Assembly: GCA_934254915.1 (NCBI GenBank) | Contig: CAKQMH010000003.1 | Span: 25,793-89,792 of the forward strand | Length of the DNA: 64,000 nucleotides | Direction: 5' to 3' | DNA from: an uncultured Alphaproteobacteria bacterium | Lineage (GTDB): Bacteria > Pseudomonadota > Alphaproteobacteria > RF32 > CAG-239 | Part shown: piece after piece, positions 1 through 64,000 of the stretch | How positions within the stretch are numbered: position 1 is the stretch's first letter | Layout: every line of letters begins with the position of its first letter | Notes under the pieces: generated by a model | Told to the model about the DNA's origin: nothing | The model's database searches: none | The model's input: the letters and a program-made list of their open reading frames with translations, nothing else | Made by a program: the position numbers and the translations under genes

Positions 1-400
1 ATAAATTTCTAATACTGGTTATTTGGTTTATATCCATATTTTTATCATCAACATCACCTCTTTTTTGTATCCTATTATAAATAGTTTCAGGGGCAGCATC
101 CAATAAAACAACTCTACCGCCTCGTTTATGTAGCATTTGCAATAATTCTGAAAAATCTTGATCGGAAAGGCGAGAATATCCTCTTTTTAAAGGCCCATAA
201 ACCATTTCAGATATAAATGAACGATCTAAAACAATATTATCTCCGTAATCTTTTGATAATATTCTTTGATATTTCTCTTTTATTGATAGATGAGAATCGT
301 AATTAAAATGCAGCGATTTGTATCCTCGATGAATAAGTAAATTTGCTAAAGTTGTTTTGCCAACACCATCACATCCCTCTAATATAATAAAGTCACTCAT
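1..400 (-). CDS. Thymidylate kinase-like dNMP kinase, N-terminal part (gene continues past the left window edge)
   Basis: Hand translation of the reverse strand gives MSDFIILEGCDGVGKTTLANLL...DRSFISEMVYGP... with no stop before position 1. EGCDGVGKTT is the Tmk-type P-loop. The ATG at 400-398 overlaps the TGA of the upstream gene (ATGA), indicating translational coupling. Not in the ORF track because it is open at the window edge. Confidence 0.55.
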   Translation of the reverse strand, partial: MSDFIILEGCDGVGKTTLANLLIHRGYKSLHFNYDSHLSIKEKYQRILSKDYGDNIVLDRSFISEMVYGPLKRGYSRLSDQDFSELLQMLHKRGGRVVLLDAAPETIYNRIQKRGDVDDKNMDINQITSIRNL

Positions 401-1179
401 CGTTGGCATCCTTTTATCATATTTAAGGGAATACCTGCTTTTAATAGAGGACATTCATTAGGCTTGTGGTTATTACAAAAGTGGCGTTTATAGTTAATCA
501 TAACTAAATGAACCCACCATGTTAAAGGTTTATCTTTGGGTAGTTTTATGTTTTTATCATACCCTAGTTTTGTTGCTATTTCCAACCAGTCGTGAGATTT
601 TGTAAAATCTTCTAATTGCGCTCGAACTGTTTCATGAGCAATAGCATTTTTTCCTGTTTTATAACCCAAACAAGGAGCTAGCATATCTTTCATACCACTA
701 TCAACAGGCATAACTCCACAGTAATATCCCTTTGCATATAAAACACAACATTGTCCAACTTTATACGAAGCTCCATCAACATTTTTTGCAATATCTGCAA
801 TCATTTCTAAATTAGATATGTTTTTAATATCCTTAAATTTTAAATTATTATCTATATAGCGACTCATACTTCTGACAAACTTTATTCTTGTATCAGGTAA
901 TCCTAAAGGCCTCAGCATTACTTTCAAATCGTCGTCTGATGTTTCTTTTATTTCTTCATAAGAGTGCATTAAAAAATTATTGATAGTCTTAATGTAACTG
1001 CCTAGCATTCGAAAAGATACTCTCGTACTTAAACCAGCAATAAGCATTTTCATGCGCCAGTCATCAACATCTTTAGGCCACCAAGGGTTGTTATCATGAG
1101 ATTTTATAACAGCATATTTTACTTCTGGTTGAGATGCCATAATCTCTATAGCTTTTATCTGTTCATCTTTACGCATCAC
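397..1179 (-). CDS. HhH-GPD superfamily (endonuclease III-like) base-excision glycosylase fold protein
   Basis: 260 aa. The segment ...IADIAKNVDGASYKVGQCCVLYAKGYYCGVMPVDSGMKDML resembles the helix-hairpin-helix plus Gly/Pro-Asp motif of Nth/MutY-type enzymes, with the Asp in PVDSG. The C-terminal Cys-rich tail (C-x7-C...C) is not the canonical EndoIII FeS loop. AT-rich codon usage. Confidence 0.45.
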   Translation of the reverse strand: MMRKDEQIKAIEIMASQPEVKYAVIKSHDNNPWWPKDVDDWRMKMLIAGLSTRVSFRMLGSYIKTINNFLMHSYEEIKETSDDDLKVMLRPLGLPDTRIKFVRSMSRYIDNNLKFKDIKNISNLEMIADIAKNVDGASYKVGQCCVLYAKGYYCGVMPVDSGMKDMLAPCLGYKTGKNAIAHETVRAQLEDFTKSHDWLEIATKLGYDKNIKLPKDKPLTWWVHLVMINYKRHFCNNHKPNECPLLKAGIPLNMIKGCQR

Positions 1180-2693
1180 TAGTTTCCTTTAATAATCTCA
1201 CCTTTTAATAATTTAGGTTCAACTGTATCTAATATTTGTATGCTATAATTATCATAAGGAGTTAGTTTTTTATTTTCAATCATAACTTTTATAGAGCATG
1301 TTCCTAAAGCTCTTAGATAAGATGCTCCATTTTCAAAAACCACTTCTCTAAATGATTTCAATTGTCTACCAATGGGGTAAACTCGTTTTTGCATCGGAAT
1401 GACAAAATTTGTCATGATATCATTTTTACATCTAGAGTAGTACTCAATGTCTTCTTTAATTTGAGAAGATATTACACCTTCAGCAGGTGTCATGTATCGA
1501 TAAAATAACCTGTGTGTTTGTAGTTGGTTTTGATAAATTCTATTCAAAAATTCCATATTAATTTCATGTGTTTTTTCTGTTTGTCCGGGCAATCCATGCA
1601 TTAAATTAATTCCTGGTAAAAATTTTGGGAAACCCTTTGGGCCAATTTCGGCACCATATTCATTTATTATTTCAATAGCATTTATTATTTTATCAGCACT
1701 ACCATAGATGTGTGTAGCTTTTCGAACACTATCATCAAACGATTCTATTCCAAAAGGAGCAACATTACCATCGGTGCAATTTTCAACAACTAATTTAACA
1801 AATTCTCGTCCATGAGGCTCAACAACACTATTCATGTTTACATTATCAATATGTAATGTTTGAATATCTGTTCCAATTTCTCTTATTCCATAAAGTAGTT
1901 TCCTTAGTTTTTCTATAGAATTATATTGATAATGGAAGAAATTGGGCTGTCTTCCTAACCTAAAATGTCTTACTCCACTTTTATAAAGAGCGGTTATTTG
2001 TTTTACTATTGAAATCGGTTCTCTATACGATGGACGAATGTGCCTTTTAGCTTCTATACAATAACTACAGGTTGGAGTGTTGCAACCTGTTCCTGTTTCA
2101 ATTTCAGCAAGAATGGGATAATTTAATTGTTCAATTATATGAACTGGTTGGCTAGAAATTTTATCTAACAATTCATAATTCGGTAATAAAAAATTACCAG
2201 TGGTAGAATTTTCTAATACAAAACGATAAGTGTTTCCTATACATACGGTATCAATGATTTTTGCCAAATGAGAACTTTGGTATGCTGAACAGACATTATT
2301 TTCAATTCCTAAAACATAAAAAAGTATTTTTTTTGCCTTTGTATTATTTAGAAAAGTATAAACTTCTTCAATAGAAGGTGGCTCACAAGAAAAATACTTA
2401 TATTCAACAAAACATCCCATGATAATATAAATTGTTTCGGCATTTTTAATAATGTCTAATGCGTAAGGTGCATTTTTTGTCTTATTTAGAATACGAATGT
2501 TAGTATTTTCTGCTTCTTTTTCACCATTGGCAAACCTTAAGTCATCGATAGTAAGGTAAGAAAATGCTTCATTTTTATAACTTAATGCTTGTGATAAATG
2601 TATTTGATGAGTACCTAAATAAGGTCGAGCACCATATCCAGATGGTTCATCTGTATAACAATCTAAGATTATAGTTTTATTATATTTTGTCAT
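1179..2693 (-). CDS. Radical SAM superfamily enzyme with non-canonical CX4CX2C motif and an N-terminal extra domain of about 190 aa
   Basis: 504 aa. The reverse complement of 2041-2100 encodes ETGTGCNTPTCSYCIEAKRH, a three-Cys cluster in the glycine-rich context typical of radical SAM cores. A G-rich SAM-binding-like region follows (VAPFGIESFDD...). Start and stop overlap the neighbouring genes. Confidence 0.6.
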   Translation of the reverse strand: MTKYNKTIILDCYTDEPSGYGARPYLGTHQIHLSQALSYKNEAFSYLTIDDLRFANGEKEAENTNIRILNKTKNAPYALDIIKNAETIYIIMGCFVEYKYFSCEPPSIEEVYTFLNNTKAKKILFYVLGIENNVCSAYQSSHLAKIIDTVCIGNTYRFVLENSTTGNFLLPNYELLDKISSQPVHIIEQLNYPILAEIETGTGCNTPTCSYCIEAKRHIRPSYREPISIVKQITALYKSGVRHFRLGRQPNFFHYQYNSIEKLRKLLYGIREIGTDIQTLHIDNVNMNSVVEPHGREFVKLVVENCTDGNVAPFGIESFDDSVRKATHIYGSADKIINAIEIINEYGAEIGPKGFPKFLPGINLMHGLPGQTEKTHEINMEFLNRIYQNQLQTHRLFYRYMTPAEGVISSQIKEDIEYYSRCKNDIMTNFVIPMQKRVYPIGRQLKSFREVVFENGASYLRALGTCSIKVMIENKKLTPYDNYSIQILDTVEPKLLKGEIIKGN

Positions 2694-3417
2694 GATATTC
2701 TCTATAATAGATTAAAGCTTTATTAAATTCATTTTGTAAAAATGATAACGAGTTAGAGCAGTTTGTTTGATTCTTTATATATACAATAGGTATCTCTGTC
2801 TCTTTAATACTAATAATGTTATCTGGCACATTTAAAACATCCTTCTTATAAACCGTATTCATTGTTTTTTCAGAAACTAAATGTCCTCCATTTTTATATC
2901 TATTTAAATTACGCTCTTTCCTTATTGCTAAAGGGGCATCAATATCTATTATTAGTGAGTTTTTTAATAAAAATGATGGCACAGTCTGGCATAAATAATT
3001 AAAAGATATAGGATATACATCCTGATCATTTATATCAAAAAAATGGTTATATTTAGGATCACTACCTCTGGAAAATTCAACAACAGTGTAGTCAGAATTT
3101 ATCTGTTTACCTAAAATTGTTAACACGATATTCCAAACAATGGGATTATCAATTAAGTATCCCCCCTGATTATTAGGGTGGCTATAAAAACAAGGAACTT
3201 CTTGATCATAGTACATATCTATACCATTCTCTTTTACAAATTTCCAAAACTCTTTCAGTTTATGTTGATGCAATAATTTATCTGCGGTAAATATTTTATA
3301 TAAAGGAACAGCATCATCTAATACAGAATACTCTGGATGTAAACTGCATATGGCTTGACCCATTGATGATTTACCGCTGCAAGCTGGACCTATTATAAAT
3401 ATTAAATTGGGTTTCAT
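2680..3417 (-). CDS. P-loop NTPase / nucleotide or nucleoside kinase-like protein
   Basis: 245 aa with Walker A IIGPACSGKSS at the N-terminus. Size and layout resemble small-molecule (nucleotide or nucleoside) kinases. Overlaps the radical SAM gene by 14 nt. Confidence 0.5.
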   Translation of the reverse strand: MKPNLIFIIGPACSGKSSMGQAICSLHPEYSVLDDAVPLYKIFTADKLLHQHKLKEFWKFVKENGIDMYYDQEVPCFYSHPNNQGGYLIDNPIVWNIVLTILGKQINSDYTVVEFSRGSDPKYNHFFDINDQDVYPISFNYLCQTVPSFLLKNSLIIDIDAPLAIRKERNLNRYKNGGHLVSEKTMNTVYKKDVLNVPDNIISIKETEIPIVYIKNQTNCSNSLSFLQNEFNKALIYYREYHDKI

Positions 3418-4252
3418 CTTTTTTATCCATCTTCTGTATTGTATTTTTGGCTCTGCTAATTTCTATAGATTTATTTCTTAAATGGAGGTTCCCATAATCT
3501 TGAACAGATATACTGGCCATAGCTAATGCTTGGTAAACTGCTTCATTTAAATTTTTGCCATTGAACGAAGACAAAAAGCTTCCGAGGAATGTATCTCCAG
3601 CACCAACTGTGCTAACAACATCATCTGTTTTGATTGTTGCAAAGTATTTTCTTTCGTTTCCTTTTCGGTAGAAAACTCCTGTCATATCAGTAGTAAATAT
3701 TGATAAACTTTGAGGTAATGAATCAATTAAGCCATTACGTTGCATAATTATAAATTCATTGTCATTACAAAATAAAAAATCAGCCTTCTTAAGGCAAGTT
3801 GATAATTCCGGTAAAAAATCTTTTATACTAGACCACATAACATCTAAAGAGTAATATTGAGCATGAATCTTGTTCATAGCATCAATAAAAGGAACGCCCT
3901 TTCTGCATGATATATGCAAATAGTCCGCAGTTAATTGTTCCGGTATAATTATAGGTGCATAAACATTATTTATTAAGGAAATCTTATTATTTATCTCATC
4001 AATATTAAACGAATTCGTTTTATTTTCATATTTTTGTATGTGTCGTGTATCTATACTTAATTTATCCAATGCATCTATAGGAAAGTCATAACCTATGCTT
4101 GATATTATAGATATTTCTTTATTTCCGGATAAACTTCCTGCAATAGCTGCATTCACAGCACTTCCTCCGATTACATCCTTCGTTCCTTGATGAGTTATGA
4201 TACGGTCAATCGAAGAATTGCCACAGAAAATTAATTTATCTTTTATGCTCAT
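3371..4252 (-). CDS. PfkB-family carbohydrate/nucleoside kinase (ribokinase-like)
   Basis: 293 aa. N-terminal GG motif (VIGGSAVNAAIAGS) and C-terminal anion-hole motif (VVSTVGAGDTFLGSF), both PfkB signatures. Confidence 0.7.
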   Translation of the reverse strand: MSIKDKLIFCGNSSIDRIITHQGTKDVIGGSAVNAAIAGSLSGNKEISIISSIGYDFPIDALDKLSIDTRHIQKYENKTNSFNIDEINNKISLINNVYAPIIIPEQLTADYLHISCRKGVPFIDAMNKIHAQYYSLDVMWSSIKDFLPELSTCLKKADFLFCNDNEFIIMQRNGLIDSLPQSLSIFTTDMTGVFYRKGNERKYFATIKTDDVVSTVGAGDTFLGSFLSSFNGKNLNEAVYQALAMASISVQDYGNLHLRNKSIEISRAKNTIQKMDKKDETQFNIYNRSSLQR

Positions 4253-4832
4253 TTATATACCAATTAACAAATTTTTGGATGCTACCATTAGCACCGGCAC
4301 GTCCATAATACTCAGAAACTTCTTGTTCAGAAAGCTCACAAAGATTTTTATTATATTCTTTTAAATATATTATTTTCCATAACTCAGACCATGCATATGG
4401 TGATTGAATATCAATTTTTTCTTTTGATATTTCAAAATCTCCACCCTCGCGTTCAAATTGAAACAAGATACCGTCTTTATTAACGAATGTAGTGACACTT
4501 ATGAATTTAGCGGTTCTGTTTTCAATGCCTTGCATTAATTTTAAAATACCATCAGCACCTAATGTTTTCAAAACATATTTGGTATAAACTCCCGGAAAAC
4601 CTTTTAATTCAAATACGGAAAATCCACCATCTTCTACTAAAACGGGTTCTTTTAATATCTCAAAAGCTTTTAGCGCCTTATATTTTGAAACCTCTTGAAC
4701 AGTATCAAATTGAGGTTCCATAATATCTAAGTTTTGCGCACATATCTGCACATCAATATTATTAACTTTTAAACTATTTTCTAGTGATTTTATTTTTCCT
4801 TTATTGGACGTAATAAAATTAATCTTATTCAC
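4236..4832 (-). CDS. Ham1/ITPase-family non-canonical NTP pyrophosphatase (RdgB/Maf-like)
   Basis: The ORF-track ORF runs 4236..4937, but the family motifs start at VNKINFITSNKGKIKSLE, followed by VLVEDGGFSVFELKGFPGVYTKY. A GTG at 4832-4830 is preceded by GGAGG (complement of 4839-4843), giving a ~199 aa product typical of ITPases. Confidence 0.7.
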   Translation of the reverse strand: MNKINFITSNKGKIKSLENSLKVNNIDVQICAQNLDIMEPQFDTVQEVSKYKALKAFEILKEPVLVEDGGFSVFELKGFPGVYTKYVLKTLGADGILKLMQGIENRTAKFISVTTFVNKDGILFQFEREGGDFEISKEKIDIQSPYAWSELWKIIYLKEYNKNLCELSEQEVSEYYGRAGANGSIQKFVNWYINEHKR

Positions 4833-5175
4833 GCATAACCTCCACAGATACTGCCATAATAGAATATTTTTCGATATCTGAATTTGAAAACCATTGCTTG
4901 ATATTAAAATATGCAGAATTGTAATCAGATTCGCCAAGATCTTTCAAAGAAAATTTACGTATTAATGAATTAAGATCTCTGGATATTCTTATATTCTTAA
5001 CCAAAAGAGAGAGACTCTCATTATTTTTATTTAATAAATTGAAACTATCATTAATGGATAAACCAGAGCGTTTCTCATCGCACAAATAAAACTTTACGTT
5101 TTTTTTGCTCTTTTTAATTTTTTCAAATGTTATATCATCAACAATAGAAGAAAATTTGCACATTAAATCTCCCAA
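4825..5175 (-). CDS. Hypothetical small protein (first gene of the island operon)
   Basis: 116-aa AT-rich ORF. Its 3' end contains the SD of the ITPase gene. No recognisable motifs. Confidence 0.3.
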   Translation of the reverse strand: MGDLMCKFSSIVDDITFEKIKKSKKNVKFYLCDEKRSGLSINDSFNLLNKNNESLSLLVKNIRISRDLNSLIRKFSLKDLGESDYNSAYFNIKQWFSNSDIEKYSIMAVSVEVMRE

Positions 5176-5452
5176 ACTTTTTCTACATGATATTATTAAA
5201 AATAAAAAAAATCAATATTTTTCAAAAGTTGACACAAGTAGTTCAGCATTACTTCAATAAAAAGGTATGTATGCGATAGCTTTAGTAAATTTTAGTAAGT
5301 ATAATAAGGTGTTTGTTGAACATTCAGACTATACCAAGTATGTTGAAATCAAAGACGACAGCAAATTTATGGATGTTAACTTCCCGAGCGATGTTGAAAA
5401 AGTTTCCAAGAAAAATAAGTGAGTTAACAACCAAGGCCGTATCAGAGCCGCA

Positions 5453-5911
5453 TTACTTCTCTAAAGTTATATATTCGGGCGGAATAATACCGCCTTTGAT
5501 GACAACCAGATAATAAGGTACAACGGCAAACCGCAAGCCAAGTTTTTCATCACAAACCGACCAATCCACCGGAGAAGTATCAATATCGCTGATTGACGCT
5601 AATTTTATCAGACGTTCATCAATATCATGCGGAAGATCTTTATCTAAATTCGGACGGATTGCCGGACTGACATAAACTGCTTCAATCAGGCCGTCTTTTT
5701 GTAAAGCCATTAAATCAATAGAAAATAAATCAGCATTATCAATAAAAGGCTTGAACATATTGATGCTTTTGTCTGTCCATTGTATCGGTTCTGAAAAAAC
5801 CGCGAATGGCACGGCTGCGGCCGTTAAAACAAGATTCCATATCAGAATTGTGGGGCAAAAGCACTGTCCAAGATTATAAAAAGGATATATAATCGGTTCG
5901 CCAAAACACAA
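5453..5911 (-). CDS. Hypothetical protein (possibly a gene fragment)
   Basis: 152-aa ORF in a short patch of core-like GC between the AT-rich operon and the IS remnant. Hydrophobic N-terminus. No family recognised. Confidence 0.25.
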   Translation of the reverse strand: MCFGEPIIYPFYNLGQCFCPTILIWNLVLTAAAVPFAVFSEPIQWTDKSINMFKPFIDNADLFSIDLMALQKDGLIEAVYVSPAIRPNLDKDLPHDIDERLIKLASISDIDTSPVDWSVCDEKLGLRFAVVPYYLVVIKGGIIPPEYITLEK

Positions 5912-5989
5912 TTAGAGGGACTGCTGATGCCTATAGAGAAGTATATAACAGGGAATGAAAAAATCAAGATAAAATAGATAGATGAATGG

Positions 5990-6260
5990 AAAAAGTTAGT
6001 TTTAGAATGTGAGGACAAGACGGAGTATTATTGTCCATATTGCGGAAGTTATGAGTTAAGGTGTAAGGTCACATTTATCAAGAACATCAAAGGGATAAAG
6101 CTAGGCAACAAGGCCACAATTTTAAGGTTTAAGACCCATAAATACAAGTGTTTGGATTGATGAGCATTACTTAAGCAAGAAATACTTTCCTAATGCAATG
6201 ATAGTAAGTGACCGTTTCCACGTAATAAAATTGATATTAGAGAGTTTTATGTGCTTAACT
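5990..6260 (+). mobile_element. ISL3-family transposase remnant (internally deleted pseudogene)
   Basis: Frame translation gives ...EWKKLVLECEDKTEYYCPYCGSYELRCKVTFIKNIKGIKLGNKATILRFKTHKYKCLD* (ISL3 N-terminal zinc-finger region) and then ...FPNAMIVSDRFHVIKLILESF (the ISL3 DDE-domain DRFH motif). There are stops on both sides and most of the gene is missing. Confidence 0.6.
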
Positions 6261-6389
6261 TATTTTTACGAAAAAACAAACGAACTGATGACAGATTTTT
6301 TATAATTTTTTTTACTCTGCCTCCAACTTTTACGATGAGCCCCTAAAGATACAAAAAAGTCTCCGTATTTCTACGAAGACTTTTCTTAT

Positions 6390-6465
6390 TGGTGAGCTCG
6401 GGCGGGTTCGAACCGCCGACCCTTTGATTAAAAGTCAAATGCTCTACCGACTGAGCTACGAGCCC
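6390..6465 (-). tRNA. tRNA-Lys (anticodon UUU), CCA encoded
   Basis: The reverse complement reads GGGCTCGTAGCTCAGTCGGTAGAGCATTTGACTTTTAATCAAAGGGTCGGCGGTTCGAACCCGCCCGAGCTCACCA. It has a 7-bp acceptor stem with one G-U pair, a GGTTCGAA T-loop and a CTTTTAA anticodon loop. Its 3' end faces the AT-rich island. Confidence 0.9.
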
Positions 6466-6623
6466 TTAATCTCAACAACGAGCCTATGTATAGAAGATAA
6501 ATTTTACTTAGTCAACTAAAAAAATAAAAAAATTTTAAAAAATTAAAAATGTAGTATATTTGTTAATAATTATATGCTACTATCAAGCCAAATTGGAACA
6601 TATCCTTGGGTATAGAGGTCAAT

Positions 6624-6938
6624 ATGGATAAGAACACGAATATGGAAGAAGAAGGCAGATACGAGATTCTGCAAAATGAAGCCGGCGAAATTTTGATTGT
6701 TATTAAGCAACGCCGCGGCGGTCCGGAGAATCCTCGTTTTGTTTATGACGGCGGTAAAACGGCTTTGTTGTATCGCAGCCGCGAAAGCGCCGTATTTTTG
6801 GAGGAAATCGCTCAAGGTGCATGGCGTCCGTTGAAAATGGCCGACGAAGTCCTCGTGGCGGAAATTGACGGTGACGATGTTGCTCGAGAATATACTGTTC
6901 CGGTACGTCTGGTTCGTAGTCTTGACGCCTTAAGATAG
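6624..6938 (+). CDS. Hypothetical protein
   Basis: GC-rich ORF (ORF track 6606..6938). The probable ATG at 6624 follows an AGAGG Shine-Dalgarno sequence and the gene ends in a terminator hairpin. Confidence 0.4.
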   Translation: MDKNTNMEEEGRYEILQNEAGEILIVIKQRRGGPENPRFVYDGGKTALLYRSRESAVFLEEIAQGAWRPLKMADEVLVAEIDGDDVAREYTVPVRLVRSLDALR

Positions 6939-6970
6939 AGCCGGTGACTATTATCCTCACCTGTTTAATA

Positions 6971-6996
6971 AGGGCTTTAAAAGCCCTTATTTTTTG
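6971..6996 (+). terminator. Rho-independent terminator
   Basis: AGGGCTTTAAAAGCCCT hairpin followed by TTTTTT. Confidence 0.6.
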
Positions 6997-7027
6997 ATAT
7001 ATTGAAGGCAAATATTAATATGGACAT

Positions 7028-8704
7028 TTGCTGATGATTATAAAGCTGTTTATCTTTCTGCTGGCATTATCTTTCTTAGCTTTGGCATTTGCGCCCAAAC
7101 GCGGCCTGCGCTTGTGGTCATCGCTCTTTGCGCTTGCGGCGGTTATACTTGCCGTGTGGGTGGCCGGAAATCAAACCTCCGGCATTTTTGCTTCCTATGT
7201 GCATCCCTGGTTGAGCTATGGCAAACTGAAAATATCGTTTAATCTGACCGCCGATTCTTTAGGCCTTAAAACCTTAAGTGCCGTTTTGGCGCTGGCAGCC
7301 TTATTGATTTATTACAATACAATAGCCGCGGTTGACAATTTCCGCCCTCGTCTTAACGGTATTCTGCTGTTGAGCGTTGCCGGGTTTATGCTCTTGTTTT
7401 CCGCTCATGATTTTGTTCAACTTATGATCGGCAGCTGCCTTTATACGGTGCTTGGATTTTATTTGTTGGATGTGGTTGCCGGCAAACGAAAATATTTGTT
7501 TTATAATTTTATCGGTGAAATGGCGCTGTTTACGGCTTTGGCCGTGGTTTACGGCAGTGTCGACAGCGTTAATTTGCCGCAGGCATTGTCTCGCTATCAG
7601 GATTACGGGCAGCATCGCGATTTGGTTACCCTGTTGGTGTCGTTGGCGCTGGTCATAAAATCCGGACTATTCCCGTTCCAAAATCAGTTTCAGGATAATC
7701 GCGGCTTGTCGTTTAGCCGGATTATTGCCGTTACCGCCATTTTAAATCCGCTGGCTTCCCTTGTGCTGCTGCTCAAACTGTCACCATTGCTGCATGCATC
7801 AGCATGGGGTGTTACGGCAATGACGGCGGTTTGTGTGCTTTCGGCACTGTGGGGCGGTGTCGGTATGTTGTTGATTGACAACCTTAAAGCTAAAGTACTT
7901 TACCTTAACCAGAATATTATTGCGTTTATGGCGGTACTGTTGCTGACCAATCCGGTGTCGTTTCCGATTCTTCTGACTATGGTTTTGCCGATAATGGTAA
8001 TTTTGGATTATTTGTGGAGCTTGGTTTATATTTCAGCTTCAAATGAAGTGTATGTTTCGCAAATGGGCGGTTTTGTTAAGTTCTTGAAACTTGATTTGCT
8101 GCTTTTGTGGGGCGGAATTTTAACCTTTGTGCGGATAGCCGCCAATCAGGAATGGTCGAACCTGAAATGGGCTTTGCTCTTTGTCATTACCGCTCTGGTT
8201 GGGTTAGCCCACATTTGCCGCCAAATATATTTTGGGGCGCATCATGCTGATGAACGGGTAGAGGCTTTGTTGCACAATGCTCCGATTCGCACCTGGTTGC
8301 CTCTGGTTGCGGCTATGGCCGTGTTGTGGTATGTTAACACCGCTCCGGCCGTTGACGGCTTCGTTTATGGCGGTGTAGGCTTGTTTGCGGTTGTTTTGCT
8401 GCTCAATCCATTTAAACGGTTAATGCACATGGCCGACAGCGAAATTCAAGATGCTGACGGGGTTGAACAACTGTTCCGGTTTAGTATTTTAATGCCGATA
8501 AAGCTGTTGGGACGAATTTTGTGGATTACCATTGACTTTTTGTTTATTGAACGCACGATTATCGGCTCGGTTTCAGCCTTGAATAATTTTATGGTTAATG
8601 CCTTGCACCGTATTCAAAATGCTGTCTGGCTCAATTATCTGCTGATGGTAGGCTTAGGTGCGGCAATAATGCTTTTTTACATAGGACGGAGTTATTATGA
8701 ATAG
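7028..8704 (+). CDS. nuoL: NADH-quinone oxidoreductase subunit L-like antiporter-type membrane subunit (short form)
   Basis: 558-aa polytopic membrane protein. The motif FVQLMIGSCLYTVLGFYLL...FYNFIGEMALF is loosely NuoL/MrpA-like. Position upstream of clear nuoM-nuoN. Confidence 0.55.
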   Translation: MLMIIKLFIFLLALSFLALAFAPKRGLRLWSSLFALAAVILAVWVAGNQTSGIFASYVHPWLSYGKLKISFNLTADSLGLKTLSAVLALAALLIYYNTIAAVDNFRPRLNGILLLSVAGFMLLFSAHDFVQLMIGSCLYTVLGFYLLDVVAGKRKYLFYNFIGEMALFTALAVVYGSVDSVNLPQALSRYQDYGQHRDLVTLLVSLALVIKSGLFPFQNQFQDNRGLSFSRIIAVTAILNPLASLVLLLKLSPLLHASAWGVTAMTAVCVLSALWGGVGMLLIDNLKAKVLYLNQNIIAFMAVLLLTNPVSFPILLTMVLPIMVILDYLWSLVYISASNEVYVSQMGGFVKFLKLDLLLLWGGILTFVRIAANQEWSNLKWALLFVITALVGLAHICRQIYFGAHHADERVEALLHNAPIRTWLPLVAAMAVLWYVNTAPAVDGFVYGGVGLFAVVLLLNPFKRLMHMADSEIQDADGVEQLFRFSILMPIKLLGRILWITIDFLFIERTIIGSVSALNNFMVNALHRIQNAVWLNYLLMVGLGAAIMLFYIGRSYYE

Positions 8705-10127
8705 TCCTTTTGCTTTATTATCTCTGATTGTGGCGATTCCGTTTTTAGGCTTGCTTTTTGTCCTTACGGCCAAAGGTGACGAGAACAATGGTCGACACAA
8801 TGCTTTCAATGTCTGCGTTTTTACTATTTTGGCCAACATCGTGATGCTGTTCCGCATTTTTATGCTGCTGGATGAAAATTCGCAGAAACTTCAGTTGTTG
8901 GAACATTTTGACTGGCTGAATGAACCGAATGTCAATATTCTGTTCGGGGTAGATACTTTTTCGCTGATTTTGATTTTGGCGGTGCATATCGCGGTTTTAA
9001 TCGGTTTGTCAGGTGTTAAAAACAACACTTTTAAGCAAAAATCCCTAATGGCATATACGTTGCTGTTTTTGAGTATGATTACCGGTCTTTTCGTGGCCGC
9101 GGATATTTTTTCTTTTTATATCTTTTTTGAGGCCATGTTGCTGCCGTTGTTTATGATTATCGGAATGTTCGGGGCTGTCCGCAAACAGGAGCTGATATAC
9201 CGTTTCTTTCTCTACAACCTGCTTGGTGCGTTGGTGTTGTTCAGCGCAACCATGCTGATTTATCATTTCCACGGTTCACTGACTTTGGAACAATTGGGCA
9301 AATTGCGGCTTAAAGGTTCGTTGGCATATTATATTTGGGGCGCGGTATTTTTATCTTTCCTGTCGCGTATTCCGATTTGGCCGTTTCACTATTGGATTTC
9401 ATCAATTAATGCCAACATTCGCAACCCATTGGTTTTTATAATCACCGTGCTGATGCCGTTGACATCGATTTATGGCTTTATTCGCTTCCTGCCGCTCAAG
9501 TTTTCGGCGGTTACGGATGTATATATAATTTGGGTAAGCATTATTGCCGTGATTACCATGCTTTTCATTGCTCTTATCGGGTTTATTAACAAAGACAGCC
9601 AGTATAAACTTTTCTCTTATGTCACGGTTTATTATCTGATGTATTTATTGAGCGCTTTTATGCATGATGTTCTGATTTTGCAAAATGTCGGTTTTTCGTT
9701 GCTTGGTTTTATGCTGATAGTTGCTTCACTGGAGGTCTTGTCCGGCTATATCGCGCAAAAGGAGAATGAATACGGAACAACCGGAACCGGATTTTTGTGC
9801 CGTGTACCGCGGTTGTCGTTTATCTATTCTTATTTAACTTTGGCGGCGGTCGGTATGCCGTTGTCGGCAATTTTCCTGCATAACTTTTTAATATTGTCAA
9901 AGCTGCTTTCTTCCAATATTAAAATGGGTATGGTTCTTATTGCTTCATTGGTTTTGGTCGGCGCGTCGCTGTTGCAGGAACTTTATCAGCACAAAGTTGA
10001 TAATCCCGAATGTCCGATTATCCGGCGGGATGATATTTCGCGGCGGATGTTTGTCTTTATGCTGTTTGTCGGCTTTGTTTTGTTAATGTCGTTTGTCAAA
10101 CCATTATGGTTTGTGATTAATGAATAG
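8697..10127 (+). CDS. nuoM: NADH-quinone oxidoreductase subunit M
   Basis: 476 aa. FYIFFEAMLLPLFMIIGMFG...RFFLYNLLGALVLF matches the conserved NuoM/ND4 core. Overlaps the upstream gene by 8 nt. Confidence 0.75.
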   Translation: MNSPFALLSLIVAIPFLGLLFVLTAKGDENNGRHNAFNVCVFTILANIVMLFRIFMLLDENSQKLQLLEHFDWLNEPNVNILFGVDTFSLILILAVHIAVLIGLSGVKNNTFKQKSLMAYTLLFLSMITGLFVAADIFSFYIFFEAMLLPLFMIIGMFGAVRKQELIYRFFLYNLLGALVLFSATMLIYHFHGSLTLEQLGKLRLKGSLAYYIWGAVFLSFLSRIPIWPFHYWISSINANIRNPLVFIITVLMPLTSIYGFIRFLPLKFSAVTDVYIIWVSIIAVITMLFIALIGFINKDSQYKLFSYVTVYYLMYLLSAFMHDVLILQNVGFSLLGFMLIVASLEVLSGYIAQKENEYGTTGTGFLCRVPRLSFIYSYLTLAAVGMPLSAIFLHNFLILSKLLSSNIKMGMVLIASLVLVGASLLQELYQHKVDNPECPIIRRDDISRRMFVFMLFVGFVLLMSFVKPLWFVINE

Positions 10128-10135
10128 GAGGCAAA

Positions 10136-11560
10136 ATGTTGCAAAATTGGTTTATAATGCTTCCTGAGCTGTTGTTGTTGAGTTATTTGCCGTTAGCCTG
10201 GTTAGTTAAAGTTTGCCGTTCGGGACAAACTTACAAAACCTTTTATACTCTAAGCAAATATTTTTTGTCGGCCGCTTTGGTCTTTAATATCATTTTTTAT
10301 AACAAAACGGTTTTTGCGTCGCTGTTGCTTAATACAGCCGCGGCATCTTTATTTAAGACAATTGTATATTTGGCGGCGCTGGTTTGGTTTTATTTGTCGT
10401 CGAAGTGGTTTTTGAACAAAAGCCGCTCCTCGTTCGGTTTTTATCAATTGGCGGTTTCGGGAGTGTTGATTCTGGAACTGCTGATATCATCGCATAACCT
10501 GATATTGACGGCAACACTGTTGACGTTAGGCTGCTTGTTGGTTTGGGCAATGCTTAATTTGCATTGGGATAAAAATGCGATTAAAGAAATTTCCGTTCTT
10601 TATGCTTTTTTTGCCGTAATTTTTCTGATTGCACTATGGATTGGCATCATAATGTTGGCTTATCACCGCTTTCCGATGGATTATGCGGCGGTAAGGGATT
10701 GTATCAATGATAAGACGCTTGACGAAGGCTGGCTTTATGTCGTTATGGGACTGACTTTGGCACCGGTTTTGTTTATGTTGGGATTAGCTCCGTTTCATTC
10801 TTGTCTGGTAGGTGTAATCCGCTCTTCAATCCTGCCGGTCAGTGGCTATTTAACCTTGGTCTTTCCGGTTTCGTTATTATGCGTCTTGCTCAATTTGGTA
10901 TCACAGGTCTGGAGCAACGCTTTGGCGGTTGTCAGTCCGTTATTGCTGGCTTTTGCCGTAATCTCGCTTGTTTTGGGGGCATTATCCGCCAATGGCGAGA
11001 AAAACCTGCGACAGCTGTTTGCCTTCAGCAGCATTTATCATTTGGGTTTTATGTTCTTTACGCTTGTCAGTTTTAATGCTAATTCATTGCTGAGCGCGTT
11101 TACCTATATTGTCATTTATTTATTGTCAATGTTGGGGATTTACACGGTCTTTTTAGGCTTAAAGAGCCGCGGTAATTATTTGACGGATGTCGATGATATT
11201 GACGGCCTGTCGTTATCCAAGCCCTATATTTCGGTCAGCTGGCTGATATTTATGGTTTCGCTCATCGGGTTGCCGCCCATGCTTGGTTTCTTGGGCCGAT
11301 TATCCGTAATCAATAATTTGGTCTTGGAGGAGCGTTGGGGTAGTGTAATATGTTTGTTATTGTCGCTTTTGTTTATTGCCAATGCTTATTTACAGCTGAT
11401 TCGCCACATCTATTTTACGCCCGTTGTTAAGTCGTTTGACCGTGCCGATAAAGCTATTTATTTGTGCTTGTTTGTCAATCTGCTGCTGGTTTTGATTTCG
11501 ACGCTCAATCCTGAATTTTGGCTGCGCAGTGCCGAACATATTTTGAAAGGAGCGTTTTAA
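10136..11560 (+). CDS. nuoN: NADH-quinone oxidoreductase subunit N
   Basis: 474 aa. ...LGALSANGEKNLRQLFAFSSIYHLGFMF matches the NuoN/ND2 motif. Confidence 0.7.
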   Translation: MLQNWFIMLPELLLLSYLPLAWLVKVCRSGQTYKTFYTLSKYFLSAALVFNIIFYNKTVFASLLLNTAAASLFKTIVYLAALVWFYLSSKWFLNKSRSSFGFYQLAVSGVLILELLISSHNLILTATLLTLGCLLVWAMLNLHWDKNAIKEISVLYAFFAVIFLIALWIGIIMLAYHRFPMDYAAVRDCINDKTLDEGWLYVVMGLTLAPVLFMLGLAPFHSCLVGVIRSSILPVSGYLTLVFPVSLLCVLLNLVSQVWSNALAVVSPLLLAFAVISLVLGALSANGEKNLRQLFAFSSIYHLGFMFFTLVSFNANSLLSAFTYIVIYLLSMLGIYTVFLGLKSRGNYLTDVDDIDGLSLSKPYISVSWLIFMVSLIGLPPMLGFLGRLSVINNLVLEERWGSVICLLLSLLFIANAYLQLIRHIYFTPVVKSFDRADKAIYLCLFVNLLLVLISTLNPEFWLRSAEHILKGAF

Positions 11561-11561
11561 T

Positions 11562-12320
11562 ATGCCTGAAATCGGAAAATGGCAGTGGTTTGATTATGAT
11601 GATGCGGACAGCACTAACGATACCGCTTTAGCGTTAAGCCAAAATCCGCCGGCAGAATATTTTGTCGTAACCGCCAAACGTCAACACAACGGACGCGGCC
11701 GCCGCGGCCGCAGTTGGATAAGTCAGGAAGGCAATTTATTTATGAGCCTTGGATTGCCTTTTGATATAAATGATATTAATGCGTTGGTCTTCATTACGGC
11801 TTTGAGTCTGTTTGAAGCTGTAGCTTCGCAATCGCCGCAGGGTTGCTTACAACTCAAGTGGCCTAATGATGTTTTATTTAATAATCAAAAAATTTCAGGA
11901 ATTTTACTTGAAAAAGGTTTTCAAAATTATATAATCGTCGGCATTGGTGTAAATATTTTGACATCGCCGAGCCTGAATGACCAGCTGTTATATCGTTCGG
12001 CAAGTCTGCGCAGTGCCGGTATCAACATTAATCGTGTTGATTTGATGTTGCTTTTCCTTTCCTGTTTTGACCGTAACTTATCATTGTGGCGTGAGCAAGG
12101 ATTTGCGCCCATTCGTATCAAGTGGCTGCAAAATGTTAAAGGTTTGGGTGAGGATATTGTGGTAAATAACGAAAAAAACTCGCGCCGCGGTGTGTTCGCC
12201 GGGTTGGATGAAAACGGCGCGTTGTTGTTGGATGAAAATGGCAAAATAAGCAAAATTTGGGCCGGTGATATTTTTTATCAAACCGACCATAAACAAAGAG
12301 ATAAAGTTACTGATGAATAA
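11562..12320 (+). CDS. birA: Biotin--[acetyl-CoA-carboxylase] ligase (group I, no DNA-binding domain)
   Basis: 252 aa with the KRQHNGRGRRGRSWISQEGNLFMS biotin-ligase signature (GRGRxGRxW). Confidence 0.85.
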   Translation: MPEIGKWQWFDYDDADSTNDTALALSQNPPAEYFVVTAKRQHNGRGRRGRSWISQEGNLFMSLGLPFDINDINALVFITALSLFEAVASQSPQGCLQLKWPNDVLFNNQKISGILLEKGFQNYIIVGIGVNILTSPSLNDQLLYRSASLRSAGININRVDLMLLFLSCFDRNLSLWREQGFAPIRIKWLQNVKGLGEDIVVNNEKNSRRGVFAGLDENGALLLDENGKISKIWAGDIFYQTDHKQRDKVTDE

Positions 12321-14100
12321 AGAAGAAAATCAATTGGAATTTAGTTTTGACCCTGTACCCGCACAAACCGATAATAAGGCCGCAAGCGGTAATGTTGCCG
12401 GCTTAAATCGGGAAGGAATATATTTTGTTGCTTTAGGCGGTGCCGAAAAAGTCGGTATGAATATGTATGCTTACATTGTCGATGGTAAAATAATCGTGGT
12501 CGATGCCGGTTATGACTTTTTGAATGATGACTTTCCCGGTATAGATTTAGGCCTGGCCGATGCTTCATTTTTAGAAAACTATCAGGACTGCATTGAGGCT
12601 TTGTTTATTACTCACTCGCATGAAGACCATTTTGGTGCTATTGCTCACATTTGGCCGCGGCTGCAATGTCCGGTTTATGCCACGGATTTTACTTTGGGAC
12701 ATATTGTTCAACGTCTGGCGGAATATAAATTGGACAAGTTGGTCGATTTACATTCGGTAAACGATAACCCGATTGTCAAGTTGCCGAATTTTACGGTTGA
12801 ATATGTTCCGGTTGCCCATTCGCTGCCCGAAAATTCGGCTTTGGTGATTCATACCCGATACGGCACGATTTTTCATGCCACGGATTGGCGTTTTGATGAT
12901 CAGCAGATTTCGTTTATGAAAACCGACTATCAACGTTTGGAAGAGCTTGGACAGGAAGGGATTGATCTTTATGTCGGCGATTCTATCCAAATGGGGCATA
13001 ACAGTGCTTCACAACCCAGTGAAAAAGAAATCAGGGATAATCTGATTACGATGATGCCGCGGTTCAAAAACACGCTGGTTGCTACTTGTTTTGCCTCTAA
13101 TATCGCCCGTATGGAGAGCTTAATTCTGGCGGCTCACGCGGCCGGACGTACGCCGGTTATTGCCGGTATGAGCCTGATTCAAAATATGAAAATCGCCAAA
13201 GACTGCGGCTTTTTGCCTGATTTGCCGCCTTATGCCGAGGCTAAACAGGCTATGGATATTCCGCTTGATAAAATGTTGTATATCTGTGCCGGTTCGCAAG
13301 GCAATTATCGCAGCGGTCTGACGCGTATTGTCAATGGCGAAAATAAGGATATCAAACTTGGTAAAGGCGATGCGATTATCTTTTCTTCGCAGATTATTCC
13401 CGGAAACGAGGAAAAAATTGAGCGTATGCAGGAAAAATTGCGAGATGCCGGGGTCGAGGTCATTTCATGTGAAGAATATCCGGTTCATACTTCCGGACAT
13501 GGTACACGTTCTGATGTGGCCAAAATGTTTTCTATTCTGAAGCCGCATACGGTTATTCCGGTGCATGGAGACAAACGTTGTATTCGGGAGCAAAAACGTT
13601 TTGCCTTGGAACATGGCATCGAAAACGTAATTGTTGCCCGCGATGGCGATGTTGTGCGGATATATAATCATAAAGCCGAAATTGTAAGCCAAGTTCCGAC
13701 GGATGAATTGGGTGTTGACCGTAAACAGGTTATCAGCCTTGGCTCGCAGGTCATCAAAAATCGCCGTCGTATTGCCTATAACTGCAGCTTGTATATCAGT
13801 GTGGTATTAAATGAGGATTGGTCTGTTGCCGATTTACAAATTTCCTCGTTGGATATTTTGGATGAAGCCTCGTTCAAGGTTTTGGCTGATGACATTAAAA
13901 GCGAAATGCTGAAAACCATTCCGGCCGAAATTGTGAAACTCAATTACCGTATTCCGCAAATCAAAGAATATATTCAGGCCAAGATTAGAAAAATGGTTTA
14001 TAAGGCAACGGATATCAAACCGGTTACAACCATGCATTTTTTCAAACAAGGAATGATTGCGGCTGCCGACAGCGGCGAACCGGAAACCGTTGAAGCTTAG
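12312..14100 (+). CDS. rnj: Ribonuclease J
   Basis: ITHSHEDHFGAI (metallo-beta-lactamase HxHxDH), a beta-CASP region and VHTSGHG. The probable start MNKEENQ at 12312 overlaps the birA stop (ORF track 12265..14100). Confidence 0.85.
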
Positions 14101-14765
14101 ATTTCAAAAGTCATACCTTGACGCAACACTCCGCCCAGTCCCGATTTGTGGGCAATTTGGCAGAGCGTTTCATAATCTTTGGGCAGGTAGTGCGATACAA
14201 AAGTTTTAGCTTTTATTTCCGGCTTGGCGGTGCTTAACTCATCAATTCCGACAATTATCCCGCCGCCTTTAAGGCTGACATCGTGGATAATCATCTTCGC
14301 TTCGGCCGCGGCTGCGGAATCTAAAATCGAAATCGCACTGTCGCCGCTGTACAAAAGAGTGTGATTAATGAATAACGCATAACAATCCATACCTTTGGCA
14401 TGCGGCACTGTAAAACAATCAACGTGTATATCATCGGGCAGGGGCATAACCTTCTCCTGCCAGCCGTTTCCGGAGTGCAACTCCAAAAAGCGGCGGCAAT
14501 CAGTTCCGCCCAATGCGGTTTTAAGTCCCAAAATTTTGTACCGATAATCCAACAGATTAACCACCGATCCGCAATGATCCTGATGCAAATGACTGATTAG
14601 AACCGTGTCGATTTTGTCGGCATAGCCTTTTTGGCGCAATTCCTGATAAACACTGAAACCGCAATCCAGCAAAATTCCACTGTTATTGTTTTGCCATAAG
14701 ATAAAAGAGTTGGTTACTCCTTGCGCCGCAAATGCGGCATTAGTGCCTAAAACTTCCAGTCGCAT
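14097..14765 (-). CDS. MBL-fold metallo-hydrolase
   Basis: 222 aa with the HLHQDH motif and VLGTNAAF at the N-terminus. Confidence 0.55.
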   Translation of the reverse strand: MRLEVLGTNAAFAAQGVTNSFILWQNNNSGILLDCGFSVYQELRQKGYADKIDTVLISHLHQDHCGSVVNLLDYRYKILGLKTALGGTDCRRFLELHSGNGWQEKVMPLPDDIHVDCFTVPHAKGMDCYALFINHTLLYSGDSAISILDSAAAAEAKMIIHDVSLKGGGIIVGIDELSTAKPEIKAKTFVSHYLPKDYETLCQIAHKSGLGGVLRQGMTFEI

Positions 14766-14769
14766 TAAC

Positions 14770-16197
14770 TTAAGCCTCCTGCTTTTGCGGCAAATAAATA
14801 GTAAAAGTCGTTCCGTTGCAAATTGTTGAGTTTACCGTCAAATTGCCGCCGTGGCGGATAATAATTTGCTTGGCAATGGCTAAACCTAAACCCGTTCCTT
14901 TAATATTCAAGTCCTTATGCTCTTGCATACGGTAAAATCTTTCGGTCAGGCGGGCTAAATTTTCGGGCGCGATTTTCGGACCTTTGTTATTGATGGCAAT
15001 TGCCACGGCAGGACCTTTGGCAACCTTAAAACTTTTAGATGTTGGAATTTTCTCACAATTTTGCAGTGTTATGCCGACTTCGGTATCTGAAAGCCCGTAT
15101 TTTATGGCATTATCCGCAAGATTCTGTATAAGTTGCCGGATTTGTGCCGTATCGGCTGTAATTTCAGGAATATTATCTTGGGCATCGACTTTAATTTTTA
15201 TGTGCCGTTCGGCAGCGCGCAAAGCCAAAGCTTCGGCCACATCTTCGGCAATATCCAAAACATCGACTTTTTCATCAGGTTTATGATCTTGATTAAGCTC
15301 GATTTTCGACAACGACAACAGGTTTTCAATCAAAGCCGACATATAATCAGCTTGTTCTGCCATAATGGCTAAAAACTTTTCGCGCGCTTGTTCATCATCT
15401 TTGGCACTGCTTTGCAGAGTTTCAATCACCCCGCTGATAACCGCCAGAGGCGTGCGCAGTTCATGGCTGGCATTAGCCACGAAATCCGACTGCATTTTTT
15501 CGACTTTCATGGCTTTGGTCATATCATAAATTGAAATTACCGCTACGGCCTTGCCTTTTGACAACCAGGGCAGTTGTTTAATATGGGCATATAATTTTTG
15601 TGCCTGCGGTTTTTGAAGATAGAAAATCAGATTTTCTGACTTGCTTTCTTTGTTCAAAACCTTGCTTACCGCATTGATGAAGTTGTTTGAGGCAAAAAGA
15701 TTTTCGACGTTTTTGTTGGTAATATTTTTTCCAAAAGTATTGCGAGCCGAAAGGTTAGCGCCCAAAATATTGCCGGCGCGATCAATAACCATAATCGGAT
15801 CAGGCAGACTGTCTAAAACCGCCGTATCGGAAATGGTTTGGGCTTCCAATCGGTCGGTTTTTTGCGCCCAAAAACGGTGCATGGCGTTAACTGCCTCTAC
15901 AATATCTTTCGCATCTTTTTCCGAAAGCGTCATCATTTTTTCATCAAAATCGCCGCCGGTCGACAAAGACGTGACATAGCGTTTGATTTGTTGTAATTCA
16001 AAAGTCAGCGGGAATAAAATTAAAATATTAAGCAGCGTAACCGCTCCTAAAGAAATTACCGCCAGCGTCGGGTTGACCAGACGAAATGCGGCTAAAACAA
16101 TAAAAACCAATGCCGTCGGGCAAGTCAAGAGCAAAACCCGTTCGGTAAATTTGGCATTTTTTTCAATTCCCAAAGATTCGCGCGCTTTTTCAAACAT
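14770..16197 (-). CDS. Sensor histidine kinase (TM, PAS, HisKA, HATPase; PhoR-like)
   Basis: SHELRTPLAVISG (H-box) and GTGLGLAIAKQIIIRHGG (G2 box). PAS-like DSLPDPIMVIDRAGNIL. N-terminal TM helices. Confidence 0.8.
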   Translation of the reverse strand: MFEKARESLGIEKNAKFTERVLLLTCPTALVFIVLAAFRLVNPTLAVISLGAVTLLNILILFPLTFELQQIKRYVTSLSTGGDFDEKMMTLSEKDAKDIVEAVNAMHRFWAQKTDRLEAQTISDTAVLDSLPDPIMVIDRAGNILGANLSARNTFGKNITNKNVENLFASNNFINAVSKVLNKESKSENLIFYLQKPQAQKLYAHIKQLPWLSKGKAVAVISIYDMTKAMKVEKMQSDFVANASHELRTPLAVISGVIETLQSSAKDDEQAREKFLAIMAEQADYMSALIENLLSLSKIELNQDHKPDEKVDVLDIAEDVAEALALRAAERHIKIKVDAQDNIPEITADTAQIRQLIQNLADNAIKYGLSDTEVGITLQNCEKIPTSKSFKVAKGPAVAIAINNKGPKIAPENLARLTERFYRMQEHKDLNIKGTGLGLAIAKQIIIRHGGNLTVNSTICNGTTFTIYLPQKQEA

Positions 16198-16295
16198 AAT
16201 TTTCTTGTCCCATATCTTTTAAATAGGTCTAGACTAAGATTATAAATAGAGTATTATGAAACAAGTTTAAATTTAATAAATTTTTTGAGTAAAAA

Positions 16296-18992
16296 ATGAC
16301 TAAATCCGCAGACAAAGCATCTTCCGCCACCCCATTGATGGCACAATATCTGCAAATCAAGCACGAACATCAGGACTACCTTCTGTTTTATCGCATGGGC
16401 GATTTTTATGAGCTGTTTTTTGATGATGCGGTTACGGCATCTAAGGCGTTGGATATTGCTTTGACCAAACGCGGCAAGCTTGATGGTGAAGATATTCCGA
16501 TGTGCGGAGTGCCGTTTCATGCTTACGAAAGCTACTTGGCCAAACTGATACGTCAGGGGTTTAAGGTTGCCATTTGCGAACAGGTCGAAGATCCGGAAGA
16601 AGCCCGTAAACGCGGTTATAAATCAATCGTTAAACGCGATGTTGTCCGGCTTGTCACGGCCGGTACTTTAACCGAAGAACCCTTGCTCGATGCCAAGCGA
16701 AATAACTTTTTGCTGGCGCTGGTCAAACAGGGCGATATTTTGGGCGTGTCATGGCTGGATATCTCCACTGGAGATTTCTTCTTGCAGGAACTCAACCTGC
16801 AGCATCAGGATGAAAATCAGCTGTTAAACAGTATGCTGACCCGGCTTAATCCGGTAGAAATACTGGTCTCGGATATGTATTTGCAAAATCCGCAAATTTT
16901 TGCGGCGCTGAATAATTGCCGCGAGCGGTTGTCAGTCTTGCCGCAGGCTCGCTTTAACAGCGAAAGTGCCAAAAAACGCCTGCAAAATGTTTTCGGCGTC
17001 CAAAGTCTGGATGCTTTCGGCAATTTTACCCGTGCCGAAATCACCGCCGCCGGTGTTTTGTTAGACTATGTTGATAATACGCAAAAAGGCAAAATTCCGG
17101 TAATTTCCCGTCCGCAAAAAGTTGCGGAAAATGCCATTATGGAAATTGACGGCGCTACTCGTCGTTCGTTGGAGCTGGTTGAGGCTATGAACGGCGATAA
17201 AAAATCCAGTTTGTTAGGGGTTATTGACCGCACGGTTACCGGAGCAGGCGGGCGCTTGCTGGCTTCCCGAGTATCAAATCCGCTTAAAGATATTGCCGAA
17301 ATTAATCAGCGGCTTGATGCGATTGAATTTTTCGCTTCGTTTAGCAATTTGCGTCAGGAGCTGCGCCAACTGCTTAAAAGCTGTCCGGATATTGAACGAG
17401 CCGTGTCGCGTTTGACTATCGGGCGGGGCGGCCCTCGTGACTTGGACAGCCTTAAGATTGTTTTGTCGTTAGTTCCGGCGCTCAAAAACTTAATTAACGG
17501 CTTTGCGGATGAAACCAATGAAAAAGTTCTTACTCGCTTGCCTGATGTAGTTAAGCGCATGGTGCAAAACCTTGGCGAGCATAGCAATTTAACCGCGCAT
17601 TTGGATGCAGCCTTGCTGGACGGACGTGACTTGCCGTTGTTGGCGCGGGATGGTGGTTTTATTAGAACCGGCTATTCAGCTCCGCTTGATGAAATTAAAC
17701 GCATTAAGTCTGACAGCCACGGGTTGATTGTGGAGCTGCAAAATCAATACATACAGGCAACCGGCGTCAATAATCTCAAAATTAAGTACAACAATTTAAT
17801 CGGTTACTTTATTGAAGTTCCCAATAAGTTTGCGACCGAAATGCTGGAAAATCCACAATTTATTCATCGGCAGTCGGTACTGAATGCGGCCCGCTTTACC
17901 ACCGTAGAGCTAACCGAACTTGAAAACAAAATTCGCGGCGCGGCCGAAAAAGCTTTAGCTATGGAATTGGCTATTTTTGATGAATTGGTAACCGAAATTA
18001 AAGTATCGGGTGCGGATATTGTCCGCACGGCTAAAGCTCTGGCCGAATTGGATGTGTCGGTATCGTTGGCTGATTTGGCTGTCGAAAAAAATTATACCCG
18101 CCCGGTGGTCGATGAAAGCTTGGTTTTTGAAATTAAGGACGGGCGTCATCCGGTGGTTGAGGATGCCATTGCCCGCGAAAACAGCGGCGTTTTTGTCGGG
18201 AACGATTGCTGCCTTGATGATGAACACGGGCGCTTGTGGCTTTTGACCGGTCCTAATATGGCCGGTAAATCTACATTTTTGCGCCAAAATGCCATCATCG
18301 CCGTTATGGCGCAAATGGGGTCGTTTGTGCCTTGTTCATCAGCACATATCGGCGTTATTGATAAAATCTTTTCACGTGTCGGCGCATCAGATGATTTGGC
18401 GCGCGGCCGTTCGACTTTTATGGTTGAAATGGTTGAGACCGCAAGCATACTTAATCAGGCTGATGAGCGCTCATTTGTTATCTTGGATGAGATTGGCCGC
18501 GGAACGGCGACTTTTGACGGCTTGTCGATTGCTTGGGCGGTAGTTGAACATTTGCATGAAGTCAATAAATGCCGCGCGTTGTTTGCCACTCACTATCATG
18601 AGCTTACCGCGCTGACCTCACGGCTGCACAATATGAGTCTGCACTGTATGAAAATTAAGGAATTTAATGAGCAGGTAGTTTTCCTGCATGAGGTGATTGA
18701 CGGAGCTGCCGACCGTTCTTACGGTATTCATGTTGCCAAGCTGGCCGGATTGCCGCAGGCGGTGGTAAAACGTGCTGAGCAGGTTTTGCAATCACTGGAA
18801 AAAGACGGTAAAAGCAAGTCAATGCAGGATTTGGTTGATGATTTGCCGTTGTTTGCGGCTCTGCGGGAAAAAGAAGAACAGTTTGTGCCGGAGTCGCCGG
18901 CGGTCGTGGCTTTGGAAGAGCTTAATCCTGATGATTTAACCCCCAAACAGGCCTTAGAAAAACTTTATGAGCTGAAAAATTTGTTACATTGA
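16296..18992 (+). CDS. mutS: DNA mismatch repair protein MutS
   Basis: 898 aa. [13 protein letters not shown] Walker A, TFMVEM and DEIGRGT motifs, and the N-terminal mismatch-binding block GDFYELF. Confidence 0.95.
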
Positions 18993-19090
18993 TTTTGTTG
19001 TAAATGTATAAAATAAGCAAAATCAACCAGTTAATAAGTGGTATTATAATACCACTGTCTAATTATTTGTAAAATAATGAAATTTTGTTG

Positions 19091-19118
19091 TTGACTTTAG
19101 TTATCTTTCCTGTATATT
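19091..19118 (+). promoter_or_regulatory. Candidate sigma70 promoter for rplM-rpsI
   Basis: TTGACT at 19091-19096, a 16-nt spacer, then TATATT at 19113-19118, about 40 nt upstream of the rplM start. Confidence 0.35.
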
Positions 19119-19158
19119 CACAGCCGAATAATAACCTTCTTCAAAAAGAGAGAAAACT

Positions 19159-19623
19159 ATGAACACATATGCAACAAAACCCTCTGACATTCAGAGAAAG
19201 TGGTATGTAGTTGACGCTAATGGAGTTGTTTTGGGCCGTCTGGCTGCTGAAATCTCTAAACTCTTGCGCGGCAAACACAAACCCAACTATGTTACCAACC
19301 TTGACTGTGGTGACTATGTCGTTGTTATTAATGCTGACAAAGTTAAATTGACCGGCAAAAAACTGACCGATAAAAAATATTTCAAACACACCGGTTGGAT
19401 TGGCGGTATCAAGGAAACAACTCCGGCTAAGATTTTGGCTGGCAATTTCCCGGAAAGAGTTATCATCAAAGCTGTTGAACGTATGATTTCTCGTAACCCG
19501 ATGGGTCGTCAACAAATGACCAAGTTAAAAGTATACGCTGGTGAAAATCATCCTCACACAGCACAAAACCCTGAAGTTCTGGACATTGCTTCCATGAACC
19601 CGAAGAATAAAAGGAGCGCATAA
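19159..19623 (+). CDS. rplM: 50S ribosomal protein L13
   Basis: [20 protein letters not shown]... is a canonical L13 N-terminus. 154 aa. Confidence 0.95.
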
Positions 19624-19625
19624 CC

Positions 19626-20114
19626 ATGGCTGAAAAAATCGAATCTTTAAAAGACATTAAGAGCGCATCGGTTAAAGTTGCTGCCGCAGAAACTGCCGAA
19701 GTTGTACGCAAAGCCAAAAAAGATAAATTTGGCCGTTCTTATGCAACCGGTAAAAGAAAAGATGCTGTTGCCCGTGTATGGATTAAACCCGGTAAAGGCA
19801 ATATCACCATTAACGAAAAATCAATTGACCAATACTTTGGTCGTCCGGTTTTGAAAATGATTATCAACCAACCTTTCGAAGTTGCTAACCGCGTAAATGA
19901 ATTTGACGTTGTTTGCACTGTAAAAGGTGGTGGCTTGTCTGGTCAGGCCGGTGCAATCAAACACGGTATTTCTAAGGCTTTGAATGAGTTTGAGCCGGAA
20001 TTGCGTGCCGTTTTGAAAAAGGCTGGCTTCCTTACCCGTGATGATCGTACGGTTGAACGTAAGAAATATGGTAAAGCTAAGGCTCGCCGTTCTTACCAAT
20101 TCAGCAAACGTTAA
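19626..20114 (+). CDS. rpsI: 30S ribosomal protein S9
   Basis: Ends ...[11 protein letters not shown], the canonical S9 C-terminus. 162 aa. Confidence 0.95.
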
Positions 20115-20115
20115 T
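20082..20115 (+). repeat. Direct repeat copy A1 (rpsI 3' end)
   Basis: GCTCGCCGTTCTTACCAATTCAGCAAACGTTAAT recurs at 24434-24467 with 2 mismatches, including an exact 19-mer. Confidence 0.8.
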
Positions 20116-20148
20116 CTACGTTGCAAAAAAATATCAGATATTTTCAAT

Positions 20149-20178
20149 GGGTTGCAAGGAATTGCAGCCCATTTTTTT
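20149..20178 (+). terminator. Rho-independent terminator (imperfect) after rpsI
   Basis: GGGTTGCAAGGAATTGCAGCCC followed by ATTTTTTT. Confidence 0.45.
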
Positions 20179-20248
20179 GTGTATGCTCTTGCATTTTGCG
20201 TTTTTGCTACCTACCTAACTAAAAGATATAATTTTAACAAAAGGAGTA

Positions 20249-20713
20249 GTGATGATTGATAAAGAGATAATACCATTAAAAGCCACACGCAAATTACATA
20301 CGCTGTTTTTGCATAATAAAACCTTGTTACAAGATAAAATTTTGCAACAGAAAATAATTTCTTGGGCCGAAGATATGCTGGATGAAGCTCGCAACGCGTG
20401 GTTTGATACACATTCCACAACGATGGAGGCGATAATATCTTGCGCGCGCAAGCAGGAAGCTAAACGAAGAGCCGCAATCAAAGATAAAAAATATGCGCCG
20501 TTCAGAGAATATTTTAAGGATTTGCAATATAAAAAATTCAAGAGCTATCGCAAACAAGGAAAAACGCTTACGGCGAATGCATATGTTAAAATTTTTCTAA
20601 GGAAGAAAGACAAATTAGTGAAAATACCATATAAAAGCAGCAATGCGGAAAACAAGCTGTATCAGTTGGCCCAAGCCAATAATCGGGAATTTAAAAAAGC
20701 TTTTGCGATATAG
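20249..20713 (+). CDS. Hypothetical protein (island 2)
   Basis: 154-aa AT-rich, Lys-rich ORF followed by a strong terminator. No motifs recognised. Confidence 0.4.
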   Translation: MMIDKEIIPLKATRKLHTLFLHNKTLLQDKILQQKIISWAEDMLDEARNAWFDTHSTTMEAIISCARKQEAKRRAAIKDKKYAPFREYFKDLQYKKFKSYRKQGKTLTANAYVKIFLRKKDKLVKIPYKSSNAENKLYQLAQANNREFKKAFAI

Positions 20714-20736
20714 AAATAAAAGAAATTGGTAAGCCT

Positions 20737-20767
20737 AAGAGCCGCTTGACAAGCGGCTCTTATTATT
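20737..20767 (+). terminator. Rho-independent terminator
   Basis: AAGAGCCGC TTGACAA GCGGCTCTT followed by ATTATT. Confidence 0.6.
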
Positions 20768-20808
20768 ATATCTAATTGATAATTAGAATAGGTCAGAGTA
20801 AAAATAAA

Positions 20809-21321
20809 ATGGCAAAAAATAATAACTCCAAATATCTTAAAAGCGTTTTGCTGGTTCTCTCAACCTTAATTTTTCCTTTGCAAATTTTTAGCGTTGTTCT
20901 TTATTTTGTTCCTGCTTTATATACCTGTATTCTTGTGCCTTATTTTATATGGAAAATTTGGTTTGGTAAAGAAGGCCAAAAAATAAAAATATATTCTTTG
21001 TTTTGGAAAGTTCCCGTTATACTTTTTGTTGCATTTACCATATGTTACGTAGAGATATTGTTGCTTTTTATTATCTTTGCAACAGGAATGCCGTTGGTTG
21101 GAAAAATTATAATATTTGTCTTTTTGCTGTTTTTATTACGTTGTCTAGCCTATGCAATGATGATTTTCATATGGCAATCCGGTATTTTGAAACCATATAA
21201 GATATGGGGGTATGTAGGTGTAATATTATATTGTCTTGCAAATTCATATTTTATCTATTCTATTCAAAATGCTCCGGATACAGATGATTATAGCGTTCCA
21301 CTTTCAGAATATTTGAAATAA
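20809..21321 (+). CDS. Hypothetical polytopic membrane protein
   Basis: ORF track 20776..21321, probable start MAKNNNSKY. Four or five hydrophobic helices. AT-rich. Confidence 0.35.
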   Translation: MAKNNNSKYLKSVLLVLSTLIFPLQIFSVVLYFVPALYTCILVPYFIWKIWFGKEGQKIKIYSLFWKVPVILFVAFTICYVEILLLFIIFATGMPLVGKIIIFVFLLFLLRCLAYAMMIFIWQSGILKPYKIWGYVGVILYCLANSYFIYSIQNAPDTDDYSVPLSEYLK

Positions 21322-21331
21322 AAGGGAGATT

Positions 21332-21547
21332 GTGATGCACTCATACAAAGATACATTAAAAAATATTGGTAAAATTGTAAAAAAAATCTTTTTGTATTTG
21401 TTTTCGCTTATAATCATAGGAATTGTCGCCGGAATTTCGTTCTTTTTTATGGTGGAACAAAGCAACAAGCCGTGTGATGAGCAATTTATACATGGCTGTA
21501 TGGCGGCTGGTATGAGCGAACAAGCTTGTAAAGATAAGTTATATTAA
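21332..21547 (+). CDS. Small hypothetical membrane protein
   Basis: 71 aa with a single TM helix and a C-terminal Cys pair. Confidence 0.3.
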   Translation: MMHSYKDTLKNIGKIVKKIFLYLFSLIIIGIVAGISFFFMVEQSNKPCDEQFIHGCMAAGMSEQACKDKLY

Positions 21548-21623
21548 AAACAGAGCTTGTCAGAAATGGCGAGTTCTTTCTTAAAATGTTTAACTTTATG
21601 AATTTTTTAAGGATAAAACCAAG

Positions 21624-21920
21624 TTGCGGGTAACCGATGCTTATTCCCGTAGTATGGCGCAAAATCATATGACCCAAGATTTAAACCATGTCCGTAAGGA
21701 ATTTAGTGATTTTGATAATTTACCGCTACCGTTAAAAGAGGTATTGCTAGACATACAATATAATGTAAGAGGAGGAATAACTAAAACAAAATGGCCTAAT
21801 CTTTATGCCGCAATCGCTAACCGCGATGTTGATGGCATAATTAAGAATGTCCACCGTAAAGATATAGGGCAAGATCGGAATGATTGGGCAGAAAGAATGG
21901 CTCGTTCAATCAGATTCTGA
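21624..21920 (+). pseudogene. Phage-type (GH24/T4-like) lysozyme, C-terminal fragment only
   Basis: ...LPLPLKEVLLDIQYNVRGGITKTKWPNLYAAIANRDVDGIIKNVHRKDIGQDRNDWAERMARSI resembles the C-terminal helical lobe of phage lysozymes. The catalytic N-terminal E...D...T region is absent and no upstream frame supplies it. Confidence 0.45.
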
Positions 21921-22346
21921 TTCTTTATAATCAGGTGGAGTGGTGCAGTAATTACTCAAAGAAGCTAAATGAGGAAAATCTTTAGGCGTATCATAAGAAT
22001 ATTCTTCAATATGCAAACAGTTAGGCAAAAATTTTTCTTTAATTACATAGTTAAAATAGCCGCTATTTTTTGAACCGTCAAACCACTCACCATCACACTT
22101 TAAGGTAATGCGATCTTGTTCATTTTCGACAAGGTCGCATTTGCCAACATAATCTATTTTATCTTTATCAAACAATTGGCTGAATTTAACAGATGTTGGT
22201 GTTAAGTAAGCATAGCCTGTTGTTTTGCCTAATGGTCTCAAAAGTTGATTAAAAATCGGATTTTTAAATTCCTTATCATAGCCCTTAACTGAGCTGCACG
22301 CTGCAACCAATAATCCTAAAAACAACAATATCTTTTTCATCAACAC
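21906..22346 (-). CDS. Lipoprotein, hypothetical
   Basis: MLMKKILLFLGLLVAACSS: signal peptide with LVAAC lipobox. 146 aa. Confidence 0.5.
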   Translation of the reverse strand: MLMKKILLFLGLLVAACSSVKGYDKEFKNPIFNQLLRPLGKTTGYAYLTPTSVKFSQLFDKDKIDYVGKCDLVENEQDRITLKCDGEWFDGSKNSGYFNYVIKEKFLPNCLHIEEYSYDTPKDFPHLASLSNYCTTPPDYKESESD

Positions 22347-22508
22347 CTCACTATCTTAGTAGTTGTAATAATAATTTTACTATCACAAAAAGTCAATGCA
22401 AAATGTTGAAATCTTTTAATATATTTAATCAATAATATAATTTATAGACTCTAAGTCATTTTTATGCTAAACTTATATTATAGGTTGAGTTCACGAAAGG
22501 ACTGCGCG

Positions 22509-23471
22509 ATGGAAGAAGACGATGAAAAAAAGCCGGATGACGGCGAAAATAAAGAGCAACTTAAAGCGCGCAAAAAGAGAAAACGCAAAATTCGTCGTGG
22601 TAAAGCTCTCATTGGTATGGGCAAAGTAATTACCGGCACCGGTAAGGCGGTTGCTTTTGGCGGTAAAGCCACCAGAGCTATGGGCAAAGCGGTATCCGCC
22701 GCCGGTAAAGCTTTGGTTAAAGTTTCGCAAGCAATGCGCAAAGCCGGGCAAGCTATCATTCGATCCGGTGCTGCTTTGGTTAAAGCTGGTGTCGCCGCTT
22801 GTTCAACCGGTATAGGAGCGTTGGCCGGCGTTCCCATGATTGCAGCCGGTTCTGCTATGGTTGCCGTTGGTGCGGCCACCGTTGCGGCCAGTATCCCCAT
22901 AACCTTAGCCGGACATGCTATGGATATCGCCGGACGCGCTGTCCAAAAAGTCGGTAATATGATTGAAAAAATGGGAAAAATGATTCAAAAACCCGGTAAT
23001 GAGCTGCAAAGAAGAGGGCAGGAGATTTGCCGCAGCGCCGGTAAAGAGGTTCAGATTGATGTTCCGCAACAAACCAATGAAAACAGCCGTAGCGATGGTG
23101 ATAACAGTAATGATCGGGGGGTGAGCCTTGCCAATCTGGCAACTTTAGTTATGGCTCTGTCGGGGCGTGATTCAGCACGTGAAAACAAACTTTCAACTAC
23201 CGGTAATGAAAAACAGCCACAAAAAACCACTGAGAATAAGGAGCAAAACAAGCCGGTTACGGTTGAAGAAAATGCACCCTCATCATCAAACGAGCCTAAC
23301 CAAAACGATTCTAATTCTAATCAGCCGAACTCCAATAAACAGGCTAAGCGTTTGTTACAGTTGCGCGGAATGACGCCCAAAGGCAGCAAACGAAAAACTT
23401 CCCCGTCTCCGCAACGGCAACAATCTATATCCCCGTTGCAGATAACGCAGGGACGCGGAGGCGGAAGATAA
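22509..23471 (+). CDS. Repeat-containing protein with basic NLS-like motif, heptad GKAxxxx repeats, hydrophobic segment and N/Q/S-rich tail (candidate host-targeted effector)
   Basis: The probable start MEEDDEKK at 22509 follows an AAGGA Shine-Dalgarno sequence (ORF track 22464..23471). The motif KARKKRKRKIRRGK is followed by a degenerate 7-aa repeat array (GKALIGM GKVITGT GKAVAFG GKATRAM GKAVSAA ...). After the repeats come an Ala/Gly-rich hydrophobic stretch and then a low-complexity N/Q/S/P tail. Confidence 0.5.
   Translation: MEEDDEKKPDDGENKEQLKARKKRKRKIRRGKALIGMGKVITGTGKAVAFGGKATRAMGKAVSAAGKALVKVSQAMRKAGQAIIRSGAALVKAGVAACSTGIGALAGVPMIAAGSAMVAVGAATVAASIPITLAGHAMDIAGRAVQKVGNMIEKMGKMIQKPGNELQRRGQEICRSAGKEVQIDVPQQTNENSRSDGDNSNDRGVSLANLATLVMALSGRDSARENKLSTTGNEKQPQKTTENKEQNKPVTVEENAPSSSNEPNQNDSNSNQPNSNKQAKRLLQLRGMTPKGSKRKTSPSPQRQQSISPLQITQGRGGGR
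22599..22800 (+). repeat. Degenerate 21-bp tandem repeat array (encodes the heptad repeats)
   Basis: ggtaaagctctcattggtatg / ggcaaagtaattaccggcacc / ggtaaggcggttgcttttggc / ggtaaagccaccagagctatg / ggcaaagcggtatccgccgcc ... Confidence 0.6.
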
Positions 23472-23535
23472 AAATTATCATGTCCGTTAAAATGCCACCT
23501 TTTAAAAATATCACCTTTGAAAAATCTCGTTTGAT

Positions 23536-23759
23536 TTAAGCGGCTTGTTTCCAGCGGCCATTGGCGTCTTGTTGCCAATAAAAACATTCATGCCCTTTTT
23601 TCTTGAGTTCTTTCCAAAAAGCACGGGCTTGCATTAATGCCGCTTCTGAATTGCCGTCAAATATATTAAACACGCGCTCAAAGTTGCCTAATTCGTCGAC
23701 TTTTGCTTCTGCTCCGTCCACCAAAAACAGCAGTCTTGCCAAATTAGGATTATCATCAC
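23536..23759 (+). repeat. Direct repeat copy B1 (holC 3' end, about 224 bp, about 97% identical to 25018-25241)
   Basis: Base-by-base comparison shows 5 mismatches in the first 45 nt, then identity up to ...attatcatcac, after which the flanks diverge. Confidence 0.8.
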
Positions 23760-23814
23760 TGTAAAGCAAACTATAACGCTGCGACAAGAGGTCCTTTAGG
23801 ATATAACACGGCAA
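23536..23814 (-). pseudogene. Duplicated 3' fragment of holC (DNA polymerase III chi subunit)
   Basis: The C-terminal 75 aa are nearly identical to the C-terminus of full-length holC at 25018..25473. The N-terminal 17 aa are unrelated. Confidence 0.6.
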
Positions 23815-24039
23815 AATATTTAGGTGATACGAAAGAAAAGTTTGATTTTTATTGGAATCAATTATATAAAGGTAAAAGCGAACAAGAAACTATAGACGAC
23901 AGAAATCATGATTTAGGTGTTAATGCAATAGGAAGATTGAGAGGAGATTCTGGACTATATAATAGTGCACAAGATGCGTGTGCAGATTATCGCCTGAAGA
24001 ATCCATCATTTCCTAAAAAATATTGGTAGTGATAATCAA

Positions 24040-24423
24040 ATGTTTCATTCAAAAATTTTCAAACTTTGTTGTTTAATAGTTATCAGTTGTTTTGCAATTT
24101 GGAAAATATACATTTTTTTGGAGCAAAATAGTTGTTTAGATAACGGAAATGTTTGGGATTATCAAGAAAATCGTTGTCGTGAAGATTGTTTAGTCTGGAA
24201 TAAAATAAACGGTTGTATAAAAATGACGGCTGAACAAGTAAAAATATTCAAAGATTGCCGCCATAAAGAGGTAGGTTGTGTTTCCAAAAAAGTTTTTGAT
24301 GAAATATGTTTGAACAACAATATGCCGTTAAATAAAAAAACAGGAGAATGTGATATAGAGTTTACATTAGATAAATGTTATAAACTCGGTGAAAATTGGA
24401 TTTATCCAACAACCTGTAAATGA
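24040..24423 (+). CDS. Cys-rich small secreted or membrane-anchored protein (immunity-protein-like)
   Basis: 127 aa with a hydrophobic N-terminus and 12 Cys. It begins 10 nt after an upstream start-less toxin-like fragment. Confidence 0.4.
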   Translation: MFHSKIFKLCCLIVISCFAIWKIYIFLEQNSCLDNGNVWDYQENRCREDCLVWNKINGCIKMTAEQVKIFKDCRHKEVGCVSKKVFDEICLNNNMPLNKKTGECDIEFTLDKCYKLGENWIYPTTCK

Positions 24424-24433
24424 ATGAATATAA

Positions 24434-24467
24434 GCTCGTCGTTCTTATCAATTCAGCAAACGTTAAT
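24434..24467 (+). repeat. Direct repeat copy A2 (duplicate of rpsI 3' end)
   Basis: GCTCGTCGTTCTTATCAATTCAGCAAACGTTAAT matches the end of rpsI at 20082-20115. It is followed by a separate strong terminator. Confidence 0.8.
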
Positions 24468-24493
24468 ATTTGCGAGAATTACAAAATTCGGAA

Positions 24494-24520
24494 AGAGGCA
24501 ACATTTTGCCTCTTTTTTTT
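24494..24520 (+). terminator. Rho-independent terminator (likely the ancestral rpsI terminator)
   Basis: AGAGGCAA CATT TTGCCTCT followed by TTTTTTT. An A-run follows, so it may act in both directions. Confidence 0.65.
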
Positions 24521-24684
24521 GTAAAAAAAATATGTTATAATAAACTTAGTAAAAATATTATTATGCTATATCATTATTAATCTTCATATTCTTTTGAACA
24601 TGGTTAATTTGATATTCGGCTTAGCATAATAATTTTAAAAATAAAAAATTATGAATCCGGAGCCGAGGTTCAAATAAAAAGATT

Positions 24685-24921
24685 ATGAAAAATTTTGTAA
24701 AAAAAGCTATCCTTTGGATAGATGAGAACCCGTCTTGTACTATGTTTTTGCTTTTCACAATCGGTTTAATTGTGGCTTGCATTAAATGGGAAATCATACC
24801 TGGTATTCTGTTCATTCCTGCTACAATTACGATTGTATTAGATATTTTCATAATAGCAATATGCTTGGCAATGGCAAACAAAAAGCTATGGAATCGCATT
24901 ATGTCCTGGGGTAGAAAATAA
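24685..24921 (+). CDS. Small membrane protein, hypothetical
   Basis: 78 aa with two TM helices, followed by a perfect hairpin terminator. Confidence 0.35.
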   Translation: MKNFVKKAILWIDENPSCTMFLLFTIGLIVACIKWEIIPGILFIPATITIVLDIFIIAICLAMANKKLWNRIMSWGRK

Positions 24922-24923
24922 AA

Positions 24924-24968
24924 GAAAACGTGCATCTCTGATTTTTCAGAGAGCACGTTTTCTTTTAT
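24924..24968 (+). terminator. Rho-independent terminator
   Basis: GAAAACGTGCATCTCTGA TTTT TCAGAGAGCACGTTTTC followed by TTTTATT. Confidence 0.6.
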
Positions 24969-25017
24969 TAATCTTAACACCGGCAAAGTTTAACTCTTAA
25001 AAATATTTCCTGCCCAA

Positions 25018-25473
25018 TTAAGCAGCTTGTTTCCAGCGACCATTGGTATCTTGCTGCCAATAAAAACATTCATGCCCTTTTTTCTTGAGTTCTTTCCAAA
25101 AAGCACGGGCTTGCATTAATGCCGCTTCTGAATTGCCGTCAAATATATTAAACACGCGCTCAAAGTTGCTTAATTCGTCGACTTTTGCTTCTGCTCCGTC
25201 CACCAAAAACAGCAGTCTTGCCAAATTAGGATTATCATCACCGCTGGTCAGCCAAATCGGCTGCAATTCAGCGTTACCGTCTTTCTTGCTGCCATGGGGT
25301 AAGAATGATTGGTCGTTATATGTCCATAGCAGGGCATTCAGAAATTCAACACGTTCATCGTTTCCGACTTTTACGATAATGCTTTTTTTAGTTTCATAAG
25401 CCTTTTCCAATAGTTTGGGCAATACCCCGTCCAAACTTTGGCTTTGCAAATGATAAAAATCAACTCTGGTCAT
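25018..25473 (-). CDS. holC: DNA polymerase III subunit chi
   Basis: 151 aa. MTRVDFYHLQSQSLDGVLPKLLEKAY...LLWTYNDQSFLPHG is typical HolC. Confidence 0.8.
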   Translation of the reverse strand: MTRVDFYHLQSQSLDGVLPKLLEKAYETKKSIIVKVGNDERVEFLNALLWTYNDQSFLPHGSKKDGNAELQPIWLTSGDDNPNLARLLFLVDGAEAKVDELSNFERVFNIFDGNSEAALMQARAFWKELKKKGHECFYWQQDTNGRWKQAA

Positions 25474-26846
25474 TTTTTTTCCAATTTCACTGCCACAAAA
25501 TGGGGGACGTTATTATCTTCAATCAACAACAATACCGGACGGTGGTTTTCCGCCCTGGCATCAGCAATATATGTTCTGACATCATTAAGGTCAAAAACCG
25601 TTTTCTTGTCAATTTGGGTGATAATGCTGCCTTTTTTTAATCCTTTATTTTCCGCATCACTTCCAGATTTAACTTCGCTGATTATGACGCCGCGGCCGGC
25701 TGAGGCCGTTTGTTTGTCATCAGCCGACAGTTCCTCAAGGCGTAAACCCAATTCATTAAAATTGCTGTTGTCGGTTGGTAAAGTCGCTTTGATACGCGGT
25801 GCTTCTTCTTTATCTTCCGGCATTTTTTCAATCGTAACGATTTTATCGATTTCTATTTCTCCGCGTTTGATTTTCAACTTTACTTTTTGTCCGATTGCCA
25901 ATTCGGCAATCGTGAGTGACAGCTCTTTGGTATCTTCCATGATTTTGTTATTGACGCTTAGGATTATATCTCCGGCTTCAATTCCGGCTTTAGCCGCACC
26001 GGATCCGACCGTAACATCCGAAATAATAACCCCGTGTGCCGCCGAATTATTGCTGCCTTCATAAGGTTGAATTTTAATGCCGATCCAACCGCGCTCAACT
26101 TTGCCTTTTTCCAACAATTGATTGATAACAAATTTTACGGTGTTAACCGGCATTGCAAAACCGATACCCATATTTGTTCCCGTGGTCGAAAAAATCGCCG
26201 TGTTGATACCGATTACTTCTCCGTTCAGGTTAAACATCGGCCCGCCCGAACTTCCTTGATTGATTGAGGCATCGGTTTGTAAAAAATCATCATAAGGACC
26301 GGCTTCAATATCACGTGATTTGGCTGAAATAATGCCGGCTGACACACTTCCGCCCAACCCGAAAGGACTGCCGATTGCCAAAACCCAATCTCCGACCCTC
26401 ATCTTATCGGAATCACCGAAATGTGTCGTCGGCAATTTGTCCTTAACGTCTATTTTGAGCAGTGCAATATCGGTTTTGGCATCGCTGCCGATTATCTTTG
26501 CCGTATAATGTCGTTTGTCATTTAAGGTAATGTTTATTTCATGTGCATCTTTAATGACATGGCGATTGGTGATAATAAAACCGTTTTCCCGAATGATAAA
26601 ACCTGAGCCTAGCGAAATATGCTGCGGGTTTTCTGAAAACAAAAATCGTTCTTCAGGCAGCAGGTGCGGATTCTGTTCCAGAAAATCATCATTATTTTCG
26701 GCCAATGAGGTGGTCGAAACATTAACCACGGCGGGTTGTAATTTTTCCACCAAATCCGCAAAAGACGGAAGCTGCTGCGCTCTGACCGTCAGGGCGCAGC
26801 AAAGTCCGCCGATAATTAAGCCTAATGCCAAACTTTTTTGCCGCAT
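25470..26846 (-). CDS. degP: Periplasmic serine endoprotease DegP/HtrA (trypsin-like plus two PDZ domains)
   Basis: GNSGGPMFNLNGEVIGINTAIFS active-site block and HV...D...IALLKI. The probable start MRQKSLALGLIIGG (signal peptide) at 26846 sits 1 nt from the hflC stop. The ORF track extends to 26987. Confidence 0.85.
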   Translation of the reverse strand: MRQKSLALGLIIGGLCCALTVRAQQLPSFADLVEKLQPAVVNVSTTSLAENNDDFLEQNPHLLPEERFLFSENPQHISLGSGFIIRENGFIITNRHVIKDAHEINITLNDKRHYTAKIIGSDAKTDIALLKIDVKDKLPTTHFGDSDKMRVGDWVLAIGSPFGLGGSVSAGIISAKSRDIEAGPYDDFLQTDASINQGSSGGPMFNLNGEVIGINTAIFSTTGTNMGIGFAMPVNTVKFVINQLLEKGKVERGWIGIKIQPYEGSNNSAAHGVIISDVTVGSGAAKAGIEAGDIILSVNNKIMEDTKELSLTIAELAIGQKVKLKIKRGEIEIDKIVTIEKMPEDKEEAPRIKATLPTDNSNFNELGLRLEELSADDKQTASAGRGVIISEVKSGSDAENKGLKKGSIITQIDKKTVFDLNDVRTYIADARAENHRPVLLLIEDNNVPHFVAVKLEKK

Positions 26847-26847
26847 A

Positions 26848-27723
26848 TTATTTGGCTTTCGGGGTCTGGTTGAAAAAGTCAAAAAATTCCGCATTCGGCG
26901 ATAAAACCATTGCCGTATTGCCTTTTTCGGCCATGGCATTTTTATAAGCTTCAAGTGAGCGGTAAAACGCATAGAACTGCGGGTCAAGGTTAGCCGCCTT
27001 ATTCCAAATCATAATGGCTTCCTGATCGCCTTCACCACGAATAATCTGCGCTTGTTTTTCAGCTTCTGTTACGATGATGGTTTGTTCTTTTTCGGCAGTG
27101 GCGCGGATTTTTTGAGCTTCCTGCTTACCGGTGGCGCGAAATTCTTTGGCATCGCGTTCGCGTTCGGCTTTCATACGGGCATTAATCGCCTGCAAAACCT
27201 CAACCGGCAAATCAGCTCGGCGAATACGAACATCCGCCACACTGACCCCGATTTGTTCAGCATCAATCTTCACCGCGTTGCTGATATCAGCCATGATTTG
27301 CGTTCTTTTTTGGGATAACAGTTCTTGCAAAGTTATACGTCCCAAAATTTTGCGCAGCGAAGAATTAACGATTTCCTCCAACTTGCTGCGGGCTTGCATT
27401 TCCGTACGTACGGTTTTGTAATAGCGCAGCGGATCAACGATTTTGTAGCGGGTAAAACTGTCAACGTCTAAACGTTTTTTATCATTCAAAACCACTTCTT
27501 GTGCCGGCGGATCCAGATTAAGCAAACGATTGTCATAAAACACCACATTTTGAATAAACGGGATTTTCATCTTTAATCCGGGGTCTTTAATTTCGCGCAC
27601 CGGTTCGCCGAATTGCAGTACAATTGCCTGTTCGGTCTGTTCGACAATATAAAAAGTGTTTACCAAAACAAGGATAATAACCGCGGCTGCTCCGCCCCAA
27701 AACATTTTCAACTTATCGCTCAT
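26848..27723 (-). CDS. hflC: Protease modulator HflC (band-7/SPFH)
   Basis: 291 aa. N-terminal TM helix followed by IVEQTEQAIVLQFGEP. Sits in the hflK-hflC-degP order. Confidence 0.85.
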   Translation of the reverse strand: MSDKLKMFWGGAAAVIILVLVNTFYIVEQTEQAIVLQFGEPVREIKDPGLKMKIPFIQNVVFYDNRLLNLDPPAQEVVLNDKKRLDVDSFTRYKIVDPLRYYKTVRTEMQARSKLEEIVNSSLRKILGRITLQELLSQKRTQIMADISNAVKIDAEQIGVSVADVRIRRADLPVEVLQAINARMKAERERDAKEFRATGKQEAQKIRATAEKEQTIIVTEAEKQAQIIRGEGDQEAIMIWNKAANLDPQFYAFYRSLEAYKNAMAEKGNTAMVLSPNAEFFDFFNQTPKAK

Positions 27724-27727
27724 TGTC

Positions 27728-28774
27728 TTATTCTCCTTGTTTTTGCTTTATTTTTAATCCGTCAAGCGGCAAATAAGGCACAACGTTAGAACCTTTGCCC
27801 GAAGGATCTAAAATCACTTTGTTGGAATTAGCCAATACATTTTCCATTGTTTCCAAATACAGACGTTTGATTGTCACGTCTTTTCCCTGCTTGTAGGCAT
27901 TGTAGACCGAAACAAAACGTTCGGCATCACCTTTAGCTTTATTGACCACGCCTTGTTTGTAGGCTTCGGCGTTTTGCAGGCGCTGAGCCGCTTCACCTTT
28001 AGCTTTGGGCAAAATTTCATTACGATAGGCTTCAGCTTCGTTTTTAAACCGTTCCATATCGGCTTTGGCGCGCTGAACTTCATTAAAAGCATCAACGACT
28101 TGTTTGGGCGGGTCGGCTTTTTGCAGCTTTACGCGCACGATTTTAATTCCGGAATTAAACTCGTTTAATACTTTTTGCAATTCAGCCATGGTTTCATCTT
28201 CGACTTTGCCGCGGTCACCTGAAATAATCGGCATCATTTCCGATTGTCCGACAATTTCGCGCAAAACCGATTGTGCCGCGACTTTAATTGTCTGATCTGG
28301 ACTCTGCATGCTGAACAAATAATTTTTGGCATCGTCAATCCGCCATACGATTGTAAGGTTAATATCGACAATATTTTCATCGCCGGTCAGCATATGGCTT
28401 TCGGTAAAAGCATTGTTGCCGTTGTATTGTTCGCTCAAACCTAAGGTGATACTGCGTTCTTGCGTTGTGTTGACCTTGGTAACCGTTTCAATCGGATAGG
28501 GCAGGTGATAATGCAAACCGGCATCGGTTGTTTCGTTATAAGCACCAAAACGCAATACTACGCCTTGCTCATTAGGCTGAACCTGATAAAAGCCGGTCGC
28601 CAGCCATAATGCCGCAACCGCCAAAACTCCCCATTGCCATTTAAACTCAAAATTTCCGTCATTGCGACTGTTAATTTTAAACTTTTCGACTTTAGCCCGT
28701 CGTTCCACCGGCTTGTCAATGTTTTCCCACGGGTTTTCGTCGTTATCTTCCCACGGATTTGGAATTTTGGCCAT
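27728..28774 (-). CDS. hflK: Protease modulator HflK (band-7/SPFH)
   Basis: 348 aa. GFYQVQPNEQGVVLRFG...RLYLETMENVLANSNKVILD matches HflK. Confidence 0.85.
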   Translation of the reverse strand: MAKIPNPWEDNDENPWENIDKPVERRAKVEKFKINSRNDGNFEFKWQWGVLAVAALWLATGFYQVQPNEQGVVLRFGAYNETTDAGLHYHLPYPIETVTKVNTTQERSITLGLSEQYNGNNAFTESHMLTGDENIVDINLTIVWRIDDAKNYLFSMQSPDQTIKVAAQSVLREIVGQSEMMPIISGDRGKVEDETMAELQKVLNEFNSGIKIVRVKLQKADPPKQVVDAFNEVQRAKADMERFKNEAEAYRNEILPKAKGEAAQRLQNAEAYKQGVVNKAKGDAERFVSVYNAYKQGKDVTIKRLYLETMENVLANSNKVILDPSGKGSNVVPYLPLDGLKIKQKQGE

Positions 28775-28872
28775 TATAACCCCCTTAATTTTCTATTGCT
28801 TTTGCTCCATATATAATATAAATAGTGCAATAAGACAACAATCGATGAGATTATCAACAGGAAGTCAAATCA

Positions 28873-29867
28873 TGGAAGAAAAAGTTAAAGCAATCGTTGA
28901 ACAATATTTTTCCCCTGCGCAAATCGACAGTATCAATCTGATAAAAGGACGTTTGTTGGTTACCTTGTGCAATGCCAAGGAAGATGAGGTTAAAACGGCA
29001 GCGTTGAAAGAACAGCTAAGCGCGCTTGACGGAGTAGCCAAAGTTAACATTATTTATACGGCAGAAAAAAAAGCCGCTTCGCTTAAGCCGGAAGAGCAAA
29101 AATGGCAAGTTTCAAGTGTAAAAAAAATTATTGCCGTGGCCTCAGGCAAAGGCGGCGTCGGTAAATCCACGACTGCGGTTAATCTGGCTTTGGCACTGGC
29201 TAATAAAGGGCAAAAAGTCGCTTTGTTTGATGCTGATATCTATGGTCCGTCAATCCCGACCATGTTGGGCTATGAAGGCGTCGGCGCGTTGAGCCGTGAC
29301 GGTAAGACTTTTGAACCTTTTGAGTATATGGGCATTGCCTCTATGTCTATCGGTACATTTATTGACAAAGATGTCCCGCTTATCTGGCGCGGTTCGAAGG
29401 CTTGCGGTGCTTTGGAACAGTTGTTGACGCAGGTTAATTGGGGCGAAATCGATATTATGGTTATTGATATGCCTCCGGGAACCGGCGATATTCAAATAAC
29501 TTTATCGCAAAAATTAAATCTCGCCGGAGCGGTTATTGTTTCTACCCCGCAGGATATTGCTCTTATTGACGCGGTTAAAGGGGTAAATATGTTCAAAAAA
29601 GTTGATGTCCCGATTTTGGGCATTATTGAAAATATGAGCTATTACCTTTGTCCCAAATGCGGAACGCGGGCTGATATTTTCGGTCATGCCGGTGCGCATG
29701 AAACTGCTGATAAGTTGGGAGTTCCGTTCTTGGGTGAAGTTCCGCTGCATATTGATATTCGGACTAATGCCGACAGCGGCACTCCGATTGTCTTTGCCGA
29801 ACCGGAAAGCGAATTTACTCGCATTTATGAGGAAATTGCCGCTAAAATCATTGATGAGCTTAATTAG
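28873..29867 (+). CDS. apbC: Fe-S cluster carrier ATPase Mrp/ApbC
   Basis: N-terminal MIP18-like region, IAVASGKGGVGKSTTAVNLALALA P-loop and C-x-x-C (YLCPKCG). The probable start MEEKVKAI follows an AGGAAG Shine-Dalgarno sequence. The ORF-track start at 28662 is probably spurious. Confidence 0.85.
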
Positions 29868-31239
29868 ACTTTGTCATATTTTCCAATCGCAGCAGCAAAT
29901 CATCAATTTTGAGTGATAATTGCGCCGACGGATTTGCGGCTTTAGCTTCTTCAGCTTGATGTTTGGCCGTTTCAACCGCGCCGATGCGGGCGGAATATTC
30001 AGCCGCTGCGTATTGAGCCGCCGCATTGTTCCCTAATGCTCCGTAAGCTCGCGCCAACAACAGTTGGCTGAAACTCATCGGCCTGACCAAAAGTGATTTA
30101 TTTAACAGATTTATCGCTTCTTGCAGCTTGTTTTGGGTCGGCGTATTTTCAATAATCGCTTGCGCCAAACTGATTTGCAACAAGGCCGAATTCGGCTGCA
30201 ATTTCACCGCCTGACGATAATATTTTTCTGCTTCGTTCGGTTTTCCGGTTTCCAAGGCAATTTGCCCTTTCAGCTCATAAAAATATGGATTATTCGGTTC
30301 TTTTTGCAACAGCTTGTCTAAGTCTTGCTGCGCGGTATCAAATTGCAGTTTTTTGAAGGCCGCAATCGCTCGGGCATATTGTGCTGCTGTCGAATTGTCG
30401 GTCAGCGGATATTTGCGCAGCGTCTTCTCCGGAGTATTCAGGTAGGCAAACAATTTGGCTTTAACGCGCGCAAATTCTTCTTCATATTGCGCTTTGTTTT
30501 CATAGGCACTTTCACTTAAGGCTTTTTCAAAAAAACTTATACGTTCGCGGGTAACCGGATGGGTGCGAAAATAAGGTGTTTCGTCCACGCCGTTAAGGTT
30601 ATTTTGTTTGGCAATTCGTTTCATAAACGTCAAAATGCCTTGCGGGCTTTGGTGGGTTTGGCTTAGGGCTTTTACTGCATATTCATCGGCCGACCGCTCC
30701 TCCGATGTCCGATATTGCAAGTAATGATTTAGGGTCGAACTTTGCGAACCTAGTAATACCGCCATGGCCGCATCGCCACGCCCGCTTGCCGCCGCAGCCG
30801 TTCCGGCGAGCAGGGCAGATACCAAATTGATTTCCTGCATTTCCCGATCTTTGAGCTTTTGCCGTAAAATATGCCCTCCGGCAATATGTCCGGTTTCGTG
30901 AGCAATAACCCCGCTTAATTCATTAGCGCTGTCAGCCGCAATAATTGTTCCGGTATGCACAAATAAGCGGTTGCCGTCGCTGACAAACGCATTAAGCGAG
31001 GCATCATCAACAATATAAATGTTATTTTTCTTAAAACTGATACCGGCAGCGTCAAACAGCGGTTTGGTGATTTTATCCAGCAATTGTTCGGTTTCTTCGT
31101 CCGAAATAAGGCTGATGCTTTGTGCTTTTGCATCCGTAACGAATGCCAAAAGGGCTAATGGCAGCCATAGACTGCCGATTAGCCCTTGAGCAAAATATTT
31201 AAACTTAGAGCCTAGCCTTTGATAAGTTTTTTCCACCAA
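29860..31239 (-). CDS. M48-family zinc metalloprotease with C-terminal TPR repeats (BepA/YfgC-like)
   Basis: Signal peptide, HETGHIAGGH (HExxH), and TPR-like repeats in the C-terminal half. Confidence 0.7.
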   Translation of the reverse strand: MVEKTYQRLGSKFKYFAQGLIGSLWLPLALLAFVTDAKAQSISLISDEETEQLLDKITKPLFDAAGISFKKNNIYIVDDASLNAFVSDGNRLFVHTGTIIAADSANELSGVIAHETGHIAGGHILRQKLKDREMQEINLVSALLAGTAAAASGRGDAAMAVLLGSQSSTLNHYLQYRTSEERSADEYAVKALSQTHQSPQGILTFMKRIAKQNNLNGVDETPYFRTHPVTRERISFFEKALSESAYENKAQYEEEFARVKAKLFAYLNTPEKTLRKYPLTDNSTAAQYARAIAAFKKLQFDTAQQDLDKLLQKEPNNPYFYELKGQIALETGKPNEAEKYYRQAVKLQPNSALLQISLAQAIIENTPTQNKLQEAINLLNKSLLVRPMSFSQLLLARAYGALGNNAAAQYAAAEYSARIGAVETAKHQAEEAKAANPSAQLSLKIDDLLLRLENMTKSN

Positions 31240-33737
31240 GTTGATTTTTCCTTAGGCTGTTCCTCAACCTTTTGAGGAGTTTCATGTTTAATATCTTCGT
31301 GACTGTTATACAGAATAACCGCTTCTTGCCGTTCTTTGGGCTTGTTGTCCCGATTGTTGTAATTATTATTGCGTTTGCGGTCAAAGCGGTTACCGCGTCC
31401 GCGGCGGCGTCCGTCACGACGACGGCGGTTGTTGTGATAGCCGTTTTCCTGCGGTTCTGTTTCTGCAGATGTATTTTCTTTTACTTCTTCTTCAACCGTA
31501 GGCTCTGAAGTTTTTTCTTCTTTGACGACTTCCGGAGCAATTGTATCGGTGTTTTCCGGCTCAATTACTGTTTCCGCAGTTTTAGTATCTTCATCTGCCG
31601 CCTTAGTCGCTTTGGTACGTTCAATCCGATAATCGGAAATACACTGAACGCTGTCATCGGCACTGATAATTACATCCATTTTGTATTTCTGTTCCAAATT
31701 AAGCAGATTTTGTCGTTTGTGATTAAGCAGATAAATAGCAATATCAGAAGGTACAAAGACATTTAGGCGGCAAGAGCGTCCTTTAATGCCTTCTTCCTCA
31801 ATTCCGCGCAAAACATAAACGGCGCTGGACTCAATCGTACGTACCATTCCTTTACCCTGACAGTGCGGGCAAACCTGATAATTGCTTTCAAAAAAGGATG
31901 AATGCATTCTTTGACGTGAAAGTTCCAACAAGCCGAACATACTCATTTTGCCGACCTGAATCCGTGAACGATCTTTTTTCAAAGCTTCTTTCATACGTTT
32001 TTCGACAGCATGGTTGTTGGCCGGTTCGTCCATGTCAATAAAGTCAATAACGACCAAACCGGCAAGATTACGCATTCTGAGCTGGCGTGCAATTTCGTCA
32101 CAGGCTTCAAGATTGGTTTTAAGCGCTGTTTCTTCCAAGTCTCTTTCTTTAGTTGCCCGACCGGAGTTTACGTCAATGGATACCAGTGCTTCTGTCGGGT
32201 TAATTACCAAATAGCCGCCCGATTCTAATTGGGCATTGCATTCATGCAATTTGTCCAGTTGCCCTTCGACCTGAAAGCGTTGGAACAATGGAATATCGTT
32301 ATGGCGATAGTTCTTAATTTTTTTCAGACTGTGTGGAGACAACATTCTGAAAAAGTCTTTTGCCAGCTTATAAGCCTCATCACCGGCAACAATAATCTCC
32401 GAGGTATCTTTGGTATAAATATCGCGCAAAGCCCGTTTAATCAGATTTCCTTCTTCATGAATTAAGGCCGGAGCTTTAACCTTCAGTGAATCCAAACGGA
32501 TTTGATTCCATGCGCGGATAAGGTAGTTGTAGTCGCGAACAATATCGGCTTTAGTTTTTTCTTCGCCGGCAGTGCGGACGATAATCGACATATCGGCAGT
32601 CAACGGCAGCTCTTTAACAATAGCTTTCAAACGGCTGCGGTCGGCGGCATTGGTAATTTTGCGCGAAACCCCGCCACTCTTGATGCGGTTGGGCATCAAT
32701 ACGCAGTAGCGTCCGGCCAGTGATAAATAAGTTGTCAAAGCCGCGCCTTTGTTTCCTCGTTCTTCTTTAACTACCTGTACCAGCAGAATTTGTCCTTCTT
32801 TGATAACATCCTGAATCTTGTTGCGATGGAAAAGTTTCCGCGCTCTGATTAATTTGCGTTGAAGCTCAAAATCCATCTCCAAATCATCGTCATCATCGTC
32901 AACATCTTCATCATTTTCGGATGCGGCGGCAATTTTTTCATCTGCCTCTTCACTGATGACGGCTTCACTCGTTCCGACATCTTCGCTCAGTACCTTGAGT
33001 TTTTCTTTCTCATTTTCGGCATCTTCGGTTTTGGGGTGCTGTTTTTGATATTTCTTTTTCAACAGACGTTTTTTCTGTTTATGGCGTTTATCTCCGGCGG
33101 CAACTTCTTCCAAAGCGGCTTCTTCTTCGGGAGTGATGTCATTAATTTCGGCTTTGTCTTCAACAGGAGCAGTTAGTTTTTCGTTTGCGGCTTCCTGGGC
33201 GACCGCTGTTTCCACCGGTTTTTTACGTGGGCGCCCGCGGCGTCCGCGCGGTTTAGCTTCCTTACTTTCAGTTTTTTCATCTTCCGGTTGGAATGCAGTT
33301 TCTTCAACGGCTTTTTCCGCTTCTTTAGCTGCTTCCGCCTCAGCTTCGGCTTTGGCTTTCTGTGCCGCTTCACGGGCAGCCGCTTTTTCCTGACGGATAC
33401 GTTCTCTTTCCTGTTCACGCTCTTTTAAGGCTTGTTTTTTATTCTCAATGATTTCATCAACTTCATTATCAATTGCCTCAAGCTCTTCTTGAGATATATT
33501 GTAATAATCAGGATGAATTTCACCAAAGGCTAAAAAACCGTGCTTGTTACCGCCGTAATCTACAAAGCAGGCTTGTAATGAAGGTTCAACCCGCATTACT
33601 TTCCCAAGATAAATATTGCCTTTGATTTGTTTGCGGTGAGTTGTTTCAAACTCAACATCTTCCAACTTGTTTCCGTTAATTACCACAACTCTTGTTTCTT
33701 CCGGTTGGGTATCATCAATCAGCATTCTTTTTATCAT
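31212..33737 (-). CDS. rne: Ribonuclease E
   Basis: MIKRMLIDDTQPEETRVVVINGNKLEDVEFE...NIYLGKVMRVEPSLQACFVDYGGNKHGFL aligns with E. coli RNase E. Zn-link CPHCQGKGMV. Arg-, Glu- and Lys-rich C-terminal scaffold. Confidence 0.85.
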   Translation of the reverse strand: MIKRMLIDDTQPEETRVVVINGNKLEDVEFETTHRKQIKGNIYLGKVMRVEPSLQACFVDYGGNKHGFLAFGEIHPDYYNISQEELEAIDNEVDEIIENKKQALKEREQERERIRQEKAAAREAAQKAKAEAEAEAAKEAEKAVEETAFQPEDEKTESKEAKPRGRRGRPRKKPVETAVAQEAANEKLTAPVEDKAEINDITPEEEAALEEVAAGDKRHKQKKRLLKKKYQKQHPKTEDAENEKEKLKVLSEDVGTSEAVISEEADEKIAAASENDEDVDDDDDDLEMDFELQRKLIRARKLFHRNKIQDVIKEGQILLVQVVKEERGNKGAALTTYLSLAGRYCVLMPNRIKSGGVSRKITNAADRSRLKAIVKELPLTADMSIIVRTAGEEKTKADIVRDYNYLIRAWNQIRLDSLKVKAPALIHEEGNLIKRALRDIYTKDTSEIIVAGDEAYKLAKDFFRMLSPHSLKKIKNYRHNDIPLFQRFQVEGQLDKLHECNAQLESGGYLVINPTEALVSIDVNSGRATKERDLEETALKTNLEACDEIARQLRMRNLAGLVVIDFIDMDEPANNHAVEKRMKEALKKDRSRIQVGKMSMFGLLELSRQRMHSSFFESNYQVCPHCQGKGMVRTIESSAVYVLRGIEEEGIKGRSCRLNVFVPSDIAIYLLNHKRQNLLNLEQKYKMDVIISADDSVQCISDYRIERTKATKAADEDTKTAETVIEPENTDTIAPEVVKEEKTSEPTVEEEVKENTSAETEPQENGYHNNRRRRDGRRRGRGNRFDRKRNNNYNNRDNKPKERQEAVILYNSHEDIKHETPQKVEEQPKEKSTWWKKLIKG

Positions 33738-34217
33738 AATAAATTCTCCACCGGCGTAGAAAAAATCTACGCAATAATTTCACCCGCGCTGGAGAGGATA
33801 TTTAAAAGATTTATTAATAAGGCGATTCGCCAACGGACCTTAAGCCCTAAATATTCAATCGGCCGCAGAATATTGCGGTGCATTAATTATTTTCAAATCT
33901 TTCAACTCCGCAGAAACTGTTTAGTTATTTAGTTGCTTAATTTAGTTTCCACGCTTAAAACTCGTCCAGCAAAATTTTGTCTGTTCGCTATATGTTGCCG
34001 GCCTTTCGTTATGATAAGGCGGCGGTATCAGGTTTTGGCTCAATAAAACCACATTTTGTTCAAAAAACAGAGCCTGACCCGATACATAAAACTCATATAA
34101 CGTCGTTTAGCATATACATTTTGATTTAAAACACAACAATAAAATTAATTTACTCATCATTTTAAGACATTGGTAACAGTCTTGTATTATAATATCAAAA
34201 AAATAAGGAAAAAGACT

Positions 34218-35474
34218 GTGTTTATAATAAGGGTGCTGCAAAATATTGGTGTTAAGGCTCTATTCCTGTTGGTGGGATTGGGCGTGTTCACTGCTACGCC
34301 GAATGCAGCGCAGGCCGCCCAAATATCATCTTTGCGCTTAGGACAGGGAATTGGTAATATCCGCATTGTTTTAGACGCGGATTCGCAGTTCAATTATAAA
34401 GTGTTTTTGCTTACCGAACCCAAAAGACTGGTTATTGATACACAGAATATTGACATTAATTCTAAAGTCGAAAATGAGGTCGAAAAAAACAGCTTTATCA
34501 GCCGCGCTCGTCTGGGAACTGCCGGCGTAAACGGCAAGCGCTTGGTTCTGGATTTGCTTAAACCGGCTGTGGTGAAAAAAGTGTTTATGCTGCCGCCGCA
34601 AAGCAATTTCAGTTGGCGCTTTGTTATTGATTTGGAAGTTGCTTCCGAACGTGAATTTATTGCCAAAGTCGGCAATGACAACGCTATCAGCAACGGCAGC
34701 TATCAAACTGCATCGCAGGTGACCACACCGAAAACAACTAAATCGTCTCCGTCCAAGGCTGTGGCTAAGACTTCAAAATCGCAAAAAATCGTAGTGCTCG
34801 ATGCCGGACACGGCGGGGTCGATCCTGGAGCTATCGGTGTTTCGGGGGTATATGAAAAAAATATTACCCTGGCTATGGCTCGTGAGCTTAAAGAAGTCAT
34901 TGAAAAGCAATACGGTTATAAGGTTTATCTGACTCGTAACCGCGATGTCTTTATTCCGTTGCGCGATCGGGTAAAAATTGCCCGCCGCCATGATGCCGAT
35001 TTGTTCTTGTCAATCCACGCCGACAGCGCGCGCAACCGCAAAGCTAAAGGGCTTTCGGTCTATACTCTTTCCGAAACCGCATCCGACAAAGAGGCCGCAG
35101 CTTTGGCCGAAAAGGAAAATAAAGCTGATATTGTGGCCGGATTGAACTTTGCCGAACATTCCAAAGAAGTTTCGGATATTTTGCTTAATCTGGCTCAGCG
35201 CGAAACGATGAACCGTTCATCCGAATTTGCAACCTTTATGGTGCAGGAAATGCGCAAATCAACCCATACTCTGGACAATACCCATCGTTTTGCCGGTTTT
35301 GCCGTGCTGAAAGCGCCGGATGTTCCGTCAGTGTTGATGGAGCTTGGGTATTTGTCAAATCCGACCGAGGAAAAACAGCTGCAACAAAAAGCTTACCGCA
35401 AAAAACTGGCGATTTCGGCGGCTAAAGCTATTGATAAATATTTCGAAAATATGCGCCACGCATCGGTTTTTTAG
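34218..35474 (+). CDS. amiC: N-acetylmuramoyl-L-alanine amidase (AMIN domain plus Amidase_3; AmiC-like)
   Basis: IVVLDAGHGGVDPGAIG. Signal peptide ending AQA. The probable GTG start at 34218 follows AAGGA. The ORF track begins at a TTG at 34170. Confidence 0.75.
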   Translation: MFIIRVLQNIGVKALFLLVGLGVFTATPNAAQAAQISSLRLGQGIGNIRIVLDADSQFNYKVFLLTEPKRLVIDTQNIDINSKVENEVEKNSFISRARLGTAGVNGKRLVLDLLKPAVVKKVFMLPPQSNFSWRFVIDLEVASEREFIAKVGNDNAISNGSYQTASQVTTPKTTKSSPSKAVAKTSKSQKIVVLDAGHGGVDPGAIGVSGVYEKNITLAMARELKEVIEKQYGYKVYLTRNRDVFIPLRDRVKIARRHDADLFLSIHADSARNRKAKGLSVYTLSETASDKEAAALAEKENKADIVAGLNFAEHSKEVSDILLNLAQRETMNRSSEFATFMVQEMRKSTHTLDNTHRFAGFAVLKAPDVPSVLMELGYLSNPTEEKQLQQKAYRKKLAISAAKAIDKYFENMRHASVF

Positions 35475-35586
35475 GCCGAAATTGCGCTTTTTTATCCCGA
35501 TATCATAAAAATTCTTTGGCATTTTAAATTAAATGTACTAAATTGCTAAACAAGATTCTATATATAACAAACTGGTATGGACAGAT

Positions 35587-38049
35587 ATGTTTAAAACGTT
35601 ATCGTCGCTCTTAAGCACGTTTTTCTTTTTTGCCGTTATCGGCTTAGTTCTTATGATAACTTCGATCTGGAAAATCTCGCAAGAGTTGCCGGAGTATAAG
35701 CAGTTGGCTAAATATGAGCCGGCCGTTACGACGCGTCTCTATGCCGGCGACGGGCAGTTGATGATGGAATATGCCGTCGAAAAACGTTTGTTCGTGCCGG
35801 AAGAAAAAATTCCTTCTTTGGTTAAAAATGCCTTTATTGCCGCTGAAGATAAAAAATTTTATTCCCATTCGGGGATTGATTTTGTTGGTATTGCCCGCGC
35901 GGTTATCGGTAACCTCAAAAATATCGGTACTGGAAGACGTCCGGCCGGCGCTTCTACCATAACACAGCAGGTGGCCAAAAACTTTTTGCTGTCTTCCGAA
36001 CTGTCTTATGTGCGTAAAATCAAAGAGGCAATTTTGGCCACTCGCATTGAACAGGCTTTTACCAAACAACACATTTTGGAACTTTATTTGAACGAAATTT
36101 ATTTAGGCAACCGCTCGTATGGGGTTGCGGCGGCCGCCTTAAATTATTTTGGCAAATCGCTGGATGAGCTTAGTCTTGAAGAAGTTGCCTATCTTGCGGC
36201 GCTGCCGAAAGGACCAAATAACTATAATCCTAAAACCCGCTATGAAGCAGCTATAGCCCGCCGTAATTGGGTTATCGACCGGATGGTGGAAGACGGTTAT
36301 GCTACTCCTGAAGACGCTGAAACGGCCAAGGCAAAACCATTGCAAACAATAGAACGTCGCGGCGAATTTGTCAAAGATGGCGAGTATTTCAGTGAAGATG
36401 TTCGTCGTCAGGTGAAAAAACAATTCGGTGAAGATGCTTTATATGAAGGTGGTTTGCTGATTCGTACCACTCTTGATCCGCGTTTGCAAAAAATTGCCGC
36501 CAAAGCTTTCCGCGAGGAAATCAAAAACTATGATCACCGTCATGGTTGGCGCGGACCTCTGGCTAATTTGCCGCTTGATAAAAATTATCGGGAAGAAATG
36601 TCTAAGATTGAAATGAGCCGTGGCTATGATAACGGCTGGCTTAAAGCTATCGTTACTGAGGTTAGTAAAGATAAAGCCGTGATTGAAACGGCTGAAGGCA
36701 ATAAAGGCATAATCCCGTTGTCGGTTTTGTCCTGGGCGCGTAAAAACTTGAAAAATCAAGGCGTCAGCAATGCTCCTTCCTCTGTTGGAGATGTGCTTCA
36801 TCAAGGTGACGTGATTATGGTTGAAAAAATCGCCGCAGCGCAGATTGCCAAACAAAAACTTCCCGCGGATTCATATAATTTGCGGCAAGTACCTGATGTT
36901 GAGGGCGGCTTGATTGCCTTAGATCCGCACACCGGTAAAATTTTGGCTATGGTTGGCGGTTATTCATTTGCCAAATCGCAGTTTAACCGTGCAACGCAGG
37001 CGCTGCGCCAAACCGGTTCGGCCTTCAAACCGATTGTTTATTTAGCCGCTCTTGATAACGGCTATTCGCCTACGGATTTGATTTTGGATGCTCCGTTTGT
37101 TTTGGATCAAGGGCCGGGGCTGCCTAAATGGAAACCGGTGAACTATTCTAAACGCTTTTACGGACTTATGACCTTGCGTCAGGGAATTGAAAAATCGCGT
37201 AACCTCATGACGGTTCGTCTGGCTCAGGATGTCGGAATGGATAAGGTCGCGGCTTATGCCAAAAAAATGGGCGTCAACGATAATCTTCCGCCTTTATTGT
37301 CCATGTCTTTGGGCGCGGGGGAAACTCGTTTGATTAATATGGCTTCGGCTTATGGTATCATGGTAAACGGCGGCAAACAGGTATCGCCTTATCTGATTGA
37401 GCGTATTCAGGACCGCAACGGTGAAACGATTTATAAACACGATACGCGCGAATGTCCCGATTGCAACGCCGACGCCTGGCATGATCAGGAAGTTCCGGTT
37501 TTGAACGATAATCGCGAACAATTAATTGATCCGCTCAGTGCTTATCAAATGGTCAGCATTTTGGAGGGGGTTGCTCAGCGCGGTACGGCTGCCCGTTTGC
37601 GCAATTTGCATAAACATGTTGCCGGCAAAACCGGTACTACCAATAAAAATCAGGATGCCTGGTTTGTCGGTTTTTCGCCTGATTTGGTAGTCGCGGTTTA
37701 TGTCGGGTTTGATGAGCCGCGCACTCTTGGTCGTTTTGAGACCGGTGCCGGTTCGGCTTTGCCGATTTTTAACAGCTTTATGCGTGATGCTTTGGCAAAT
37801 CAGGCTGATATTCCGTTCCGTATTCCGGCCGGTATCAAGCTTGTGCGGGTTAATTATGAAACCGGCAAGCCGGCTAAACCGACGGATAAAGTGGTTATTA
37901 CCGAGGCTCTGAAACCGGAATTTAATTTTGATTCCAAACGCCAGCGGGTAATCGGCACTCCGGCCGTTAATGACAATGAAGAAAATGTTGAAACCGAAGT
38001 CTTTGAAGAAGATGAAGACGCCGATTTTCAACTTGGAACACAATATTAA
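35587..38049 (+). CDS. mrcA: Penicillin-binding protein 1A (bifunctional transglycosylase/transpeptidase)
   Basis: GT51 motifs EDKKFYSHSGID and RKIKEA. Transpeptidase motifs SAFKP (SxxK), SxN and KTGTT. Confidence 0.9.
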   Translation: MFKTLSSLLSTFFFFAVIGLVLMITSIWKISQELPEYKQLAKYEPAVTTRLYAGDGQLMMEYAVEKRLFVPEEKIPSLVKNAFIAAEDKKFYSHSGIDFVGIARAVIGNLKNIGTGRRPAGASTITQQVAKNFLLSSELSYVRKIKEAILATRIEQAFTKQHILELYLNEIYLGNRSYGVAAAALNYFGKSLDELSLEEVAYLAALPKGPNNYNPKTRYEAAIARRNWVIDRMVEDGYATPEDAETAKAKPLQTIERRGEFVKDGEYFSEDVRRQVKKQFGEDALYEGGLLIRTTLDPRLQKIAAKAFREEIKNYDHRHGWRGPLANLPLDKNYREEMSKIEMSRGYDNGWLKAIVTEVSKDKAVIETAEGNKGIIPLSVLSWARKNLKNQGVSNAPSSVGDVLHQGDVIMVEKIAAAQIAKQKLPADSYNLRQVPDVEGGLIALDPHTGKILAMVGGYSFAKSQFNRATQALRQTGSAFKPIVYLAALDNGYSPTDLILDAPFVLDQGPGLPKWKPVNYSKRFYGLMTLRQGIEKSRNLMTVRLAQDVGMDKVAAYAKKMGVNDNLPPLLSMSLGAGETRLINMASAYGIMVNGGKQVSPYLIERIQDRNGETIYKHDTRECPDCNADAWHDQEVPVLNDNREQLIDPLSAYQMVSILEGVAQRGTAARLRNLHKHVAGKTGTTNKNQDAWFVGFSPDLVVAVYVGFDEPRTLGRFETGAGSALPIFNSFMRDALANQADIPFRIPAGIKLVRVNYETGKPAKPTDKVVITEALKPEFNFDSKRQRVIGTPAVNDNEENVETEVFEEDEDADFQLGTQY

Positions 38050-38062
38050 AGAGAGGTTGATA

Positions 38063-39164
38063 ATGAAAGCCGAAGTAATGGAGAGTATCGAAAGCATCAA
38101 GCAGTCATTGGCGCTGCTGAGGAGGTCTCTTTGACTATGACAATGCCGTTATCCGCCTTGATGAACTCAATGCCCTGACCGCAGATGCCTCGCTCTGGAA
38201 TGATGCTGCCCGCGCTCAAAAGCTGATGAGCGAAAAAACAAATCTGGAGCTGAATTTAGGCAATTATCAGAATATGGAACAAAGTCTCCGTGATTTAAGT
38301 GATTTGGCGGAATTAGCCGAAGCCGAAAATGATGATGCTGTTATGGCTGATGTTGAAACACAGCTTTCCGAACTGCAGACCAAGGTAAAACATGGCGAGT
38401 TAGAAGCTTTGCTTTGCGGCGAAGTTGATGCTAACGACACTTTTCTGGAAGTCCATTCCGGCAGCGGCGGTACGGAAGCTCAGGATTGGGCGGAAATGTT
38501 GTTGCGGATGTATGCTCGTTGGGCGGAAGCACACAAATATAAAGTTGAATATGTTGAAGAAACGGAAGGCGATGTCGCCGGTATCAAATCCGCTACTCTG
38601 AAAATTTGCGGACATAATGCCTATGGTTGGCTGAAATCGGAAAGCGGAGTGCATCGTTTGGTCAGAATCTCTCCATTTGACAGCAACGCCCGCCGTCATA
38701 CCAGTTTTGCCTCGGTGGGGGTATATCCGGTGGTTGATGATGAAATCGAAATTGAGATCAACGAAGCCGATTGTCGTGTCGATACCTATCGTGCCTCCGG
38801 TGCCGGCGGACAGCATATTAATAAAACCGATTCTGCAGTCCGCATTACCCACTTGCCGACCGGAATTGTCGTGCAGTGCCAAAATCAGCGTTCACAATTT
38901 CAAAACCGCGATGCCGCATGGAAAATGTTAAAAGCCCGCTTATATGAGCTGGAACTTAAAAAACGCGAAGACGCGGCTGAAGCCGAACGCAGTACGCAAG
39001 GTGATAACGGTTGGGGGTATCAGATTCGTTCTTATGTGCTGCAACCCTATAAAATGGTAAAAGATTTGCGTACACAGGTTGAAACTTCTGACACCAAGGC
39101 GGTTCTGGACGGGGATATAGATTTGTTTTTAGCGGCATCACTGGCTGATAAGGTAGGAAAATAA
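38063..39164 (+). CDS. prfB: Peptide chain release factor 2, expressed via programmed +1 frameshift
   Basis: Frame 0 reads MKAEVMESIESIKQSLALLRRSL then TGA at 38132-38134. After the shift at CTT-T the +1 frame continues DYDNAVIRLDELNAL... into the ORF-track ORF 38226..39164, which carries the SPF and GGQ motifs. Confidence 0.85.
38121..38135 (+). promoter_or_regulatory. prfB programmed +1 ribosomal frameshift site
   Basis: GGAGG TCT CTT TGA C: an internal SD-like element 3 nt upstream of the slippery CUU codon and an in-frame UGA followed by C. Same architecture as the E. coli prfB site. Confidence 0.8.
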
Positions 39165-40012
39165 TGGCAAAATTAAAGCGTTTTTTTAAGATTATTTTAT
39201 TCTTGGCGGTTGTCGCCTATTTACTTTTTTGCTTAGTGGTTTATTTGCGTCCGCAGTGGTTTTTCTATAATCCGTCTGCTCAACCGTCGCGCCTTGAAAA
39301 TGCTCATGCCAACGGCTATAAAGGTGAATATGTTACCTATAATTCGGAAGACGGTACTTTGCTTCACGGGTGGTTGACTAAGCCGCAGTCCGGACAAAAA
39401 ATGATTGTTTTCCTGCATGGTAATTCGTATAATATTGAAAAATTTTATCATAAATTAATACCTTTGGTTGAACACGGTTATGGCACGTTTATGCCCGAAT
39501 ACCGCGGCTTTGGCGGTATTGCCGGCGAAATCACCGAACCGGCTTTGGCGGCTGATGCTCAAGCGGCAGTTGCTTATTTACACCAGCAGGGATATACCAA
39601 TGAAAATATTGTTCTTTATGGTATGTCCTTGGGGTCTTATACGGCAACAAACACGGCTTTTACCATGGGAAACCAAGAACCATTTGCCGGAATAATTCTG
39701 GAAGTTCCTTTTGACAGTCTGGTTAATGTTATCAAAGATGTTTTTCCGCTGCCGTTGCCGCTAAAATACATTGTTAAAGATACATATGATAATGTGTCGC
39801 GCATAACTTCCGTTCGGTCGCCGTTGTTGATAATGGGCGGCACTGATGATGAGGTTGTACCGATCGAACGTGCAAAAAATTTGTTTGCGCATGCTCAAGA
39901 ACCAAAAAAAATGATTATTTATCAGGGTGCGGGGCATAATGATTTGTATAATCTGCGCAACTATAATGGTATTATAAACTGGTTGAAAGCAAATGAAAAA
40001 ACTCAACGTTAA
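39164..40012 (+). CDS. Alpha/beta-hydrolase fold protein
   Basis: 282 aa. N-terminal TM helix, GMSLGS nucleophile elbow, and HG...D/H pattern. The start overlaps the prfB stop (TAATG). Confidence 0.6.
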   Translation: MAKLKRFFKIILFLAVVAYLLFCLVVYLRPQWFFYNPSAQPSRLENAHANGYKGEYVTYNSEDGTLLHGWLTKPQSGQKMIVFLHGNSYNIEKFYHKLIPLVEHGYGTFMPEYRGFGGIAGEITEPALAADAQAAVAYLHQQGYTNENIVLYGMSLGSYTATNTAFTMGNQEPFAGIILEVPFDSLVNVIKDVFPLPLPLKYIVKDTYDNVSRITSVRSPLLIMGGTDDEVVPIERAKNLFAHAQEPKKMIIYQGAGHNDLYNLRNYNGIINWLKANEKTQR

Positions 40013-43000
40013 GGCCTATAAACGCCATAAAATCATTGATTTTATCGGAGTGTTTTTTCTCATCTGCGTCTTGCTGTTTGTATGGCAGCTTTATCGCGGG
40101 CCTATCGCTATACCTTTCTTAAAACCTTATATCATTAAAGCCCTAAACCATGATGATACCGATTATCAGGTTACGCTGGATTCGGTTAATCTGGAGTTTG
40201 TCCGCTCAATTAAACCCTTGCGCATTATAGCTAATAATGTTGTCTATCGCAAAACCAATGATGAGTTGGTGGTTAACGCTCCCAAAACATCGGTTTCCTT
40301 TAGCATTAAAGCCTTGTTGCAAGGTATAATTGCTCCCAGCTCAATTGAAATCATAAATCCGACCATGTATATTTTTACTAATTATGGGGTGGACAAGGAA
40401 AAAGAAGCGGATGCCATTAATCAGAAAAAACTGGCGTATTATTTTGATTATATGGAAAGTTTTTTAGAGCGTTTTAATTCGGAAGACAATTCTTATCCCG
40501 AAAGTTTTATTAATGACATTGATATCCGTAATGCCGAAGTCGAACTTCATGAAGTGGATTTGGGGCGTAAATGGGTTTTATCCGATGTTAATTATCGTTT
40601 CGACCGCAATCTTACTAATTTAGAGACGGAAGTAAGTGCCTTGGTCAAATTTAATGATGTTCCGTCCTCCGTCGGCATTGAAGCTGTTTATCGCCCGATA
40701 TCCGACAAAGTCGCACTGCAGTTTTATTTTTCCGATTTAATCCCTGAAAATCTGCTCCAGTTGCTGGATGCACAAAACACTAAGCCGACCAAAATGCAAA
40801 TTGATGTGCCGCTAAACGGACGGATTGATGTGTTGATTGATGTTGGTGACATCGTTAAAAATCGTAATGATTTGATGAAAAGCCTGAATGATGCCGTCGA
40901 AAAAATCGGTTTTGAGTTTGAAGGCGGGCAGGGACATATAGCTTTTTCGCCTAATGCGCAAGATGATTATCCGATTTCGTCCTTGTTGCTTAAAGGGGAA
41001 ATCACCGGCGGATTGGATAAAGTCAATATTCAAAAAGCATCGCTTAATTTGGACGGTCAGCAGGCATTTATTGGGGTCGAGGCTTCCGGCTTAAAAGATT
41101 ATTTCTTAAAATCATCAATGGAAAAAATGCAAGTTAAGCTTACGGCTGATGTTAATGAGCTTAAAGTTGACGATTTGTATCGTTATTGGCCGCGGTTTAT
41201 TTCGGAAGAAGCTTGGGATTGGTGCAACGAAAGTATGCGCGGCGGAGTGATGAGCAATGCTGCTTTTACGTTTGATTTTGCTTATGATAAAAAATCTCAG
41301 TCTTTGGTCTTTACGGATTTGCATGGAACGGCAGACGTTGCTGATGCTTCACTCAATTATTTGAGCGGTATGCCCAAAATTACCAATATTTATGGCAAAG
41401 CCGATTTTTATAAAGACAAGATTGTCGTTAACTTAGATAAAGGTGTTTCATCTGACATAATCTTAAATAACGGTTACGTCGAATTATATGATTTGGATAA
41501 ATACGATAACTTTGCCAAAATAAGTTTGCAAGCTGTCGGTTCAATTCCGGATATCTTAAAGCTGATTGATAATCAGCCGTTAGGCTACACTTCCGCCATG
41601 GGCATTAATCCCGACAGCATTAAAGGCAGCGCGGAAACAACTTTGGCTTTGGAGTTTGAACTCAAGCAAAATCTTACGCCGGAGGAAGTTAAAGTTGATA
41701 TAACCTCCGTTTTGCAGGATGTGGTTATTAAGCAAATCATTGATGACAAGGATATTGAAGCTAAGAAGCTTGATTTGACCATAACCAATCGCGGTATGCT
41801 GCTCAGCGGTGTAACCGGTTTTGAGGGAATTCCCGTAAATTTATTGTGGGATGAAAAATTTTTGGATAAGGATTATAGCAGTCGTTATCAGCTGCGTTTT
41901 AATTTTGATGCTAATTTGCGTAAAAAGTTAGGGCTTGATTTTGCGGCACTTAATGCGCCTTATATCAAAGGTTCTATCCCCACTCAGGCTGTCATTACCC
42001 GTTATGCCGATGATAAAACCATCATTGATGTTAAAGCTGACTTACAGCCCGCGGATATTGACTACTCATTTCTTGGATTTAAAAAGAAAAGCGGTATCAG
42101 CGGTGCTGCCAATGCCAAAATAAATATTGCTGCCGATGGTGAACTGCAAATCCCGCAGTTCAGCTTATCAGAACCGGAGTTTAATCTCAAAGGTAAAATG
42201 GTTTTTGACAAGAACAAAAACATAAAGCAGATTGATATCGCCGATATTAAAGGCCCTAAGACTTCCGCTAATGCAAAAATCGAGTTTATTGCCAAACCCG
42301 AAAAGTTAAAAGTTACGGTTTCCGGCAACAGCTATAATCTTTCTGATTTGTTTGCCCGTGATGATGACGATGTCCGCAAGGCGCAACAAAAGCGTGAACA
42401 GCTTAAAGCTCAAGGCAAACGCCCGCAGGATAATAATTGGGAAGATACCAAAACCGCGGATATTAATATTGCCGTAAACAGCTTATGGACCAATAACGAT
42501 GTGGCGATTCGCAACTTTGCCGGTACGGCTAAAATGGTCAATGGCATCGGCATTGAAGAAATGCACCTCATCGGTAATTTTCCGACTAACAGCAAAAAGA
42601 AATCTGCCAAACCGGCCAGTCTTAAGCTTGATTATGTACCACGTCCGAATAAGGAACATTTGTTGACGATTGAAAGTAATGATGCCGGTTCAACAATGAA
42701 GTTTTTGCGTCTTTATGACAGTATGCGCGGTGGAAGCTTGAGCATAAATGCCCTGCGCCGCGCTGACAAAAAAATGGTCGGTCATGCCAAAATCCGCAAT
42801 TGCAATATTTATAATACGCCGGTTTTGGCAAAGCTGCTGACTGTGGCTTCCTTTACCGGTATGGTAAATTTGTTGACCGGCGACGGCATTGTCTTTTCGC
42901 ATTTTGATGCACCATTCGAATATCAAAACGGGATTTTGCAGGTTAATGAAGCTAAGGCTTTCGGCAGTGTTATGGGTATTACTGCTGACGGACAGTATGA

Positions 43001-43250
43001 TTTTGATTTTCAGGAATTTAATATGAAAGGATTGCTTGCTCCGGCCTACGGACTTAATACTTTTATCGGCAGTATTCCGGTTGTCGGTAAATTGCTGAGC
43101 GGTAAAGACGGTACGGTGTTTGCTGCCAATTATTCGATTACCGGCAATATTGATGATCCGAATATCAGTATTAATCCTTTATCGGCTCTCAGCCCCAATT
43201 CCTTAAAAGAGCTTTTTTCATCACTGTTTGAGAATAAGAATGGAAAATAA
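39993..43250 (+). CDS. AsmA-family / YhdP-like large envelope protein
   Basis: 1085 aa. N-terminal TM anchor, long beta-rich body, and the C-terminal DUF3971-like tail typical of YhdP/AsmA-like proteins (...GNIDDPNISINPLSAL...). Confidence 0.55.
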   Translation: MKKLNVKAYKRHKIIDFIGVFFLICVLLFVWQLYRGPIAIPFLKPYIIKALNHDDTDYQVTLDSVNLEFVRSIKPLRIIANNVVYRKTNDELVVNAPKTSVSFSIKALLQGIIAPSSIEIINPTMYIFTNYGVDKEKEADAINQKKLAYYFDYMESFLERFNSEDNSYPESFINDIDIRNAEVELHEVDLGRKWVLSDVNYRFDRNLTNLETEVSALVKFNDVPSSVGIEAVYRPISDKVALQFYFSDLIPENLLQLLDAQNTKPTKMQIDVPLNGRIDVLIDVGDIVKNRNDLMKSLNDAVEKIGFEFEGGQGHIAFSPNAQDDYPISSLLLKGEITGGLDKVNIQKASLNLDGQQAFIGVEASGLKDYFLKSSMEKMQVKLTADVNELKVDDLYRYWPRFISEEAWDWCNESMRGGVMSNAAFTFDFAYDKKSQSLVFTDLHGTADVADASLNYLSGMPKITNIYGKADFYKDKIVVNLDKGVSSDIILNNGYVELYDLDKYDNFAKISLQAVGSIPDILKLIDNQPLGYTSAMGINPDSIKGSAETTLALEFELKQNLTPEEVKVDITSVLQDVVIKQIIDDKDIEAKKLDLTITNRGMLLSGVTGFEGIPVNLLWDEKFLDKDYSSRYQLRFNFDANLRKKLGLDFAALNAPYIKGSIPTQAVITRYADDKTIIDVKADLQPADIDYSFLGFKKKSGISGAANAKINIAADGELQIPQFSLSEPEFNLKGKMVFDKNKNIKQIDIADIKGPKTSANAKIEFIAKPEKLKVTVSGNSYNLSDLFARDDDDVRKAQQKREQLKAQGKRPQDNNWEDTKTADINIAVNSLWTNNDVAIRNFAGTAKMVNGIGIEEMHLIGNFPTNSKKKSAKPASLKLDYVPRPNKEHLLTIESNDAGSTMKFLRLYDSMRGGSLSINALRRADKKMVGHAKIRNCNIYNTPVLAKLLTVASFTGMVNLLTGDGIVFSHFDAPFEYQNGILQVNEAKAFGSVMGITADGQYDFDFQEFNMKGLLAPAYGLNTFIGSIPVVGKLLSGKDGTVFAANYSITGNIDDPNISINPLSALSPNSLKELFSSLFENKNGK

Positions 43251-43719
43251 ATGCTCATTGAAAATTGGTTTGGATTTTCATGGTGTTATTGACCGCAATC
43301 CGGCATATTTTGCTGATTTTAGCCGTTTTGCGCTAGCTCAGGGGTGTGAAATCCATGTCATAACCGGCGGACCGGAAGCCTTAGTTAAGCAACAGCTGCA
43401 AAAATGGAATGTTGAATATACAAATGTCTTCGCCATTCTGGACTATTATGAAAAATTACATCAGGTCGCATATACTCAAAACGGCAATTTTCATATAAAA
43501 GATGAATTATGGAATAATGCTAAAGCCGAATATTGCCGCCGCTGCCGAATAAATATTCATATTGACGACAGCTTGGTTTATGCCCGTTGCTTTACCACCC
43601 CCTATTGTCGTTATGACAAGCAACGTCATGATTGCCAAACCGTATCCGGAAAGGTGCTCGATTTTCATCAGTCACCGCAAGTGGTTCTGACGCAGATTAA
43701 ACAGCTGTTGCAGTTTTAG
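43240..43719 (+). CDS. Hypothetical protein, possibly HAD-like
   Basis: IGLDFHGVID ... VITGG ... IHIDDS loosely resemble HAD motifs I, II and IV, but motif I reads DxH rather than DxD. Start uncertain (43228 or 43240). Confidence 0.3.
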   Translation: MENKCSLKIGLDFHGVIDRNPAYFADFSRFALAQGCEIHVITGGPEALVKQQLQKWNVEYTNVFAILDYYEKLHQVAYTQNGNFHIKDELWNNAKAEYCRRCRINIHIDDSLVYARCFTTPYCRYDKQRHDCQTVSGKVLDFHQSPQVVLTQIKQLLQF

Positions 43720-43830
43720 GTTATTTGCTGTTCTGATTAAAAAAAATAGCTGTTTATTTACGATTTTTTTAGCACTTTCAGATATAGGCTATATTTATCA
43801 TAAAAAACAGACAGCCGGATTTTTTGAACG

Positions 43831-44532
43831 ATGATTAGTGAAGAAGTAGTTCATGTTAACGGAATACCGCAAAAATTAATAGTCTTTTTGCACGGCTATA
43901 TCGACTGCGCTCCGTCGCTTGATCATAAGCTGGAAACTTTTTATTTCCGCTTGCATGATGTCGCTGTTCATTTGCCGCAAGCTCCCAAAATCTGTGAAGT
44001 ACATCAAAATAAACGGCAATGGTATTCCATGCATCGTTTTGACCCGGATGATGAGCGTCGGACAGTCCCGACTCTGGAAGAATGTGTCAAGTTCTATGAT
44101 CGGATGACGCTCGGCCTGCGGGAAGCATATGACAATCTGATGCCCTATTTGGAACAAACCCTGCAAGAATATGAACTTGATTTTAAAGATTTATATTTAT
44201 GCGGTTTTTCGCAAGGCGCTATGGTTGCATTATATACCGGTTTAATGTCGCCGGAAAAATTCGGCGGGGTTGTCAGTTTTAGCGGAATTATGACGGCATC
44301 TCCGTATTTGCACAAGCATTTTCGAAGCACGCCGGATGTTTTGCTTATTCATGGTGATGATGATAAAATGGTGCGCTTTGCCGCTCAAAAATATACCTGC
44401 CGACAGCTGGAAGGCTTAGGCTGTAAAGTTGATATGTCCGTAATCAGCGGCGGGCAACATCAGGTAACCCCCGAAACTTTATCCGTGGCCGCTGATTATA
44501 TTAACCGTAAAATTGCCGTGCCTGATTTATAG
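43831..44532 (+). CDS. Phospholipase/carboxylesterase-family alpha/beta hydrolase
   Basis: IVFLHGY..., GFSQGAMVA (GxSxG) and C-terminal HGDDDKMV...GGQH. Confidence 0.6.
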   Translation: MISEEVVHVNGIPQKLIVFLHGYIDCAPSLDHKLETFYFRLHDVAVHLPQAPKICEVHQNKRQWYSMHRFDPDDERRTVPTLEECVKFYDRMTLGLREAYDNLMPYLEQTLQEYELDFKDLYLCGFSQGAMVALYTGLMSPEKFGGVVSFSGIMTASPYLHKHFRSTPDVLLIHGDDDKMVRFAAQKYTCRQLEGLGCKVDMSVISGGQHQVTPETLSVAADYINRKIAVPDL

Positions 44533-45564
44533 AAAAGGTTTGGCAATAATTAATCCGCCGTTTTCAATCAACTTGTTTTTGTCGCGCTCAATTTTTATTT
44601 CGGAATCTGCACCCAAATTACGTTCATAAATCTCGCCGTAATTTCCTAGCTCTTTAACTGCTTTTTTTACCCATTCGGGCTGCAATCCGTAAGCTGTCCA
44701 CAATTGCGGGTCAACCCCCAAAAGATTGCGCAGAGAAGTTTCCGTAACCCCGATAAAAACATCAACATTTTTCGAGGTAATACCATGAGCTTCCGCCAAA
44801 ACCGGTGCATTGTAAAGCCATTTAGCAATAATACGCAAAGTCGGATTGTCTTTGGCAACATAGGCATAAACCGGACGATAAGTTATCACTTCCGGCAAAA
44901 TTTCGAGGTGCATATCCGCACTGACTACACTATCGGCAGCTCCGCGCAGATAAATTTCATTGCTGCTGAGCAATTGACAGCGGTTGAGGAAAAAAGCCTG
45001 CTTGGCCAAATCCATACTGCCGAAAGTGAGCAGTTTTAACCCCAAATCATAACGCCGGCTGTATTCATTGACATTAGCCATATCTTCGGAGTTTTTAACT
45101 ACACAGACATTACTGCCTTTGTAGTCTTCCATAGAGGTTGCGTTTTCTTTAGGGTGAGCCAAAAACATTTGTTTGTCATAATAAAGCACGTCAACGGCCG
45201 TTGCCTGATTCTGAATTTCGGCACTGGCTGAAAGAGCATTATTGCCCAGCATTATGTCAATGCTGCCATTGGCCAGATAAGCCGAAATTGCCGTCGCCGG
45301 AACATTAACCAACTCAAATTTGTCACTGTTGCCAAACACCGCCAACGCAAACAACCGGCACAAATCGGCATCAAAGCCTTTCCATTGTTTGTCTTTGTCC
45401 TTAAAAGCGTAAGTTTTGGTGCTTAAATCGGTTCCGCAGCGCACAAAGTCGCGGGTATTGATAATACGCAGTCCGGCATCTTTGGCTTGTGTCGGAACAC
45501 TCCAAATCATTGCCGCTAAAAAAAATCCCAACCAAGATTGTTTAAGTTTCATTTTGTTAACCAA
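44527..45564 (-). CDS. Periplasmic amino-acid ABC transporter substrate-binding protein (family 3, AapJ-like)
   Basis: Signal peptide MKLKQSWLGFFLAAMIWSVPTQA. GFDADLCRLFALAVFG is typical of general L-amino-acid SBPs. Confidence 0.6.
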   Translation of the reverse strand: MVNKMKLKQSWLGFFLAAMIWSVPTQAKDAGLRIINTRDFVRCGTDLSTKTYAFKDKDKQWKGFDADLCRLFALAVFGNSDKFELVNVPATAISAYLANGSIDIMLGNNALSASAEIQNQATAVDVLYYDKQMFLAHPKENATSMEDYKGSNVCVVKNSEDMANVNEYSRRYDLGLKLLTFGSMDLAKQAFFLNRCQLLSSNEIYLRGAADSVVSADMHLEILPEVITYRPVYAYVAKDNPTLRIIAKWLYNAPVLAEAHGITSKNVDVFIGVTETSLRNLLGVDPQLWTAYGLQPEWVKKAVKELGNYGEIYERNLGADSEIKIERDKNKLIENGGLIIAKPFL

Positions 45565-45608
45565 TTTATGTTATTATAACAATTAAGATAACTATAAGGC
45601 AAAAATTT

Positions 45609-46256
45609 ATGAAACGTAACTTTTTTTTGCAACTTATCAGCGTTTTAGCTGTGGTTTTATATTCACTATCCGTCAAAGCTGAGCCGGTTGCTCCGGCCAT
45701 AGCCGAACAATGGGCTGAACAAAAGGGGCAACAGCTGTTGACAACGTTTCGCATTCCCGATGTTGAAGAACGTTTTCAAAAACTGGATAGTTTATTTTTG
45801 CAATATATTGATTTGGATTATATTTCCCGTTTTGTTATGGGGCGTTATTGGCGGGTGATGATGCCGGAACAAAAGCAGCAGTTTCAGAATATTTTTCGCC
45901 GCTATGCGTTGGCAATGTATAAAACTTTGCCACTGGAGTTTGCCGATAAGCTGCAATACCAAGTCGGTGCAGCCGGTATTGATGGCGAATTTACCAATAT
46001 CAGCGCGGATGTGAGCTATCAATTGGGTACCAACAACGCTCCGCAAACGGCTAAAGTTTGGTTTAAGCTGCACCAGACTTCATCCGGTATCAAGCTGGTT
46101 GACATATCCTTGGAGCAAAGCAGTCTGATTTTGGCCTATCGTCAACGTTTTGCCGAAATGATAACCAAGCTTGACGGTGAAATAGAGTGGTTTATTGAAG
46201 ACTTAAATGATTTGTCCGTTTCGGCCGAAGCCCAAAATCAGGCTAAGCTGAAATAA
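45609..46256 (+). CDS. mlaC: MlaC/Ttg2D-like periplasmic lipid-binding protein
   Basis: Signal peptide. FDFxxISRFVMGRYWRVMMPEQKQQFQNIFRRYALAMY follows the MlaC pattern. Confidence 0.55.
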   Translation: MKRNFFLQLISVLAVVLYSLSVKAEPVAPAIAEQWAEQKGQQLLTTFRIPDVEERFQKLDSLFLQYIDLDYISRFVMGRYWRVMMPEQKQQFQNIFRRYALAMYKTLPLEFADKLQYQVGAAGIDGEFTNISADVSYQLGTNNAPQTAKVWFKLHQTSSGIKLVDISLEQSSLILAYRQRFAEMITKLDGEIEWFIEDLNDLSVSAEAQNQAKLK

Positions 46257-46345
46257 TGAAATTAAGCATAAAAATATCTTGAATTTATATGCCAATCCTT
46301 ATAATATCACTCCCTAGTTTAGGGAATAATCTGGATTATAAAAAT

Positions 46346-47668
46346 ATGAACAATATCAAAGTAAGATTTGCACCAAGCCCCACCGGCTATATGCATATCG
46401 GCAATACACGTACGGCAGTTTTTAACTGGCTTTTGGCTAAAAAATTAGGCGGTAAATTTTTGCTCCGCATTGATGATACCGATGTCGTCCGCTCTAAAAA
46501 AGAATATGAAGACGCTTTGCGCGACATTTTGGTTTGGTTAGGTTTTCAATGGGATGAGGAAGCCCGTCAGTCTGCTCGTATGGCTCGTTATGATGAAGTG
46601 GTGGCCAAACTTAAGGCCGAGGGACGGGTTTATGCCTGTTATGAAACCGCCGAAGAGCTTGAAGTAATGCGTAAAAAACTGATGACTAAAGGCTTGCCGC
46701 CAATTTATGACCGTGGTGCTTTGAAGCTGACGGCGGAAGATATTGCTCGTTATGAAGCTGAAGGACGCAAGCCTCACTATCGTTTCAAATTAGTCCCCGG
46801 GGTTATTGAGTGGGATGATTTGGTTCGTGGACATTGCCGTTATGATGCGGCTAATTTGGCTGATCCGGTTATCATTCGTGAAGACGGCAGTTATTTGTAT
46901 CATTTACCATCGGTTATTGACGATTCTGATTTTGGCATTACCCATATTATCCGTGGTGAAGATCACGTTACCAACACGGCCGCACAGATTCAAATGTTTG
47001 AAGCCGTCGGCGGTAAAATTCCCACTTTTGCTCACTTGCCGTTGCTGACCGGCAAAGAGGGAAAATTATCCAAACGTCTTGGCTCGCTTGGCGTACGCGA
47101 ACTTCGTGCCGAAGGCGTTGAGGCGATGGCTATTTGTTCTTTTTTGGCCAAGTTGGGAACATCAGAGGCTATTGAACCATATTATGACATCAATCAATTG
47201 GCTCAGTCGTTGGATTTGCAAAAATTGGGACGTTCACAGCCTAAGTTTGATGAGGAAGAGCTTAAAATCTTCAATACCCATTTCGTTCGTAATTTGCCTT
47301 ATGAATATGTTAAAGACCGTGTCAATTGTGATGAAAAATTCTGGCTTGCGGTAAGAGGCAATTTGAATGTTGTTTCCGATGTGGCGGTCTGGGAACAAAT
47401 TTGTCATGAAAATCTTAAACCGTTAATTGAAGATAAGACTTTAACTGATTTGGCAGCTGATCTTTTGCCGCCTGAACCGTGGAATGACGAAACTTTCAAT
47501 CTGTGGCTTAATGAGGTTAAACAGCAAAGCGGCAAGAAAGGTAAAGAACTTTTCCACCCGTTGCGCAAAGCTCTTACGGCAGCCGAAAACGGTCCTGAAC
47601 TTAAAATCTTATTGCCGCTCATCGGCCGCGCTAAAGCTTATCGCCGCTTAAAAGGCCAAGAAGCCTAA
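46346..47668 (+). CDS. gltX: Glutamate--tRNA ligase
   Basis: RFAPSPTGYMHIGNTRTA (HIGH) and KLSKR (KMSKS). Start MNNIKV (ORF track 46289). Confidence 0.9.
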   Translation: MNNIKVRFAPSPTGYMHIGNTRTAVFNWLLAKKLGGKFLLRIDDTDVVRSKKEYEDALRDILVWLGFQWDEEARQSARMARYDEVVAKLKAEGRVYACYETAEELEVMRKKLMTKGLPPIYDRGALKLTAEDIARYEAEGRKPHYRFKLVPGVIEWDDLVRGHCRYDAANLADPVIIREDGSYLYHLPSVIDDSDFGITHIIRGEDHVTNTAAQIQMFEAVGGKIPTFAHLPLLTGKEGKLSKRLGSLGVRELRAEGVEAMAICSFLAKLGTSEAIEPYYDINQLAQSLDLQKLGRSQPKFDEEELKIFNTHFVRNLPYEYVKDRVNCDEKFWLAVRGNLNVVSDVAVWEQICHENLKPLIEDKTLTDLAADLLPPEPWNDETFNLWLNEVKQQSGKKGKELFHPLRKALTAAENGPELKILLPLIGRAKAYRRLKGQEA

Positions 47669-47700
47669 TCCCGATATTAAAAACTGAGGAGAGAATCAAA

Positions 47701-49080
47701 ATGGTTGAAATCTATCTGACCAATACGCTTACCCGCCGTAAAGAAAAGTTTGTTCCGCTTGATGCGAATAACGTGCGTATGTATGTCTGTGGACCGACCG
47801 TTTATGACCGTGCTCACTTGGGAAACGGTAAAACTCCAGTTGCTTTTGATGTTTTGTACCGACTACTGCGGCAGGTTTATGGTGCTGAACATGTAACCTA
47901 TGTGTCCAATATTACCGATGTCGATGATAAAATTTTAAACAAACACAAGGAAACCGGACGTCCTATCCGCGATATTACCGAACAAACCTATAATTGGTAT
48001 ATCGAAGATATGGCTAAACTGAATGTCTTAGCACCGAATTATCGCCCCCGTGCAACTGACTATATCCAAGAGATGATAGAAATAGTCAAACGTCTGTTGG
48101 CTAACGGTCATGCTTATGAAGCCGCCGGTCATGTCTTGTTTTCTGTCGATTCGATGCCGAACTATGGTTTCTTATCCGGTCGCTCCATGAAAGAAATGTT
48201 AGCCGGTGCGCGGATTGAAATTGCCGAATACAAGAAAAATCCTGCTGATTTTGTCTTGTGGAAACCTTCGGATGCCGATCAACCGGGCTGGAACAGTCCG
48301 TGGGGTTACGGTCGCCCTGGGTGGCATTTGGAATGTTCTGCTATGAGTTCGAAGCTGCTTGGTACGGATTTTGATATTCATGGCGGCGGTTCGGATTTGA
48401 TTTTTCCGCACCACGAAAATGAATGTGCTCAATCATGCTGTGCATTTGAAGGTTCGCGCTTTGCCAGCTATTGGGTTCATAGCGGCATGCTGATGGTGGA
48501 CGGGGTGAAAATGTCCAAGTCTTTAGGCAACTTCTTCACCTTGGACGAGATTTTGGATAAGTTTCCGGCTGAAGCTTTGCGTCTGTTGTTCTTGACCACA
48601 CATTATCATCAGCCGTTTAATTTCACCACCGAGGGATTGCAACAGGCTAAATCGGCTTTGGATAAGTTTTATAATGCTTTGCTCAAAGTAAAAGACATTG
48701 AAGCCAAGGTTTTTCAGCCTTCGGACAAGATTATTGCCGCCGTTGCCGATGACTTGAACACGCCGTTGGCACTGAGCTATTTGCACGAAACCGTGAACAA
48801 TCTTAATAAAGCCGAAACTAAGGAAGAAAAATCCCGCTGCAAATCAGCTTTATTGGCTGATGCCGGCTTACTCGGCTTGTTGTGGCAAGATCCGGAGCAA
48901 TGGTTCAAAGGTGGTGAAAATCAGGCCGATGAGGAAGCTATTGCACAAAAAATAGCTGCCCGTGCTGCGGCCAAGAAGAATAAAGATTATGCTCTTGCCG
49001 ACAAAATTCGCGATGAGCTTAAAGCACAGGGAATTATTTTGGAAGATTCTCCCAATGGTACAACATGGAAAAAGCTGTAG
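47701..49080 (+). CDS. cysS: Cysteine--tRNA ligase
   Basis: CGPTVYDRAHLGNGKT (HIGH region), KMSKSLGN, and Zn-binding Cys/His (C...HLEC...HHENE). Confidence 0.9.
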   Translation: MVEIYLTNTLTRRKEKFVPLDANNVRMYVCGPTVYDRAHLGNGKTPVAFDVLYRLLRQVYGAEHVTYVSNITDVDDKILNKHKETGRPIRDITEQTYNWYIEDMAKLNVLAPNYRPRATDYIQEMIEIVKRLLANGHAYEAAGHVLFSVDSMPNYGFLSGRSMKEMLAGARIEIAEYKKNPADFVLWKPSDADQPGWNSPWGYGRPGWHLECSAMSSKLLGTDFDIHGGGSDLIFPHHENECAQSCCAFEGSRFASYWVHSGMLMVDGVKMSKSLGNFFTLDEILDKFPAEALRLLFLTTHYHQPFNFTTEGLQQAKSALDKFYNALLKVKDIEAKVFQPSDKIIAAVADDLNTPLALSYLHETVNNLNKAETKEEKSRCKSALLADAGLLGLLWQDPEQWFKGGENQADEEAIAQKIAARAAAKKNKDYALADKIRDELKAQGIILEDSPNGTTWKKL

Positions 49081-49090
49081 TTATTGAGGC

Positions 49091-49294
49091 TTAGCTGCGG
49101 CTGCGGTTTTTTATGTCTTTGAAAACCAGTTGGGCAAAAGACTTTTTGGCGGCATAAGTCATAAACAACGGTTCTTCCAGTTTGAGCGTGCCTAAGGTTT
49201 CTTCCAAAGCTTCAAAACTGGCATAAATTTTATTAATAAGCACAATGTTCTGCTCTATCGGGCTGTAAGTACGCGGTATCTGGAATCTGTCCAT
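49091..49294 (-). CDS. Hypothetical small protein
   Basis: 67-aa ORF convergent with cysS. No motifs. Weak. Confidence 0.2.
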   Translation of the reverse strand: MDRFQIPRTYSPIEQNIVLINKIYASFEALEETLGTLKLEEPLFMTYAAKKSFAQLVFKDIKNRSRS

Positions 49295-49440
49295 TGCAAA
49301 ATCCTCCGGTAGTTGATTATGTTTCGATGCTTTGATTTTAGGATATGAAACTACACCTGTACAGCCTAAATTTTAGGTAACTGTTACCGAAATTTAAGTG
49401 CACCTGCGGCTCTTGAAAGTTGTGAAATTTAATCTATATA

Positions 49441-50022
49441 TCAGGCTCTACCTGCAAATTCACTCAGACGTGTAATGTCAACGCCTATGGATTCAATTGC
49501 TTTTTGCCACTTTTCTTCATCTTTGGTCCGAAAGACCAATTCCTGATCAGCCGGTGCTACCAACCATGAATTATTGATAATTTCCTGTTCTAGTTGATTC
49601 GCTCCCCAACCGGCATATCCCAAAGCGATTAAGTTGTCATGCGGGCCGTTGCCGTAAGCAATGTCGGTCAGAATATCAACCGATGCCGAAATCGCGATGC
49701 CGTCGCCGATAACTATGCTGTCGCCTTTGGCATAATCGGTAGAGTGCAATACAAATCCTCTGACTTTATCCATCGGGCCGCCGCGATACAAATCCATCGG
49801 CATAATCGGTTGGTTTGTAACAATCGGCAATTGATTGGCCAAATCACTGAAGGAAAATTCTTTGATTTTTTTGTTGACGACAAACCCCATTGCTCCGTTG
49901 GCATTATGCGAACAAATATAGACTACGGAGCGCTCAAAGTTGCTGTCATCAAGACTTGGCGTCGATATTAAACATTTTCCGGTCAGATAATTTTCGTTAT
50001 TGTCACTCATCTTATTCATCAA
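49441..50022 (-). CDS. YqgE/AlgH-family protein (UPF0301)
   Basis: LTGKCLISTPSLDDSNFERSVVYICSHNANGAMGFVVNK is the YqgE/AlgH signature. Confidence 0.7.
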   Translation of the reverse strand: MMNKMSDNNENYLTGKCLISTPSLDDSNFERSVVYICSHNANGAMGFVVNKKIKEFSFSDLANQLPIVTNQPIMPMDLYRGGPMDKVRGFVLHSTDYAKGDSIVIGDGIAISASVDILTDIAYGNGPHDNLIALGYAGWGANQLEQEIINNSWLVAPADQELVFRTKDEEKWQKAIESIGVDITRLSEFAGRA

Positions 50023-50109
50023 TATCAGTTATATTTTTATACAATACTTGTATTCTATCATAATTTACGTTAATTTAAAATTATATTTTTTATCGGATTG
50101 CAAAAATAA

Positions 50110-52752
50110 ATGCTTCAAATTTTAAAAGCCATAATTATATCATTAAATTTGCTTTGCGTTTTTCCGGCCTTAGCACAGGAGGAAAAATCAACGGTTATTC
50201 TTGATCTGAAAGATTATCCGGATGACAAACCACGCGACTATTACCAACTCTATAAAGATTATATCGCCGACGTCCAATTTTATGATAAACGCTATCCGCA
50301 AGAGCAGATTGAAGAAGATTTTATTGATGACGTCAAGCAAGCTCATCCGGAATATTCGTTTGATACGGCTGCAGTTAATGAATATGCGATTCGTTTAGGG
50401 GTGCGCAGTTGGCGGATTTATAATAACATAAAGCAAAAAATTCAGGATTTTATGCTGGATAAGGATGTTCCGCCGCTTAAACCCAAAGCCAAAGATAATG
50501 TAAAATACCAATATCAGGATTATGGCGATAAGGCACTTATAATTACCGGCTTTGACAAACCGGAAATATCGCCGCAGGAACTGGAAGCTTATCAGCAAAA
50601 AATTCAACAGCGCGAAAAAATTAAACAGGCTGTTTTGGCCGGTGATTGGAAAACGGTTTTTTCTTACGCCTTTTTCGGAGGTAAGGAAATTGAAGATAAA
50701 CACGGGCAAAGCACGTGGAGCGGAACCAAGCAGGTTGAAATGCGATTACTCTCAGCCATAAAATCGCTTAAAGATGACACGGAAATACACGGCGGTTTAC
50801 AAATCTATATTCATCCTAACACTTTTCTGTTAAGCCGGGAGTTTTTGCAGTATGAGCCGCTTTTCTTGCATTTCGACAATTCTGATAATCTTGATGATAT
50901 AAAGCTTAATTGGCCTTTACCGCAGCGCTTGTTTGTTGAAGGCAATGCTTTGGTCGGTTATGCCGGTAATGTGGTGGTTCCTTTTACGGCCAAACTCAAA
51001 ACCGCAGGGCAGCCTGTAACTCTAATTGCGGAAATGGAAGCTGTTGCCTGCGCGGAAAATATTTGCCTGCCGCAAAAACTTAAATCCGAACTGTCACTGG
51101 CTGTCGGTGACGGTGCAAAGTCAAGGGTTGCCGGATTTTTGCAATTGGCAGACCTATATGCTCCGCATGCACAAAGTGAGGAGCTCGATTTTACGGCTTT
51201 GTATGTCGAAAATCCCGCTCTTCCCGATTCTAATCCGCGGTTAGTGGTTGAAATGGCTTATAAAGGCGATGCTTCTGATTTCGATATTTTTATTCAGGAT
51301 AATGATGGTTTGAAATTCGGCTGGCCGCTTACTCGTATTGAAGGCAATAAAATTGTCTCCAAATTTGAGGTCTTAAACGGCGGGAATGATTTGGTCGGAC
51401 ATAAATTTGAGCTGACCGCGCGTTTACGTCCAAATCTTTCAATCCGTCGTCAAATTGTTGCCGAGGCATCGTCACCACTCAGTACCGAAAATTCAGGCAT
51501 TACATTCGGTTTATTAATAATGGCGGCGGTTACCGGCTTACTGCTTAACTTTATTCCTTCCGTGCTGCCGTTTGCATTGCTGAAAATAATATCATTTGCC
51601 GGTTTGCCGAAAATCAACCGTACATCGCCGGTTCGGCGAGGCGCACTGTTTAATCTCGGAGGAATACTTTTTGCCGTTGCCGGTTTGGCAGTCATAATTT
51701 CATTTTTACAACACTATCATATTGTTTGGAGTTGGGGAACGCAGCTGCACAACGTGCTTTTTCTGGCTATGATGTTTTGGTTTTGGTTGTTTTTTATTTT
51801 CCAAACCGTGGGGCTGATAAATCTTAGACTCAACTTTATTTTTAACTTTTTTGCCCGTTTAAAGCTTACCCGTTCGGATATTATTGCTTGGGGGCAGGGT
51901 ATCGCAATTGTTATTACCTCAACCCTCATCAGCATTCCGTATCTGGAACGGCTGGTTAATACTATTGCCGTTTCGGCTGATATTACAATCACTTTAGCCA
52001 TTTTGTCCGCGATTGCATCGGGGTTGGCGATACCATACTTTATTTTAGCACTTAAACCCAATCTGTCAAAGTTGTTCAATTTCTCTCATAAATGGTGGTT
52101 GCAAATAAGAAAACTGCTTATTATCTGCCAGTTGTTTATGATCATTTGGCTTTTCCTGCTGCTTGCGGCAATATCCTCATTTTGGGGAACTGTATGGCTG
52201 GCCGCCGCTGCATTTTTGTGCCTGCTGGTCATAAATATTCGTGAGCAGGCGGTTAATTATATTCGTGATGATAAAGAGTTTACGGATGTCCGTACGCTGA
52301 CAATTTGGATACTTAATATTTTAGCTGTAATTGTTATAATGTCCGTTATCGCATTTTCGGTATGGTTTACTGCTCCGCAAACCGAAAAAACAGATGTTAC
52401 GGTTAATGATGCCGAAACCGATATTGTGGCTGAAGCGCAATATTGGGTAAAGCAAGGAAATATTGTTTTGGTAAAAGTGTCTTCTGATTGGTGTATGTTG
52501 TGTCATTATAATGATTTTGCCATATACAGCGGCGAACAAATTCAAGATTTTTATGATGATAATAAAGTTGTGGTTCGCGAATATAATCAATTTGAAGATA
52601 CTGCTCAGGTTATGTCGTTTATGGAGCGTTACGGTCGCATGACACTTCCGCTTTATGTCTTGTTTAGTCCTCATGTTCCCGAAGGTATGGTCTTGCCGCC
52701 TCTGGTGGTTGAAACCGGACTGCGTGAGATAATTCGCAATCAGCGTTCTTAA
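50110..52752 (+). CDS. dsbD: Thiol:disulfide interchange protein DsbD-like (long N-terminal periplasmic region, polytopic core, C-terminal thioredoxin-like CxxC)
   Basis: 880 aa. Signal peptide. Periplasmic region with C-x4-C (VACAENIC). About 8 or more TM helices. C-terminal LVKVSSDWCMLCHYND (WCxxC thioredoxin motif). Confidence 0.5.
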   Translation: MLQILKAIIISLNLLCVFPALAQEEKSTVILDLKDYPDDKPRDYYQLYKDYIADVQFYDKRYPQEQIEEDFIDDVKQAHPEYSFDTAAVNEYAIRLGVRSWRIYNNIKQKIQDFMLDKDVPPLKPKAKDNVKYQYQDYGDKALIITGFDKPEISPQELEAYQQKIQQREKIKQAVLAGDWKTVFSYAFFGGKEIEDKHGQSTWSGTKQVEMRLLSAIKSLKDDTEIHGGLQIYIHPNTFLLSREFLQYEPLFLHFDNSDNLDDIKLNWPLPQRLFVEGNALVGYAGNVVVPFTAKLKTAGQPVTLIAEMEAVACAENICLPQKLKSELSLAVGDGAKSRVAGFLQLADLYAPHAQSEELDFTALYVENPALPDSNPRLVVEMAYKGDASDFDIFIQDNDGLKFGWPLTRIEGNKIVSKFEVLNGGNDLVGHKFELTARLRPNLSIRRQIVAEASSPLSTENSGITFGLLIMAAVTGLLLNFIPSVLPFALLKIISFAGLPKINRTSPVRRGALFNLGGILFAVAGLAVIISFLQHYHIVWSWGTQLHNVLFLAMMFWFWLFFIFQTVGLINLRLNFIFNFFARLKLTRSDIIAWGQGIAIVITSTLISIPYLERLVNTIAVSADITITLAILSAIASGLAIPYFILALKPNLSKLFNFSHKWWLQIRKLLIICQLFMIIWLFLLLAAISSFWGTVWLAAAAFLCLLVINIREQAVNYIRDDKEFTDVRTLTIWILNILAVIVIMSVIAFSVWFTAPQTEKTDVTVNDAETDIVAEAQYWVKQGNIVLVKVSSDWCMLCHYNDFAIYSGEQIQDFYDDNKVVVREYNQFEDTAQVMSFMERYGRMTLPLYVLFSPHVPEGMVLPPLVVETGLREIIRNQRS

Positions 52753-53471
52753 TTGTGTTTATCAAAACTGAAAGCGTCAACCCATTTTCTCCACAGTTTG
52801 GGTTCTTCTTTTTTCAGCTCGGCGCAGATGTTTTTGCCCAATCCTTTGGCTTTTGCGGTTTTATATAACTCCGGTTCTTGTCGGTTTATATTTTCAATTT
52901 TTATACCGAAAAATCCGGCTTTGGCGTATGGCAACTGCGAAAGGTTTATTTTTCCTTCATAATAGCAAAGAACTTTGTCTGCATAAACCATATTAAAATT
53001 TGGCAAATTTGCCAGATTAGGTATTCGAAACATGCCTTTTATCAAAAATTTATTTTCTTTGCGTATGGCTTCGCAGGCGTTGTGTTTTATATATTCTTCG
53101 GTATTTTTAGGGGAGAGGGAGGTTTTTACACCGTGTCTGGTGCAGGGGAGATAGGTATATTTGCTTATCATTCCGTCTTGGACGGTGGCGGAGCTTATTT
53201 CAATGTCGCTCCAGTCAAGTCCGCTTTTCACTCGATCGTCAATCAGAAGATGCCCGTCGAAGCGAAGTTTGCCGTCAACCGCTTTGCGGACGGTTGAAAA
53301 TTTGATTTCTCCGCGTTCTATCAAAAATTTAAGATATTCTTCTTTGGTTTCAAACGGGAGAGAATCGGCCGTGTTATCATTCCGGTTAAGTGTTTGTAAG
53401 ACAGGAGGGTTAATTCCTGCAGAATTCTTAGTGACTTCTGTCGGTAGAATTCTTGTTCTCTTGTAATCCAT
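52749..53471 (-). CDS. Hypothetical protein
   Basis: 240 aa, no recognisable family. Moderately AT-rich. Confidence 0.3.
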   Translation of the reverse strand: MDYKRTRILPTEVTKNSAGINPPVLQTLNRNDNTADSLPFETKEEYLKFLIERGEIKFSTVRKAVDGKLRFDGHLLIDDRVKSGLDWSDIEISSATVQDGMISKYTYLPCTRHGVKTSLSPKNTEEYIKHNACEAIRKENKFLIKGMFRIPNLANLPNFNMVYADKVLCYYEGKINLSQLPYAKAGFFGIKIENINRQEPELYKTAKAKGLGKNICAELKKEEPKLWRKWVDAFSFDKHN

Positions 53472-53549
53472 GTGTTCACCATAATATACAGTTTATCCAA
53501 AACTAGACAAACTGTAACATATTATGTCTATAAATGCAAGTGGAATTTC

Positions 53550-53999
53550 TTAACTTTTTATTAATAAATGCTTTTTAGCTTCTTCACGAGCTAATTTATC
53601 ACAACGTTCATTTTCCGGATGACCGTTGTGTCCCTTGACCCAGACCCATTTTATTTGGTGCTTTGACAACAAAGAATCAAGCTCTTGCCAAAGCTCTAAA
53701 TTTTTTACGGCCGACTTTTTGTTTGTCGTCCGCCAGTTGTTTTGCTTCCAGTTCGGCAACCATTGTAATACTCCGTCCATAACATAACGGCTGTCGGTGC
53801 AAAGCACAATATCGCAAGGGCGTTTCAAAGCCTTGAGCGACTCGATAACAGCGGTTAGTTCCATGCGGTTATTGGTGGTCATATCCTCGCCGCCGGCAAG
53901 TTCGCGTTCGGTTGTTCCGTAGCGCAGAATAGCTCCCCAGCCACCGGCTCCGGGGTTTCCCGAACACGCTCCGTCAGTAAAAATCTCTACTACTGCCAT
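53550..53999 (-). CDS. rnhA: Ribonuclease HI
   Basis: [22 protein letters not shown]...ELTAVIESL...LCTDSRYV...[18 protein letters not shown] contains the DEDD catalytic residues. Confidence 0.9.
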
Positions 54000-55066
54000 T
54001 AGTTTTCACCGATAAAGTAATCATTAAAAAATTCGTTGAGCAAAGTGCTGTTGTCATCTTCATTGCGGATAACTTTGGCGACAAACGAACGTAATTTGTT
54101 TTTGGGAATATTAATGCGAAAATCGCGCGGCGCAGCTTGATCAGCTCCGATAACACCTTCCAGATTAAAATCGTTTTCAATATAAGGCGATAAAATTATT
54201 TCAGCCGTGCAGAATCTTAAAATACCGCGCGGTGGCAAGCGCAATTCCGGTTTGGTAATCAGGTTAAGCTGTCCTTCCACTGCCGGAATCGCATCCATTT
54301 GATTATAGTTTAAAAAGCGCACTTTGTTATATTCGCTGCCGGTATCATCAATATGGCAGGAAAGATAAAGTTCGCGGGCAATGACATTGCTGTCGTTTTG
54401 CGCTTGAAAATTAAAACTTATTTTAACGTATTCTTCAGGCGGATTATCAATGCTTTTGGGATAGAGAATATCTTCATCAATATTTTTCAGGGCTTCAATT
54501 TTACGATTGCCAAGCAATAATTCTACATTAGGCTGCGGCTTGCGACCGAACATTCCCGCAATTACGGCATAAGGCGCCGGCACATTATTTGAGCCGGAGC
54601 GGATGTAAATGGAGCTGTTGGTGGTTGTCATTAACGGAGCAATTTCGCATTTGGGAATATAGGTGGCAATAAAACCGTCACCGTTTTGGTCACAGCTGAT
54701 TATATGATTGCGAACTTTATTATGGCTTGGAATTGTACAGCCGGAAATAGCATTTTCCAACCAGCTGAGGAAGCGATGAACATTTTTGACTTTTACTTTG
54801 GCGCGGGCAACATCGCCGATTTCAATATCGCGAGAACATTCTACGCCCCAAATTACCACCCCGCCTTCGGAGTTTCCGAACCCCGAAATGGCTTTAGCCA
54901 GATTTTTGCGGTCATCACGGTGCAACGTGGTAAAATTTTTGCCCACTGAAACCGCTTGTTTAAAATCCAAAAACAATTCTTCGGTTTGTTGGTTGATGAT
55001 AAACTCATCAATCGCGTCTTCACCAAAATAAATCAGCTTTTGAAATATATCTTCCGCCCGTGACAT
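53999..55066 (-). CDS. AlbA_2 / Schlafen-like divergent-AAA domain protein (putative nucleic-acid binding)
   Basis: [47 protein letters not shown] follows the AlbA_2 (PF04326-type) pattern E..E.K......i.AfaN..GG.i..GV. Its stop overlaps the rnhA start (TAATG). Confidence 0.45.
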
Positions 55067-55086
55067 AACCTGTAATCTCCCGTTGC

Positions 55087-56013
55087 TTAAGATTTAAATT
55101 CGACTTTTTCTACTGCCACTATAACATCTTGAATCTTAAGATTTGCATAATCTTCTTGCAATTTATTCTTAACTTCTTCAACTAGATATTCAGGAGCAGA
55201 AGCACCGGCGCTCAATCCGATATTTTGGCATGATGCCGCTTCTGCAATCGGTAGTTGGCTGACATCGTCAATCAACCAGGCCTTAGCCGCTCCGTTTTGC
55301 AAAGCTGTTTGTTGCAGCTGTTTGGAGTTGGAAGAATTTTGTGAGCCGACAATAATAATCCCGTCACAAATACCGGCCAATTCTTTCACAGCGGCTTGTC
55401 GATGCGTGGTCGCATAGCAAATATCATTTTTGTCAGCCGTAATCAGGTCGGGATATTTTTGTTTGATTTGGTCGATGATATTTTGGGTCTTGTCAACCGC
55501 CAGTGTCGTTTGCGTGACTACGCCGATATTTCGGTCTTGCGGCAGATTCAGATTTTGTACGTCGCTGACAGAGTTAATAATATGGATTTGTCCGTGATCG
55601 GCGATTTGTCCGATTGTTCCGGTAATCTCCGGATGTTCTTTTTTGCCGATAACGATAATGTCGGCATTTTGCTTTTCCAGTTTTTGGATTTGCTGATGTA
55701 CCCGTGCGACCAGCGGACAAGTCGCATCAATCAATTTCAAATTAAGCTGCTGCGCTTTTTCATAAACTTCCAATCCCGCGCCATGTGCCGAAATAATAAC
55801 CGGTTTGCTCTTGTCAGTTACTTCATCAAGATTATTGATAAAAATAACGCCTTTTTGCCGCAAGTTTTCCACTACATGCTTATTATGCACGATTTCATGG
55901 CGTACATAAATCGGAGCGCCATATTGTGCAAGTGTCTTTTCCACCAAAGAAATTGCTCTGGTAACGCCGGCGCAAAATCCGCGGGGAACTGCCATATATA
56001 ACGTGTCAGGCAT
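55087..56013 (-). CDS. ispH: 4-hydroxy-3-methylbut-2-enyl diphosphate reductase
   Basis: PRGFCAGV, conserved Cys at the start of each of the three IspH repeats, and NDICYATTHRQ. Confidence 0.9.
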   Translation of the reverse strand: MPDTLYMAVPRGFCAGVTRAISLVEKTLAQYGAPIYVRHEIVHNKHVVENLRQKGVIFINNLDEVTDKSKPVIISAHGAGLEVYEKAQQLNLKLIDATCPLVARVHQQIQKLEKQNADIIVIGKKEHPEITGTIGQIADHGQIHIINSVSDVQNLNLPQDRNIGVVTQTTLAVDKTQNIIDQIKQKYPDLITADKNDICYATTHRQAAVKELAGICDGIIIVGSQNSSNSKQLQQTALQNGAAKAWLIDDVSQLPIAEAASCQNIGLSAGASAPEYLVEEVKNKLQEDYANLKIQDVIVAVEKVEFKS

Positions 56014-56019
56014 TGTTTT

Positions 56020-57303
56020 CTAAGCCTTTAACATCTGCTGCAGCTTATCATAATCCAGATGCTCGGATACTGCTCCGAGCAAGGCATAAGTCGGCTTGGA
56101 GGCAAAAATTTGCTGTGCGGTTTTAAGAATATCATCTAAGGTTACTTTTTCAATTCGTTCAACCATTTCATCAGTCGGGATAATGCGGTTAAAAATAAGC
56201 ATTTGCCGCGCTAAAATTTCCGTCGTCGACGACGAGCTTTCCAAAGACATCAACATACTGGCTTTGAGTTGGGATTTGGCGCGCAGCAACTCTTTTTCCG
56301 CTACTTTTTCGGAACAAATTTTTTTGATTTCATCAACCACTACCGGCATCATTTTTACCACATCTTTCGAACTTGTGCCTGCATAGATACCGAACATTCC
56401 GGTTTGGCTGTGTGAGGAGGTAAAACTGTATACCGAATAAACCAAGCCGCGCTTTTCTCTTATTTCCTGAAACAGACGGGAAGACATACCGCCGCCGAAT
56501 AAGGTCGAGAGTAATATACTGGGGTAATAGCTCTCGGTTTCGTATTTAAATCCTTTAAAGCCCAAAACAACATGTGCTTGCTCAATGTCGCGTTTTTCCA
56601 AATAAAATCCGCCTTCATAATGTTGAGGCGCAATTTCAAAATGCGTATGCGGCTGCAGTCCCGACATTCTGTTGCTGACCATTTTCACAAACTCCTGATG
56701 AGTAATGTTGCCGACGGCGCATACCGCCATATTTTCAGCGGCATAATTACTTTTCAGATAACTTTGCAGGCTTTCTTTGGTAAAACCGCGTACCAACTGC
56801 TTAGGACCTAAAATCGTGCGTCCGATTGGTTGGTTAGGAAAAGCTGCTTCCTGAAAATAATCAAAAACAATATCATCCGGCGTGTCGATGGTTTGTTTTA
56901 TCTCCTGAACTACAACTTCACGTTCCTTGGCCAACTCATCTTCGGGGAAAGTAGAATTTTGCAGGGTATCTGCCAAAACATCAATCGCCAGTTCGACATC
57001 ATTTTTCAGCATTTTGGCATAAAAAGCAGTGAATTCTCGTGAGGTATAGGCATTGACCTGACCGCCTTTGTCTTCAATCTCTTCCGAAATTTGCAAAGCG
57101 GTCCGTTTTTTTGTCCCCTTAAAAGCCATATGTTCCAAAAAGTGGGAAATACCATTCATATTTTCCTTCTCATATGCCGAACCGGTTTTGACCCATATTC
57201 CTAGAGAAACGGTTTCAATTTCGGGACGAGAAGAAGTAATAATCCGTAATCCGTTAGCTAAAGTCGTAATTTCTGAGCGCATATTTATTTCACCATATTG
57301 CAA
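56020..57303 (-). CDS. M16-family zinc peptidase (pitrilysin-like)
   Basis: HFLEHMAFKGT inverted zinc-binding motif (HxxEH) plus downstream E. Confidence 0.8.
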   Translation of the reverse strand: MQYGEINMRSEITTLANGLRIITSSRPEIETVSLGIWVKTGSAYEKENMNGISHFLEHMAFKGTKKRTALQISEEIEDKGGQVNAYTSREFTAFYAKMLKNDVELAIDVLADTLQNSTFPEDELAKEREVVVQEIKQTIDTPDDIVFDYFQEAAFPNQPIGRTILGPKQLVRGFTKESLQSYLKSNYAAENMAVCAVGNITHQEFVKMVSNRMSGLQPHTHFEIAPQHYEGGFYLEKRDIEQAHVVLGFKGFKYETESYYPSILLSTLFGGGMSSRLFQEIREKRGLVYSVYSFTSSHSQTGMFGIYAGTSSKDVVKMMPVVVDEIKKICSEKVAEKELLRAKSQLKASMLMSLESSSSTTEILARQMLIFNRIIPTDEMVERIEKVTLDDILKTAQQIFASKPTYALLGAVSEHLDYDKLQQMLKA

Positions 57304-57369
57304 ATTATATAATTCAACTGTATGTTTTGAATGTTACATCATAAAAAATAAATAGGGAAGTTATAAAAA

Positions 57370-58056
57370 ATGGATACTAACACACCTCGTTTTGCAATTG
57401 TGCTTTCCGGCTGCGGCGTTTTTGACGGTTCTGAAATCCATGAGGCCGTTTGCACCATGTTGGCGGTTGAACAAACCGGCTGTACCTATCAATGTTTTGC
57501 GCCCAATACCTGGCAGGCTCGCACGATTGACCATTTCACCGGTCATGCGGTTGCCATTGCCGGAGATGAAGACAATCGCAATGTGCTGGCCGAGTCTGCT
57601 CGTATTGCCCGCGGAAACATCAAAGATTTGCAGGAGTTCAAAGCTCAGAATTTTGATGCGATTTTATTTCCCGGCGGTTTTGGCGCGGCGCTTAACTGGA
57701 GTGACTTTGCCGTTAACGGTGCTGAATGTGAAGTTAATGTCGAAGTCAAACGAGCAATTGAAGAAAGCTATGAGCAGGGGCTGGTAATCGGTGCAATGTG
57801 TATTGCTCCGGTTGTAATAGCCCGTGTTTTGGGTAAAAACGGCATCAAAGTTACAATCGGCAATGATCCTAAAGTTGCAGCTGGACTGACTAAAATGGGC
57901 GCACAGCCGCAAAAATGTCTAGCTACGGAAGTCTGTGTTGATGAAGACAATAAAATTTGCACTACTCCGTGTTATATGCTGGCGACTTCAGTTAAAGAAA
58001 TCGGAGAAGCTACCCGCAATCTTATTGATGAAATGCTTGAACTGATAGATTATTAG
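57370..58056 (+). CDS. elbB: DJ-1/PfpI-family isoprenoid biosynthesis protein ElbB
   Basis: RFAIVLSGCGVFDGSEIHEAV...GAMCIAP is typical of ElbB/ES1. Confidence 0.7.
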   Translation: MDTNTPRFAIVLSGCGVFDGSEIHEAVCTMLAVEQTGCTYQCFAPNTWQARTIDHFTGHAVAIAGDEDNRNVLAESARIARGNIKDLQEFKAQNFDAILFPGGFGAALNWSDFAVNGAECEVNVEVKRAIEESYEQGLVIGAMCIAPVVIARVLGKNGIKVTIGNDPKVAAGLTKMGAQPQKCLATEVCVDEDNKICTTPCYMLATSVKEIGEATRNLIDEMLELIDY

Positions 58057-59123
58057 TTTTTAGTAGCCGCTTTAACCGCCCGCACCGCTGATTGCAGCGC
58101 TGTTTCAATACAGCACGGGCGGTTTTTCATTGTCCAATCACCGGCAATAAACAAATTAGGATATGTTGTGCAGGCATTAGGCGGACGCTTGTCATTATTG
58201 GCCGCATCTTGCTTTATGGTCGCATATTTGTGATTAAGCGCTTTGAACGATGGAACAAAAGCCGAATTAACTCCGCGCAGGGTGTCCAATTGATGCCAGA
58301 TTTGGCGTGCCAGTTGCTCAATATCACCGACATTGCCGGCGTTCGAAATTGTCACTGCTACCATTTTGTCGTAGCAAAATATCCAATCGCACAAACCACC
58401 GGCTACTCCGGCAAAGGAGGTTTGTTTAGGCAGATTAATGCGTTGGGACGTCTTGTAAAAGATATTGATGATGTTATTAAATTCAAATTGCGGCAAACCT
58501 AAAAACTGCGCCGCATTGTGAGCATCCAGCGCCAAAATTATTTTATCATTTGCTCCGATTTCGACCTCCTGATTGTTGAAAGTCAGCTGTGCGATTCGTC
58601 CGATTTGCGTATCCAATTTCACAAGCCTGCTGTTCAGGTGTATTTCATCAGCGTAAGCCAGTAGCGGATTTATAAAACGTTGGGTCAAATCTTGTGCCGA
58701 AAAATAAATTTGCCGTTGTTTTGGTCCCCAGGGAAACAGTTGCCAAAAAATATTTTTTATAATCGGTTGGGCTATTTCCGGTGTTGCGGTGTTGCACATG
58801 GCACGTAAAATTTCCGCCCGATATTTTTTGTACTCCGCCGTAAATTCATCAGCTTTGACATCCCAAAACCAACAGCTCTTGTTCCATTTTTGCGGTGCCA
58901 TCAGTTTAGCCGCCAATTTGTTGCCGCCGACTATTACATGCGTGGCGTTGTCTAATCTCATGTTCAAATCTTTATCATCATAAGAGTAACAGCGCCCGCC
59001 GGCTTTACCGGAGGCTTCATAAATTATTGTTCGATTAAGCTGATTTTGTTCTTTCAGTAATCTGGCGCAATAAAGTCCGGCAGCTCCGGCTCCGATAATA
59101 TGATATGTCACGGCTTTTGACAC
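58053..59123 (-). CDS. hpnE: FAD-dependent hydroxysqualene dehydroxylase (amine-oxidase fold)
   Basis: N-terminal dinucleotide fold YHIIGAGAAGLYCARLL. Position immediately downstream of hpnC-hpnD. Confidence 0.65.
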   Translation of the reverse strand: MSKAVTYHIIGAGAAGLYCARLLKEQNQLNRTIIYEASGKAGGRCYSYDDKDLNMRLDNATHVIVGGNKLAAKLMAPQKWNKSCWFWDVKADEFTAEYKKYRAEILRAMCNTATPEIAQPIIKNIFWQLFPWGPKQRQIYFSAQDLTQRFINPLLAYADEIHLNSRLVKLDTQIGRIAQLTFNNQEVEIGANDKIILALDAHNAAQFLGLPQFEFNNIINIFYKTSQRINLPKQTSFAGVAGGLCDWIFCYDKMVAVTISNAGNVGDIEQLARQIWHQLDTLRGVNSAFVPSFKALNHKYATIKQDAANNDKRPPNACTTYPNLFIAGDWTMKNRPCCIETALQSAVRAVKAATKN

Positions 59124-59126
59124 GAA

Positions 59127-59975
59127 CTATTTCCCTATAAAAGCTTTAAGCGCCAAACACATTTTCATAAATTTGCCGATATGCGGCTTCGGCGAGATAA
59201 TTTCCCACCCGCGGTTTTGCATAATGTCAAAATAGCGTTTATAAATGTAAGTCATGGCTTTTACCGGCCGCGATGCTTTTTTATCCAGTTTTTTTATCAA
59301 CTTAAAAGCTTCGGTATAATCTTTGTCGGCAATACGCGCCAGTTCCTCACGGGCAATCGCCAGATTTTTGTCAACGACCACTTCTTCCGGATTAGTCGAA
59401 CTGATTCCGGCTTTAAGCAAAAATTCTTTCGGAATATATAACCGATTATCCTGCGCATCTTCTTTAACATCGCGCAAAATATTGGTGATTTGCAGGGCAT
59501 TTCCTAAAGAGGTTGCCAAACTTTCAATCAGTTTGGGATCTTCGCATCCGAAAATTCGTAAAGACAAGCTTCCCGGCACTCCGGCCACGCCGCGGCAATA
59601 TTGATTAAAAGTATCCAAATCCGGAGCTTGCAGCGGGTTGGGAATATCCATGGAAATGCTGTCAATCAGTTTTAAAAACTCTTCTTTGGGAAGCTTAAAA
59701 CGCATACAGTTCTTATAAATCCGGCGTCCGATATCGGTTTGCGGCAGTTTTTTATCATAAATATTATCAATTTCTTCCCGCCAGGCGTTGATTAAATCCA
59801 ACTTTTCCTCAACCATGGTATCGCCGTCGACAATATCGTCAATATGTCTGAGAAAAGCATAAATCGTATACATGGCATTTCTTTTGGCGCGAGGCAGTAA
59901 TCTCATACTCCAAAAAAATGACGTGCCGGACTTTTTGACCATGCGTTGAATGTTATTTGCTAGTGCTTTTGCCAT
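59127..59975 (-). CDS. hpnD: Presqualene diphosphate synthase (squalene/phytoene synthase family)
   Basis: SFFWSMRLLP...YAFLRHIDDIVD (first Asp-rich motif) ... YCRGVAGVPG ... RDVKEDAQDNRLYIP (second Asp-rich motif). Confidence 0.7.
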   Translation of the reverse strand: MAKALANNIQRMVKKSGTSFFWSMRLLPRAKRNAMYTIYAFLRHIDDIVDGDTMVEEKLDLINAWREEIDNIYDKKLPQTDIGRRIYKNCMRFKLPKEEFLKLIDSISMDIPNPLQAPDLDTFNQYCRGVAGVPGSLSLRIFGCEDPKLIESLATSLGNALQITNILRDVKEDAQDNRLYIPKEFLLKAGISSTNPEEVVVDKNLAIAREELARIADKDYTEAFKLIKKLDKKASRPVKAMTYIYKRYFDIMQNRGWEIISPKPHIGKFMKMCLALKAFIGK

Positions 59976-60805
59976 AATATCCTGTTCAATCCGCTGCCTA
60001 AAGCTTTAATCCAGTCGAAGCCGTTTAAGCGGATATTGTCATGTAAGACATCTCTTCTTTCTATCTTTTTTATCATAGAATTGGTTAAGGAAAAGATAAC
60101 GCCGAGTTCCCATTTCAACCTGATATTTTTTACGATTTTAAAGATTGGTTCGGCATCTTGCAGCATCATTCGCAGTTTGTCAGTTGTTTCATTAATTACT
60201 TCGCGCAAAGCCGGTTTGGTGAAGCTGAGATAAATGTCGCTGTATCTTGCCCCGTGTTGCTCCATCATCTCATGCGGCAGATAAAAACGCTGCAAATTGA
60301 CGGCGTCTTTTTTCAAATCCTGTAAATGGTTGGTAATTTGCAAAACGGCGCAAAGCGTGGCTGCCGGCAGGTATGATGACGGATTTTCATTATGAATTGC
60401 CAGCATAAAACGCCCCACCGGTGCAGCCGAATAATTGCAGTAGTTTAAAAGCTGTTCCCATATTTCAATCGGTTGATTTTCCGCATCCATTCGAAATGCC
60501 GTCAACAGGTCAGTATATAATGAACTGTCAAGATTTTCAGCTGCAAACAGACGTCCTAACTTGGCGGCAGATTTGAATTCGGTTGGTCTATCCGGCTGCC
60601 GAAAAGCCAGTTCGATATTGTCCAGTACGGCTTTTTTTTGCTCGGCTGATAGCAGAGGATTGTCCGCCGCATCATCGGCATCACGGGCTGCCTGATAATA
60701 GGTTTGGACAATGTTTTTAAGCTTGGGACTTATCAGCATCCCGACCGGAAAATTTTCATCTTTGGCTTGTTTGCGGTTCATCTTTTTCATAGCGTGTTTA
60801 TCCAT
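59960..60805 (-). CDS. hpnC: Hydroxysqualene synthase (squalene/phytoene synthase family)
   Basis: ENFPVG..., [28 protein letters not shown], and [18 protein letters not shown]. Confidence 0.7.
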
Positions 60806-62133
60806 TGTTTAATATCGTCCAAGGCGCGGCGGCAATAAGCCTCTTTGCGATCCATTCCCTTAATTTTATGAAATTTGCCTTTAGCGGTAATTTCGCCCTG
60901 AATTGTCGGAAACAGTCCGAAATTAATATTCATCGGTTGATAGTCGGAGCTTCCGCCGTTGCGCAAGTGGTTCAGCATAGCTCCCATTGCCGTAGTAATC
61001 GGCGGCAGAATTGCTTTTCTGCCTCCGGCTTCCATTGCCGTAAAATATCCGCACAACCAACCGGTTGCCGCACTTTCGATATAGCCCTCGCAGCCGGTTA
61101 TTTGTCCGGCAAAGCGTAGGTGAGGGGCGGTACGCAGGCGCAATTCATCATCAAGCACCATCGGGCTGTTGATGAATGTGTTCATGTGAATTCCGCCCAA
61201 ACGGGCAAATTCGGCTTGTTCCAGTCCGGGAATCATACGAAAAATCCGTTTCTGTTCGCCGTGTTTTAATTTGGTCTGAAAACCGACCATATTACGCAAA
61301 GTATCTTCTTTGTTATCCTGCCGTAATTGCACCACGGCGTAAGGTTTGTTTTCGGGGGCGTGCGGATTGGTTAAACCTACCGGTTTCATCGGCCCGTACA
61401 ACAGGGTGTCAATTCCGCGTTCCGCCATAACTTCAATCGGCAGACAGCCGTCAAAATATGCCGCCTTTTCAAAGTCATGAAATTCAACTTTTTCAGCTTT
61501 CAGTAAGGCTTCGACAAACGCATAATATTCATCTTTGGTCAACGGGCAGTTGATATAATCAAACTTATCGCCTTTATCATAACGGGATTGATACCAGGCC
61601 TTGTCAAAGTTTATGCTGTCCTTGAATATTACCGGCGCAATCGCATCAAAAAAGTTCAGTGCCTTCTTATCCACGGCTTGTAAAATCGAATTGATGAGGT
61701 TTTCCGAGGTCAGAGGCCCGCTGGCAATAATCCAGTGTCCGCTTTGTTCCGACGGCAGTTCAACAATCTCTTCGTTTACAAACTCGATTAACGGGTGATT
61801 ATGCAGTTTTTGGCTGACCATTTGCGCAAAGCCGTCGCGATCAACCGCCAAAGCTCCGCCGGCCGGAACTTTGCATTTGTCGGCACATTCCATAATCAAT
61901 GAGCCGGCCAGACGCATTTCTTCATGTAATAATCCGACCGCATTATGCAGGCAATCATCTGAGCGCAAAGAATTGGAGCAGACTAATTCTGCGCAATAGG
62001 GCGTCTTGTGCGCCGGAGAAAATTTTTGCGGGCGCATCTCATGGATTATAACTTTAATACCGCGTTGTGCAATTTGCCAAGCCGCTTCTGACCCGGCCAA
62101 ACCGGCACCGACAATATGAACTTCGGAAAACAT
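60787..62133 (-). CDS. trmFO: Methylenetetrahydrofolate--tRNA-(uracil54-C5)-methyltransferase, FADH2-oxidising
   Basis: [21 protein letters not shown]..., CSNSLRSD, and [16 protein letters not shown]. Confidence 0.9.
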
Positions 62134-62283
62134 TTATTCCTCCTGATTAGATTTTATGTTTTTATAAAAGCTTAAAGTCTAAAAGTAAACAAAAACTTCT
62201 TATGATAAGTTGTGCGAAACAATTGCCATTTGCAGTAAAAAGGGATATTATCCCGATAATTAATAAACAAAAGAAAAGTAAAA

Positions 62284-63438
62284 ATGATAAATTATAAGGG
62301 GTTTAGCATATTAGCAGCTGCTGTCTTGCTGCCGTTTTCTTCGTTGGCCAGCGAAGATTCGGCCCCTTATTTGTTTGGCGGTGAAGTTAATTATGAAACC
62401 GCCGTTGCCAATGCTTCCGCAGCTCCTTCTCAGTCTGTGGAACAAGACGCTCTTCCCGATATTATTCCCAATAATGGTGATGATTCTTTTGCTCCTCCGC
62501 CGTCGGATGCTATCGTCATTCCGCAAAATCCGCCGGCCGTTCCCATGATACAGCAGCCGTCTCCGGTACCGGAAACCAAGCCGGAAGAAAATAATTTGCC
62601 GACACTGAGCAAAGATCAGGAATTGACCGCGACCCTGAAACAAGACAATGATGCTTCCTCCTCATCATCAATTAAAGATACTCTGCCTAGTATTGAAGGT
62701 ACGTGGGTTGACAAATTAGCCAATTCCAATCCTTTATCGGCAATTAGCACTCCGACCCCGTTCGCATCGGGTGATGATAATTCCAGTCTTGAAAAAATGG
62801 TCGATTCGGCTCGTGCTCCGGCCAACGCCAATCGGCGCTCCAATGCTTCGGTGTTTGATATTTCCGGCGTTATGTTGCGCATGTCATTGGCTCAGGTGGA
62901 AGAAACTATGCAAAACCGCGGTTTCCGCAAGATGATGGAAAAACTGCAAATTCCTAACTTTATTAAGTGGCGTAATGAAGAATATTGCCGCAACAGCGGA
63001 GTTGTCGGTTATGAGCGTACGGAAGCCTGTGTTACGATTAAGGCCAAAAAAGACAAGCATGAATATGTCCAGACCACCAAATATGCCAAATTTGATACCA
63101 AAGAGGAAATCGAAGTTACGTTTACCAGCAATTTCACCGATAACAAAGTTTATAAAATCGTGTATAAAAGCATGGCGGCCAACTCAACCGGCAACAGCCC
63201 CAAAGCTGTGTACCTGCGTAATATAAAAGTGTATGATTTTTGGAAAAAAATTAATCAAAAATACGGCAAACCGGATAATAAAAATGATGTTACCTGGGGA
63301 ATGGGCGGCAACAAACCGTATCTTAAAGCCAAAACCGGATATTTACTGTTAGAAGATCCGATGCTGCGTGAACTGGACTATACCCGTATGTCGCGTGAGG
63401 ATCAGCGTTACATGAACACGGATTTATACAGTTTCTGA
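62284..63438 (+). CDS. Hypothetical secreted protein with Pro/Ser-rich linker
   Basis: Signal peptide MINYKGFSILAAAVLLPFSSLASE, a Pro-rich low-complexity middle, and a C-terminal globular region. No family recognised. Confidence 0.4.
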   Translation: MINYKGFSILAAAVLLPFSSLASEDSAPYLFGGEVNYETAVANASAAPSQSVEQDALPDIIPNNGDDSFAPPPSDAIVIPQNPPAVPMIQQPSPVPETKPEENNLPTLSKDQELTATLKQDNDASSSSSIKDTLPSIEGTWVDKLANSNPLSAISTPTPFASGDDNSSLEKMVDSARAPANANRRSNASVFDISGVMLRMSLAQVEETMQNRGFRKMMEKLQIPNFIKWRNEEYCRNSGVVGYERTEACVTIKAKKDKHEYVQTTKYAKFDTKEEIEVTFTSNFTDNKVYKIVYKSMAANSTGNSPKAVYLRNIKVYDFWKKINQKYGKPDNKNDVTWGMGGNKPYLKAKTGYLLLEDPMLRELDYTRMSREDQRYMNTDLYSF

Positions 63439-63456
63439 TTTGTGAGGAATAAGCAA

Positions 63457-64000
63457 ATGTCAAATCTTTTAACTCCAACTTTGTTAGCTGAGCTTGTATG
63501 CACTCGTATCAGTCATGATATTGTCGGCAATGTCGGCGCCGTTGCTAATGCGGTCGAGCTGCTGGAAGAAGGAGATTTAGATTTTCTTGATGACATTAAA
63601 TCAATATTAAAAACCAGCTCCGGCGTGTTGTCGGCGCGTATGAAATTCTTTCGTTTGGCATTTGGACTGGACAATGCCAATCTGGAGAATTTAGCAATGA
63701 TAAAATCTGCTGCCGAAGACTATTTGGCCACTATCGGCAATCGGAATTATCCGATAAAACTGGATTTCAGTTTAACCGATGTGCGCTATGCCCGCATTGT
63801 CTTACTGGCGGTTATGATTATCGCCGACACGTTAATCCGCGGCGGCAATATCAGCGTGGCGGAAAAAGACGGGCAGGTATGGGTAGTATCACAAGGCGAC
63901 GTTCCGCCTTCAGTCGATAAACTAGCCTGCCTGAAACAAATTGTCGGCGGTCAGAATATTGAGCCGAACGCTCAGCTGGCACCGGTTTTTTATCTGTTGG
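63457..64000 (+). CDS. chpT: Histidine phosphotransferase ChpT (partial, runs off the right edge)
   Basis: Hand translation from the ATG at 63457 (GAGGA Shine-Dalgarno sequence) gives MSNLLTPTLLAELVCTRISHDIVGNVGAVANAVELLEE...FRLAFGLDNA. This matches the ChpT pattern (LLAARLCHDFISP..GAI.NGLELLED...R.AFG) of the alphaproteobacterial CtrA phosphorelay. Not in the ORF track because it is open at the window end. Confidence 0.6.
   Translation, partial: MSNLLTPTLLAELVCTRISHDIVGNVGAVANAVELLEEGDLDFLDDIKSILKTSSGVLSARMKFFRLAFGLDNANLENLAMIKSAAEDYLATIGNRNYPIKLDFSLTDVRYARIVLLAVMIIADTLIRGGNISVAEKDGQVWVVSQGDVPPSVDKLACLKQIVGGQNIEPNAQLAPVFYLL

Follow-up and report, generated by a model that had tools for sequence, protein, structure and literature searches.

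What pathway is encoded at the left edge of this stretch of alphaproteobacterial DNA (64,000 nucleotides, the window in what follows), where several nucleotide kinases surround a radical SAM (rSAM) enzyme, an NTP pyrophosphatase and a protein with a DNA glycosylase fold? The original prediction proposed a horizontally acquired island that makes a modified (deoxy)nucleotide, in the manner of viperins or of phage DNA hypermodification systems. A literature search found no published description of the cassette. The best reading is most likely that of a portable deoxynucleotide- or DNA-base-modification module.

The operon and its surroundings

The seven predicted minus-strand open reading frames are all present where they had been placed (Table 1) and belong to an operon of eight genes and 6.6 kb, which reaches 1.4 kb beyond the left window edge. 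Every junction overlaps or abuts, including the ATGA at positions 397–400. The domain calls hold, with Pfam matches for Ham1 (PF01725, E = 3e-22), PfkB (PF00294, E = 2e-22) and radical SAM (PF04055, E = 4e-10). The gene called a Tmk-like dNMP kinase does encode a Tmk/dNK-like kinase, which crosses the left window edge from its N-terminus; the full gene is a fusion with a HAD phosphatase (Pfam dNK, 8e-10; Thymidylate_kin, 3e-7; HAD, 5e-11). It continues for 754 nt outside the window, occupying positions 12294–13448 of L001, which is 100% identical to the window, and is followed by a gene for a 209-residue Amdase/maleate-isomerase-like protein. The Ham1 gene probably starts at 4832 instead of 4937, the small first gene encodes 112 residues rather than 116, and the predicted P-loop kinase does have a Walker A motif, although this motif is all that known families match.

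Table 1. Features of the operon and its right flank, in window coordinates.
Feature	Position	Strand	Remarks
dNK/Tmk-like P-loop kinase + HAD phosphatase fusion	1..400	-	384 aa in full; N-terminal 133 codons
EndoIII/OGG1-like HhH-GPD glycosylase-fold protein	397..1179	-	259-260 aa
Radical SAM enzyme	1179..2693	-	504 aa, CX4CX2C
Orphan P-loop (Walker A) kinase-like protein	2680..3417	-	245 aa
PfkB/ribokinase-family kinase	3371..4252	-	293 aa
Ham1/ITPase-family NTP pyrophosphatase	4236..4832	-	198 aa, GTG start
ASCH/PUA-like small protein	4825..5163	-	112 aa, first operon gene
120-nt direct repeat	5308..5427	.	one copy
Degenerate ISL3 transposase remnant	5927..6305	+	
tRNA-Lys(UUU)	6390..6465	-	

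The block is as AT-rich as claimed, with a GC content of 0.27–0.32 over positions 1–5500 against 0.40–0.48 beyond 6500, and the island comprises exactly the eight cassette genes. It is flanked on both sides by a 120-nt direct repeat, the second copy of which is located 1463–1582 nt to the left of the window start. The repeat is a copy of the final 38 codons, with the stop codon, of a MobA-like NTP_transf_3 gene. The island had been placed between the 3' end of tRNA-Lys and the ISL3 remnant; the order is instead cassette, repeat, orphan open reading frame, ISL3 remnant and tRNA-Lys, so the remnant lies between cassette and tRNA. In it, a Zn-ribbon N-terminus containing an in-frame stop is accompanied by a 'DRFHV' fragment, and the match to PF14690 is weak (on the L002 copy). 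Since the locus has no integrase gene and the repeat derives from another gene, this is not a classic tRNA-Lys island; no tRNA-derived repeat was found at the far end of the island either. The tRNA-Lys is a neighbour, and its candidacy as the insertion site was rejected.

The radical SAM enzyme and its partners

The cluster motif of the rSAM protein, CNTPTCSYC, is invariant across 83 homologues, in agreement with the prediction. An N-terminal flavodoxin-like domain is followed by the rSAM core and a C-terminal TRAM-like barrel, and the predicted model (pLDDT 89) is matched over all three domains by RimO, MtaB and MiaB, the best match being PDB entry 4jc0 (E = 1.8e-17, TM-score on target 0.72). 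Unlike these methylthiotransferases, which have a CX3CX2C motif, the cassette family conserves only the CX4CX2C cysteines and C12; the three cysteines of the auxiliary [4Fe-4S] cluster are absent, and the NCBIfam score is far under the cut-off (31 bits, versus 315 for MiaB-like-B). No PADLOC defence-system model matches the protein, viperin included, and against all cassette proteins these models match nothing beyond a P-loop. The protein represents a new family of radical SAM enzymes.

The glycosylase-fold call for the HhH-GPD protein holds; the protein is EndoIII/OGG1-like, and its Pfam score is under threshold. It shares with EndoIII, NTHL1 and OGG1 the HhH hairpin, an invariant lysine therein (Lys140) and an invariant aspartate about 20 residues downstream (Asp160), which from motif comparison we take to correspond to K249/D268 of OGG1 and K120/D138 of EndoIII. 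It carries a C-terminal Cys motif, and its Fe-S cluster loop begins as in EndoIII; the Fe-S-loop region is the only one that hhalign aligned with a single EndoIII sequence. The Cys set is incomplete or missing in some members (L017, for example). EndoIII and NTHL1 are far better structural matches than Qng1. Unlike all of these, and unlike Qng1/DUF2419, the protein belongs to a tight, separate family (337 clusters) marked by an invariant N-terminal motif, NHDNNxWWP, that is peculiar to it; the protein is always part of a cassette, in many cases as a fusion with a dNK-like kinase. The Pfam aGPT-Pplase family does not match it, the hhalign probability of its profile against the phage M6 aGPT-Pplases gp51 and gp55 is below 1%, and in BFVD, a viral structure library, it finds amino-acid:DNA transferases and Pplases only marginally (E about 2–4).

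In the isomerase-like protein, C78 and C176 are invariant and the family profile matches maleate isomerase (8e-21). The orphan P-loop kinase resembles the 5-hmdU DNA kinase (5-HMUDK) at the Walker A motif only. The small protein matches phrog_19935 (1e-8), and its family profile matches PH0355 (2z0t, 1.6e-5) and PF0455 (1s04); it is confined to alphaproteobacterial versions (11 loci). Three nucleic-acid-binding modules (TRAM, HhH and ASCH) are present.

Recurrence and mobility

Among 185,579 species genomes, the rSAM protein has 132 matches. The search for a recurring gene order was answered positively: PfkB, P-loop, HhH-GPD, dNK-like and Amdase-like partners are found beside it in 46–50 of 55 bacterial loci, whereas archaeal homologues stand alone (none of 28 loci with these partners adjacent). 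The roughly 50 bacterial loci with partners span at least eight lineages, and the carriers are patchy: gut Alphaproteobacteria, RF39-type Bacilli, CPR, Chloroflexi, Bacteroidota and Streptomyces plasmids, the Streptomyces copies lying near linear-plasmid ends. Human gut metagenomes contain one variant in abundance (278 index blocks), and the cassette was not found in two phage collections.

The genes travel together, fuse in combinations that differ between lineages and conserve their accessory activities. The core is formed by the rSAM, isomerase-like, HhH-GPD, dNK-like and PfkB proteins, and the variable parts are Ham1 or MazG, a HAD, NT5C or HD nucleotidase, and the orphan P-loop kinase. 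HhH-GPD is fused to dNK at eight loci (L013, L014, L017, L059, L088, L089, L091 and L092), PfkB to the P-loop kinase in Bacilli and Dojkabacteria, and dNK to HAD in Alphaproteobacteria. In other lineages Ham1 is replaced by the non-orthologous MazG, and HAD by NT5C or a YfbR-like HD protein, replacements that retain the same activities. The Streptomyces version gains a nucleoside 2-deoxyribosyltransferase (NDT) domain. The accessory enzymes (dNK, NT5C, YfbR-like, NDT) have a deoxy flavour. A thymidylate-synthase-family gene is present within the L013 operon and at no other locus, and one minimal cassette immediately follows nrdR and RNR. There is no transporter gene in the cassette.

The alternative of a conserved, vertically inherited salvage operon was rejected, because alphaproteobacterial relatives share the cassette alone, with unrelated flanks. 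Horizontal acquisition, as first proposed, agrees with these flanks, the flanking repeat, the patchy recurrence and the low GC content; cassette GC is more than 3 points under that of the flanks in 18 of 41 loci and above it in none. Together with the co-occurrence, fusions and replacements, these data strengthen the view that the genes work as a single unit, centred on nucleotides and acquired horizontally. As to the suggested check for nearby defence genes, such neighbours occur at some loci (CBASS at L013, type I R-M together with a WYL regulator at L092, a WYL regulator at L094, PLD and PemK genes at L088), and others lie amid housekeeping or DNA-repair genes.

Possible pathways and their relatives

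We tentatively favour a self-contained, mobile eight-gene module that would produce or alter a non-canonical 2'-deoxynucleotide and govern its entry into DNA. Each catalytic step of the following scheme is assigned from fold or family. Ham1 or MazG, with the HAD, NT5C or HD nucleotidase, would lower a (deoxy)nucleotide to the monophosphate or nucleoside; the rSAM enzyme, which has the shape of a methylthiotransferase but lacks the sulfur-donor cluster, could then functionalise a C-H bond of base or sugar by radical chemistry. The two-cysteine maleate-isomerase-like enzyme may isomerise or epimerise the product, or a carboxylate-bearing group on it, and the dNK-like, PfkB and orphan P-loop kinases would re-phosphorylate or activate it. 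The OGG1/EndoIII-like protein, with its catalytic-type Lys and Asp, would deal with the modified residue's N-glycosidic bond, either on DNA, installing or policing the residue, or on a mononucleotide, in the manner of Qng1. The product might serve as a mark on DNA or as an antimetabolite against viruses or bacteria. Against this reading, TRAM, HhH and ASCH would also suit action on polymeric DNA or RNA, none of the core enzymes would obviously supply a functional group (the thymidylate-synthase homologue being at one locus), kinase and phosphatase in a single protein have no clear rationale, and the neighbours vary as described. Of the prediction, the nucleotide-centred unit is supported (co-occurrence, fusions, replacements), and neither of the two named analogies amounts to membership; the cassette was rejected as a member of the viperins, RaSEA, the methylthiotransferases and the phage aGPT-Pplase/5-HMUDK system. 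Like prokaryotic viperins, it links a radical SAM enzyme to nucleotide kinases and is patchy and mobile, but its rSAM protein has 504 residues, three domains and a CX4CX2C motif, and its obligatory partners number five or more, versus none or one. Further parallels are PsuK/PsuG, a modified-nucleoside kinase and nucleotide glycosidase pair in which a PfkB kinase accompanies an enzyme handling a glycosidic bond, and the oxetanocin pair OxsA/OxsB, in which a phosphohydrolase accompanies an rSAM enzyme acting on deoxynucleotide phosphates; both belong to different protein families, with no homology to the cassette detected.

It is unlikely that the cassette is a factory for a toxic nucleoside or nucleotide analogue serving anti-phage defence or interbacterial competition, in which the rSAM, isomerase-like and kinase proteins would synthesise a genotoxic deoxynucleotide or a chain terminator while Ham1/MazG, nucleotidases and DNA glycosylase guard the producer's nucleotide pool and DNA. 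Such house-cleaning enzymes and a canonical-looking glycosylase are present, precedents exist in kinase-associated viperins and in the oxetanocin enzymes OxsA/OxsB, and the defence neighbours, plasmid-end copies and patchy, HGT-driven distribution agree with it. However, defence neighbours are inconsistent, PADLOC finds only a P-loop, and a glycosylase in the invariant core, fused to a kinase, is unusual for a resistance gene. Lower yet is the probability of a salvage or catabolic route for an exogenous modified (deoxy)nucleoside, phosphorylated by a kinase and cleaved by HhH-GPD as in the PsuK/PsuG and Qng1 pathways, with the rSAM and isomerase-like enzymes converting the freed base or sugar to a metabolite that the cell can use. 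The frequent occurrence in reduced-genome, host-associated carriers (RF39-type Bacilli, CPR, gut Alphaproteobacteria), the abundant gut variant and the housekeeping surroundings of some loci would suit it, but the transporter is missing, catabolism would not need as many as three kinases plus an NTP pyrophosphatase, HhH-GPD is structurally much closer to EndoIII and NTHL1 than to Qng1, and the cassette is rare and strongly HGT-patterned.

Between these two in probability is post-replicative hypermodification of cellular DNA, by analogy with the phage thymidine hypermodification clusters (5-HMUDK, aGPT-Pplase, rSAM isomerase and PLP decarboxylase; phages M6, ViI and SP10; PMC8989533, PMC5889632). 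Here a base substituent in DNA would receive a phosphate from the P-loop kinase, the HhH-fold enzyme would flip that base and replace the phosphate, and the rSAM and isomerase-like enzymes would sculpt the appended group. Both systems contain a P-loop kinase, an HhH glycosylase-like protein, a radical SAM enzyme and an enzyme for amino-acid-like groups (PMC8989533), both show kinase and HhH-fold fusions, and phage clusters also have dNMP-level enzymes (the thymidylate-synthase homologue and HD hydrolase gp58 and gp59 of M6). The thymidylate-synthase-family gene of L013 and the nucleic-acid-binding modules also speak for this reading. Against it, neither sequences nor profiles relate the cassette to gp51, gp55 or gp54, its rSAM enzyme is MiaB/RimO-shaped where that of the phages is SPL-like, its isomerase has a two-Cys Asp/Glu-racemase fold and is not a PLP enzyme, a source of hydroxymethylated base is missing at most loci, and it is cellular, with PfkB, dNK, NTP pyrophosphatase and nucleotidase genes that suggest free nucleotides. 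Very improbable is a tRNA-, rRNA- or protein-modifying methylthiotransferase relative with unrelated neighbours: its closest structures, TRAM-like barrel and solitary archaeal homologues would fit, but the auxiliary cysteines are missing, the family score is low, and the partners stay conserved beside it in different phyla, where fusions and overlapping frames also occur.

An AT-rich operon and its boundaries

The seven minus-strand reading frames that the original prediction described are present at window 1-5175, and all of them overlap or abut at every junction, including an ATGA at 397-400. Three of the proposed domain assignments are borne out by Pfam and NCBIfam: Ham1 (PF01725, 3e-22), PfkB (2e-22) and radical SAM (4e-10). 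The proposed P-loop kinase, of 245 amino acids, has a Walker A motif, but the rest of the protein matches no known family; the proposed HhH-GPD protein, of 260 amino acids, has a Pfam HhH-GPD match of 17 bits, which is under the threshold; and the left-edge frame, proposed to be Tmk-like, opens with the Tmk/dNK-like MSDFIILEGCDGVGKTT, but scores better as dNK (39 bits) than as Tmk (31 bits) and is fused to a HAD domain. A 112-aa protein matches Pyrococcus PH0355 and PF0455, which are ASCH-domain (PUA-like) structures; this ASCH-like first gene is limited to the alphaproteobacterial versions of the operon. A promoter and terminator scan of this AT-rich DNA returned 43 promoter-like sites, against 39 expected.

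The remaining genes of the operon are located on L001, a 108-kb ENA contig found by exact look-up of the radical SAM protein, of which positions 1-12693 are identical (100%) to window 12693-1. Past the left edge, the left-edge frame is completed as a 384-aa fusion of a dNK/Tmk-like kinase with a HAD phosphatase; next come a 209-aa gene of the Amdase/Asp-Glu-racemase fold and then a convergent MobA-like NTP-transferase gene. The predicted contrast in base composition is confirmed, the GC content being 0.27-0.32 up to about 5500 and 0.40-0.48 past 6500 in the window. On L001, low GC (0.26-0.33) spans 7500-14100, exactly the eight genes, with both flanks at 0.40-0.47.

A 120-nt direct repeat, in two copies that are 98% identical, flanks the island. 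The repeat consists of the last 38 codons and the stop codon of the MobA-like gene; therefore, the insertion duplicated the 3' end of that gene. The idea of a tRNA-Lys integrative island is not upheld: there is no integrase or recombinase in or beside the island, no tRNA-derived (3'-end) repeat was found at its boundaries, and the distal boundary, where the far attachment site was sought, carries the MobA-derived repeat instead. The ISL3 remnant is real, but is placed between the island and tRNA-Lys and not on the far side of the island.

Features at the island boundary and in the adjoining chromosome
Feature	Position	Strand	Remark
120-nt repeat, other copy	1463-1582 nt left of window
120-nt repeat copy	window 5308-5427
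51-aa ORF	window 5267-5422	+
152-aa ORF	window 5453-5911	-	Between island repeat and ISL3 remnant
Decayed ISL3 element	window 5927-6305		Zn-ribbon N-terminus with in-frame stop, and DRFHV fragment
15-bp stem and T-run	window 6353-6386	-	Directly after tRNA-Lys
tRNA-Lys(UUU)	window 6390-6465	-
Three successive membrane-protein genes and the two genes after them	window 7028-14100	+	Two of the three membrane proteins are Proton_antipo_M (Mrp/Nuo-type) paralogues

The 51-aa ORF is a mere by-product of the duplication and ends in 38 codons copied from the MobA-like C-terminus. The 152-aa ORF has no match in Pfam, NCBIfam, PHROG or PADLOC; it is probably native to the host, because its GC content is about 0.38, and in the arrangement before the insertion it would have been convergent with the MobA-like gene. 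The stem with its T-run is plausibly the intrinsic terminator of the tRNA-Lys gene. The membrane-protein genes, together with the biotin/lipoate ligase-family gene and the RNase J-like gene that come after them, are ordinary chromosomal context of host GC.

Alignment to alphaproteobacterial relatives is confined to L001 7461/7540-14075 (nucleotide identity 66-91%) and does not extend into their flanks. Homology thus stops at the cassette, where a conserved salvage operon inherited vertically had been named as the alternative. Flanking repeats are absent from five other alphaproteobacterial loci. The GC content of the cassette is more than 3 points under that of its flanks in 18 of 41 loci, and more than 3 points over in none of them.

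The proteins of the cassette

Foldseek puts the confident AF2 model of the radical SAM enzyme (pLDDT 89) beside RimO (4jc0, 1.8e-17, TM-score on target 0.72), MtaB and MiaB. The alignments to 4jc0, 7mjx and 9a6d span the entire model, that is, the N-terminal flavodoxin-like domain about which the original prediction had asked, the radical SAM core and the TRAM barrel, with beta strands across residues 444-503. The protein therefore has the three-domain architecture with a C-terminal TRAM barrel of MiaB, MtaB and RimO. However, the cysteines of the CX4CX2C motif and C12 are the only ones conserved across 83 homologues, so the three-Cys auxiliary [4Fe-4S] site of the UPF0004 domain, which defines the methylthiotransferases, is absent. 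In the N-terminal domain, C12 is conserved at 87-100% in both the bacterial and archaeal groups, while conservation of C94 is limited to the bacterial group, all archaeal members lacking it. Methylthiotransferase scores are far under the curated cut-offs (TIGR01578, 31 bits versus 315; TIGR00089, 19 bits versus 251). A known tRNA- or rRNA-modifying radical SAM enzyme with unrelated neighbours, the alternative offered by the original prediction, is thus very unlikely.

Two other identities were considered. Viperins and pVips are about 300 amino acids long and have a CX3CX2C motif, whereas our protein has 504 residues and CX4CX2C; a PADLOC scan at E <= 0.1 gave 0 families, viperins included, and its best NCBIfam matches are MiaB-like. 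Membership of the viperins is therefore discarded. The archaeosine enzyme RaSEA, considered because of the archaeal relatives, was rejected, as it is not among the NCBIfam matches at E <= 0.1.

The HhH-GPD proteins form a tight family (337 clusters) with the invariant motifs NHDNNxWWP, AGLSTR, GASYKVAQCC and PVDSGM, and have the fold of the EndoIII/OGG1-type superfamily. The segment GASYKVAQCC...PVDSGM parallels GVGTKVADC...PVDVHM of OGG1 and the 4ejy alignment. On this motif comparison and the alignments, the invariant K140 and D160 presumably occupy the positions of the catalytic Lys and Asp of OGG1/EndoIII. Most members have a partial Fe-S-loop motif, which L017, one of the homologous loci, lacks; in an hhalign comparison of the family profile with a single EndoIII sequence, which is a weak test, the alignment was limited to the Fe-S-loop segment. 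Membership of the phage aGPT-Pplase or amino-acid:DNA transferase families was examined and rejected. No Pfam aGPT-Pplase match was obtained, hhalign probabilities against the phage M6 proteins gp51 and gp55 are 0.4% and 0.2% (single sequences, and so a weak test), and structural matches in BFVD to the transferase and to Pplase1 are marginal (E of 2-4).

The P-loop kinase belongs to an orphan family. Its profile (A7) aligns with M6 gp54 over 34 columns, the P-loop only, and it is not a 5-HMUDK, as there is no similarity past Walker A. Together with the lack of aGPT-Pplase profile similarity in the HhH-GPD protein, this leaves no sign of membership of the phage hypermodification families. From alignment A6, two sequences that are PfkB were left out. 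In the Amdase-like protein, C78 and C176 are invariant among 12 diverse members, and the closest matches of its profile in the PDB are 2dgd, a Pyrococcus homologue (4e-21), and maleate cis-trans isomerase 4fq7 (8e-21); its two cysteines, in the pseudo-symmetric halves, place it in the Asp/Glu racemase - maleate isomerase superfamily. When searched directly against PDB sequences, the radical SAM, HhH-GPD and P-loop proteins had no matches other than marginal ones or ones confined to Walker A, and none of these three families matches a curated family above its cut-off. No cassette protein matches a PADLOC v2 defence model over its full length; the sole overlap is the 23-25-residue P-loop of the dNK-like kinase, with PDC-M51B and VakA.

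Distribution, variants and neighbourhoods

The radical SAM family comprises 1387 clusters in the protein collection and has 132 matches in 185,579 species genomes. The recurrence of the same genes, a check that had been proposed, is evident: the PfkB, P-loop, HhH-GPD, dNK-like and Amdase-like genes adjoin the radical SAM gene in 46-50 of 84 loci, all within the 55 bacterial ones, where it is almost always found beside these partners. The 28 archaeal loci (DPANN, Methanosarcinales) have none. Gut and rumen Alphaproteobacteria share an identical eight-gene order, with radical SAM identities of 75-92%. Further hosts are RF39-type Bacilli, 'Tenericutes', Saccharibacteria, Dojkabacteria, one Patescibacteria single-cell genome, Chloroflexi, Bacteroidota, Gammaproteobacteria, Kordiimonas and Rickettsiales, and four Streptomyces linear plasmids carry the cassette. 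It was not found in phages, either by tblastn of GenBank phages or by a pattern scan of IMG/VR, and a phage origin was set aside.

The stand-alone archaeal homologues (L086 and L056-L084) are 29-36% identical to our protein. No assigned function was found for this clade (COG1031), to which JGI gives the name 'radical SAM with C-terminal HhH'. In L086, a Natronorubrum bangense plasmid, the homologue has 575 residues and adjoins a separate TRAM-domain protein.

The variable parts of the cassette swap family yet keep their activity. Ham1 in Alphaproteobacteria is replaced by MazG in Bacilli, CPR and Streptomyces, and the HAD domain fused to dNK by a separate upstream NT5C-like gene; five loci additionally have a YfbR-like HD 5'-deoxynucleotidase. 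The P-loop kinase is stand-alone or fused behind PfkB in a 530-aa protein. Streptomyces versions add a nucleoside 2-deoxyribosyltransferase domain, and the Chloroflexi operon (L013) a divergent thymidylate-synthase-family gene (14580-15326) that overlaps the end of the cassette PfkB gene. The minimal version, in L089, consists of radical SAM, Amdase-like, fused HhH-GPD and dNK, and PfkB, and directly follows nrdR and ribonucleotide reductase genes.

Neighbourhoods are mixed. Defence-like neighbours are type I restriction-modification with a WYL regulator (L092), a WYL regulator (L094), PLD and PemK genes (L088) and, after the cassette of the Chloroflexi MAG (L013, 15976-19641), an IrrE/M78 peptidase and a CBASS pair of SAVED effector and SMODS cyclase. 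Other loci lie among nucleotide or repair genes, such as the reductase genes of L089 or Fpg, UvrD and a 5'-3' exonuclease (L093). Among 150 neighbouring proteins searched with PADLOC and Pfam, a few defence-type matches (AbiEii, SoFic, ThsA-like, DRT) occur amid many housekeeping cross-hits. In L094 and L095 (4742-7392), a variant that abounds in human gut metagenomes (278 index blocks), the genes directly upstream of the cassette encode a regulator with a WYL domain and a 661-aa protein that contains PfkB. In seven Bacilli loci (L036, 17447-19114, and six others), a 553-555-aa gene located 2 kb downstream of the cassette is read as a large serine recombinase on its sequence; this putative recombinase hints that the Bacilli cassette rides on an integrated element.

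A putative deoxynucleotide pathway

The fusions, overlapping frames and like-for-like replacements show that the cassette genes form one pathway. Its deoxy-specific accessory families (dNK, NT5C, YfbR-like, nucleoside 2-deoxyribosyltransferase and the thymidylate-synthase homologue), together with NTP pyrophosphatases, several kinases and nucleotidases, suggest that the intermediates are free 2'-deoxynucleosides and deoxynucleotides. A step on DNA would be compatible with the glycosylase hallmarks and with the TRAM, HhH and ASCH modules. Our favoured reading, held at somewhat less than even odds, is therefore that of a portable module by which a non-canonical deoxynucleotide is made or remodelled and its relation to DNA controlled. 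More tentatively, it is possible that cells use this portable pathway to install a new hypermodified base in their own DNA, or to yield a new class of radical SAM-derived deoxynucleotide antimetabolites; a methylthiotransferase-shaped radical SAM enzyme would then perform new chemistry, and a repurposed OGG1/EndoIII-like enzyme would act at the nucleotide level or in installation.

Among narrower, rival readings, an antimetabolite factory with self-protection is rather unlikely. Purely post-replicative DNA hypermodification is somewhat more doubtful, and catabolic salvage slightly more doubtful again. An RNA-modifying radical SAM enzyme unrelated to its partners is far less probable than any of these. 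The logic of the favoured deoxynucleotide module resembles that of phage thymidine hypermodification (PMC8989533) and of viperin-kinase pairs, although every test for membership of either was negative. MazG, aGPT-Pplase and other nucleotide-modifying domains are among the unvalidated candidates of a 2026 defence-prediction paper, in which no radical SAM system is mentioned; full-text searches of the literature turned up nothing that describes the cassette. We class the cassette with a known kind, that of nucleotide and DNA-base modification cassettes, and its chemistry has a substantial chance of being new.

If the product is a new DNA base or antiviral deoxynucleotide, the chemistry of hypermodification or of viperins would no longer be limited to phages and single enzymes, but would also occur in cells as a transferable pathway of several enzymes. 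This would give a first function to a widespread radical SAM family, including its stand-alone archaeal clade, and a new use to the EndoIII/OGG1 fold. Because human gut metagenomes commonly contain one variant, the module could have effects on phage-host dynamics, on how gut taxa behave in sequencing and restriction, or on the biology of nucleoside analogues. Cultured Streptomyces NBC strains with a plasmid-borne cassette make the question directly testable. In one of them, Streptomyces sp. NBC_01456 (L085, record 12293-18742), the cassette is close to one end of a linear plasmid, with TPR and SEC-C proteins upstream, and has the order radical SAM, Amdase-like, HhH-GPD, PfkB, a 317-aa nucleoside 2-deoxyribosyltransferase-domain protein, dNK-like, MazG and a Methyltransf_19 fragment.

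Follow-up and report, generated by a model that had tools for sequence, protein, structure and literature searches.

The 504-aa protein encoded at positions 1179-2693 on the reverse strand of the analyzed DNA is a genuine radical SAM enzyme belonging to a small, uncharacterized family. Its gene is central to a mobile, strongly conserved eight-gene pyrimidine-nucleotide cluster of uncultured gut and rumen bacteria. The whole stretch of DNA that was analyzed, referred to below as the window, comprises 64,000 nucleotides.

Identity and cluster-binding motif

The gene is an ORF of 504 amino acids with an ATG start. The cluster-binding motif, C204-NTPT-C209-SY-C212 (CX4CX2C), was located by translation and alignments at 2058-2084 (-), with the cysteine codons at 2084-2082, 2069-2067, and 2060-2058. 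It lies within the peptide ETGTGCNTPTCSYCIEAKRH, which contains GCNTPTCSYC and is encoded at window positions 2040-2099 (-). The original prediction had placed this peptide at 2041-2100, a range that is one base off and whose frame gives stop-rich nonsense. The protein matches the Pfam Radical_SAM family (PF04055) with an E-value of 3.7e-10 and 40.7 bits, above the gathering score of 29.5, and has 1387 database homologues at E≤1e-3. The three cysteines are invariant in an alignment of 25 homologues, in another of 68 sequences (mean column identity of 50%), and in a third of 32 sequences that goes down to 24-40% identity. Because of the above-threshold Pfam match, the number of homologues, and the invariant cysteines, the protein cannot be regarded as a chance match. 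Together with the barrel of the structural model described below, these results bear out the earlier description of a radical SAM enzyme with a CX4CX2C motif at 1179-2693.

The gap of four residues between the first two cysteines had been singled out as non-canonical. The gap is indeed four residues in this protein, but the loop between Cys1 and Cys2 varies from X3 to X9 across the family. Four is one value within this range, and the CX4 spacing is consequently not diagnostic by itself. In the profile alignment to MiaB, the cluster loop is aligned, MiaB shows a one-residue gap between Cys1 and Cys2, and the 'LGRQPN' strand of the radical SAM protein stands opposite 'LGQNVN' of MiaB. A literature search on the CX4CX2C spacing brought up only OxsB and an unnamed RadicalSAM.org megacluster (4-11) as sharing it.

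Domain architecture and fold

The AlphaFold model of the protein, with a pLDDT of 92, is composed of three domains: a Rossmann-like domain at approximately residues 1-190 (window 2124-2693, -), the radical SAM core at approximately residues 191-440 (1374-2123, -), and a five-stranded TRAM-like barrel at residues 441-504 (1182-1373, -). The core is modeled as a partial (beta/alpha)6 TIM barrel, the fold expected of a radical SAM enzyme. The model shows the C204/C209/C212 loop, one residue longer than the canonical one, placed to hold the SAM-binding [4Fe-4S] cluster on this barrel. The N-terminal region of about 190 residues, previously described as an extension, is real and is the best-conserved portion of the protein (DCYTDEPSGYG, TIDDLR, MGCFVxYxY). 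It is, however, a Rossmann-like domain rather than an extension, and the C-terminal barrel had not been included in that description. The conserved acidic loops of the domain are DxYTDEP and TIDDxR. As modeled, its fold corresponds to that of the N-domain in methylthiotransferases and in B12-radical SAM enzymes, and the three-domain fold with a C-terminal TRAM barrel is the one present in methylthiotransferases.

The top full-length structural matches are the cobalamin-free enzymes RimO and MiaB, over approximately 394 residues. Fold similarity to MgmA, TsrM, and CysS is also high, and the cobalamin-free AprD4 is nearly as near as MgmA. A fold search of BFVD with the model returned only methylthiotransferase-like and B12-like matches, at TM values of about 0.5. 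Among the folds suggested earlier for comparison, RimO and MiaB are the closest and the B12-radical SAM folds are near; the protein does not show the viperin features, namely a compact single domain, a C-terminal NTP-binding extension, and a PADLOC pVip match.

Family placement and distribution

The best NCBIfam matches of the protein reach 16-31 bits against cutoffs of 251-400, and eight distant family members likewise approach no NCBIfam cutoff. A single-sequence search found no close relative in the PDB, and a profile search reached MiaB with an E-value no better than 5e-5. Among 1.84 billion proteins, the family is confined to 290 representative clusters at E≤1e-3, which form a compact island. 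These results agree with the earlier view that no named radical SAM subfamily can accommodate the enzyme. A search of the full-text literature found no account of the family or of the operon, and no characterized homologue.

The protein belongs to the 500-aa bacterial branch of the 'radical SAM superfamily enzyme with C-terminal helix-hairpin-helix motif', a JGI label given to its close homologues; the labeled group is presumably COG1031. Homology to the 560-600-aa relatives ranges from about E 1e-58 to 1e-23, and in P0179, P0185, and P0190 the best stretch corresponds to query residues 6-474. Full-length homology at 24-36% identity connects the window protein with both the longer relatives (560-700 aa) and archaeal homologues of about 500 aa from DPANN and Methanosarcinales MAGs. 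The N-domain motifs DxYTDEP and TIDDxR are common to all of them, as are the barrel motifs and a Cys loop of variable length, and both groups are uncharacterized. The helix-hairpin-helix (HhH) motif (PF12836/PF00633) occurs only at the C-terminus of the longer relatives, whereas the chain of the window protein ends directly behind the beta-barrel. Basic proteins are found among the archaeal homologues and among distant family members (median pI of 9.3 versus 7.5). The HhH tail of distant members, which is of a DNA-binding type, and their basic pI, along with the similarity of the C-terminal barrel to the RNA-binding TRAM domain, suggest that the ancestral substrate may be a nucleic acid and not a free nucleotide. 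The partner genes described below are found in 0/11 archaeal loci, which indicates that the enzyme's own reaction is not strictly partner-dependent.

Across Alphaproteobacteria MAGs and one Gastranaerophilales MAG, the protein is 75-92% identical. The hosts are mostly reduced-genome, host-associated, or episymbiotic organisms, including gut and rumen Alphaproteobacteria MAGs, 'Tenericutes'/Bacilli MAGs, and CPR. No phage member was found by tblastn against 50,697 phage genomes, a scan of IMG/VR yielded nothing but distant, unrelated radical SAM cores at about 26% identity, and PHROGs contained no match for either the radical SAM enzyme or the endonuclease III-like protein of the operon.

The operon and its conservation

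All operon genes in the window lie on the reverse strand. The first encodes an ASCH-like small protein of 112 aa (4825-5163; phrog_19935 'RNA-binding protein', 1e-8), which occurs in the Alphaproteobacteria/Gastranaerophilales operon type. It is followed by a Ham1/RdgB-type non-canonical NTP pyrophosphatase of 198 aa (4236-4832, an L001 gene call; PF01725 at E 3.3e-22, NF011396 at 113.6 bits, under the cutoff of 203) and by a PfkB-family, ribokinase/nucleoside kinase-like kinase of 293 aa (3371-4252; PF00294 at E 2e-22, GAGD motif), whose best NCBIfam matches, ribokinase and nucleoside kinase, are all under cutoffs. A P-loop kinase-like protein of 245 aa (2680-3417), which represents a novel family, shares 14 nt with the start of the radical SAM gene. 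No kinase family could be assigned to it, the Walker A region alone being recognized (AAA_33/AAA_18), and the Bacilli/Clostridia form of the operon carries it as a C-terminal fusion to the PfkB domain. On the other side, an endonuclease III-like HhH-GPD protein of 260 aa (397-1179) has a start that overlaps the radical SAM stop codon. Its closest fold is that of endonuclease III, which acts as a glycosylase on damaged pyrimidines, and it has kept both the catalytic Lys and Asp and an intact HhH hairpin. The gene for a dTMP-kinase-like and HAD pyrimidine 5'-nucleotidase protein is cut by the window edge after its first 133 codons (2-400) and is complete in L001. Translation of 2-400 (-) gives the P-loop ILEGCDGVGKTT and a DRSFIS motif, both of the TMPK type. 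The protein matches phrog_761 thymidylate kinase (3e-24) and exceeds the TIGR01993 pyrimidine 5'-nucleotidase cutoff (143.7 bits versus 142.9), while TIGR00041 dTMP kinase, at 44.8 bits, is under its cutoff. A further partner, maleate-isomerase-like, matches maleate cis-trans isomerase at E 5.5e-21 and has two invariant cysteines.

Conservation was counted over 27 bacterial loci, all of them non-redundant and each with 6 kb or more of DNA on either side of the radical SAM gene. The maleate-isomerase-like and dTMP-kinase-like genes are present in every one of these (27/27 each), the endonuclease III-like and PfkB genes in 26/27, the P-loop and HAD genes in 25/27, and an NTP pyrophosphatase, either Ham1 or MazG, in 24/27. 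The association of the partners with the radical SAM gene holds down to 36% radical SAM identity. Domain fusions also join the partners to each other (PfkB with P-loop, kinase with HAD, endonuclease III-like with kinase). Ham1 and MazG-like enzymes interchange between operon types, as do two different pyrimidine nucleotidase families, and the NT5C partner scores over its Pfam cutoff. It had been proposed that the radical SAM protein is the most likely chemistry-performing enzyme of the island, and this wording is reasonable, since its gene is the constant center of the conserved operon. The flanking genes are mostly housekeeping and differ from locus to locus.

The operon moves as a discrete, horizontally mobile cassette. 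A 120-nt direct repeat marks the cassette boundary, with one copy at 5308-5427 and the second beyond the left edge of the window; in L001, where the cassette itself is placed at 7531-14074, the copies lie at 7267-7386 and 14157-14276, differ at a single position, and have sharp borders. The cassette has a GC content of approximately 30% in a 43% GC genome, and the drop in GC coincides with it. No flanking repeats were found at related alphaproteobacterial loci. The possibility that a 152-aa ORF beside the repeat is a diverged copy of the neighboring gene was ruled out.

Proposed pathway

With a probability judged slightly short of even, the enzyme would perform the radical step of an undescribed pathway that modifies pyrimidine (deoxy)nucleotides, operating without an auxiliary cluster and building a non-canonical deoxynucleotide. 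In such a reaction, SAM would be reductively cleaved to the 5'-deoxyadenosyl radical, and a pyrimidine (deoxy)nucleoside phosphate, bound at the interface of the N-domain and the barrel, would lose a hydrogen atom to this radical. An auxiliary cluster of the methylthiotransferase type would not be involved. Judging from gene context, this would be the committed step of a mobile pathway of seven to eight genes leading from a pyrimidine nucleoside or nucleotide to a non-canonical pyrimidine deoxynucleotide. The two-cysteine maleate-isomerase-like enzyme, whose gene is always adjacent, may handle the radical product, by isomerization, epimerization, or decarboxylation beside a carboxylate or carbonyl. 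Three kinases (PfkB, P-loop, and dTMP-kinase-like) would raise the nucleoside through successive phosphorylations, and the Ham1/MazG pyrophosphatase and the pyrimidine 5'-nucleotidase would cut back or clean up the pool of nucleotides. The same base would also be the target of the endonuclease III-like protein, either in DNA or as a free nucleotide.

The identification of the substrate as a pyrimidine nucleotide is read from the neighboring genes alone. The pyrimidine and deoxy character is suggested by TIGR01993, NT5C, the phrog thymidylate kinase, the TMPK-type motifs, and the endonuclease III fold of the partner. The Ham1 family, however, is typically purine-directed, which counts against a pyrimidine substrate. 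A more specific version of the scheme is a cellular, non-phage pathway that builds a new non-canonical pyrimidine deoxynucleotide at the free-nucleotide level for host DNA. In this version, the radical SAM and isomerase-like enzymes would modify the base or sugar, for example by folate-independent C5 alkylation or radical deoxygenation, and the endonuclease III-like protein would police the form of the base in DNA. It is considered improbable in this detailed form.

Alternative readings of the enzyme

The structural similarity to RimO and MiaB, together with MiaB-like best matches in NCBIfam and among PDB sequences, could point to a divergent methylthiotransferase that inserts a methylthio group. 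Methylthiotransferases are recognized by a UPF0004 N-domain with three conserved cysteines, and these ligands of the auxiliary cluster are absent here. The bacterial clade has only two N-terminal cysteines, the invariant C12 and C94 (at least 90%), and at both positions the wider family has other residues, mostly Gly. No third N-terminal cysteine was found in the 68- and 32-sequence alignments, where the position after strand 2 is TIDD. The protein scores 19.2 and 31.2 bits against TIGR00089 and TIGR01578, whose cutoffs are 251 and 314.7. Compared with RimO, MiaB, and MtaB, the Cys loop is one residue longer in this protein, and its genomic context consists of nucleotide enzymes, not translation-related genes. 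With the auxiliary-cluster ligands missing, this reading is effectively refuted and has hardly any probability left. Another idea considered was a Cys2Asp-ligated auxiliary cluster, since C12, D50/D51, and C94 topologically occupy the sites of the methylthiotransferase ligands. It was dropped in view of the poor conservation of C12 and C94 across the wider family, and such a cluster is conceivable for the bacterial clade only. The Rossmann-like N-domain could instead bind cobalamin, which would make the protein a class B radical SAM enzyme catalyzing methylation or an OxsB-like nucleotide rearrangement. Family members do give sub-threshold matches to the B12-binding radical SAM families TIGR04013 and TIGR04014, and OxsB, which acts on deoxyadenosine phosphates, likewise has a CX4CX2C motif (PMC9204698). 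Against this, and in contrast to the class B enzymes MgmA, TsrM, CysS, and TokK, no B12-binding domain or motif is detected in the sequence: PF02310 gives no match and no DxHxxG is visible in the N-terminal region, in whose case the original prediction had likewise noted no obvious cobalamin-binding motif. The closest full-length folds are cobalamin-free as well, and many of the hosts (CPR, DPANN, reduced Bacilli) rarely make cobalamin. A class B enzyme is regarded as unlikely.

Other alternatives concern the direction of the pathway and the nature of the substrate. The pathway may run in reverse, as salvage or sanitation of an exogenous or damage-derived modified pyrimidine nucleoside, a possibility to which a minor but appreciable probability is given. 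PfkB would capture the nucleoside, the radical SAM and isomerase-like enzymes would strip or repair the modification to give a canonical pyrimidine nucleotide, the pyrophosphatase and nucleotidase would bar the modified form from the dNTP pool, and the endonuclease III-like glycosylase would excise it from DNA. The hosts fit this idea, as reduced-genome and episymbiotic lineages depend on nucleoside salvage; so do the house-cleaning families (Ham1, MazG-like, pyrimidine 5'-nucleotidases) and the retained catalytic Lys and Asp of the endonuclease III-fold partner. Three dedicated kinases, however, are difficult to justify if the triphosphate pool should exclude the modified species, and the operon has no conserved adjoining transporter. 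The cassette is accessory, with the radical SAM gene truncated in some strains, which is neutral on this question. By analogy with phage thymidine hypermodification and spore photoproduct lyase, the enzyme might act on DNA or RNA, in post-replicative base modification or in anaerobic lesion repair together with the endonuclease III-like and P-loop kinase proteins. The basic, HhH-tailed relatives of 560-700 aa, the match of the C-terminal barrel and overall fold to nucleic-acid- or protein-modifying MiaB and RimO, and the intact HhH hairpin of the partner are all consistent with this, and phages offer a precedent in which a radical SAM enzyme works on DNA together with a P-loop kinase and an HhH glycosylase-like transferase (PMC8989533). 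The bacterial proteins, however, have no HhH tail and a pI near neutral, their partners (pyrimidine 5'-nucleotidase, dTMP-kinase-like, NTP pyrophosphatases, PfkB) come from free-nucleotide families, one of them at equivalog level, the endonuclease III-like and P-loop proteins do not match the phage aGPT-Pplase or 5-HMUDK families, and no member of the radical SAM family was found in the searched phage genomes or IMG/VR. The probability of a nucleic acid substrate is low. A role in anti-phage defense, in which a viperin-like toxic or chain-terminating nucleotide analogue would be made upon infection from a triphosphate provided by the kinases, is very improbable. The mobility and low GC of the cassette would suit it, viperin genes often adjoin nucleotide kinases, and a WYL-domain regulator lies upstream in Lachnospiraceae loci and a DNA methyltransferase with a UvrD helicase upstream in one locus. 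On the other hand, none of the seven operon proteins examined matched a PADLOC model, the neighbors are mostly housekeeping and variable, and eight genes including a nucleotidase and a glycosylase far exceed known nucleotide-analogue defense systems in elaborateness.

Comparison with known systems and significance

Among characterized enzymes, AprD4, the radical SAM 1,2-diol dehydratase of apramycin biosynthesis, shares 13% identity with the window protein; AprD4 acts on an aminoglycoside, and the operon described here contains no conserved partner reductase. The substrate of OxsB is a 2'-deoxynucleoside phosphate. In oxetanocin A biosynthesis, the phosphohydrolase OxsA removes phosphates from the product of its partner OxsB, and the presence of Ham1/MazG and a nucleotidase beside the radical SAM enzyme follows a similar logic. 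Phage thymidine hypermodification employs the kinase 5-HMUDK, aGPT-Pplase, the radical SAM isomerase gp53, and a decarboxylase; the same functional classes (P-loop kinase, HhH glycosylase-like, radical SAM, and decarboxylase/isomerase-type) are gathered around a thymidine-like pyrimidine (PMC8989533). However, no homology between the two systems was detected, the phage steps take place on DNA, and the phage radical SAM enzyme is spore-photoproduct-lyase-like, whereas the enzyme described here is methylthiotransferase-like.

Radical SAM enzymes acting on nucleotides, such as viperin, OxsB, QueE, and MoaA, have each opened a field, whether antiviral nucleotides, nucleoside drugs, or cofactors. 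The present family is compact and well defined, has no characterized member, and comes with a high-confidence model and an operon context that consistently indicates pyrimidine deoxynucleotides and is kept from gut Alphaproteobacteria to CPR. The conserved cluster of nucleotide enzymes around it makes the radical SAM enzyme a good target in the search for new nucleotide chemistry. At approximately 7 kb, the operon is small enough to be synthesized and expressed, so that its product should be directly identifiable. Once identified, this product would allow hundreds of metagenomic proteins, and perhaps their archaeal relatives too, to be assigned a function.

Radical SAM Gene and Family Placement

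Translation of window positions 1179–2693(-) gives an ATG-initiated ORF of 504 aa, in which the peptide ETGTGCNTPTCSYCIEAKRH is coded by positions 2040–2099. The original prediction had read this peptide correctly, but its range of 2041–2100 was one base out of frame. The cluster motif, C204-NTPT-C209-SY-C212, has the spacing CX4CX2C. The Pfam model Radical_SAM covers residues 198–378 with 40.7 bits (E 3.7e-10; gathering score 29.5), and a search among 5.8 billion proteins returns 1387 homologues at E<=1e-3, with a length of 496–534 aa for nearly all of the 120 matches listed. Three alignments, with 25, 68, and 32 sequences, show no variation at C204, C209, and C212, and the 32-sequence one extends down to 24–40% identity. 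Consequently, the predicted radical SAM ORF with its CX4CX2C motif is confirmed, and the observation is real, far beyond chance. Among members of this family, the Cys loop ranges in spacing between X3 and X9, mostly X4, X5, and X7; CX4 is therefore one state of the loop and not a signature, and the X4 spacing by itself is a minor curiosity. CX4CX2C also occurs in OxsB (PMC9204698) and in an unnamed megacluster in RadicalSAM.org (PMC9477430).

The view that the protein cannot be placed in a named radical SAM subfamily holds: no curated NCBIfam model claims it, the best matches reaching 16–31 bits against cutoffs of 251–400. Scanning 1.84 billion representative proteins exhaustively with phmmer yields only 290 clusters at E<=1e-3, so the family is small and sharply bounded. 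Close homologues carry a JGI label naming a radical SAM superfamily enzyme with a C-terminal helix-hairpin-helix (HhH) motif. This motif (PF12836/PF00633) is present in relatives of 560–700 aa, while the window protein stops directly after its C-terminal beta-barrel.

Protein Fold

Structure prediction, proposed earlier as a check, places a radical SAM barrel in the middle part of a confident AlphaFold2 model built from 68 sequences (pLDDT 92, pTM 0.92). The same model has a Rossmann-like alpha/beta domain at about residues 1–190 and a five-stranded beta-barrel at residues 444–500. The N-terminal region of about 190 aa is thus present as predicted, but it is not an extension: it is a conserved domain with a fold like the N-domains of methylthiotransferases and cobalamin-dependent (class B) radical SAM enzymes. 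In the wide family, its invariant positions are D11, E16, P24, Y46, and R53 (loops DxYTDEP and TIDDxR), and those of the core are the three cluster Cys, R245, G247, D283, N284, E317, R395, and R399. A profile search of PDB sequences finds MiaB (E 5e-5), and the alignment gives MiaB a gap of one residue between the first two Cys; compared with the methylthiotransferase loop, the X4 spacing thus contains one inserted residue.

C12 and C94 of the window protein lie at the ends of strands 1 and 3, the places where methylthiotransferases put their auxiliary-cluster ligands. Both are conserved in the bacterial clade only, the alignments having mostly Gly elsewhere, and the family alignments contain no third N-terminal Cys; the defining methylthiotransferase auxiliary cluster is therefore absent. 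The window protein combines a radical SAM barrel, an invariant three-Cys loop, a conserved acidic N-domain, and a TRAM-like barrel, and has no methylthiotransferase auxiliary site.

Operon Architecture and Conservation

The longer metagenome copy of the contig (L001) runs past the left edge of the window and contains a tightly packed operon with overlapping genes: ASCH-like (112 aa), Ham1, PfkB kinase, P-loop protein (245 aa), radical SAM enzyme, HhH-GPD protein (260 aa), dTMP-kinase-like plus HAD (384 aa), and Amdase/maleate-isomerase-like (209 aa). Clustering of the ORFs of 80 loci taken from species genomes gives three arrangements. The first, as in L001, is found in gut and rumen Alphaproteobacteria MAGs and one Gastranaerophilales MAG. 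The second, NT5C–radical SAM–isomerase-like–HhH-GPD–kinase–(PfkB+P-loop fusion)–MazG-like, is found in Bacilli/'Tenericutes', Clostridia, and one Dojkabacteria MAG, and the third, radical SAM–isomerase-like–(HhH-GPD+kinase fusion)–PfkB–P-loop, in Chloroflexi and Patescibacteria MAGs. Kordiimonas and Bacteroidetes MAGs have the gene set of the third arrangement with changed order or orientation. The gene fusions were confirmed by BLAST.

Partners were counted in a non-redundant set of 27 bacterial loci in which 6 kb or more of DNA flanks the radical SAM gene in each direction. The maleate-isomerase-like and dTMP-kinase-like partners are present in all 27, HhH-GPD (endonuclease III-like) and PfkB in 26 each, P-loop and HAD in 25 each, and an NTP pyrophosphatase in 24. 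The pairing is still seen in a homologue at only 36% identity. Homologues from DPANN and Methanosarcinales MAGs (32–36% identical) have partner genes in none of 11 loci, and two further distant relatives, one of them an HhH-bearing long form, stand in contexts unrelated to the operon.

Further genes lie upstream in some hosts. In Lachnospiraceae loci (L005–L008, 4742–5353), the genes directly upstream code for a transcription regulator with a WYL domain and a PfkB-domain protein of 661 aa, with a bacteriocin-type ABC exporter cluster beyond them. As read from sequence, three Bacilli/'Tenericutes' loci (L030, L031, L040) have a 251-aa ASCH-like and cytidine deaminase-like fusion, accompanied by a GNAT-like acetyltransferase, about 4 kb upstream; the deaminase-like domain gives a further pyrimidine-nucleoside link.

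Partner Enzymes

The HAD domain of the window's operon matches the pyrimidine 5'-nucleotidase model TIGR01993 at 143.7 bits, just over the curated cutoff of 142.9; an NT5C-family deoxyribonucleotidase, over the Pfam cutoff, serves the other operon type. The kinase matches phage thymidylate kinase phrog_761 (3e-24) and, under the cutoff, dTMP kinase TIGR00041, and has an EGxDGxGKTT P-loop of the TMPK type and a DR motif. The isomerase-like protein matches maleate cis-trans isomerase (E 5.5e-21) and has two invariant Cys, the isomerase/racemase pattern, one Cys being that of decarboxylases. Ham1 and MazG-like, which are non-homologous NTP pyrophosphatases, swap between operon types, and the 245-aa P-loop protein is recognisable by its Walker A motif only. 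Judged by these matches, the gene set is centred on pyrimidine, probably deoxy, nucleotides.

Cassette Borders and Mobility

The radical SAM gene sits in a segment of 30% GC in a genome of 43% GC, and in L001 the low-GC stretch has the same extent as the operon. This 6.9-kb cassette is bounded by two sharp-edged copies of a 120-nt direct repeat (L001 7267–7386 and 14157–14276) that have a single mismatch between them. One copy lies at about 5308–5427 of the window, and the other forms the 3' end of an NTP_transf_3 gene (547 aa) outside it. This looks like a cassette inserted at the gene's 3' end, with that end duplicated. No integrase was found inside the cassette. The radical SAM protein is 75–92% identical among different Alphaproteobacteria MAGs and one Gastranaerophilales MAG. 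Many near-identical relatives, including P0121, P0123, and P0131 from the 90% cluster of the window protein, are only C-terminal fragments of 203–213 aa starting near residue 300, on contigs as long as 68 kb. Some strains thus have a split or truncated gene, as would suit an accessory function that can be dispensed with. Taken together, the low-GC, repeat-bounded layout, the cross-lineage identity, and the fragments indicate that the cassette is dispensable and moves horizontally. Searches of phage genomes and IMG/VR did not find it.

Just past the repeat lies a tRNA-Lys(UUU) gene (6390–6465(-)), followed by a strong terminator-like hairpin (6353–6386); the tRNA gene separates the low-GC island from Proton_antipo_M (NADH dehydrogenase-like) membrane genes starting at 7028. 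Between repeat and tRNA gene, where GC is intermediate, a 152-aa ORF (5453–5911(-)) has no family match, nor is it a diverged version of the gene bearing the other repeat copy. Elsewhere in the window, a 224-nt direct repeat, 97% identical (23536–23759 and 25018–25241), corresponds to the 3' end of a 151-aa gene (25018–25473(-)) and encloses a 1.26-kb insert of 29% GC with a Cys-rich 127-aa ORF (24040–24423). The same insertion signature at both places suggests that cassettes enter this genome by a mechanism that recurs. Another low-GC stretch (19000–22000, 34–39% GC) holds two ribosomal-protein-like genes and several small ORFs, among them a multi-pass membrane ORF (20776–21321).

Proposed Function and Alternatives

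In the proposed mechanism, SAM cleavage would generate a 5'-deoxyadenosyl radical, which would take a hydrogen from a pyrimidine (deoxy)nucleoside phosphate. The product would next be a substrate for the two-Cys isomerase-like enzyme, the three kinases, pyrophosphatase, and nucleotidase would shift the compound among phosphorylation states, and the endonuclease III-like protein may work on the same base, in DNA or as free nucleotide. By analogy, possible bond chemistries are sugar dehydration or deoxygenation (as in AprD4 and viperin), rearrangement (as in OxsB and gp53, the radical SAM isomerase of phage thymidine hypermodification), and class B-like alkylation. The favoured direction is biosynthesis towards a non-canonical pyrimidine deoxynucleotide, because the presence of three dedicated kinases is easiest to understand if those of the host refuse the compound; confidence in this reading as a whole is somewhat less than even. 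The same enzymes could instead salvage or sanitise a modified pyrimidine of exogenous origin, which is considered rather unlikely.

Action of the radical SAM enzyme on DNA or RNA would suit the basic character of the HhH-bearing relatives and the endonuclease III-like partner, but the free-nucleotide enzymes of the operon weaken this reading and leave it doubtful. At the cofactor level, cobalamin dependence is an alternative of similarly low probability; most of eight distant relatives match B12-binding radical SAM families, weakly, and none reaches an NCBIfam cutoff. A viperin-like defence system is a distinctly improbable reading, and PADLOC defence models match no cassette protein. That the enzyme is a true methylthiotransferase can practically be dismissed, since a defining feature is lacking.

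The closest known system in logic to the operon is phage thymidine hypermodification, with its P-loop kinase, HhH glycosylase-like transferase, radical SAM isomerase, and decarboxylase (PMC8989533); no homology of the operon proteins to those families was detected. Full-text literature searches returned no published description of the radical SAM family or the operon. The original prediction is upheld in its overall finding, and its interpretation is supported. What gives the finding its value is a radical SAM family, uncharacterised but with a good structural model, that is locked into a conserved, mobile pyrimidine-nucleotide operon.

Follow-up and report, generated by a model that had tools for sequence, protein, structure and literature searches.

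A strain-variable, repeat-bounded islet without a recombinase at the 3' end of a MocA-like gene in an uncultured gut alphaproteobacterium

Cis-mobilizable elements (CIMEs) are decayed ICEs or IMEs that keep attL and attR and carry neither integration nor transfer genes, and those of Streptococcus thermophilus lie at the 3' end of fda (PMC6323972, PMC5704250). In Escherichia coli, e14 and phage 21 reside in icd, where an intact icd is accompanied by an icdC pseudo-tail and excision recombines the two copies (PMC13626634); e14 itself, a prophage remnant of 15 kb, encodes its own integrase and is excised in an SOS-inducible manner. The islet described here resembles a CIME in being flanked by direct repeats of a target-gene 3' end, in its small cargo, in its strain polymorphism and in having no integration or transfer genes, but no cognate ICE, IME or integrase was found for its putative att site, and its repeat is 120 bp long and nearly identical to the host allele. 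Like e14, it lies within the 3' coding end of a protein gene, which is left intact with a C-terminal pseudogene fragment at the insertion's opposite end; unlike e14, it measures 6.8 kb and encodes no integrase. With classical tRNA-gene islands it shares atypical composition, variable presence and a tRNA 3' end that faces the block, and the same cargo occurs in such an island at a tRNA-Glu gene elsewhere, whereas here about 960 bp separate the junction from the tRNA, and neither a tRNA repeat nor an integrase was found. As a structure, the junction is of a common and well-documented kind.

The locus was analyzed in a stretch of 64,000 nucleotides (the window), for which the original prediction had placed an island at the 3' end of a tRNA-Lys gene, with a broken ISL3 transposase just inside it and any distal att-like repeat beyond the left edge. 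ARAGORN and Rfam confirmed the tRNA-Lys(UUU) gene on the minus strand, with its CCA end at 6390 facing lower coordinates and the AT-rich block. Looking up the 504-aa radical SAM ORF by exact protein match led to L001, a 108-kb metagenome contig from the human gut, which is 100% identical to window positions 1-12693 in reverse orientation (L001 position = 12694 minus window position) and extends the sequence by 8.8 kb past the left edge of the window. BLAST and a repeat search of this extended region revealed a direct repeat of 120 nt, 98.3% identical between its two copies and with a spacing of 6,890 bp, which is much longer than any other repeat there (Table 1). The distal copy consists of the last 38 codons and the stop of a gene that lies on the opposite strand and encodes 547 aa, with a C-terminal MobA/MocA-like NTP_transf_3 domain. 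The proximal copy is free-standing, and the ORF at 5267-5422 ends in the same final 38 residues followed by a stop; the target MocA-like gene is therefore intact and a duplicated 3' pseudo-tail has been left on the tRNA side. A distal repeat does lie beyond the left edge, as had been anticipated, but it derives from the MocA-like gene and not from the tRNA. The proximal junction falls at window 5307/5308 and recurs in an independent assembly (L002), and the islet spans 6.77 kb between the repeats, the insertion amounting to 6,890 bp when one repeat copy is counted.

Table 1. Features of the tRNA-Lys region, the islet and a comparison locus (window positions unless a contig is named).
Feature	Position	Strand	Remarks
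Distal repeat copy	L001 14157-14276		1,463-1,582 bp outside the left edge
Operon gene 8, 209 aa, Asp/Glu-racemase/Amdase-like			beyond left edge, as is distal repeat
Operon gene 7, 384 aa, dTMP-kinase-like + pyrimidine 5'-nucleotidase/HAD fusion	1..400 (5' part)	-	
Operon gene 6, 259-aa HhH-GPD (EndoIII/MagIII/Ogg-like) fold protein	397..1176	-	
Operon gene 5, 504-aa radical SAM enzyme	1179..2693	-	RimO/MiaB-like three-domain, CX4CX2C motif
Operon gene 4, 245-aa P-loop kinase-like protein	2680..3417	-	
Operon gene 3, PfkB-family sugar/nucleoside kinase	3371..4252	-	
Operon gene 2, Ham1/RdgB-like non-canonical NTP pyrophosphatase	4236..4832	-	
Operon gene 1, 112 aa	4825..5163	-	PHROG 19935 'RNA-binding protein'
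Promoter-like TTGATT-17-TATCAT	5187..5215	-	conserved in other contexts; start of DNA common to contexts
Proximal repeat copy	5308..5427	+	attL-like junction; MocA-like NTP_transf_3 pseudo 3' end
Small ORF, 152 aa, function unassigned	5453..5911	-	narrow family; retained in islet-free strains
ISL3-family transposase remnant	5928..6345	+	Pfam, three-frame translation of 5982-6300
Putative IS right end	6318-6345		part of ISL3 remnant
Intrinsic terminator hairpin ('W' allele)	6353..6386	-	directly 3' of tRNA-Lys; G+C-poor, then T-run
tRNA-Lys(UUU)	6390..6465	-	ARAGORN + Rfam (74.2 bits); only tRNA placed here
tRNA-Glu island features	L019 6214-7411 and 14276-14294		island carries same operon, truncated integrase, ThsA-Macro gene and exact 19-nt att-like repeat

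Composition and strain comparison agree with these boundaries. The GC content is 30.1% in window 1-5307 and 42.7% in window 6624-64000, third-position GC (GC3) is 16-25% in the islet genes vs 46-52% in core genes, and the low-GC stretch is the one that the repeats enclose (L001 7387-14156). Three contigs from three other samples (L015, L016 and L017; MocA-like protein cluster P0001, 99% identical) carry an empty site, with the order flgK…OprB…MocA-like gene, one 120-bp copy, small ORF, ISL3 remnant, tRNA-Lys, and are collinear with L001 over 8.4 kb (98.9%) once 6,890 bp are removed. The empty-site sequence reads …GGTTGTTA[A/G]CTCAC…AACACCGG[T/C]CTTAG…, and its single repeat copy has 3 SNPs that are missing from both copies of the islet-bearing strain, so that these contigs represent real alleles and not assembler collapses; the islet-bearing contigs were assembled at k 141, longer than the 120-nt repeat. 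The block thus shows what is generally expected of a genomic island, namely atypical composition and a precise indel among conspecific contigs (99% identity), and is bounded by direct repeats of the attL/attR type with a single copy at the empty site, the recombination activity of the repeats being putative. The view of the AT-rich block as an island of horizontal origin and mobile appearance was upheld by its composition (30% vs 43% GC) and by its presence in some strains and absence from others, which is also what the proposed comparison with related genomes brought out (L001 vs L015-L017). A scan of JGI metagenomes for the empty-site pattern gave 0 matches (the species is probably absent from that collection), and a contig scan with the MocA-like protein returned only a 41%-identical Alphaproteobacteria MAG, without a tRNA.

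Recombination between the 120-bp repeats would yield exactly the observed empty site, as would be expected if the operon were ancestral at this locus and the islet-free strains were simple deletion derivatives with no horizontal acquisition at all. This account is very unlikely, however, given that GC3 of the islet lies about 25-30 points off the core, that relatives carry the operon at different sites while orthologous loci at 63-70% identity are without it, and that the origin of the duplication would be left unexplained.

The empty sites also bear directly upon the attachment site. The islet-free contigs keep the tRNA and its terminator as well as the ISL3 remnant and the small ORF, and with them the approximately 960 bp that separate the junction from the tRNA-Lys 3' end, and lose exactly the segment bounded by the repeats. 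Thus tRNA-Lys(UUU) is a core gene and not the attachment site, the tRNA, terminator, ISL3 remnant and small ORF are resident neighbors outside the islet, and integration at the tRNA-Lys 3' end is contradicted by the empty sites. Searching with the last 25 nt of tRNA-Lys (up to 3 mismatches) gave no second copy in the window, in agreement with the earlier statement for positions 1-6389, nor in the 8.8 kb further left, and the longest exact downstream match to the tRNA-Lys end is 9 nt, equal to chance. The recommended leftward extension supplied a repeat, the 120-bp one, but neither the tRNA-Lys repeat nor the integrase that it was meant to reveal. Between tRNA-Lys and the islet, the search for a recombinase or integrase found only the ISL3 remnant and the small ORF. 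Several observations do speak for a site-specific island at the tRNA-Lys 3' end with ISL3 just inside and a partial tRNA repeat beyond the left edge: the tRNA 3' end faces the block, in relatives the operon adjoins tRNA-Glu (with a 19-nt repeat), tRNA-Pro and tRNA-Leu genes, the nine tRNAs that lie up to 4 kb upstream of the radical SAM gene in 86 loci share its orientation without exception, and the homology between L001 and a second chromosomal context (L020) stops about 12 nt beyond the tRNA-Lys 3' end. Set against the empty sites, the fact that the 8.8 kb past the left edge contain no repeat of the tRNA-Lys 3' end, and the lack of an integrase beside the tRNA, such an island is extremely improbable here; the model fits the history of the cargo elsewhere, not at this locus.

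The stretch between the IS remnant and the tRNA is variable in its own right. Window 6346-6389, from the right end of the remnant to the tRNA-Lys 3' end, was compared with L002 340-405, L010 1-86 and L016 11608-11682, and occurs in the form of two alleles that are unrelated and have separate terminator hairpins; the 'V' allele has a hairpin different from that of 'W' and extra tandem copies of the IS terminus (…GACGATGAGCCC…). This stretch is 45-75 bp long, and both W and V were seen with and without the islet (4/4 combinations). Two more low-GC dips (29-35% GC) follow rplM-rpsI at window 20249-24986, where several ORFs have no Pfam match; an integrase was sought in the AT-rich dips at 19-25 kb, and the ORFs there are ribosomal proteins, HolC or without match.

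The two broken ISL3 pieces, a YCPYCG N-terminus and a DRFH segment, were verified by Pfam and lie in different frames. The Zn-ribbon N-terminus spans 5928-6160, with an ATG at 5928 and an in-frame TAG; the frame from 5984 (EWKKLVLECEDKTEYYCPYCGSYELRCK...KYKCLD*) matches Zn_ribbon_ISL3 (E 1.6e-5, 25.6 bits, cut-off 25.5) over profile positions 5-44 of 47. The DDE fragment occupies a separate frame at about 6150-6305 and contains the DRFH motif (IDEHYLSKKYFPNAMIVSDRFHVIKL...). Its match to DDE_Tnp_ISL3 (26.8 bits, cut-off 23) is limited to profile positions 71-94 of 240, indicating that the catalytic domain has been reduced to a sliver and that the HTH region is gone. The remnant thus resembles ISL3-family elements in its Zn_ribbon_ISL3 and DDE_Tnp_ISL3 signatures and departs from them in being only about 450 bp long, with frame breaks and two internal deletions; a full single-frame transposase (Zn ribbon, HTH, complete DDE) is absent, the frames differing and an internal stop being present. 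The right end we take to be ISL3-like from the family consensus. Local alignments of the remnant ends score no better than shuffles in the inverted-repeat test, and no left inverted repeat, inverted-repeat pair or 8-bp target duplication could be demonstrated at the remnant. Neither blastn of the IS region against plasmids nor tblastn of the 77-aa ISL3 N-terminus gave any match, so that there was no full-length relative against which to map the deletions. Contrary to the placement of the remnant inside the island, identical internal deletions are found in islet-positive contigs and in all three islet-free conspecific contigs; the remnant therefore predates the polymorphism and stands outside the islet, an old bystander fixed in all strains and unconnected to the islet boundaries.

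The small ORF beside it belongs to a family of 47 representatives (E up to 1e-3) among 1.84 billion, and its conservation is confined to residues of about 36-152, full-length relatives being 165-180 aa long. Relatives carry about 57 more N-terminal residues, and this points to a probable 5' truncation of the ORF when the IS inserted. A diverged ThsA-Macro protein, which would tie the tRNA flank to the tRNA-Glu island in L019, was considered for this ORF and rejected, as there is no similarity; the near-equal distances between tRNA and operon in L001 (3,697 nt) and L019 (3,700 nt) are accordingly a coincidence.

The long target duplication that flanks the islet and the single copy at the empty site together point to single-crossover insertion of a circle that carried the target. 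We consider it probable, with considerable reservation, that the block is a decayed, CIME-like integrative islet without a recombinase, inserted into the 3' end of the MocA-like gene by single-crossover (Campbell-type) recombination. A circular molecule carrying a copy of the gene tail would have recombined once with the resident tail; with the gene 3' end included in the duplicated segment, the host gene would remain intact and the 38-codon pseudo-tail would come to lie at the opposite end. Most likely the element was a small integrative one that lost its integrase or that always borrowed one, and the islet could subsequently be lost by recombination between the repeats or pass from strain to strain by homologous recombination of the flanks. 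Because no integrase, excisionase or circular junction was found for the islet, we can only infer that the crossover was site-specific and not RecA-mediated; the circular intermediate and the direction (gain) are likewise inferred. Since a decayed integrase accompanies the same cargo in L019, a decayed integrative element is the most economical history, and that integrase is the one piece of indirect support for a putative CIME-type derivation by ICE or IME decay.

Against the CIME-like reading, the repeat copies are 98% identical and together differ by 3 SNPs from the empty-site alleles, a near-identity more in keeping with a circle that arose in the same lineage, or with gene conversion, than with an attP from far away. 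A length of 120 bp is, moreover, long for an att identity segment. These features could have come from a purely RecA-mediated event, in which a plasmid or excised fragment bearing about 120 bp of the gene tail of this very species entered as a circle by homologous single crossover, with no dedicated recombinase ever involved. In its favor, the repeat copies are nearly identical to one another and to the resident allele, the islet has no recombinase gene, in one distant copy (L080) an exact repeat of 142 nt gives way to diverged homology, as homologous exchange predicts, and the four combinations of islet state and terminator allele show frequent local recombination. Additionally, the SNP density between islet-bearing and islet-free contigs is about 3% up to about 1 kb from the junction, against about 0.4% beyond, showing that the haplotypes are old or have been exchanged by homologous recombination; current mobility may be purely RecA-driven. 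The repeat near-identity and the raised local divergence are the reasons why we keep this alternative as a possible, if doubtful, origin of the islet. It leaves unexplained, however, what would supply circles with host gene ends in several unrelated hosts, the same cargo lies in L019 in a classical tRNA-att island that retains part of an integrase, and 120 bp is a short RecA substrate. In L001 6200-8800 compared with L015 and L016, SNP density was about 7-fold higher up to about 1 kb from the insertion point than at greater distances.

The cargo of this probably integrative islet consists of eight co-oriented genes, located at window 1-5163 and L001 7531-14074, with one promoter-like site upstream, among which Pfam, NCBIfam, PHROGs and PADLOC searches found no recombinase, relaxase or T4SS component. 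Operon gene 7 matches TIGR01993 with 143.7 bits (cut-off 142.9). AlphaFold models made from alignments for the radical SAM enzyme and the 259-aa protein reached a pLDDT of 91-92; the former model has the RimO/MiaB three-domain architecture (4jc0, TM 0.71-0.72; 7mjx, TM 0.68) and the latter an HhH-GPD glycosylase fold (1pu6, TM 0.70; 1orp, TM 0.73). A known defense system was rejected as cargo, PADLOC giving trivial P-loop matches only, as was a phage origin, with no matches in IMG/VR or GenBank phages, and a literature search on the operon found nothing relevant.

Homologues at 88% and 83% protein identity sit in identical 8-gene operons in two other chromosomal contexts (L019 and L020). Nucleotide identity over L001 7461-14075 is 84% and 78% in these contexts, the operon has about 29% GC vs about 40% GC in the hosts in both, and the DNA common to the contexts runs from the promoter to just past the last stop codon. 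In L019 (MAG GCA_045615365.1) the operon lies in an 8.0-kb block that begins at the 3' end of a tRNA-Glu(CUC) gene and ends in an exact 19-nt repeat of that 3' end (0 expected by chance); the block also carries a ThsA-Macro gene and a 229-aa ORF that matches only the C-terminal third of an integrase family (phrog_95, positions 433-579 of 651, E 7.6e-8). In L020 the operon begins 237 bp after a tRNA-Pro(GGG) gene, for which no repeat was found in that contig. The L020 block measures 12.4 kb (7158-19770) and lies between tRNA-Pro(GGG) and the orthologous tRNA-Lys(UUU), both with 3' ends inward, and it contains paralogous prepilin-like genes that give repeats on either side.

Distant homologues of the operon, in Lachnospiraceae, Bacteroidota and Streptomyces plasmids, retain a core of radical SAM, Amdase-like, HhH-GPD-like and PfkB genes, accompanied by nucleotide kinases and a Ham1 or MazG pyrophosphatase. 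Conservation of the operon, which includes a nucleotidase among its parts, across Proteobacteria, Firmicutes, Bacteroidota and Actinobacteria was seen in L024, L027, L031, L044 and L080, and a WYL or XRE regulator or a nucleoside 2-deoxyribosyltransferase sometimes accompanies the operon. Among roughly 40 sufficiently flanked loci, direct repeats of at least 19 nt bracket the operon in 10 and form non-bracketing pairs in 2. The 142-nt repeat in L080 stems from the 5' part of an acylphosphatase gene (9183-9324 / 14597-14738), and a repeat of about 127 nt in L044 consists of the last 6 nt of tRNA-Leu and the downstream flank (3389-3515 / 10038-10164); in both loci the operon genes alone lie between the repeats. 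Other bracketed copies are found in L031 (5706-5865 / 13714-13876) and L057 (6579 / 13280). The bracketing repeats in unrelated genomes are about 45-160 nt long and derived from the local target, with no recombinase between them. A 642-nt repeat in L063 was discarded as an att site, being in fact a duplicated gene pair.

That at least five unrelated loci have repeat-bracketed copies without a recombinase, with repeats that are all different, is what one would see if the cassette mobilized itself by a novel mechanism making long target duplications (about 20-160 bp). Nevertheless, no conserved terminal sequences adjoin the repeats, the repeat lengths vary widely, all of the genes look metabolic and a decayed integrase stands beside one copy, so self-mobilization is hardly to be credited. 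Another and rather unlikely proposal, which we offer tentatively, is that the cargo is a widespread uncharacterized module that passes from phylum to phylum as a cassette lacking a recombinase and flanked by long target duplications, perhaps a new nucleotide- or nucleic-acid-modifying conflict (anti-phage) system inserted perhaps without ordinary integrase chemistry.

Returning to the islet as a probable CIME-like insertion, the locus demonstrates how a tRNA, an AT-rich block and an IS scar can mislead when the true site is the tail of a protein gene, which became visible only after the sequence had been extended and the empty site discovered. It also provides a clean natural attL/attR/attB-like triplet, in that one uncultured gut alphaproteobacterial species shows the empty site together with the two junctions of an islet that has no integrase. 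The 8-gene nucleotide-modification operon, which is strain-variable, mobile across phyla and absent from catalogues of defense systems, is a reasonable candidate for functional study. One database entry calls for comment: P0255 (MBE6504058.1), deposited as Methanobrevibacter sp., falls in the same 90%-identity cluster as P0122, which is 88% identical to the radical SAM protein of the window, and the contig of MBE6504058.1 is probably mis-binned.

Follow-up and report, generated by a model that had tools for sequence, protein, structure and literature searches.

A truncated holC 3' end between rpsI and holC as a probable scar of stacked illegitimate recombination in an uncultured gut alphaproteobacterium

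The locus between rpsI and holC in the stretch of DNA analysed here (64,000 nt in all; hereafter "the window") carries an orphan 3' fragment of holC, which we regard as a recombination scar and not a working element, left by two microhomology-mediated joins between diverged haplotypes of a cassette-shuffling hotspot (probability roughly 0.7). The features on which this reading draws are as follows, in window coordinates:

19626-20114, + strand: intact rpsI (ribosomal protein S9, 162 aa), a full-length profile match to Pfam PF00380 (E 7e-51)
20082-20115, + strand: A1, the terminal 34 nt of the working rpsI, which recur at 24434-24467
20116-23535, no strand: s1, a variable low-GC spacer made up of ORFan cassettes (for the most part 29-37% GC)
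20124-20178, + strand: T1, the native rpsI terminator region (terminator scan, blastn and alignment)
23536-23759, - strand: B1, the orphan holC 3' end (stop codon plus 73 codons plus 2 nt)
23536-23814, - strand: 92-aa chimeric ORF, the holC' pseudogene (ORF list and Pfam)
23748-23759, no strand: J1, a putative illegitimate junction with an 11-nt microhomology (from alignment of a gene of strain L094 to window 23740-23880 and to holC)
23748-24029, + strand: 3' remnant of a serum-amyloid-A (SAA)-like gene, 93 codons plus stop with no start codon, truncated at J1
24040-24423, + strand: ORF127, a small Cys-rich protein with a hydrophobic N-terminus (ORF list and strain comparison)
24432-24438, no strand: J2, a second putative illegitimate junction (sequence comparison)
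24434-24467, + strand: A2, an orphan rpsI end of 34 nt with its stop codon (repeat search and alignment)
24468-25017, no strand: s2, a 550-bp AT-rich spacer (GC 27-32%) with no called gene
24494-24520, + strand: T2, a terminator hairpin and T-run following the orphan rpsI end, unrelated to T1
25018-25241, - strand: B2, the 3' 224 nt of the functional holC (repeat search and pairwise alignment)
25018-25473, - strand: intact holC (DNA polymerase III chi subunit, 151 aa; Pfam PF04364, E 8e-34)

The initial annotation had described a duplication of the holC tail at about 97% identity, with flanks diverging sharply at both ends, and repeat search with pairwise alignment bears this out: B1 and B2 form a gap-free direct repeat of 224 nt with 6 mismatches (97.3%), the copies being spaced 1482 nt apart and neither flank aligning any further. 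Its first bases are exactly those of the holC stop codon (TTA on the + strand), and the longest stretch identical between the copies is 115 nt. As a whole-window scan found this pair to be the sole repeat of at least 45 nt within the 64 kb, its occurrence lies far beyond chance. That the fragment sits 1.5 kb "upstream" is true of window coordinates, where its numbers are the lower ones; in the sense of the gene, however, it lies downstream of the holC 3' end. To call it "copied" likewise captures a real repeat but misleads as to its nature, since the differences between the copies are allele-like. B1 is identical at 224/224 positions to the 3' end of the working holC in the unduplicated strain L088, of the 15 sites that vary among all B copies, 13 are third positions with synonymous changes, and most B-copy variants are also seen in the working holC of unduplicated strains. 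Because the differences are mostly synonymous and B1 states occur in working holC elsewhere, they represent allelic differences rather than pseudogene decay. From these allele comparisons, B1 is more aptly viewed as a tail that one holC allele left in place, with B2 and the sequence beyond its stop codon belonging to a different haplotype.

The intact 151-aa HolC matches positions 1-133 of the 135-position DNA_pol3_chi profile (117 bits) and is 64-84% identical to the HolC of 80 related genomes, with degP adjoining in every one. The 92-aa ORF matches PF04364 at positions 85-133 of 135 only (27.7 bits): its residues 20-92 correspond to HolC 79-151 with 2 substitutions, and its N-terminus is read from the antisense strand of the truncated SAA-like gene. 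ORF structure, Pfam and this antisense origin thus concur with the earlier description of a foreign N-terminus fused to the authentic HolC C-terminus. The ORF begins with TTG, and a promoter scan found no promoter-like site just upstream. Having holC homology without an essential part of the domain (by Pfam coverage), the truncated 3' fragment is a holC pseudogene fragment and almost certainly non-functional; gene calls of 83-92 aa annotated as "DNA_pol3_chi" deserve to be flagged as fragments.

The second repeat, A1/A2, spans 34 nt with 2 mismatches, both synonymous, and ends 1 nt past the TAA stop. Downstream of the two rpsI ends lie unrelated sequences, as is also the case beyond the two holC stops. 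A 54-nt element of T1 is conserved at 78-97% after rpsI in four other species (blastn identity 92-94% to L003, L011, L012 and L021), whereas T1 and T2 are only 37% alike by alignment; s1 (3.4 kb) and s2 (0.55 kb) have nothing in common by repeat search. The interleaved order A1-B1-A2-B2 (i.e., rpsI-end, holC', rpsI', holC) given in the initial annotation is correct, and 674 bp of third-party DNA, namely the SAA-like remnant and ORF127, separates B1 from A2.

The spacer between rpsI and holC is a hotspot exchanging small accessory cassettes between strains, in keeping with its earlier designation as such: cassette content differs among strains, and cassette order and content within s1 vary across those compared (L083, L087, L088, L090 and L094). 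In the window, s1 contains ORF154, ORF181, ORF71, the lysozyme-toxin remnant ORF98, the lipoprotein ORF146 and a 335/320-aa protein, with ORF98 equivalent to the C-terminus of a 320-aa phage-lysozyme/pesticin-like protein of L090. The SAA-like remnant shares 86.7% nucleotide identity with L094 4680-5367, where the gene is intact at 246 aa (Pfam PF00277 SAA, E 6e-9 for the remnant and E 5.6e-13 for the full L094 gene), and ORF127, the partner gene of the SAA-like gene, has paralogues of 86-88% identity elsewhere in the island of other strains. The cassettes include toxin-like and secreted ORFans (lysozyme/pesticin-like, SAA-like with its Cys-rich partner, and others). A palindromic hairpin in s2 (24920-24966, ~50 nt past the holC stop; fold -41.7 kcal/mol, z = -6.3) is probably holC's bidirectional terminator. 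When s1, s2 and the flank designated x were compared with the loci of other species by blastn and tblastx, matches were confined to holC itself and the T1 element.

No mobile-element genes lie nearby. Pfam and NCBIfam gave no matches for the s1 ORFs (NCBIfam being run on eight island proteins), and no recombinase match was found in any ORF of 20115-25017 or in the precomputed Pfam annotation of the neighbours; integrase, recombinase, excisionase and transposase genes are all absent between mutS and hflK. The tRNA scan placed the sole tRNA of the window at 6390, with none near the repeats, the window holds no inverted repeat of at least 45 nt, and an Rfam search over 18500-26000 returned just two sub-threshold snoRNA chance matches, inside the repeats. 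A transposon or IS target-site duplication (2-14 bp) was rejected as a candidate, given repeats of 224 and 34 nt, no transposase and no inverted repeat of that size.

Both inner boundaries coincide with short matches between otherwise unrelated sequences. At J1, the 11-nt GATTATCATCA is common to holC (where it also occupies 25230-25240) and to the SAA-like gene; the intact 246-aa gene of L094 reads ...TTAGATGATTATCATCATTGTAAAGC..., holC reads ...TTAGGATTATCATCACCGCTGG..., and the window follows holC as far as GATTATCATCAC and the SAA-like gene beyond, position 23759 (C) being of the holC type. At J2, AAGCTCG/GCTCG (~5-7 nt) is common to the 5' stem of the ORF127-type terminator, which reads AAAAAGCTCGCTATT...GGCGGGCTTTTTT in L088 and L094, and to rpsI (AAGGCTCG), which reads AAGGCTCGCCGTTC, with the window switching from one to the other at GCTCG. 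A microhomology of the ~3-12 nt class, common to both parents, is thus present at J1 as well as J2, the parents being represented by paralogous or allelic copies 86-88% identical (L094, L088) and not by the true parents. The J2 match, at 5-7 nt, is short. At least two successive recombination events are needed, as had been proposed in the initial annotation.

We propose that the locus is made up of three haplotype pieces joined at two illegitimate junctions. Piece P1 would run from rpsI through T1 and s1 to the final 224 nt of one holC allele; P2 would consist of the SAA-like gene's 3' portion and ORF127; and P3 would begin with the final 34 nt of an rpsI, pass through T2 and s2 to the present working holC allele and go on into degP. 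The 11-nt match at J1 would link P1 to P2, and GCTCG at J2 would link P2 to P3. DNA from another strain would be anchored at one end by homology in a flanking core gene and joined at the other at a short chance match; because such a join is one-sided, the incoming DNA would be added rather than swapped, and the tail of the resident core gene would be left behind. To judge from the sequence, the most likely one-sided route would be homology-facilitated illegitimate recombination (HFIR). The order of the two events and the side bearing the homologous anchor can only be suggested, as mosaic SNP tracts prevent order or polarity from being fixed. Illegitimate joins during conjugative or transductional entry, or template switching in break repair, would be alternative entries giving like scars. 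Subsequently, RecA-type recombination between the 224-bp repeats could delete the 1482-bp unit, restoring a single holC, or could convert one copy by the other.

A comparative look at the locus, as suggested alongside the initial annotation, finds the insertion in some strains and missing from four assemblies of the same species (L088, L107, L111 and L112), in which s1 runs straight into a full-length holC with exactly one 1482-bp repeat unit missing. The unit thus segregates as an insertion/deletion among strains. In L107, where s1 lies on the left and holC on the right, the five left sites are of the B1 type and offset 152 is of the B2 type, which is the hybrid expected from deletion between the repeats. 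L097 displays the reciprocal hybrid: it is flanked by s2 on the left and by x on the right, and changes from B2 states at its left sites to B1-type states at its right ones. A circle or an additional tandem copy would be expected to give this pattern; the L097 contig, assembled with MEGAHIT, could be chimeric. In L084, divergence is confined to the orphan B1, where 9 of 224 nt differ, the flanks differing at only about 0.5%, and 6 of these 9 private variants (108C, 117A, 135A, 138C, 141T and 195T) are found in the working holC of L112. Relative to the window, L088 diverges by 0.14% in s1, by ~2% over 25018-26000 and by 0.3% beyond; L087, L088 and the window carry mosaic combinations of alleles, with the 5' part of the L088 holC matching the duplicated strain L087, and P3 passes seamlessly into holC and degP. 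The ~2% block over 25018-26000 hints at an imported tract, but mosaicism with L087 undermines its use in polarising the event.

Beyond the species, relaxed tblastn and self-blastn detected no orphan holC or rpsI tails in the loci of 80 related species. Repeats starting at the holC stop in L041, L042 and L050 were rejected as holC copies, being shared terminators of a tandem paralogue array. The presumed parental arrangement of P3, a full rpsI followed by T2, s2 and holC, was absent among contigs anchored on RpsI, HolC, HflC, ORF127 or the 320-aa protein, and one metagenome pattern scan with a 22-mer from the A2/T2 junction returned only the contig already known.

An assembly artefact, whether a strain-mixture chimera or a repeat expansion in metagenome assembly, is extremely improbable as the source of this structure. 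The window is a metagenome contig built by MEGAHIT (k141; identical to ERZ27287330 k141_506722), the strain data all come from short-read assemblies of metagenomes, and samples of this kind contain several strains of the species at once. However, seven independent assemblies bearing SNPs of their own span J1 (the boundary of holC' and insert), namely the window contig, L087, L089 (whose sequence is seen in 5 samples), L083, L084, L085 and L096; A2-s2-B2 is spanned by L082, L096 and L097, and L087 (31.7 kb) repeats the entire arrangement from mutS to hflK at 98-99% identity. Seven assemblies that differ in sample, project and assembler contain B1 together with both unique flanks, 98-100% identical. 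The initial annotation had raised the possibility of such an artefact, with a single real copy; recurrence with own SNPs in independent assemblies from other samples speaks against this. The copies are moreover resolvable, as their longest identical run is shorter than k = 141. The Logan k=31 contigs L091, L108, L109, L113 and L114 break inside B, and the repeat is presumably present in those samples; L088, L111 and L112, also Logan contigs, cross B unbroken. It is because of the 224-bp repeat that short-k assembly breaks inside holC in this species.

In-situ tandem duplication of the interval bounded by the 3' ends of rpsI and holC, with subsequent divergence of the spacers and insertion of the SAA-like gene and ORF127 at the junction, would predict the order A1-B1-A2-B2, and microhomology junctions are typical of such events too. 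We nonetheless consider this scenario, raised in the initial annotation as tandem duplication followed by divergence, unlikely: the units are not collinear (neither the two terminators nor s1 and s2 correspond), the unrelated DNA between B1 and A2 has its own microhomology junction at each end, and the copy differences, mostly synonymous and present in working alleles, do not resemble neutral decay. It would also require at least four events against two. Site-specific integration of one or two islets at the rpsI and holC 3' ends, with the repeats as attL/attR, would explain why each repeat runs from inside a gene exactly to its stop, leaving the gene intact as at tRNA-type islands, and would suit the low-GC interior. 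It is very unlikely all the same, since serial site-specific insertions would generate nested or side-by-side repeats instead of interleaved ones, an att core of 224 bp would be very long, no recombinase genes lie between mutS and hflK and no tRNA is at hand, tail duplication of holC or rpsI occurs in 0/80 related species, and chance microhomology with unrelated genes accounts for the inner ends.

The remaining readings would grant the repeat or its ORF a function. Were the 92-aa ORF a functional mini-protein, i.e., a selected HolC C-terminal domain acting, for example, as an SSB-tail-binding decoy or regulator, its intactness, the preponderance of synonymous sites and the identity of its product in L083, L084 and L085 despite the 9 nucleotide differences in L084 would all be accounted for. 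Those synonymous variants, however, cluster in a short tract between near-identical flanks, and most recur in the full-length working holC of L112, so that they were imported by recombination or conversion and not accumulated under selection; synonymous-only variation was accordingly rejected as a sign of selection on the ORF. With about half of the chi fold missing (Pfam profile positions 1-84), a TTG start lacking any promoter-like site in the scan, and absence from four strains and all 80 related species, a functional mini-protein is highly improbable. It is also quite unlikely that the 1482-bp unit constitutes a reversible, RecA-driven presence/absence or copy-number switch operating via the 224-bp repeats. 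The unit so switched would contain the SAA-like remnant, ORF127, rpsI' and s2, and the L097 hybrid suggests circle or tandem forms. If such a switch existed, strains would regain the unit by plain homologous recombination, with the orphan holC tail as a portable homology arm, and an accessory cassette would stay mobile within the species without a recombinase; in a bolder variant, the 92-aa HolC-C ORF may itself be expressed and functional.

The preferred reading, of two stacked one-sided joins, has experimental precedent. A passage of PMC6382021 documents HFIR with 3-10 bp of junction microhomology in S. pneumoniae, A. baylyi and P. stutzeri, citing experiments that include Meier and Wackernagel 2003. 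As in those cases, one end of the added DNA would lie here in continuous core-gene homology and the other would be joined at a few bases (11 nt and ~5-7 nt, compared with 3-10 bp in experiments), foreign DNA being added and resident sequence partly duplicated or replaced with no recombinase gene. Unlike those cases, the events at this locus are deduced from variation in natural populations of an uncultured gut alphaproteobacterium rather than from experiment, the "foreign" DNA would be another haplotype of the same locus, and both core-gene tails are duplicated, with two events stacked. The locus is an ordinary genome-plasticity scar and reveals no new molecular system. It would nonetheless offer a clean natural case, at the population level in uncultured gut alphaproteobacteria, of how an accessory-gene hotspot between core genes is constructed, i.e., by one-sided illegitimate recombination rather than clean homologous replacement, with the core-gene tails then serving as direct repeats for deletion, conversion and possibly amplification.

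Bacterial hotspots of horizontal gene transfer are core-gene-flanked sites with content turned over by homologous recombination in the flanks. The present locus is alike in that rpsI and holC-degP are conserved while the content between them varies by strain and species, and in that presence or absence of the 1482-bp unit is exchangeable by ordinary homologous recombination; it differs in that ordinary turnover replaces cleanly, leaving no core-gene tails, so that the tails here would mark rarer one-sided events. With integrative elements of the tRNA/tmRNA type it shares a gene 3' end and an orphan copy thereof as a direct repeat bounding low-GC accessory DNA, but not an integrase or tRNA, and the 224-bp repeat, the interleaved second repeat and the microhomology at the inner boundaries set it apart.

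Displaced orphan modules are found downstream of polymorphic toxin genes in the cdiA-CT/cdiI and rhs-CT arrays. These too are hotspots of small toxin- or immunity-like cassettes, in which recombination anchored in conserved sequence adds modules, older ones remain as truncated fragments, and the fragments left behind begin with a piece of the conserved gene. In contrast to those arrays, the anchors at the present locus would be the flanking housekeeping genes rpsI and holC rather than a toxin gene, and the window region yielded neither a secretion-system gene nor any toxin-delivery domain that could be recognised. The comparable remnants in the window are ORF98 (the lysozyme-toxin C-terminus), the SAA-like 3' remnant, holC' and rpsI'.

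A repeat search of positions 19000-27000 returned a single 224-nt direct repeat (23536-23759 versus 25018-25241; 97% identity, spacing 1482 nt), for which pairwise alignment gave six mismatches, no gaps, an abrupt drop in similarity at both flanks, and a repeat start coinciding exactly with the holC stop codon. The same search returned a 34-nt repeat of the rpsI end (20082-20115 versus 24434-24467) that stops one base past the TAA and carries two mismatches, both synonymous; a scan of the whole 64-kb window found no further repeats of at least 45 nt. ORF calls and Pfam matches gave the following gene order:

mutS, rplM, rpsI: strand +, first in the order
after rpsI: low-GC stretch with no family matches
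23536-23814: strand -, 92-aa ORF matching the DNA_pol3_chi profile in its last third only
24040-24423: ORF127, to the right of the 92-aa ORF and followed by the orphan rpsI tail
24468-25017: spacer s2 (550 bp, AT-rich), between the rpsI tail and intact holC
25018-25473: intact holC (151 aa), followed by degP, hflC and hflK

The initial annotation had therefore described the sequence correctly as to the 97% repeat, its sharp flanks, the 92-aa ORF, and the rpsI repeat. Within s2, a spacer otherwise without genes, a 47-nt near-perfect palindrome (24920-24966; RNA fold -41.7 kcal/mol, z = -6.3) lies ~50 nt beyond the holC stop and is probably a bidirectional terminator. Where the holC start overlaps the degP end (25473-25475), a 1-nt indel with adjacent substitutions separates the window from the strains represented by contigs L087 and L088, and the called DegP length differs alongside it (470 versus 473 aa).

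HolC-anchored loci were taken from 80 species-level genomes, all of uncultured gut alphaproteobacteria; since the closest HolC among these is only 84% identical, the window's species is absent from them. There, holC adjoins degP in 80/80 cases, and in some rpsI-rplM-mutS lies 3-10 kb past holC with variable intervening content. Exact-protein look-ups recovered many same-species contigs from other samples, and the window is identical to ENA ERZ27287330 k141_506722. L087, L089, L083, L084, L085, and L096 read across the boundary at which the holC fragment gives way to the DNA on its right, each with unique sequence on either side and its own strain-specific SNPs; L087 is a 31.7-kb contig with the complete mutS-to-hflK structure, and L089 occurs in five samples. 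L082, L096, and L097 extend from the rpsI tail across s2 to the side of holC. Because independent contigs span the junction, and because the longest identical run between the orphan holC end (B1) and its functional counterpart (B2) is 115 nt, i.e., shorter than the k = 141 at which the window contig was assembled, an assembly artefact is excluded for practical purposes; the second copy, which the initial annotation had flagged as possibly artefactual, recurs in other samples' assemblies and is not a one-assembly structure.

The 1482-bp unit is a segregating insertion/deletion among strains. In L088, L107, L111, and L112, the 320-aa gene of spacer s1 (20116-23535) leads into full-length holC and degP without interruption, with exactly one unit missing. 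Logan k=31 contigs L088, L111, and L112 cross the 224-nt segment unbroken, so the absence is genuine in those samples; Logan contigs L091, L108, L109, L113, and L114 end inside the segment, as expected for two copies.

The interleaved repeat order had been attributed to successive recombination events or, alternatively, to a tandem duplication followed by divergence. We reject the decayed duplication: (i) the terminator region after the orphan rpsI tail (T2) is a different terminator, only 37% alike to that after functional rpsI (T1, 20124-20178), a terminator element retained behind rpsI, with 78-97% conservation, in four other species; (ii) s1 and s2 share no sequence in the 19000-27000 repeat search; and (iii) copy differences are mostly synonymous and allele-like, with 13 of 15 variable sites among all 224-nt copies being synonymous third positions. 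Window B1 is identical to the working holC tail of L088. In L084 the orphan copy shows nine synonymous differences that cluster in the fragment itself (flanks ~0.5% diverged); six of them (108C, 117A, 135A, 138C, 141T, 195T) also occur in the working holC of L112. Because of the synonymous pattern, the L088 identity, and the sharing of L084 variants with L112, B1 and B2 are best read as alleles that come from separate haplotypes and that recombination later exchanged or converted, rather than as an intact gene beside a decaying duplicate; the synonymous-only pattern is, for that reason, no argument for a functional 92-aa ORF.

The T1 stretch (54 nt, AAAATATCAGATATTTTCAATGGGTTGCAAGGAATTGCAGCCCATTTTTT) is 92-94% identical in blastn matches to the other-species loci L003, L011, L012, and L021, where RpsI proteins differ by 7-12%; it is more conserved than a plain terminator requires. 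It has no Rfam match, and in L090 it is duplicated (8499-8552, 9376-9429) in front of the ORF154 cassette.

At the junction of the holC fragment with a serum-amyloid-A (SAA)-like gene remnant (J1), the window reads AAATTAGGATTATCATCAC/TGTAAAGC, the holC continuation ...GATTATCATCAC/CGCTGG, and the intact SAA-like gene ...TTAGATGATTATCATCAT/TGTAAAGC; the comparison therefore places the switch on the 11-nt identity GATTATCATCA (23748-23758). At the junction of the ORF127 terminator with the rpsI tail (J2), in L088 and L094 the terminator that follows the ORF127-type gene reads AAAAAGCTCGCTATTAATTAATGGCGGGCTTTTTT, rpsI reads AAGGCTCGCCGTTC, and the window reads ATAAGCTCGTCGTTC, with the switch on GCTCG (24432-24438). 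Judged by sequence, both junctions bear the hallmarks of illegitimate, microhomology-mediated joining. Pfam/NCBIfam analysis of island proteins, neighbour annotation, and a tRNA scan revealed no integrase, transposase, or tRNA near the repeats, and, on their defining features, the structure qualifies neither as an integrase island or a transposon nor as a simple tandem duplication.

The simplest account would be two events, both importing DNA from another haplotype of the locus, each with one end in ordinary homology (the rpsI side or the holC/degP side) and the other at chance microhomology, i.e., homology-facilitated illegitimate recombination (HFIR). Such an event would add DNA rather than replace it, leaving the resident core gene's tail behind, and two stacked events would yield the interleaved order; of the initial alternatives, successive recombination is the one supported. 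HFIR is documented, in the account available from PMC6382021, in three transformable species, with junctions of 3-10 bp. Divergence between the window and L088 is 0.14% in s1, ~2% over 25018-26000, and 0.3% beyond. The ~2% block would fit imported DNA ending by homologous crossover in degP, but alleles are mosaic among strains, which weakens any reading of polarity. In its behaviour the structure matches a scar of HFIR; it is real, varies among strains, and can be interpreted mechanistically. Genome-plasticity scars of this kind are well documented, and the structure is not a new system, only the organism and locus being new.

Recombination between the repeats may be ongoing. In L107, s1 lies to the left and holC to the right of a tail with B1 states at the five left diagnostic sites and the B2 state at offset 152, exactly the product that would be expected of a B1 x B2 deletion. 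L097 is the reciprocal case: s2 precedes a tail whose bases are B2 at its left and B1-type at its right, followed by the flank that lies right of B1; at positions 1108-1337 (sample ERZ27287162), s2 leads through this hybrid holC tail into the initial 6 nt of the SAA-like remnant. This junction would be expected of an excised 1482-bp circle or an extra (third) tandem unit, and is suggestive only, as L097 is a MEGAHIT contig and could be chimeric. The B2 base at offset 152 in the L087 orphan copy is consistent with conversion.

Two components make up the 674 bp that separate the holC fragment from the rpsI tail: the SAA-like remnant and its downstream partner, ORF127. The remnant corresponds to the last 93 codons (3' end) of a gene that is intact in L094 (246 aa) and encodes a serum-amyloid-A domain; the match to Pfam PF00277 reaches E 5.6e-13 with the complete L094 gene and 6e-9 with the remnant in the window. 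This bacterial SAA-domain protein (L094 4221-4961; window 23748-24029, strand +, 3' remnant only) is encoded beside the small, Cys-rich, secreted-looking ORF127, and paralogous copies (86-88% identical) occupy other island positions in other strains. ORF98 (21624-21920, strand +) is a remnant that preserves only the C-terminus of a phage-lysozyme/pesticin-like protein of 320 aa, which is intact in L090 (10066-11028); overlapping it on the opposite strand is a 146-aa lipoprotein-like ORF (21906-22346, strand -) that could be its immunity partner. This remnant and the overlapping putative immunity ORF suggest that the island carries toxin/immunity-type cassettes. The structure as a whole may resemble the arrays of orphan modules at polymorphic toxin loci.

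Cassette order and content differ among strains, bearing out the hotspot proposed initially: L090 has rpsI, ORF181, ORF71, and ORF154; in L088, rpsI is immediately followed by an ORF127 paralogue and then by no more than the 3' part of ORF154; in L094, 158 nt of the ORF154 3' end (window 20549-20706) are duplicated and flank the SAA-like/ORF127 pair (L094 3657-5654); and in L083, a 574-aa Y_Y_Y protein replaces the left part of the window's spacer. The locus is a shuffling hotspot strewn with truncated gene ends, and given the ORF154-end scars in L094 and L088, the holC and rpsI tails are not its only such relics. L088 8586-9110 keeps only the orphan ORF154 tail of the type of scar seen in L094. 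The gene adjoining the holC tail is always a 335-aa ORFan (22464-23471, strand +; called as 320 aa) of ~50% GC, high for the island, with no family match. Its sequence includes KKRKRKIRRGK, a run rich in Lys and Arg; 21-aa repeats in tandem (22599-22711), rich in Gly, Ala, and Lys; and a tail rich in Asn, Gln, and Ser. In other species (L041 10452-14600, L042, L050), three to four paralogous genes of ~320 aa stand in tandem immediately after holC on the opposite strand, with the same terminator after every paralogue, also common to holC.
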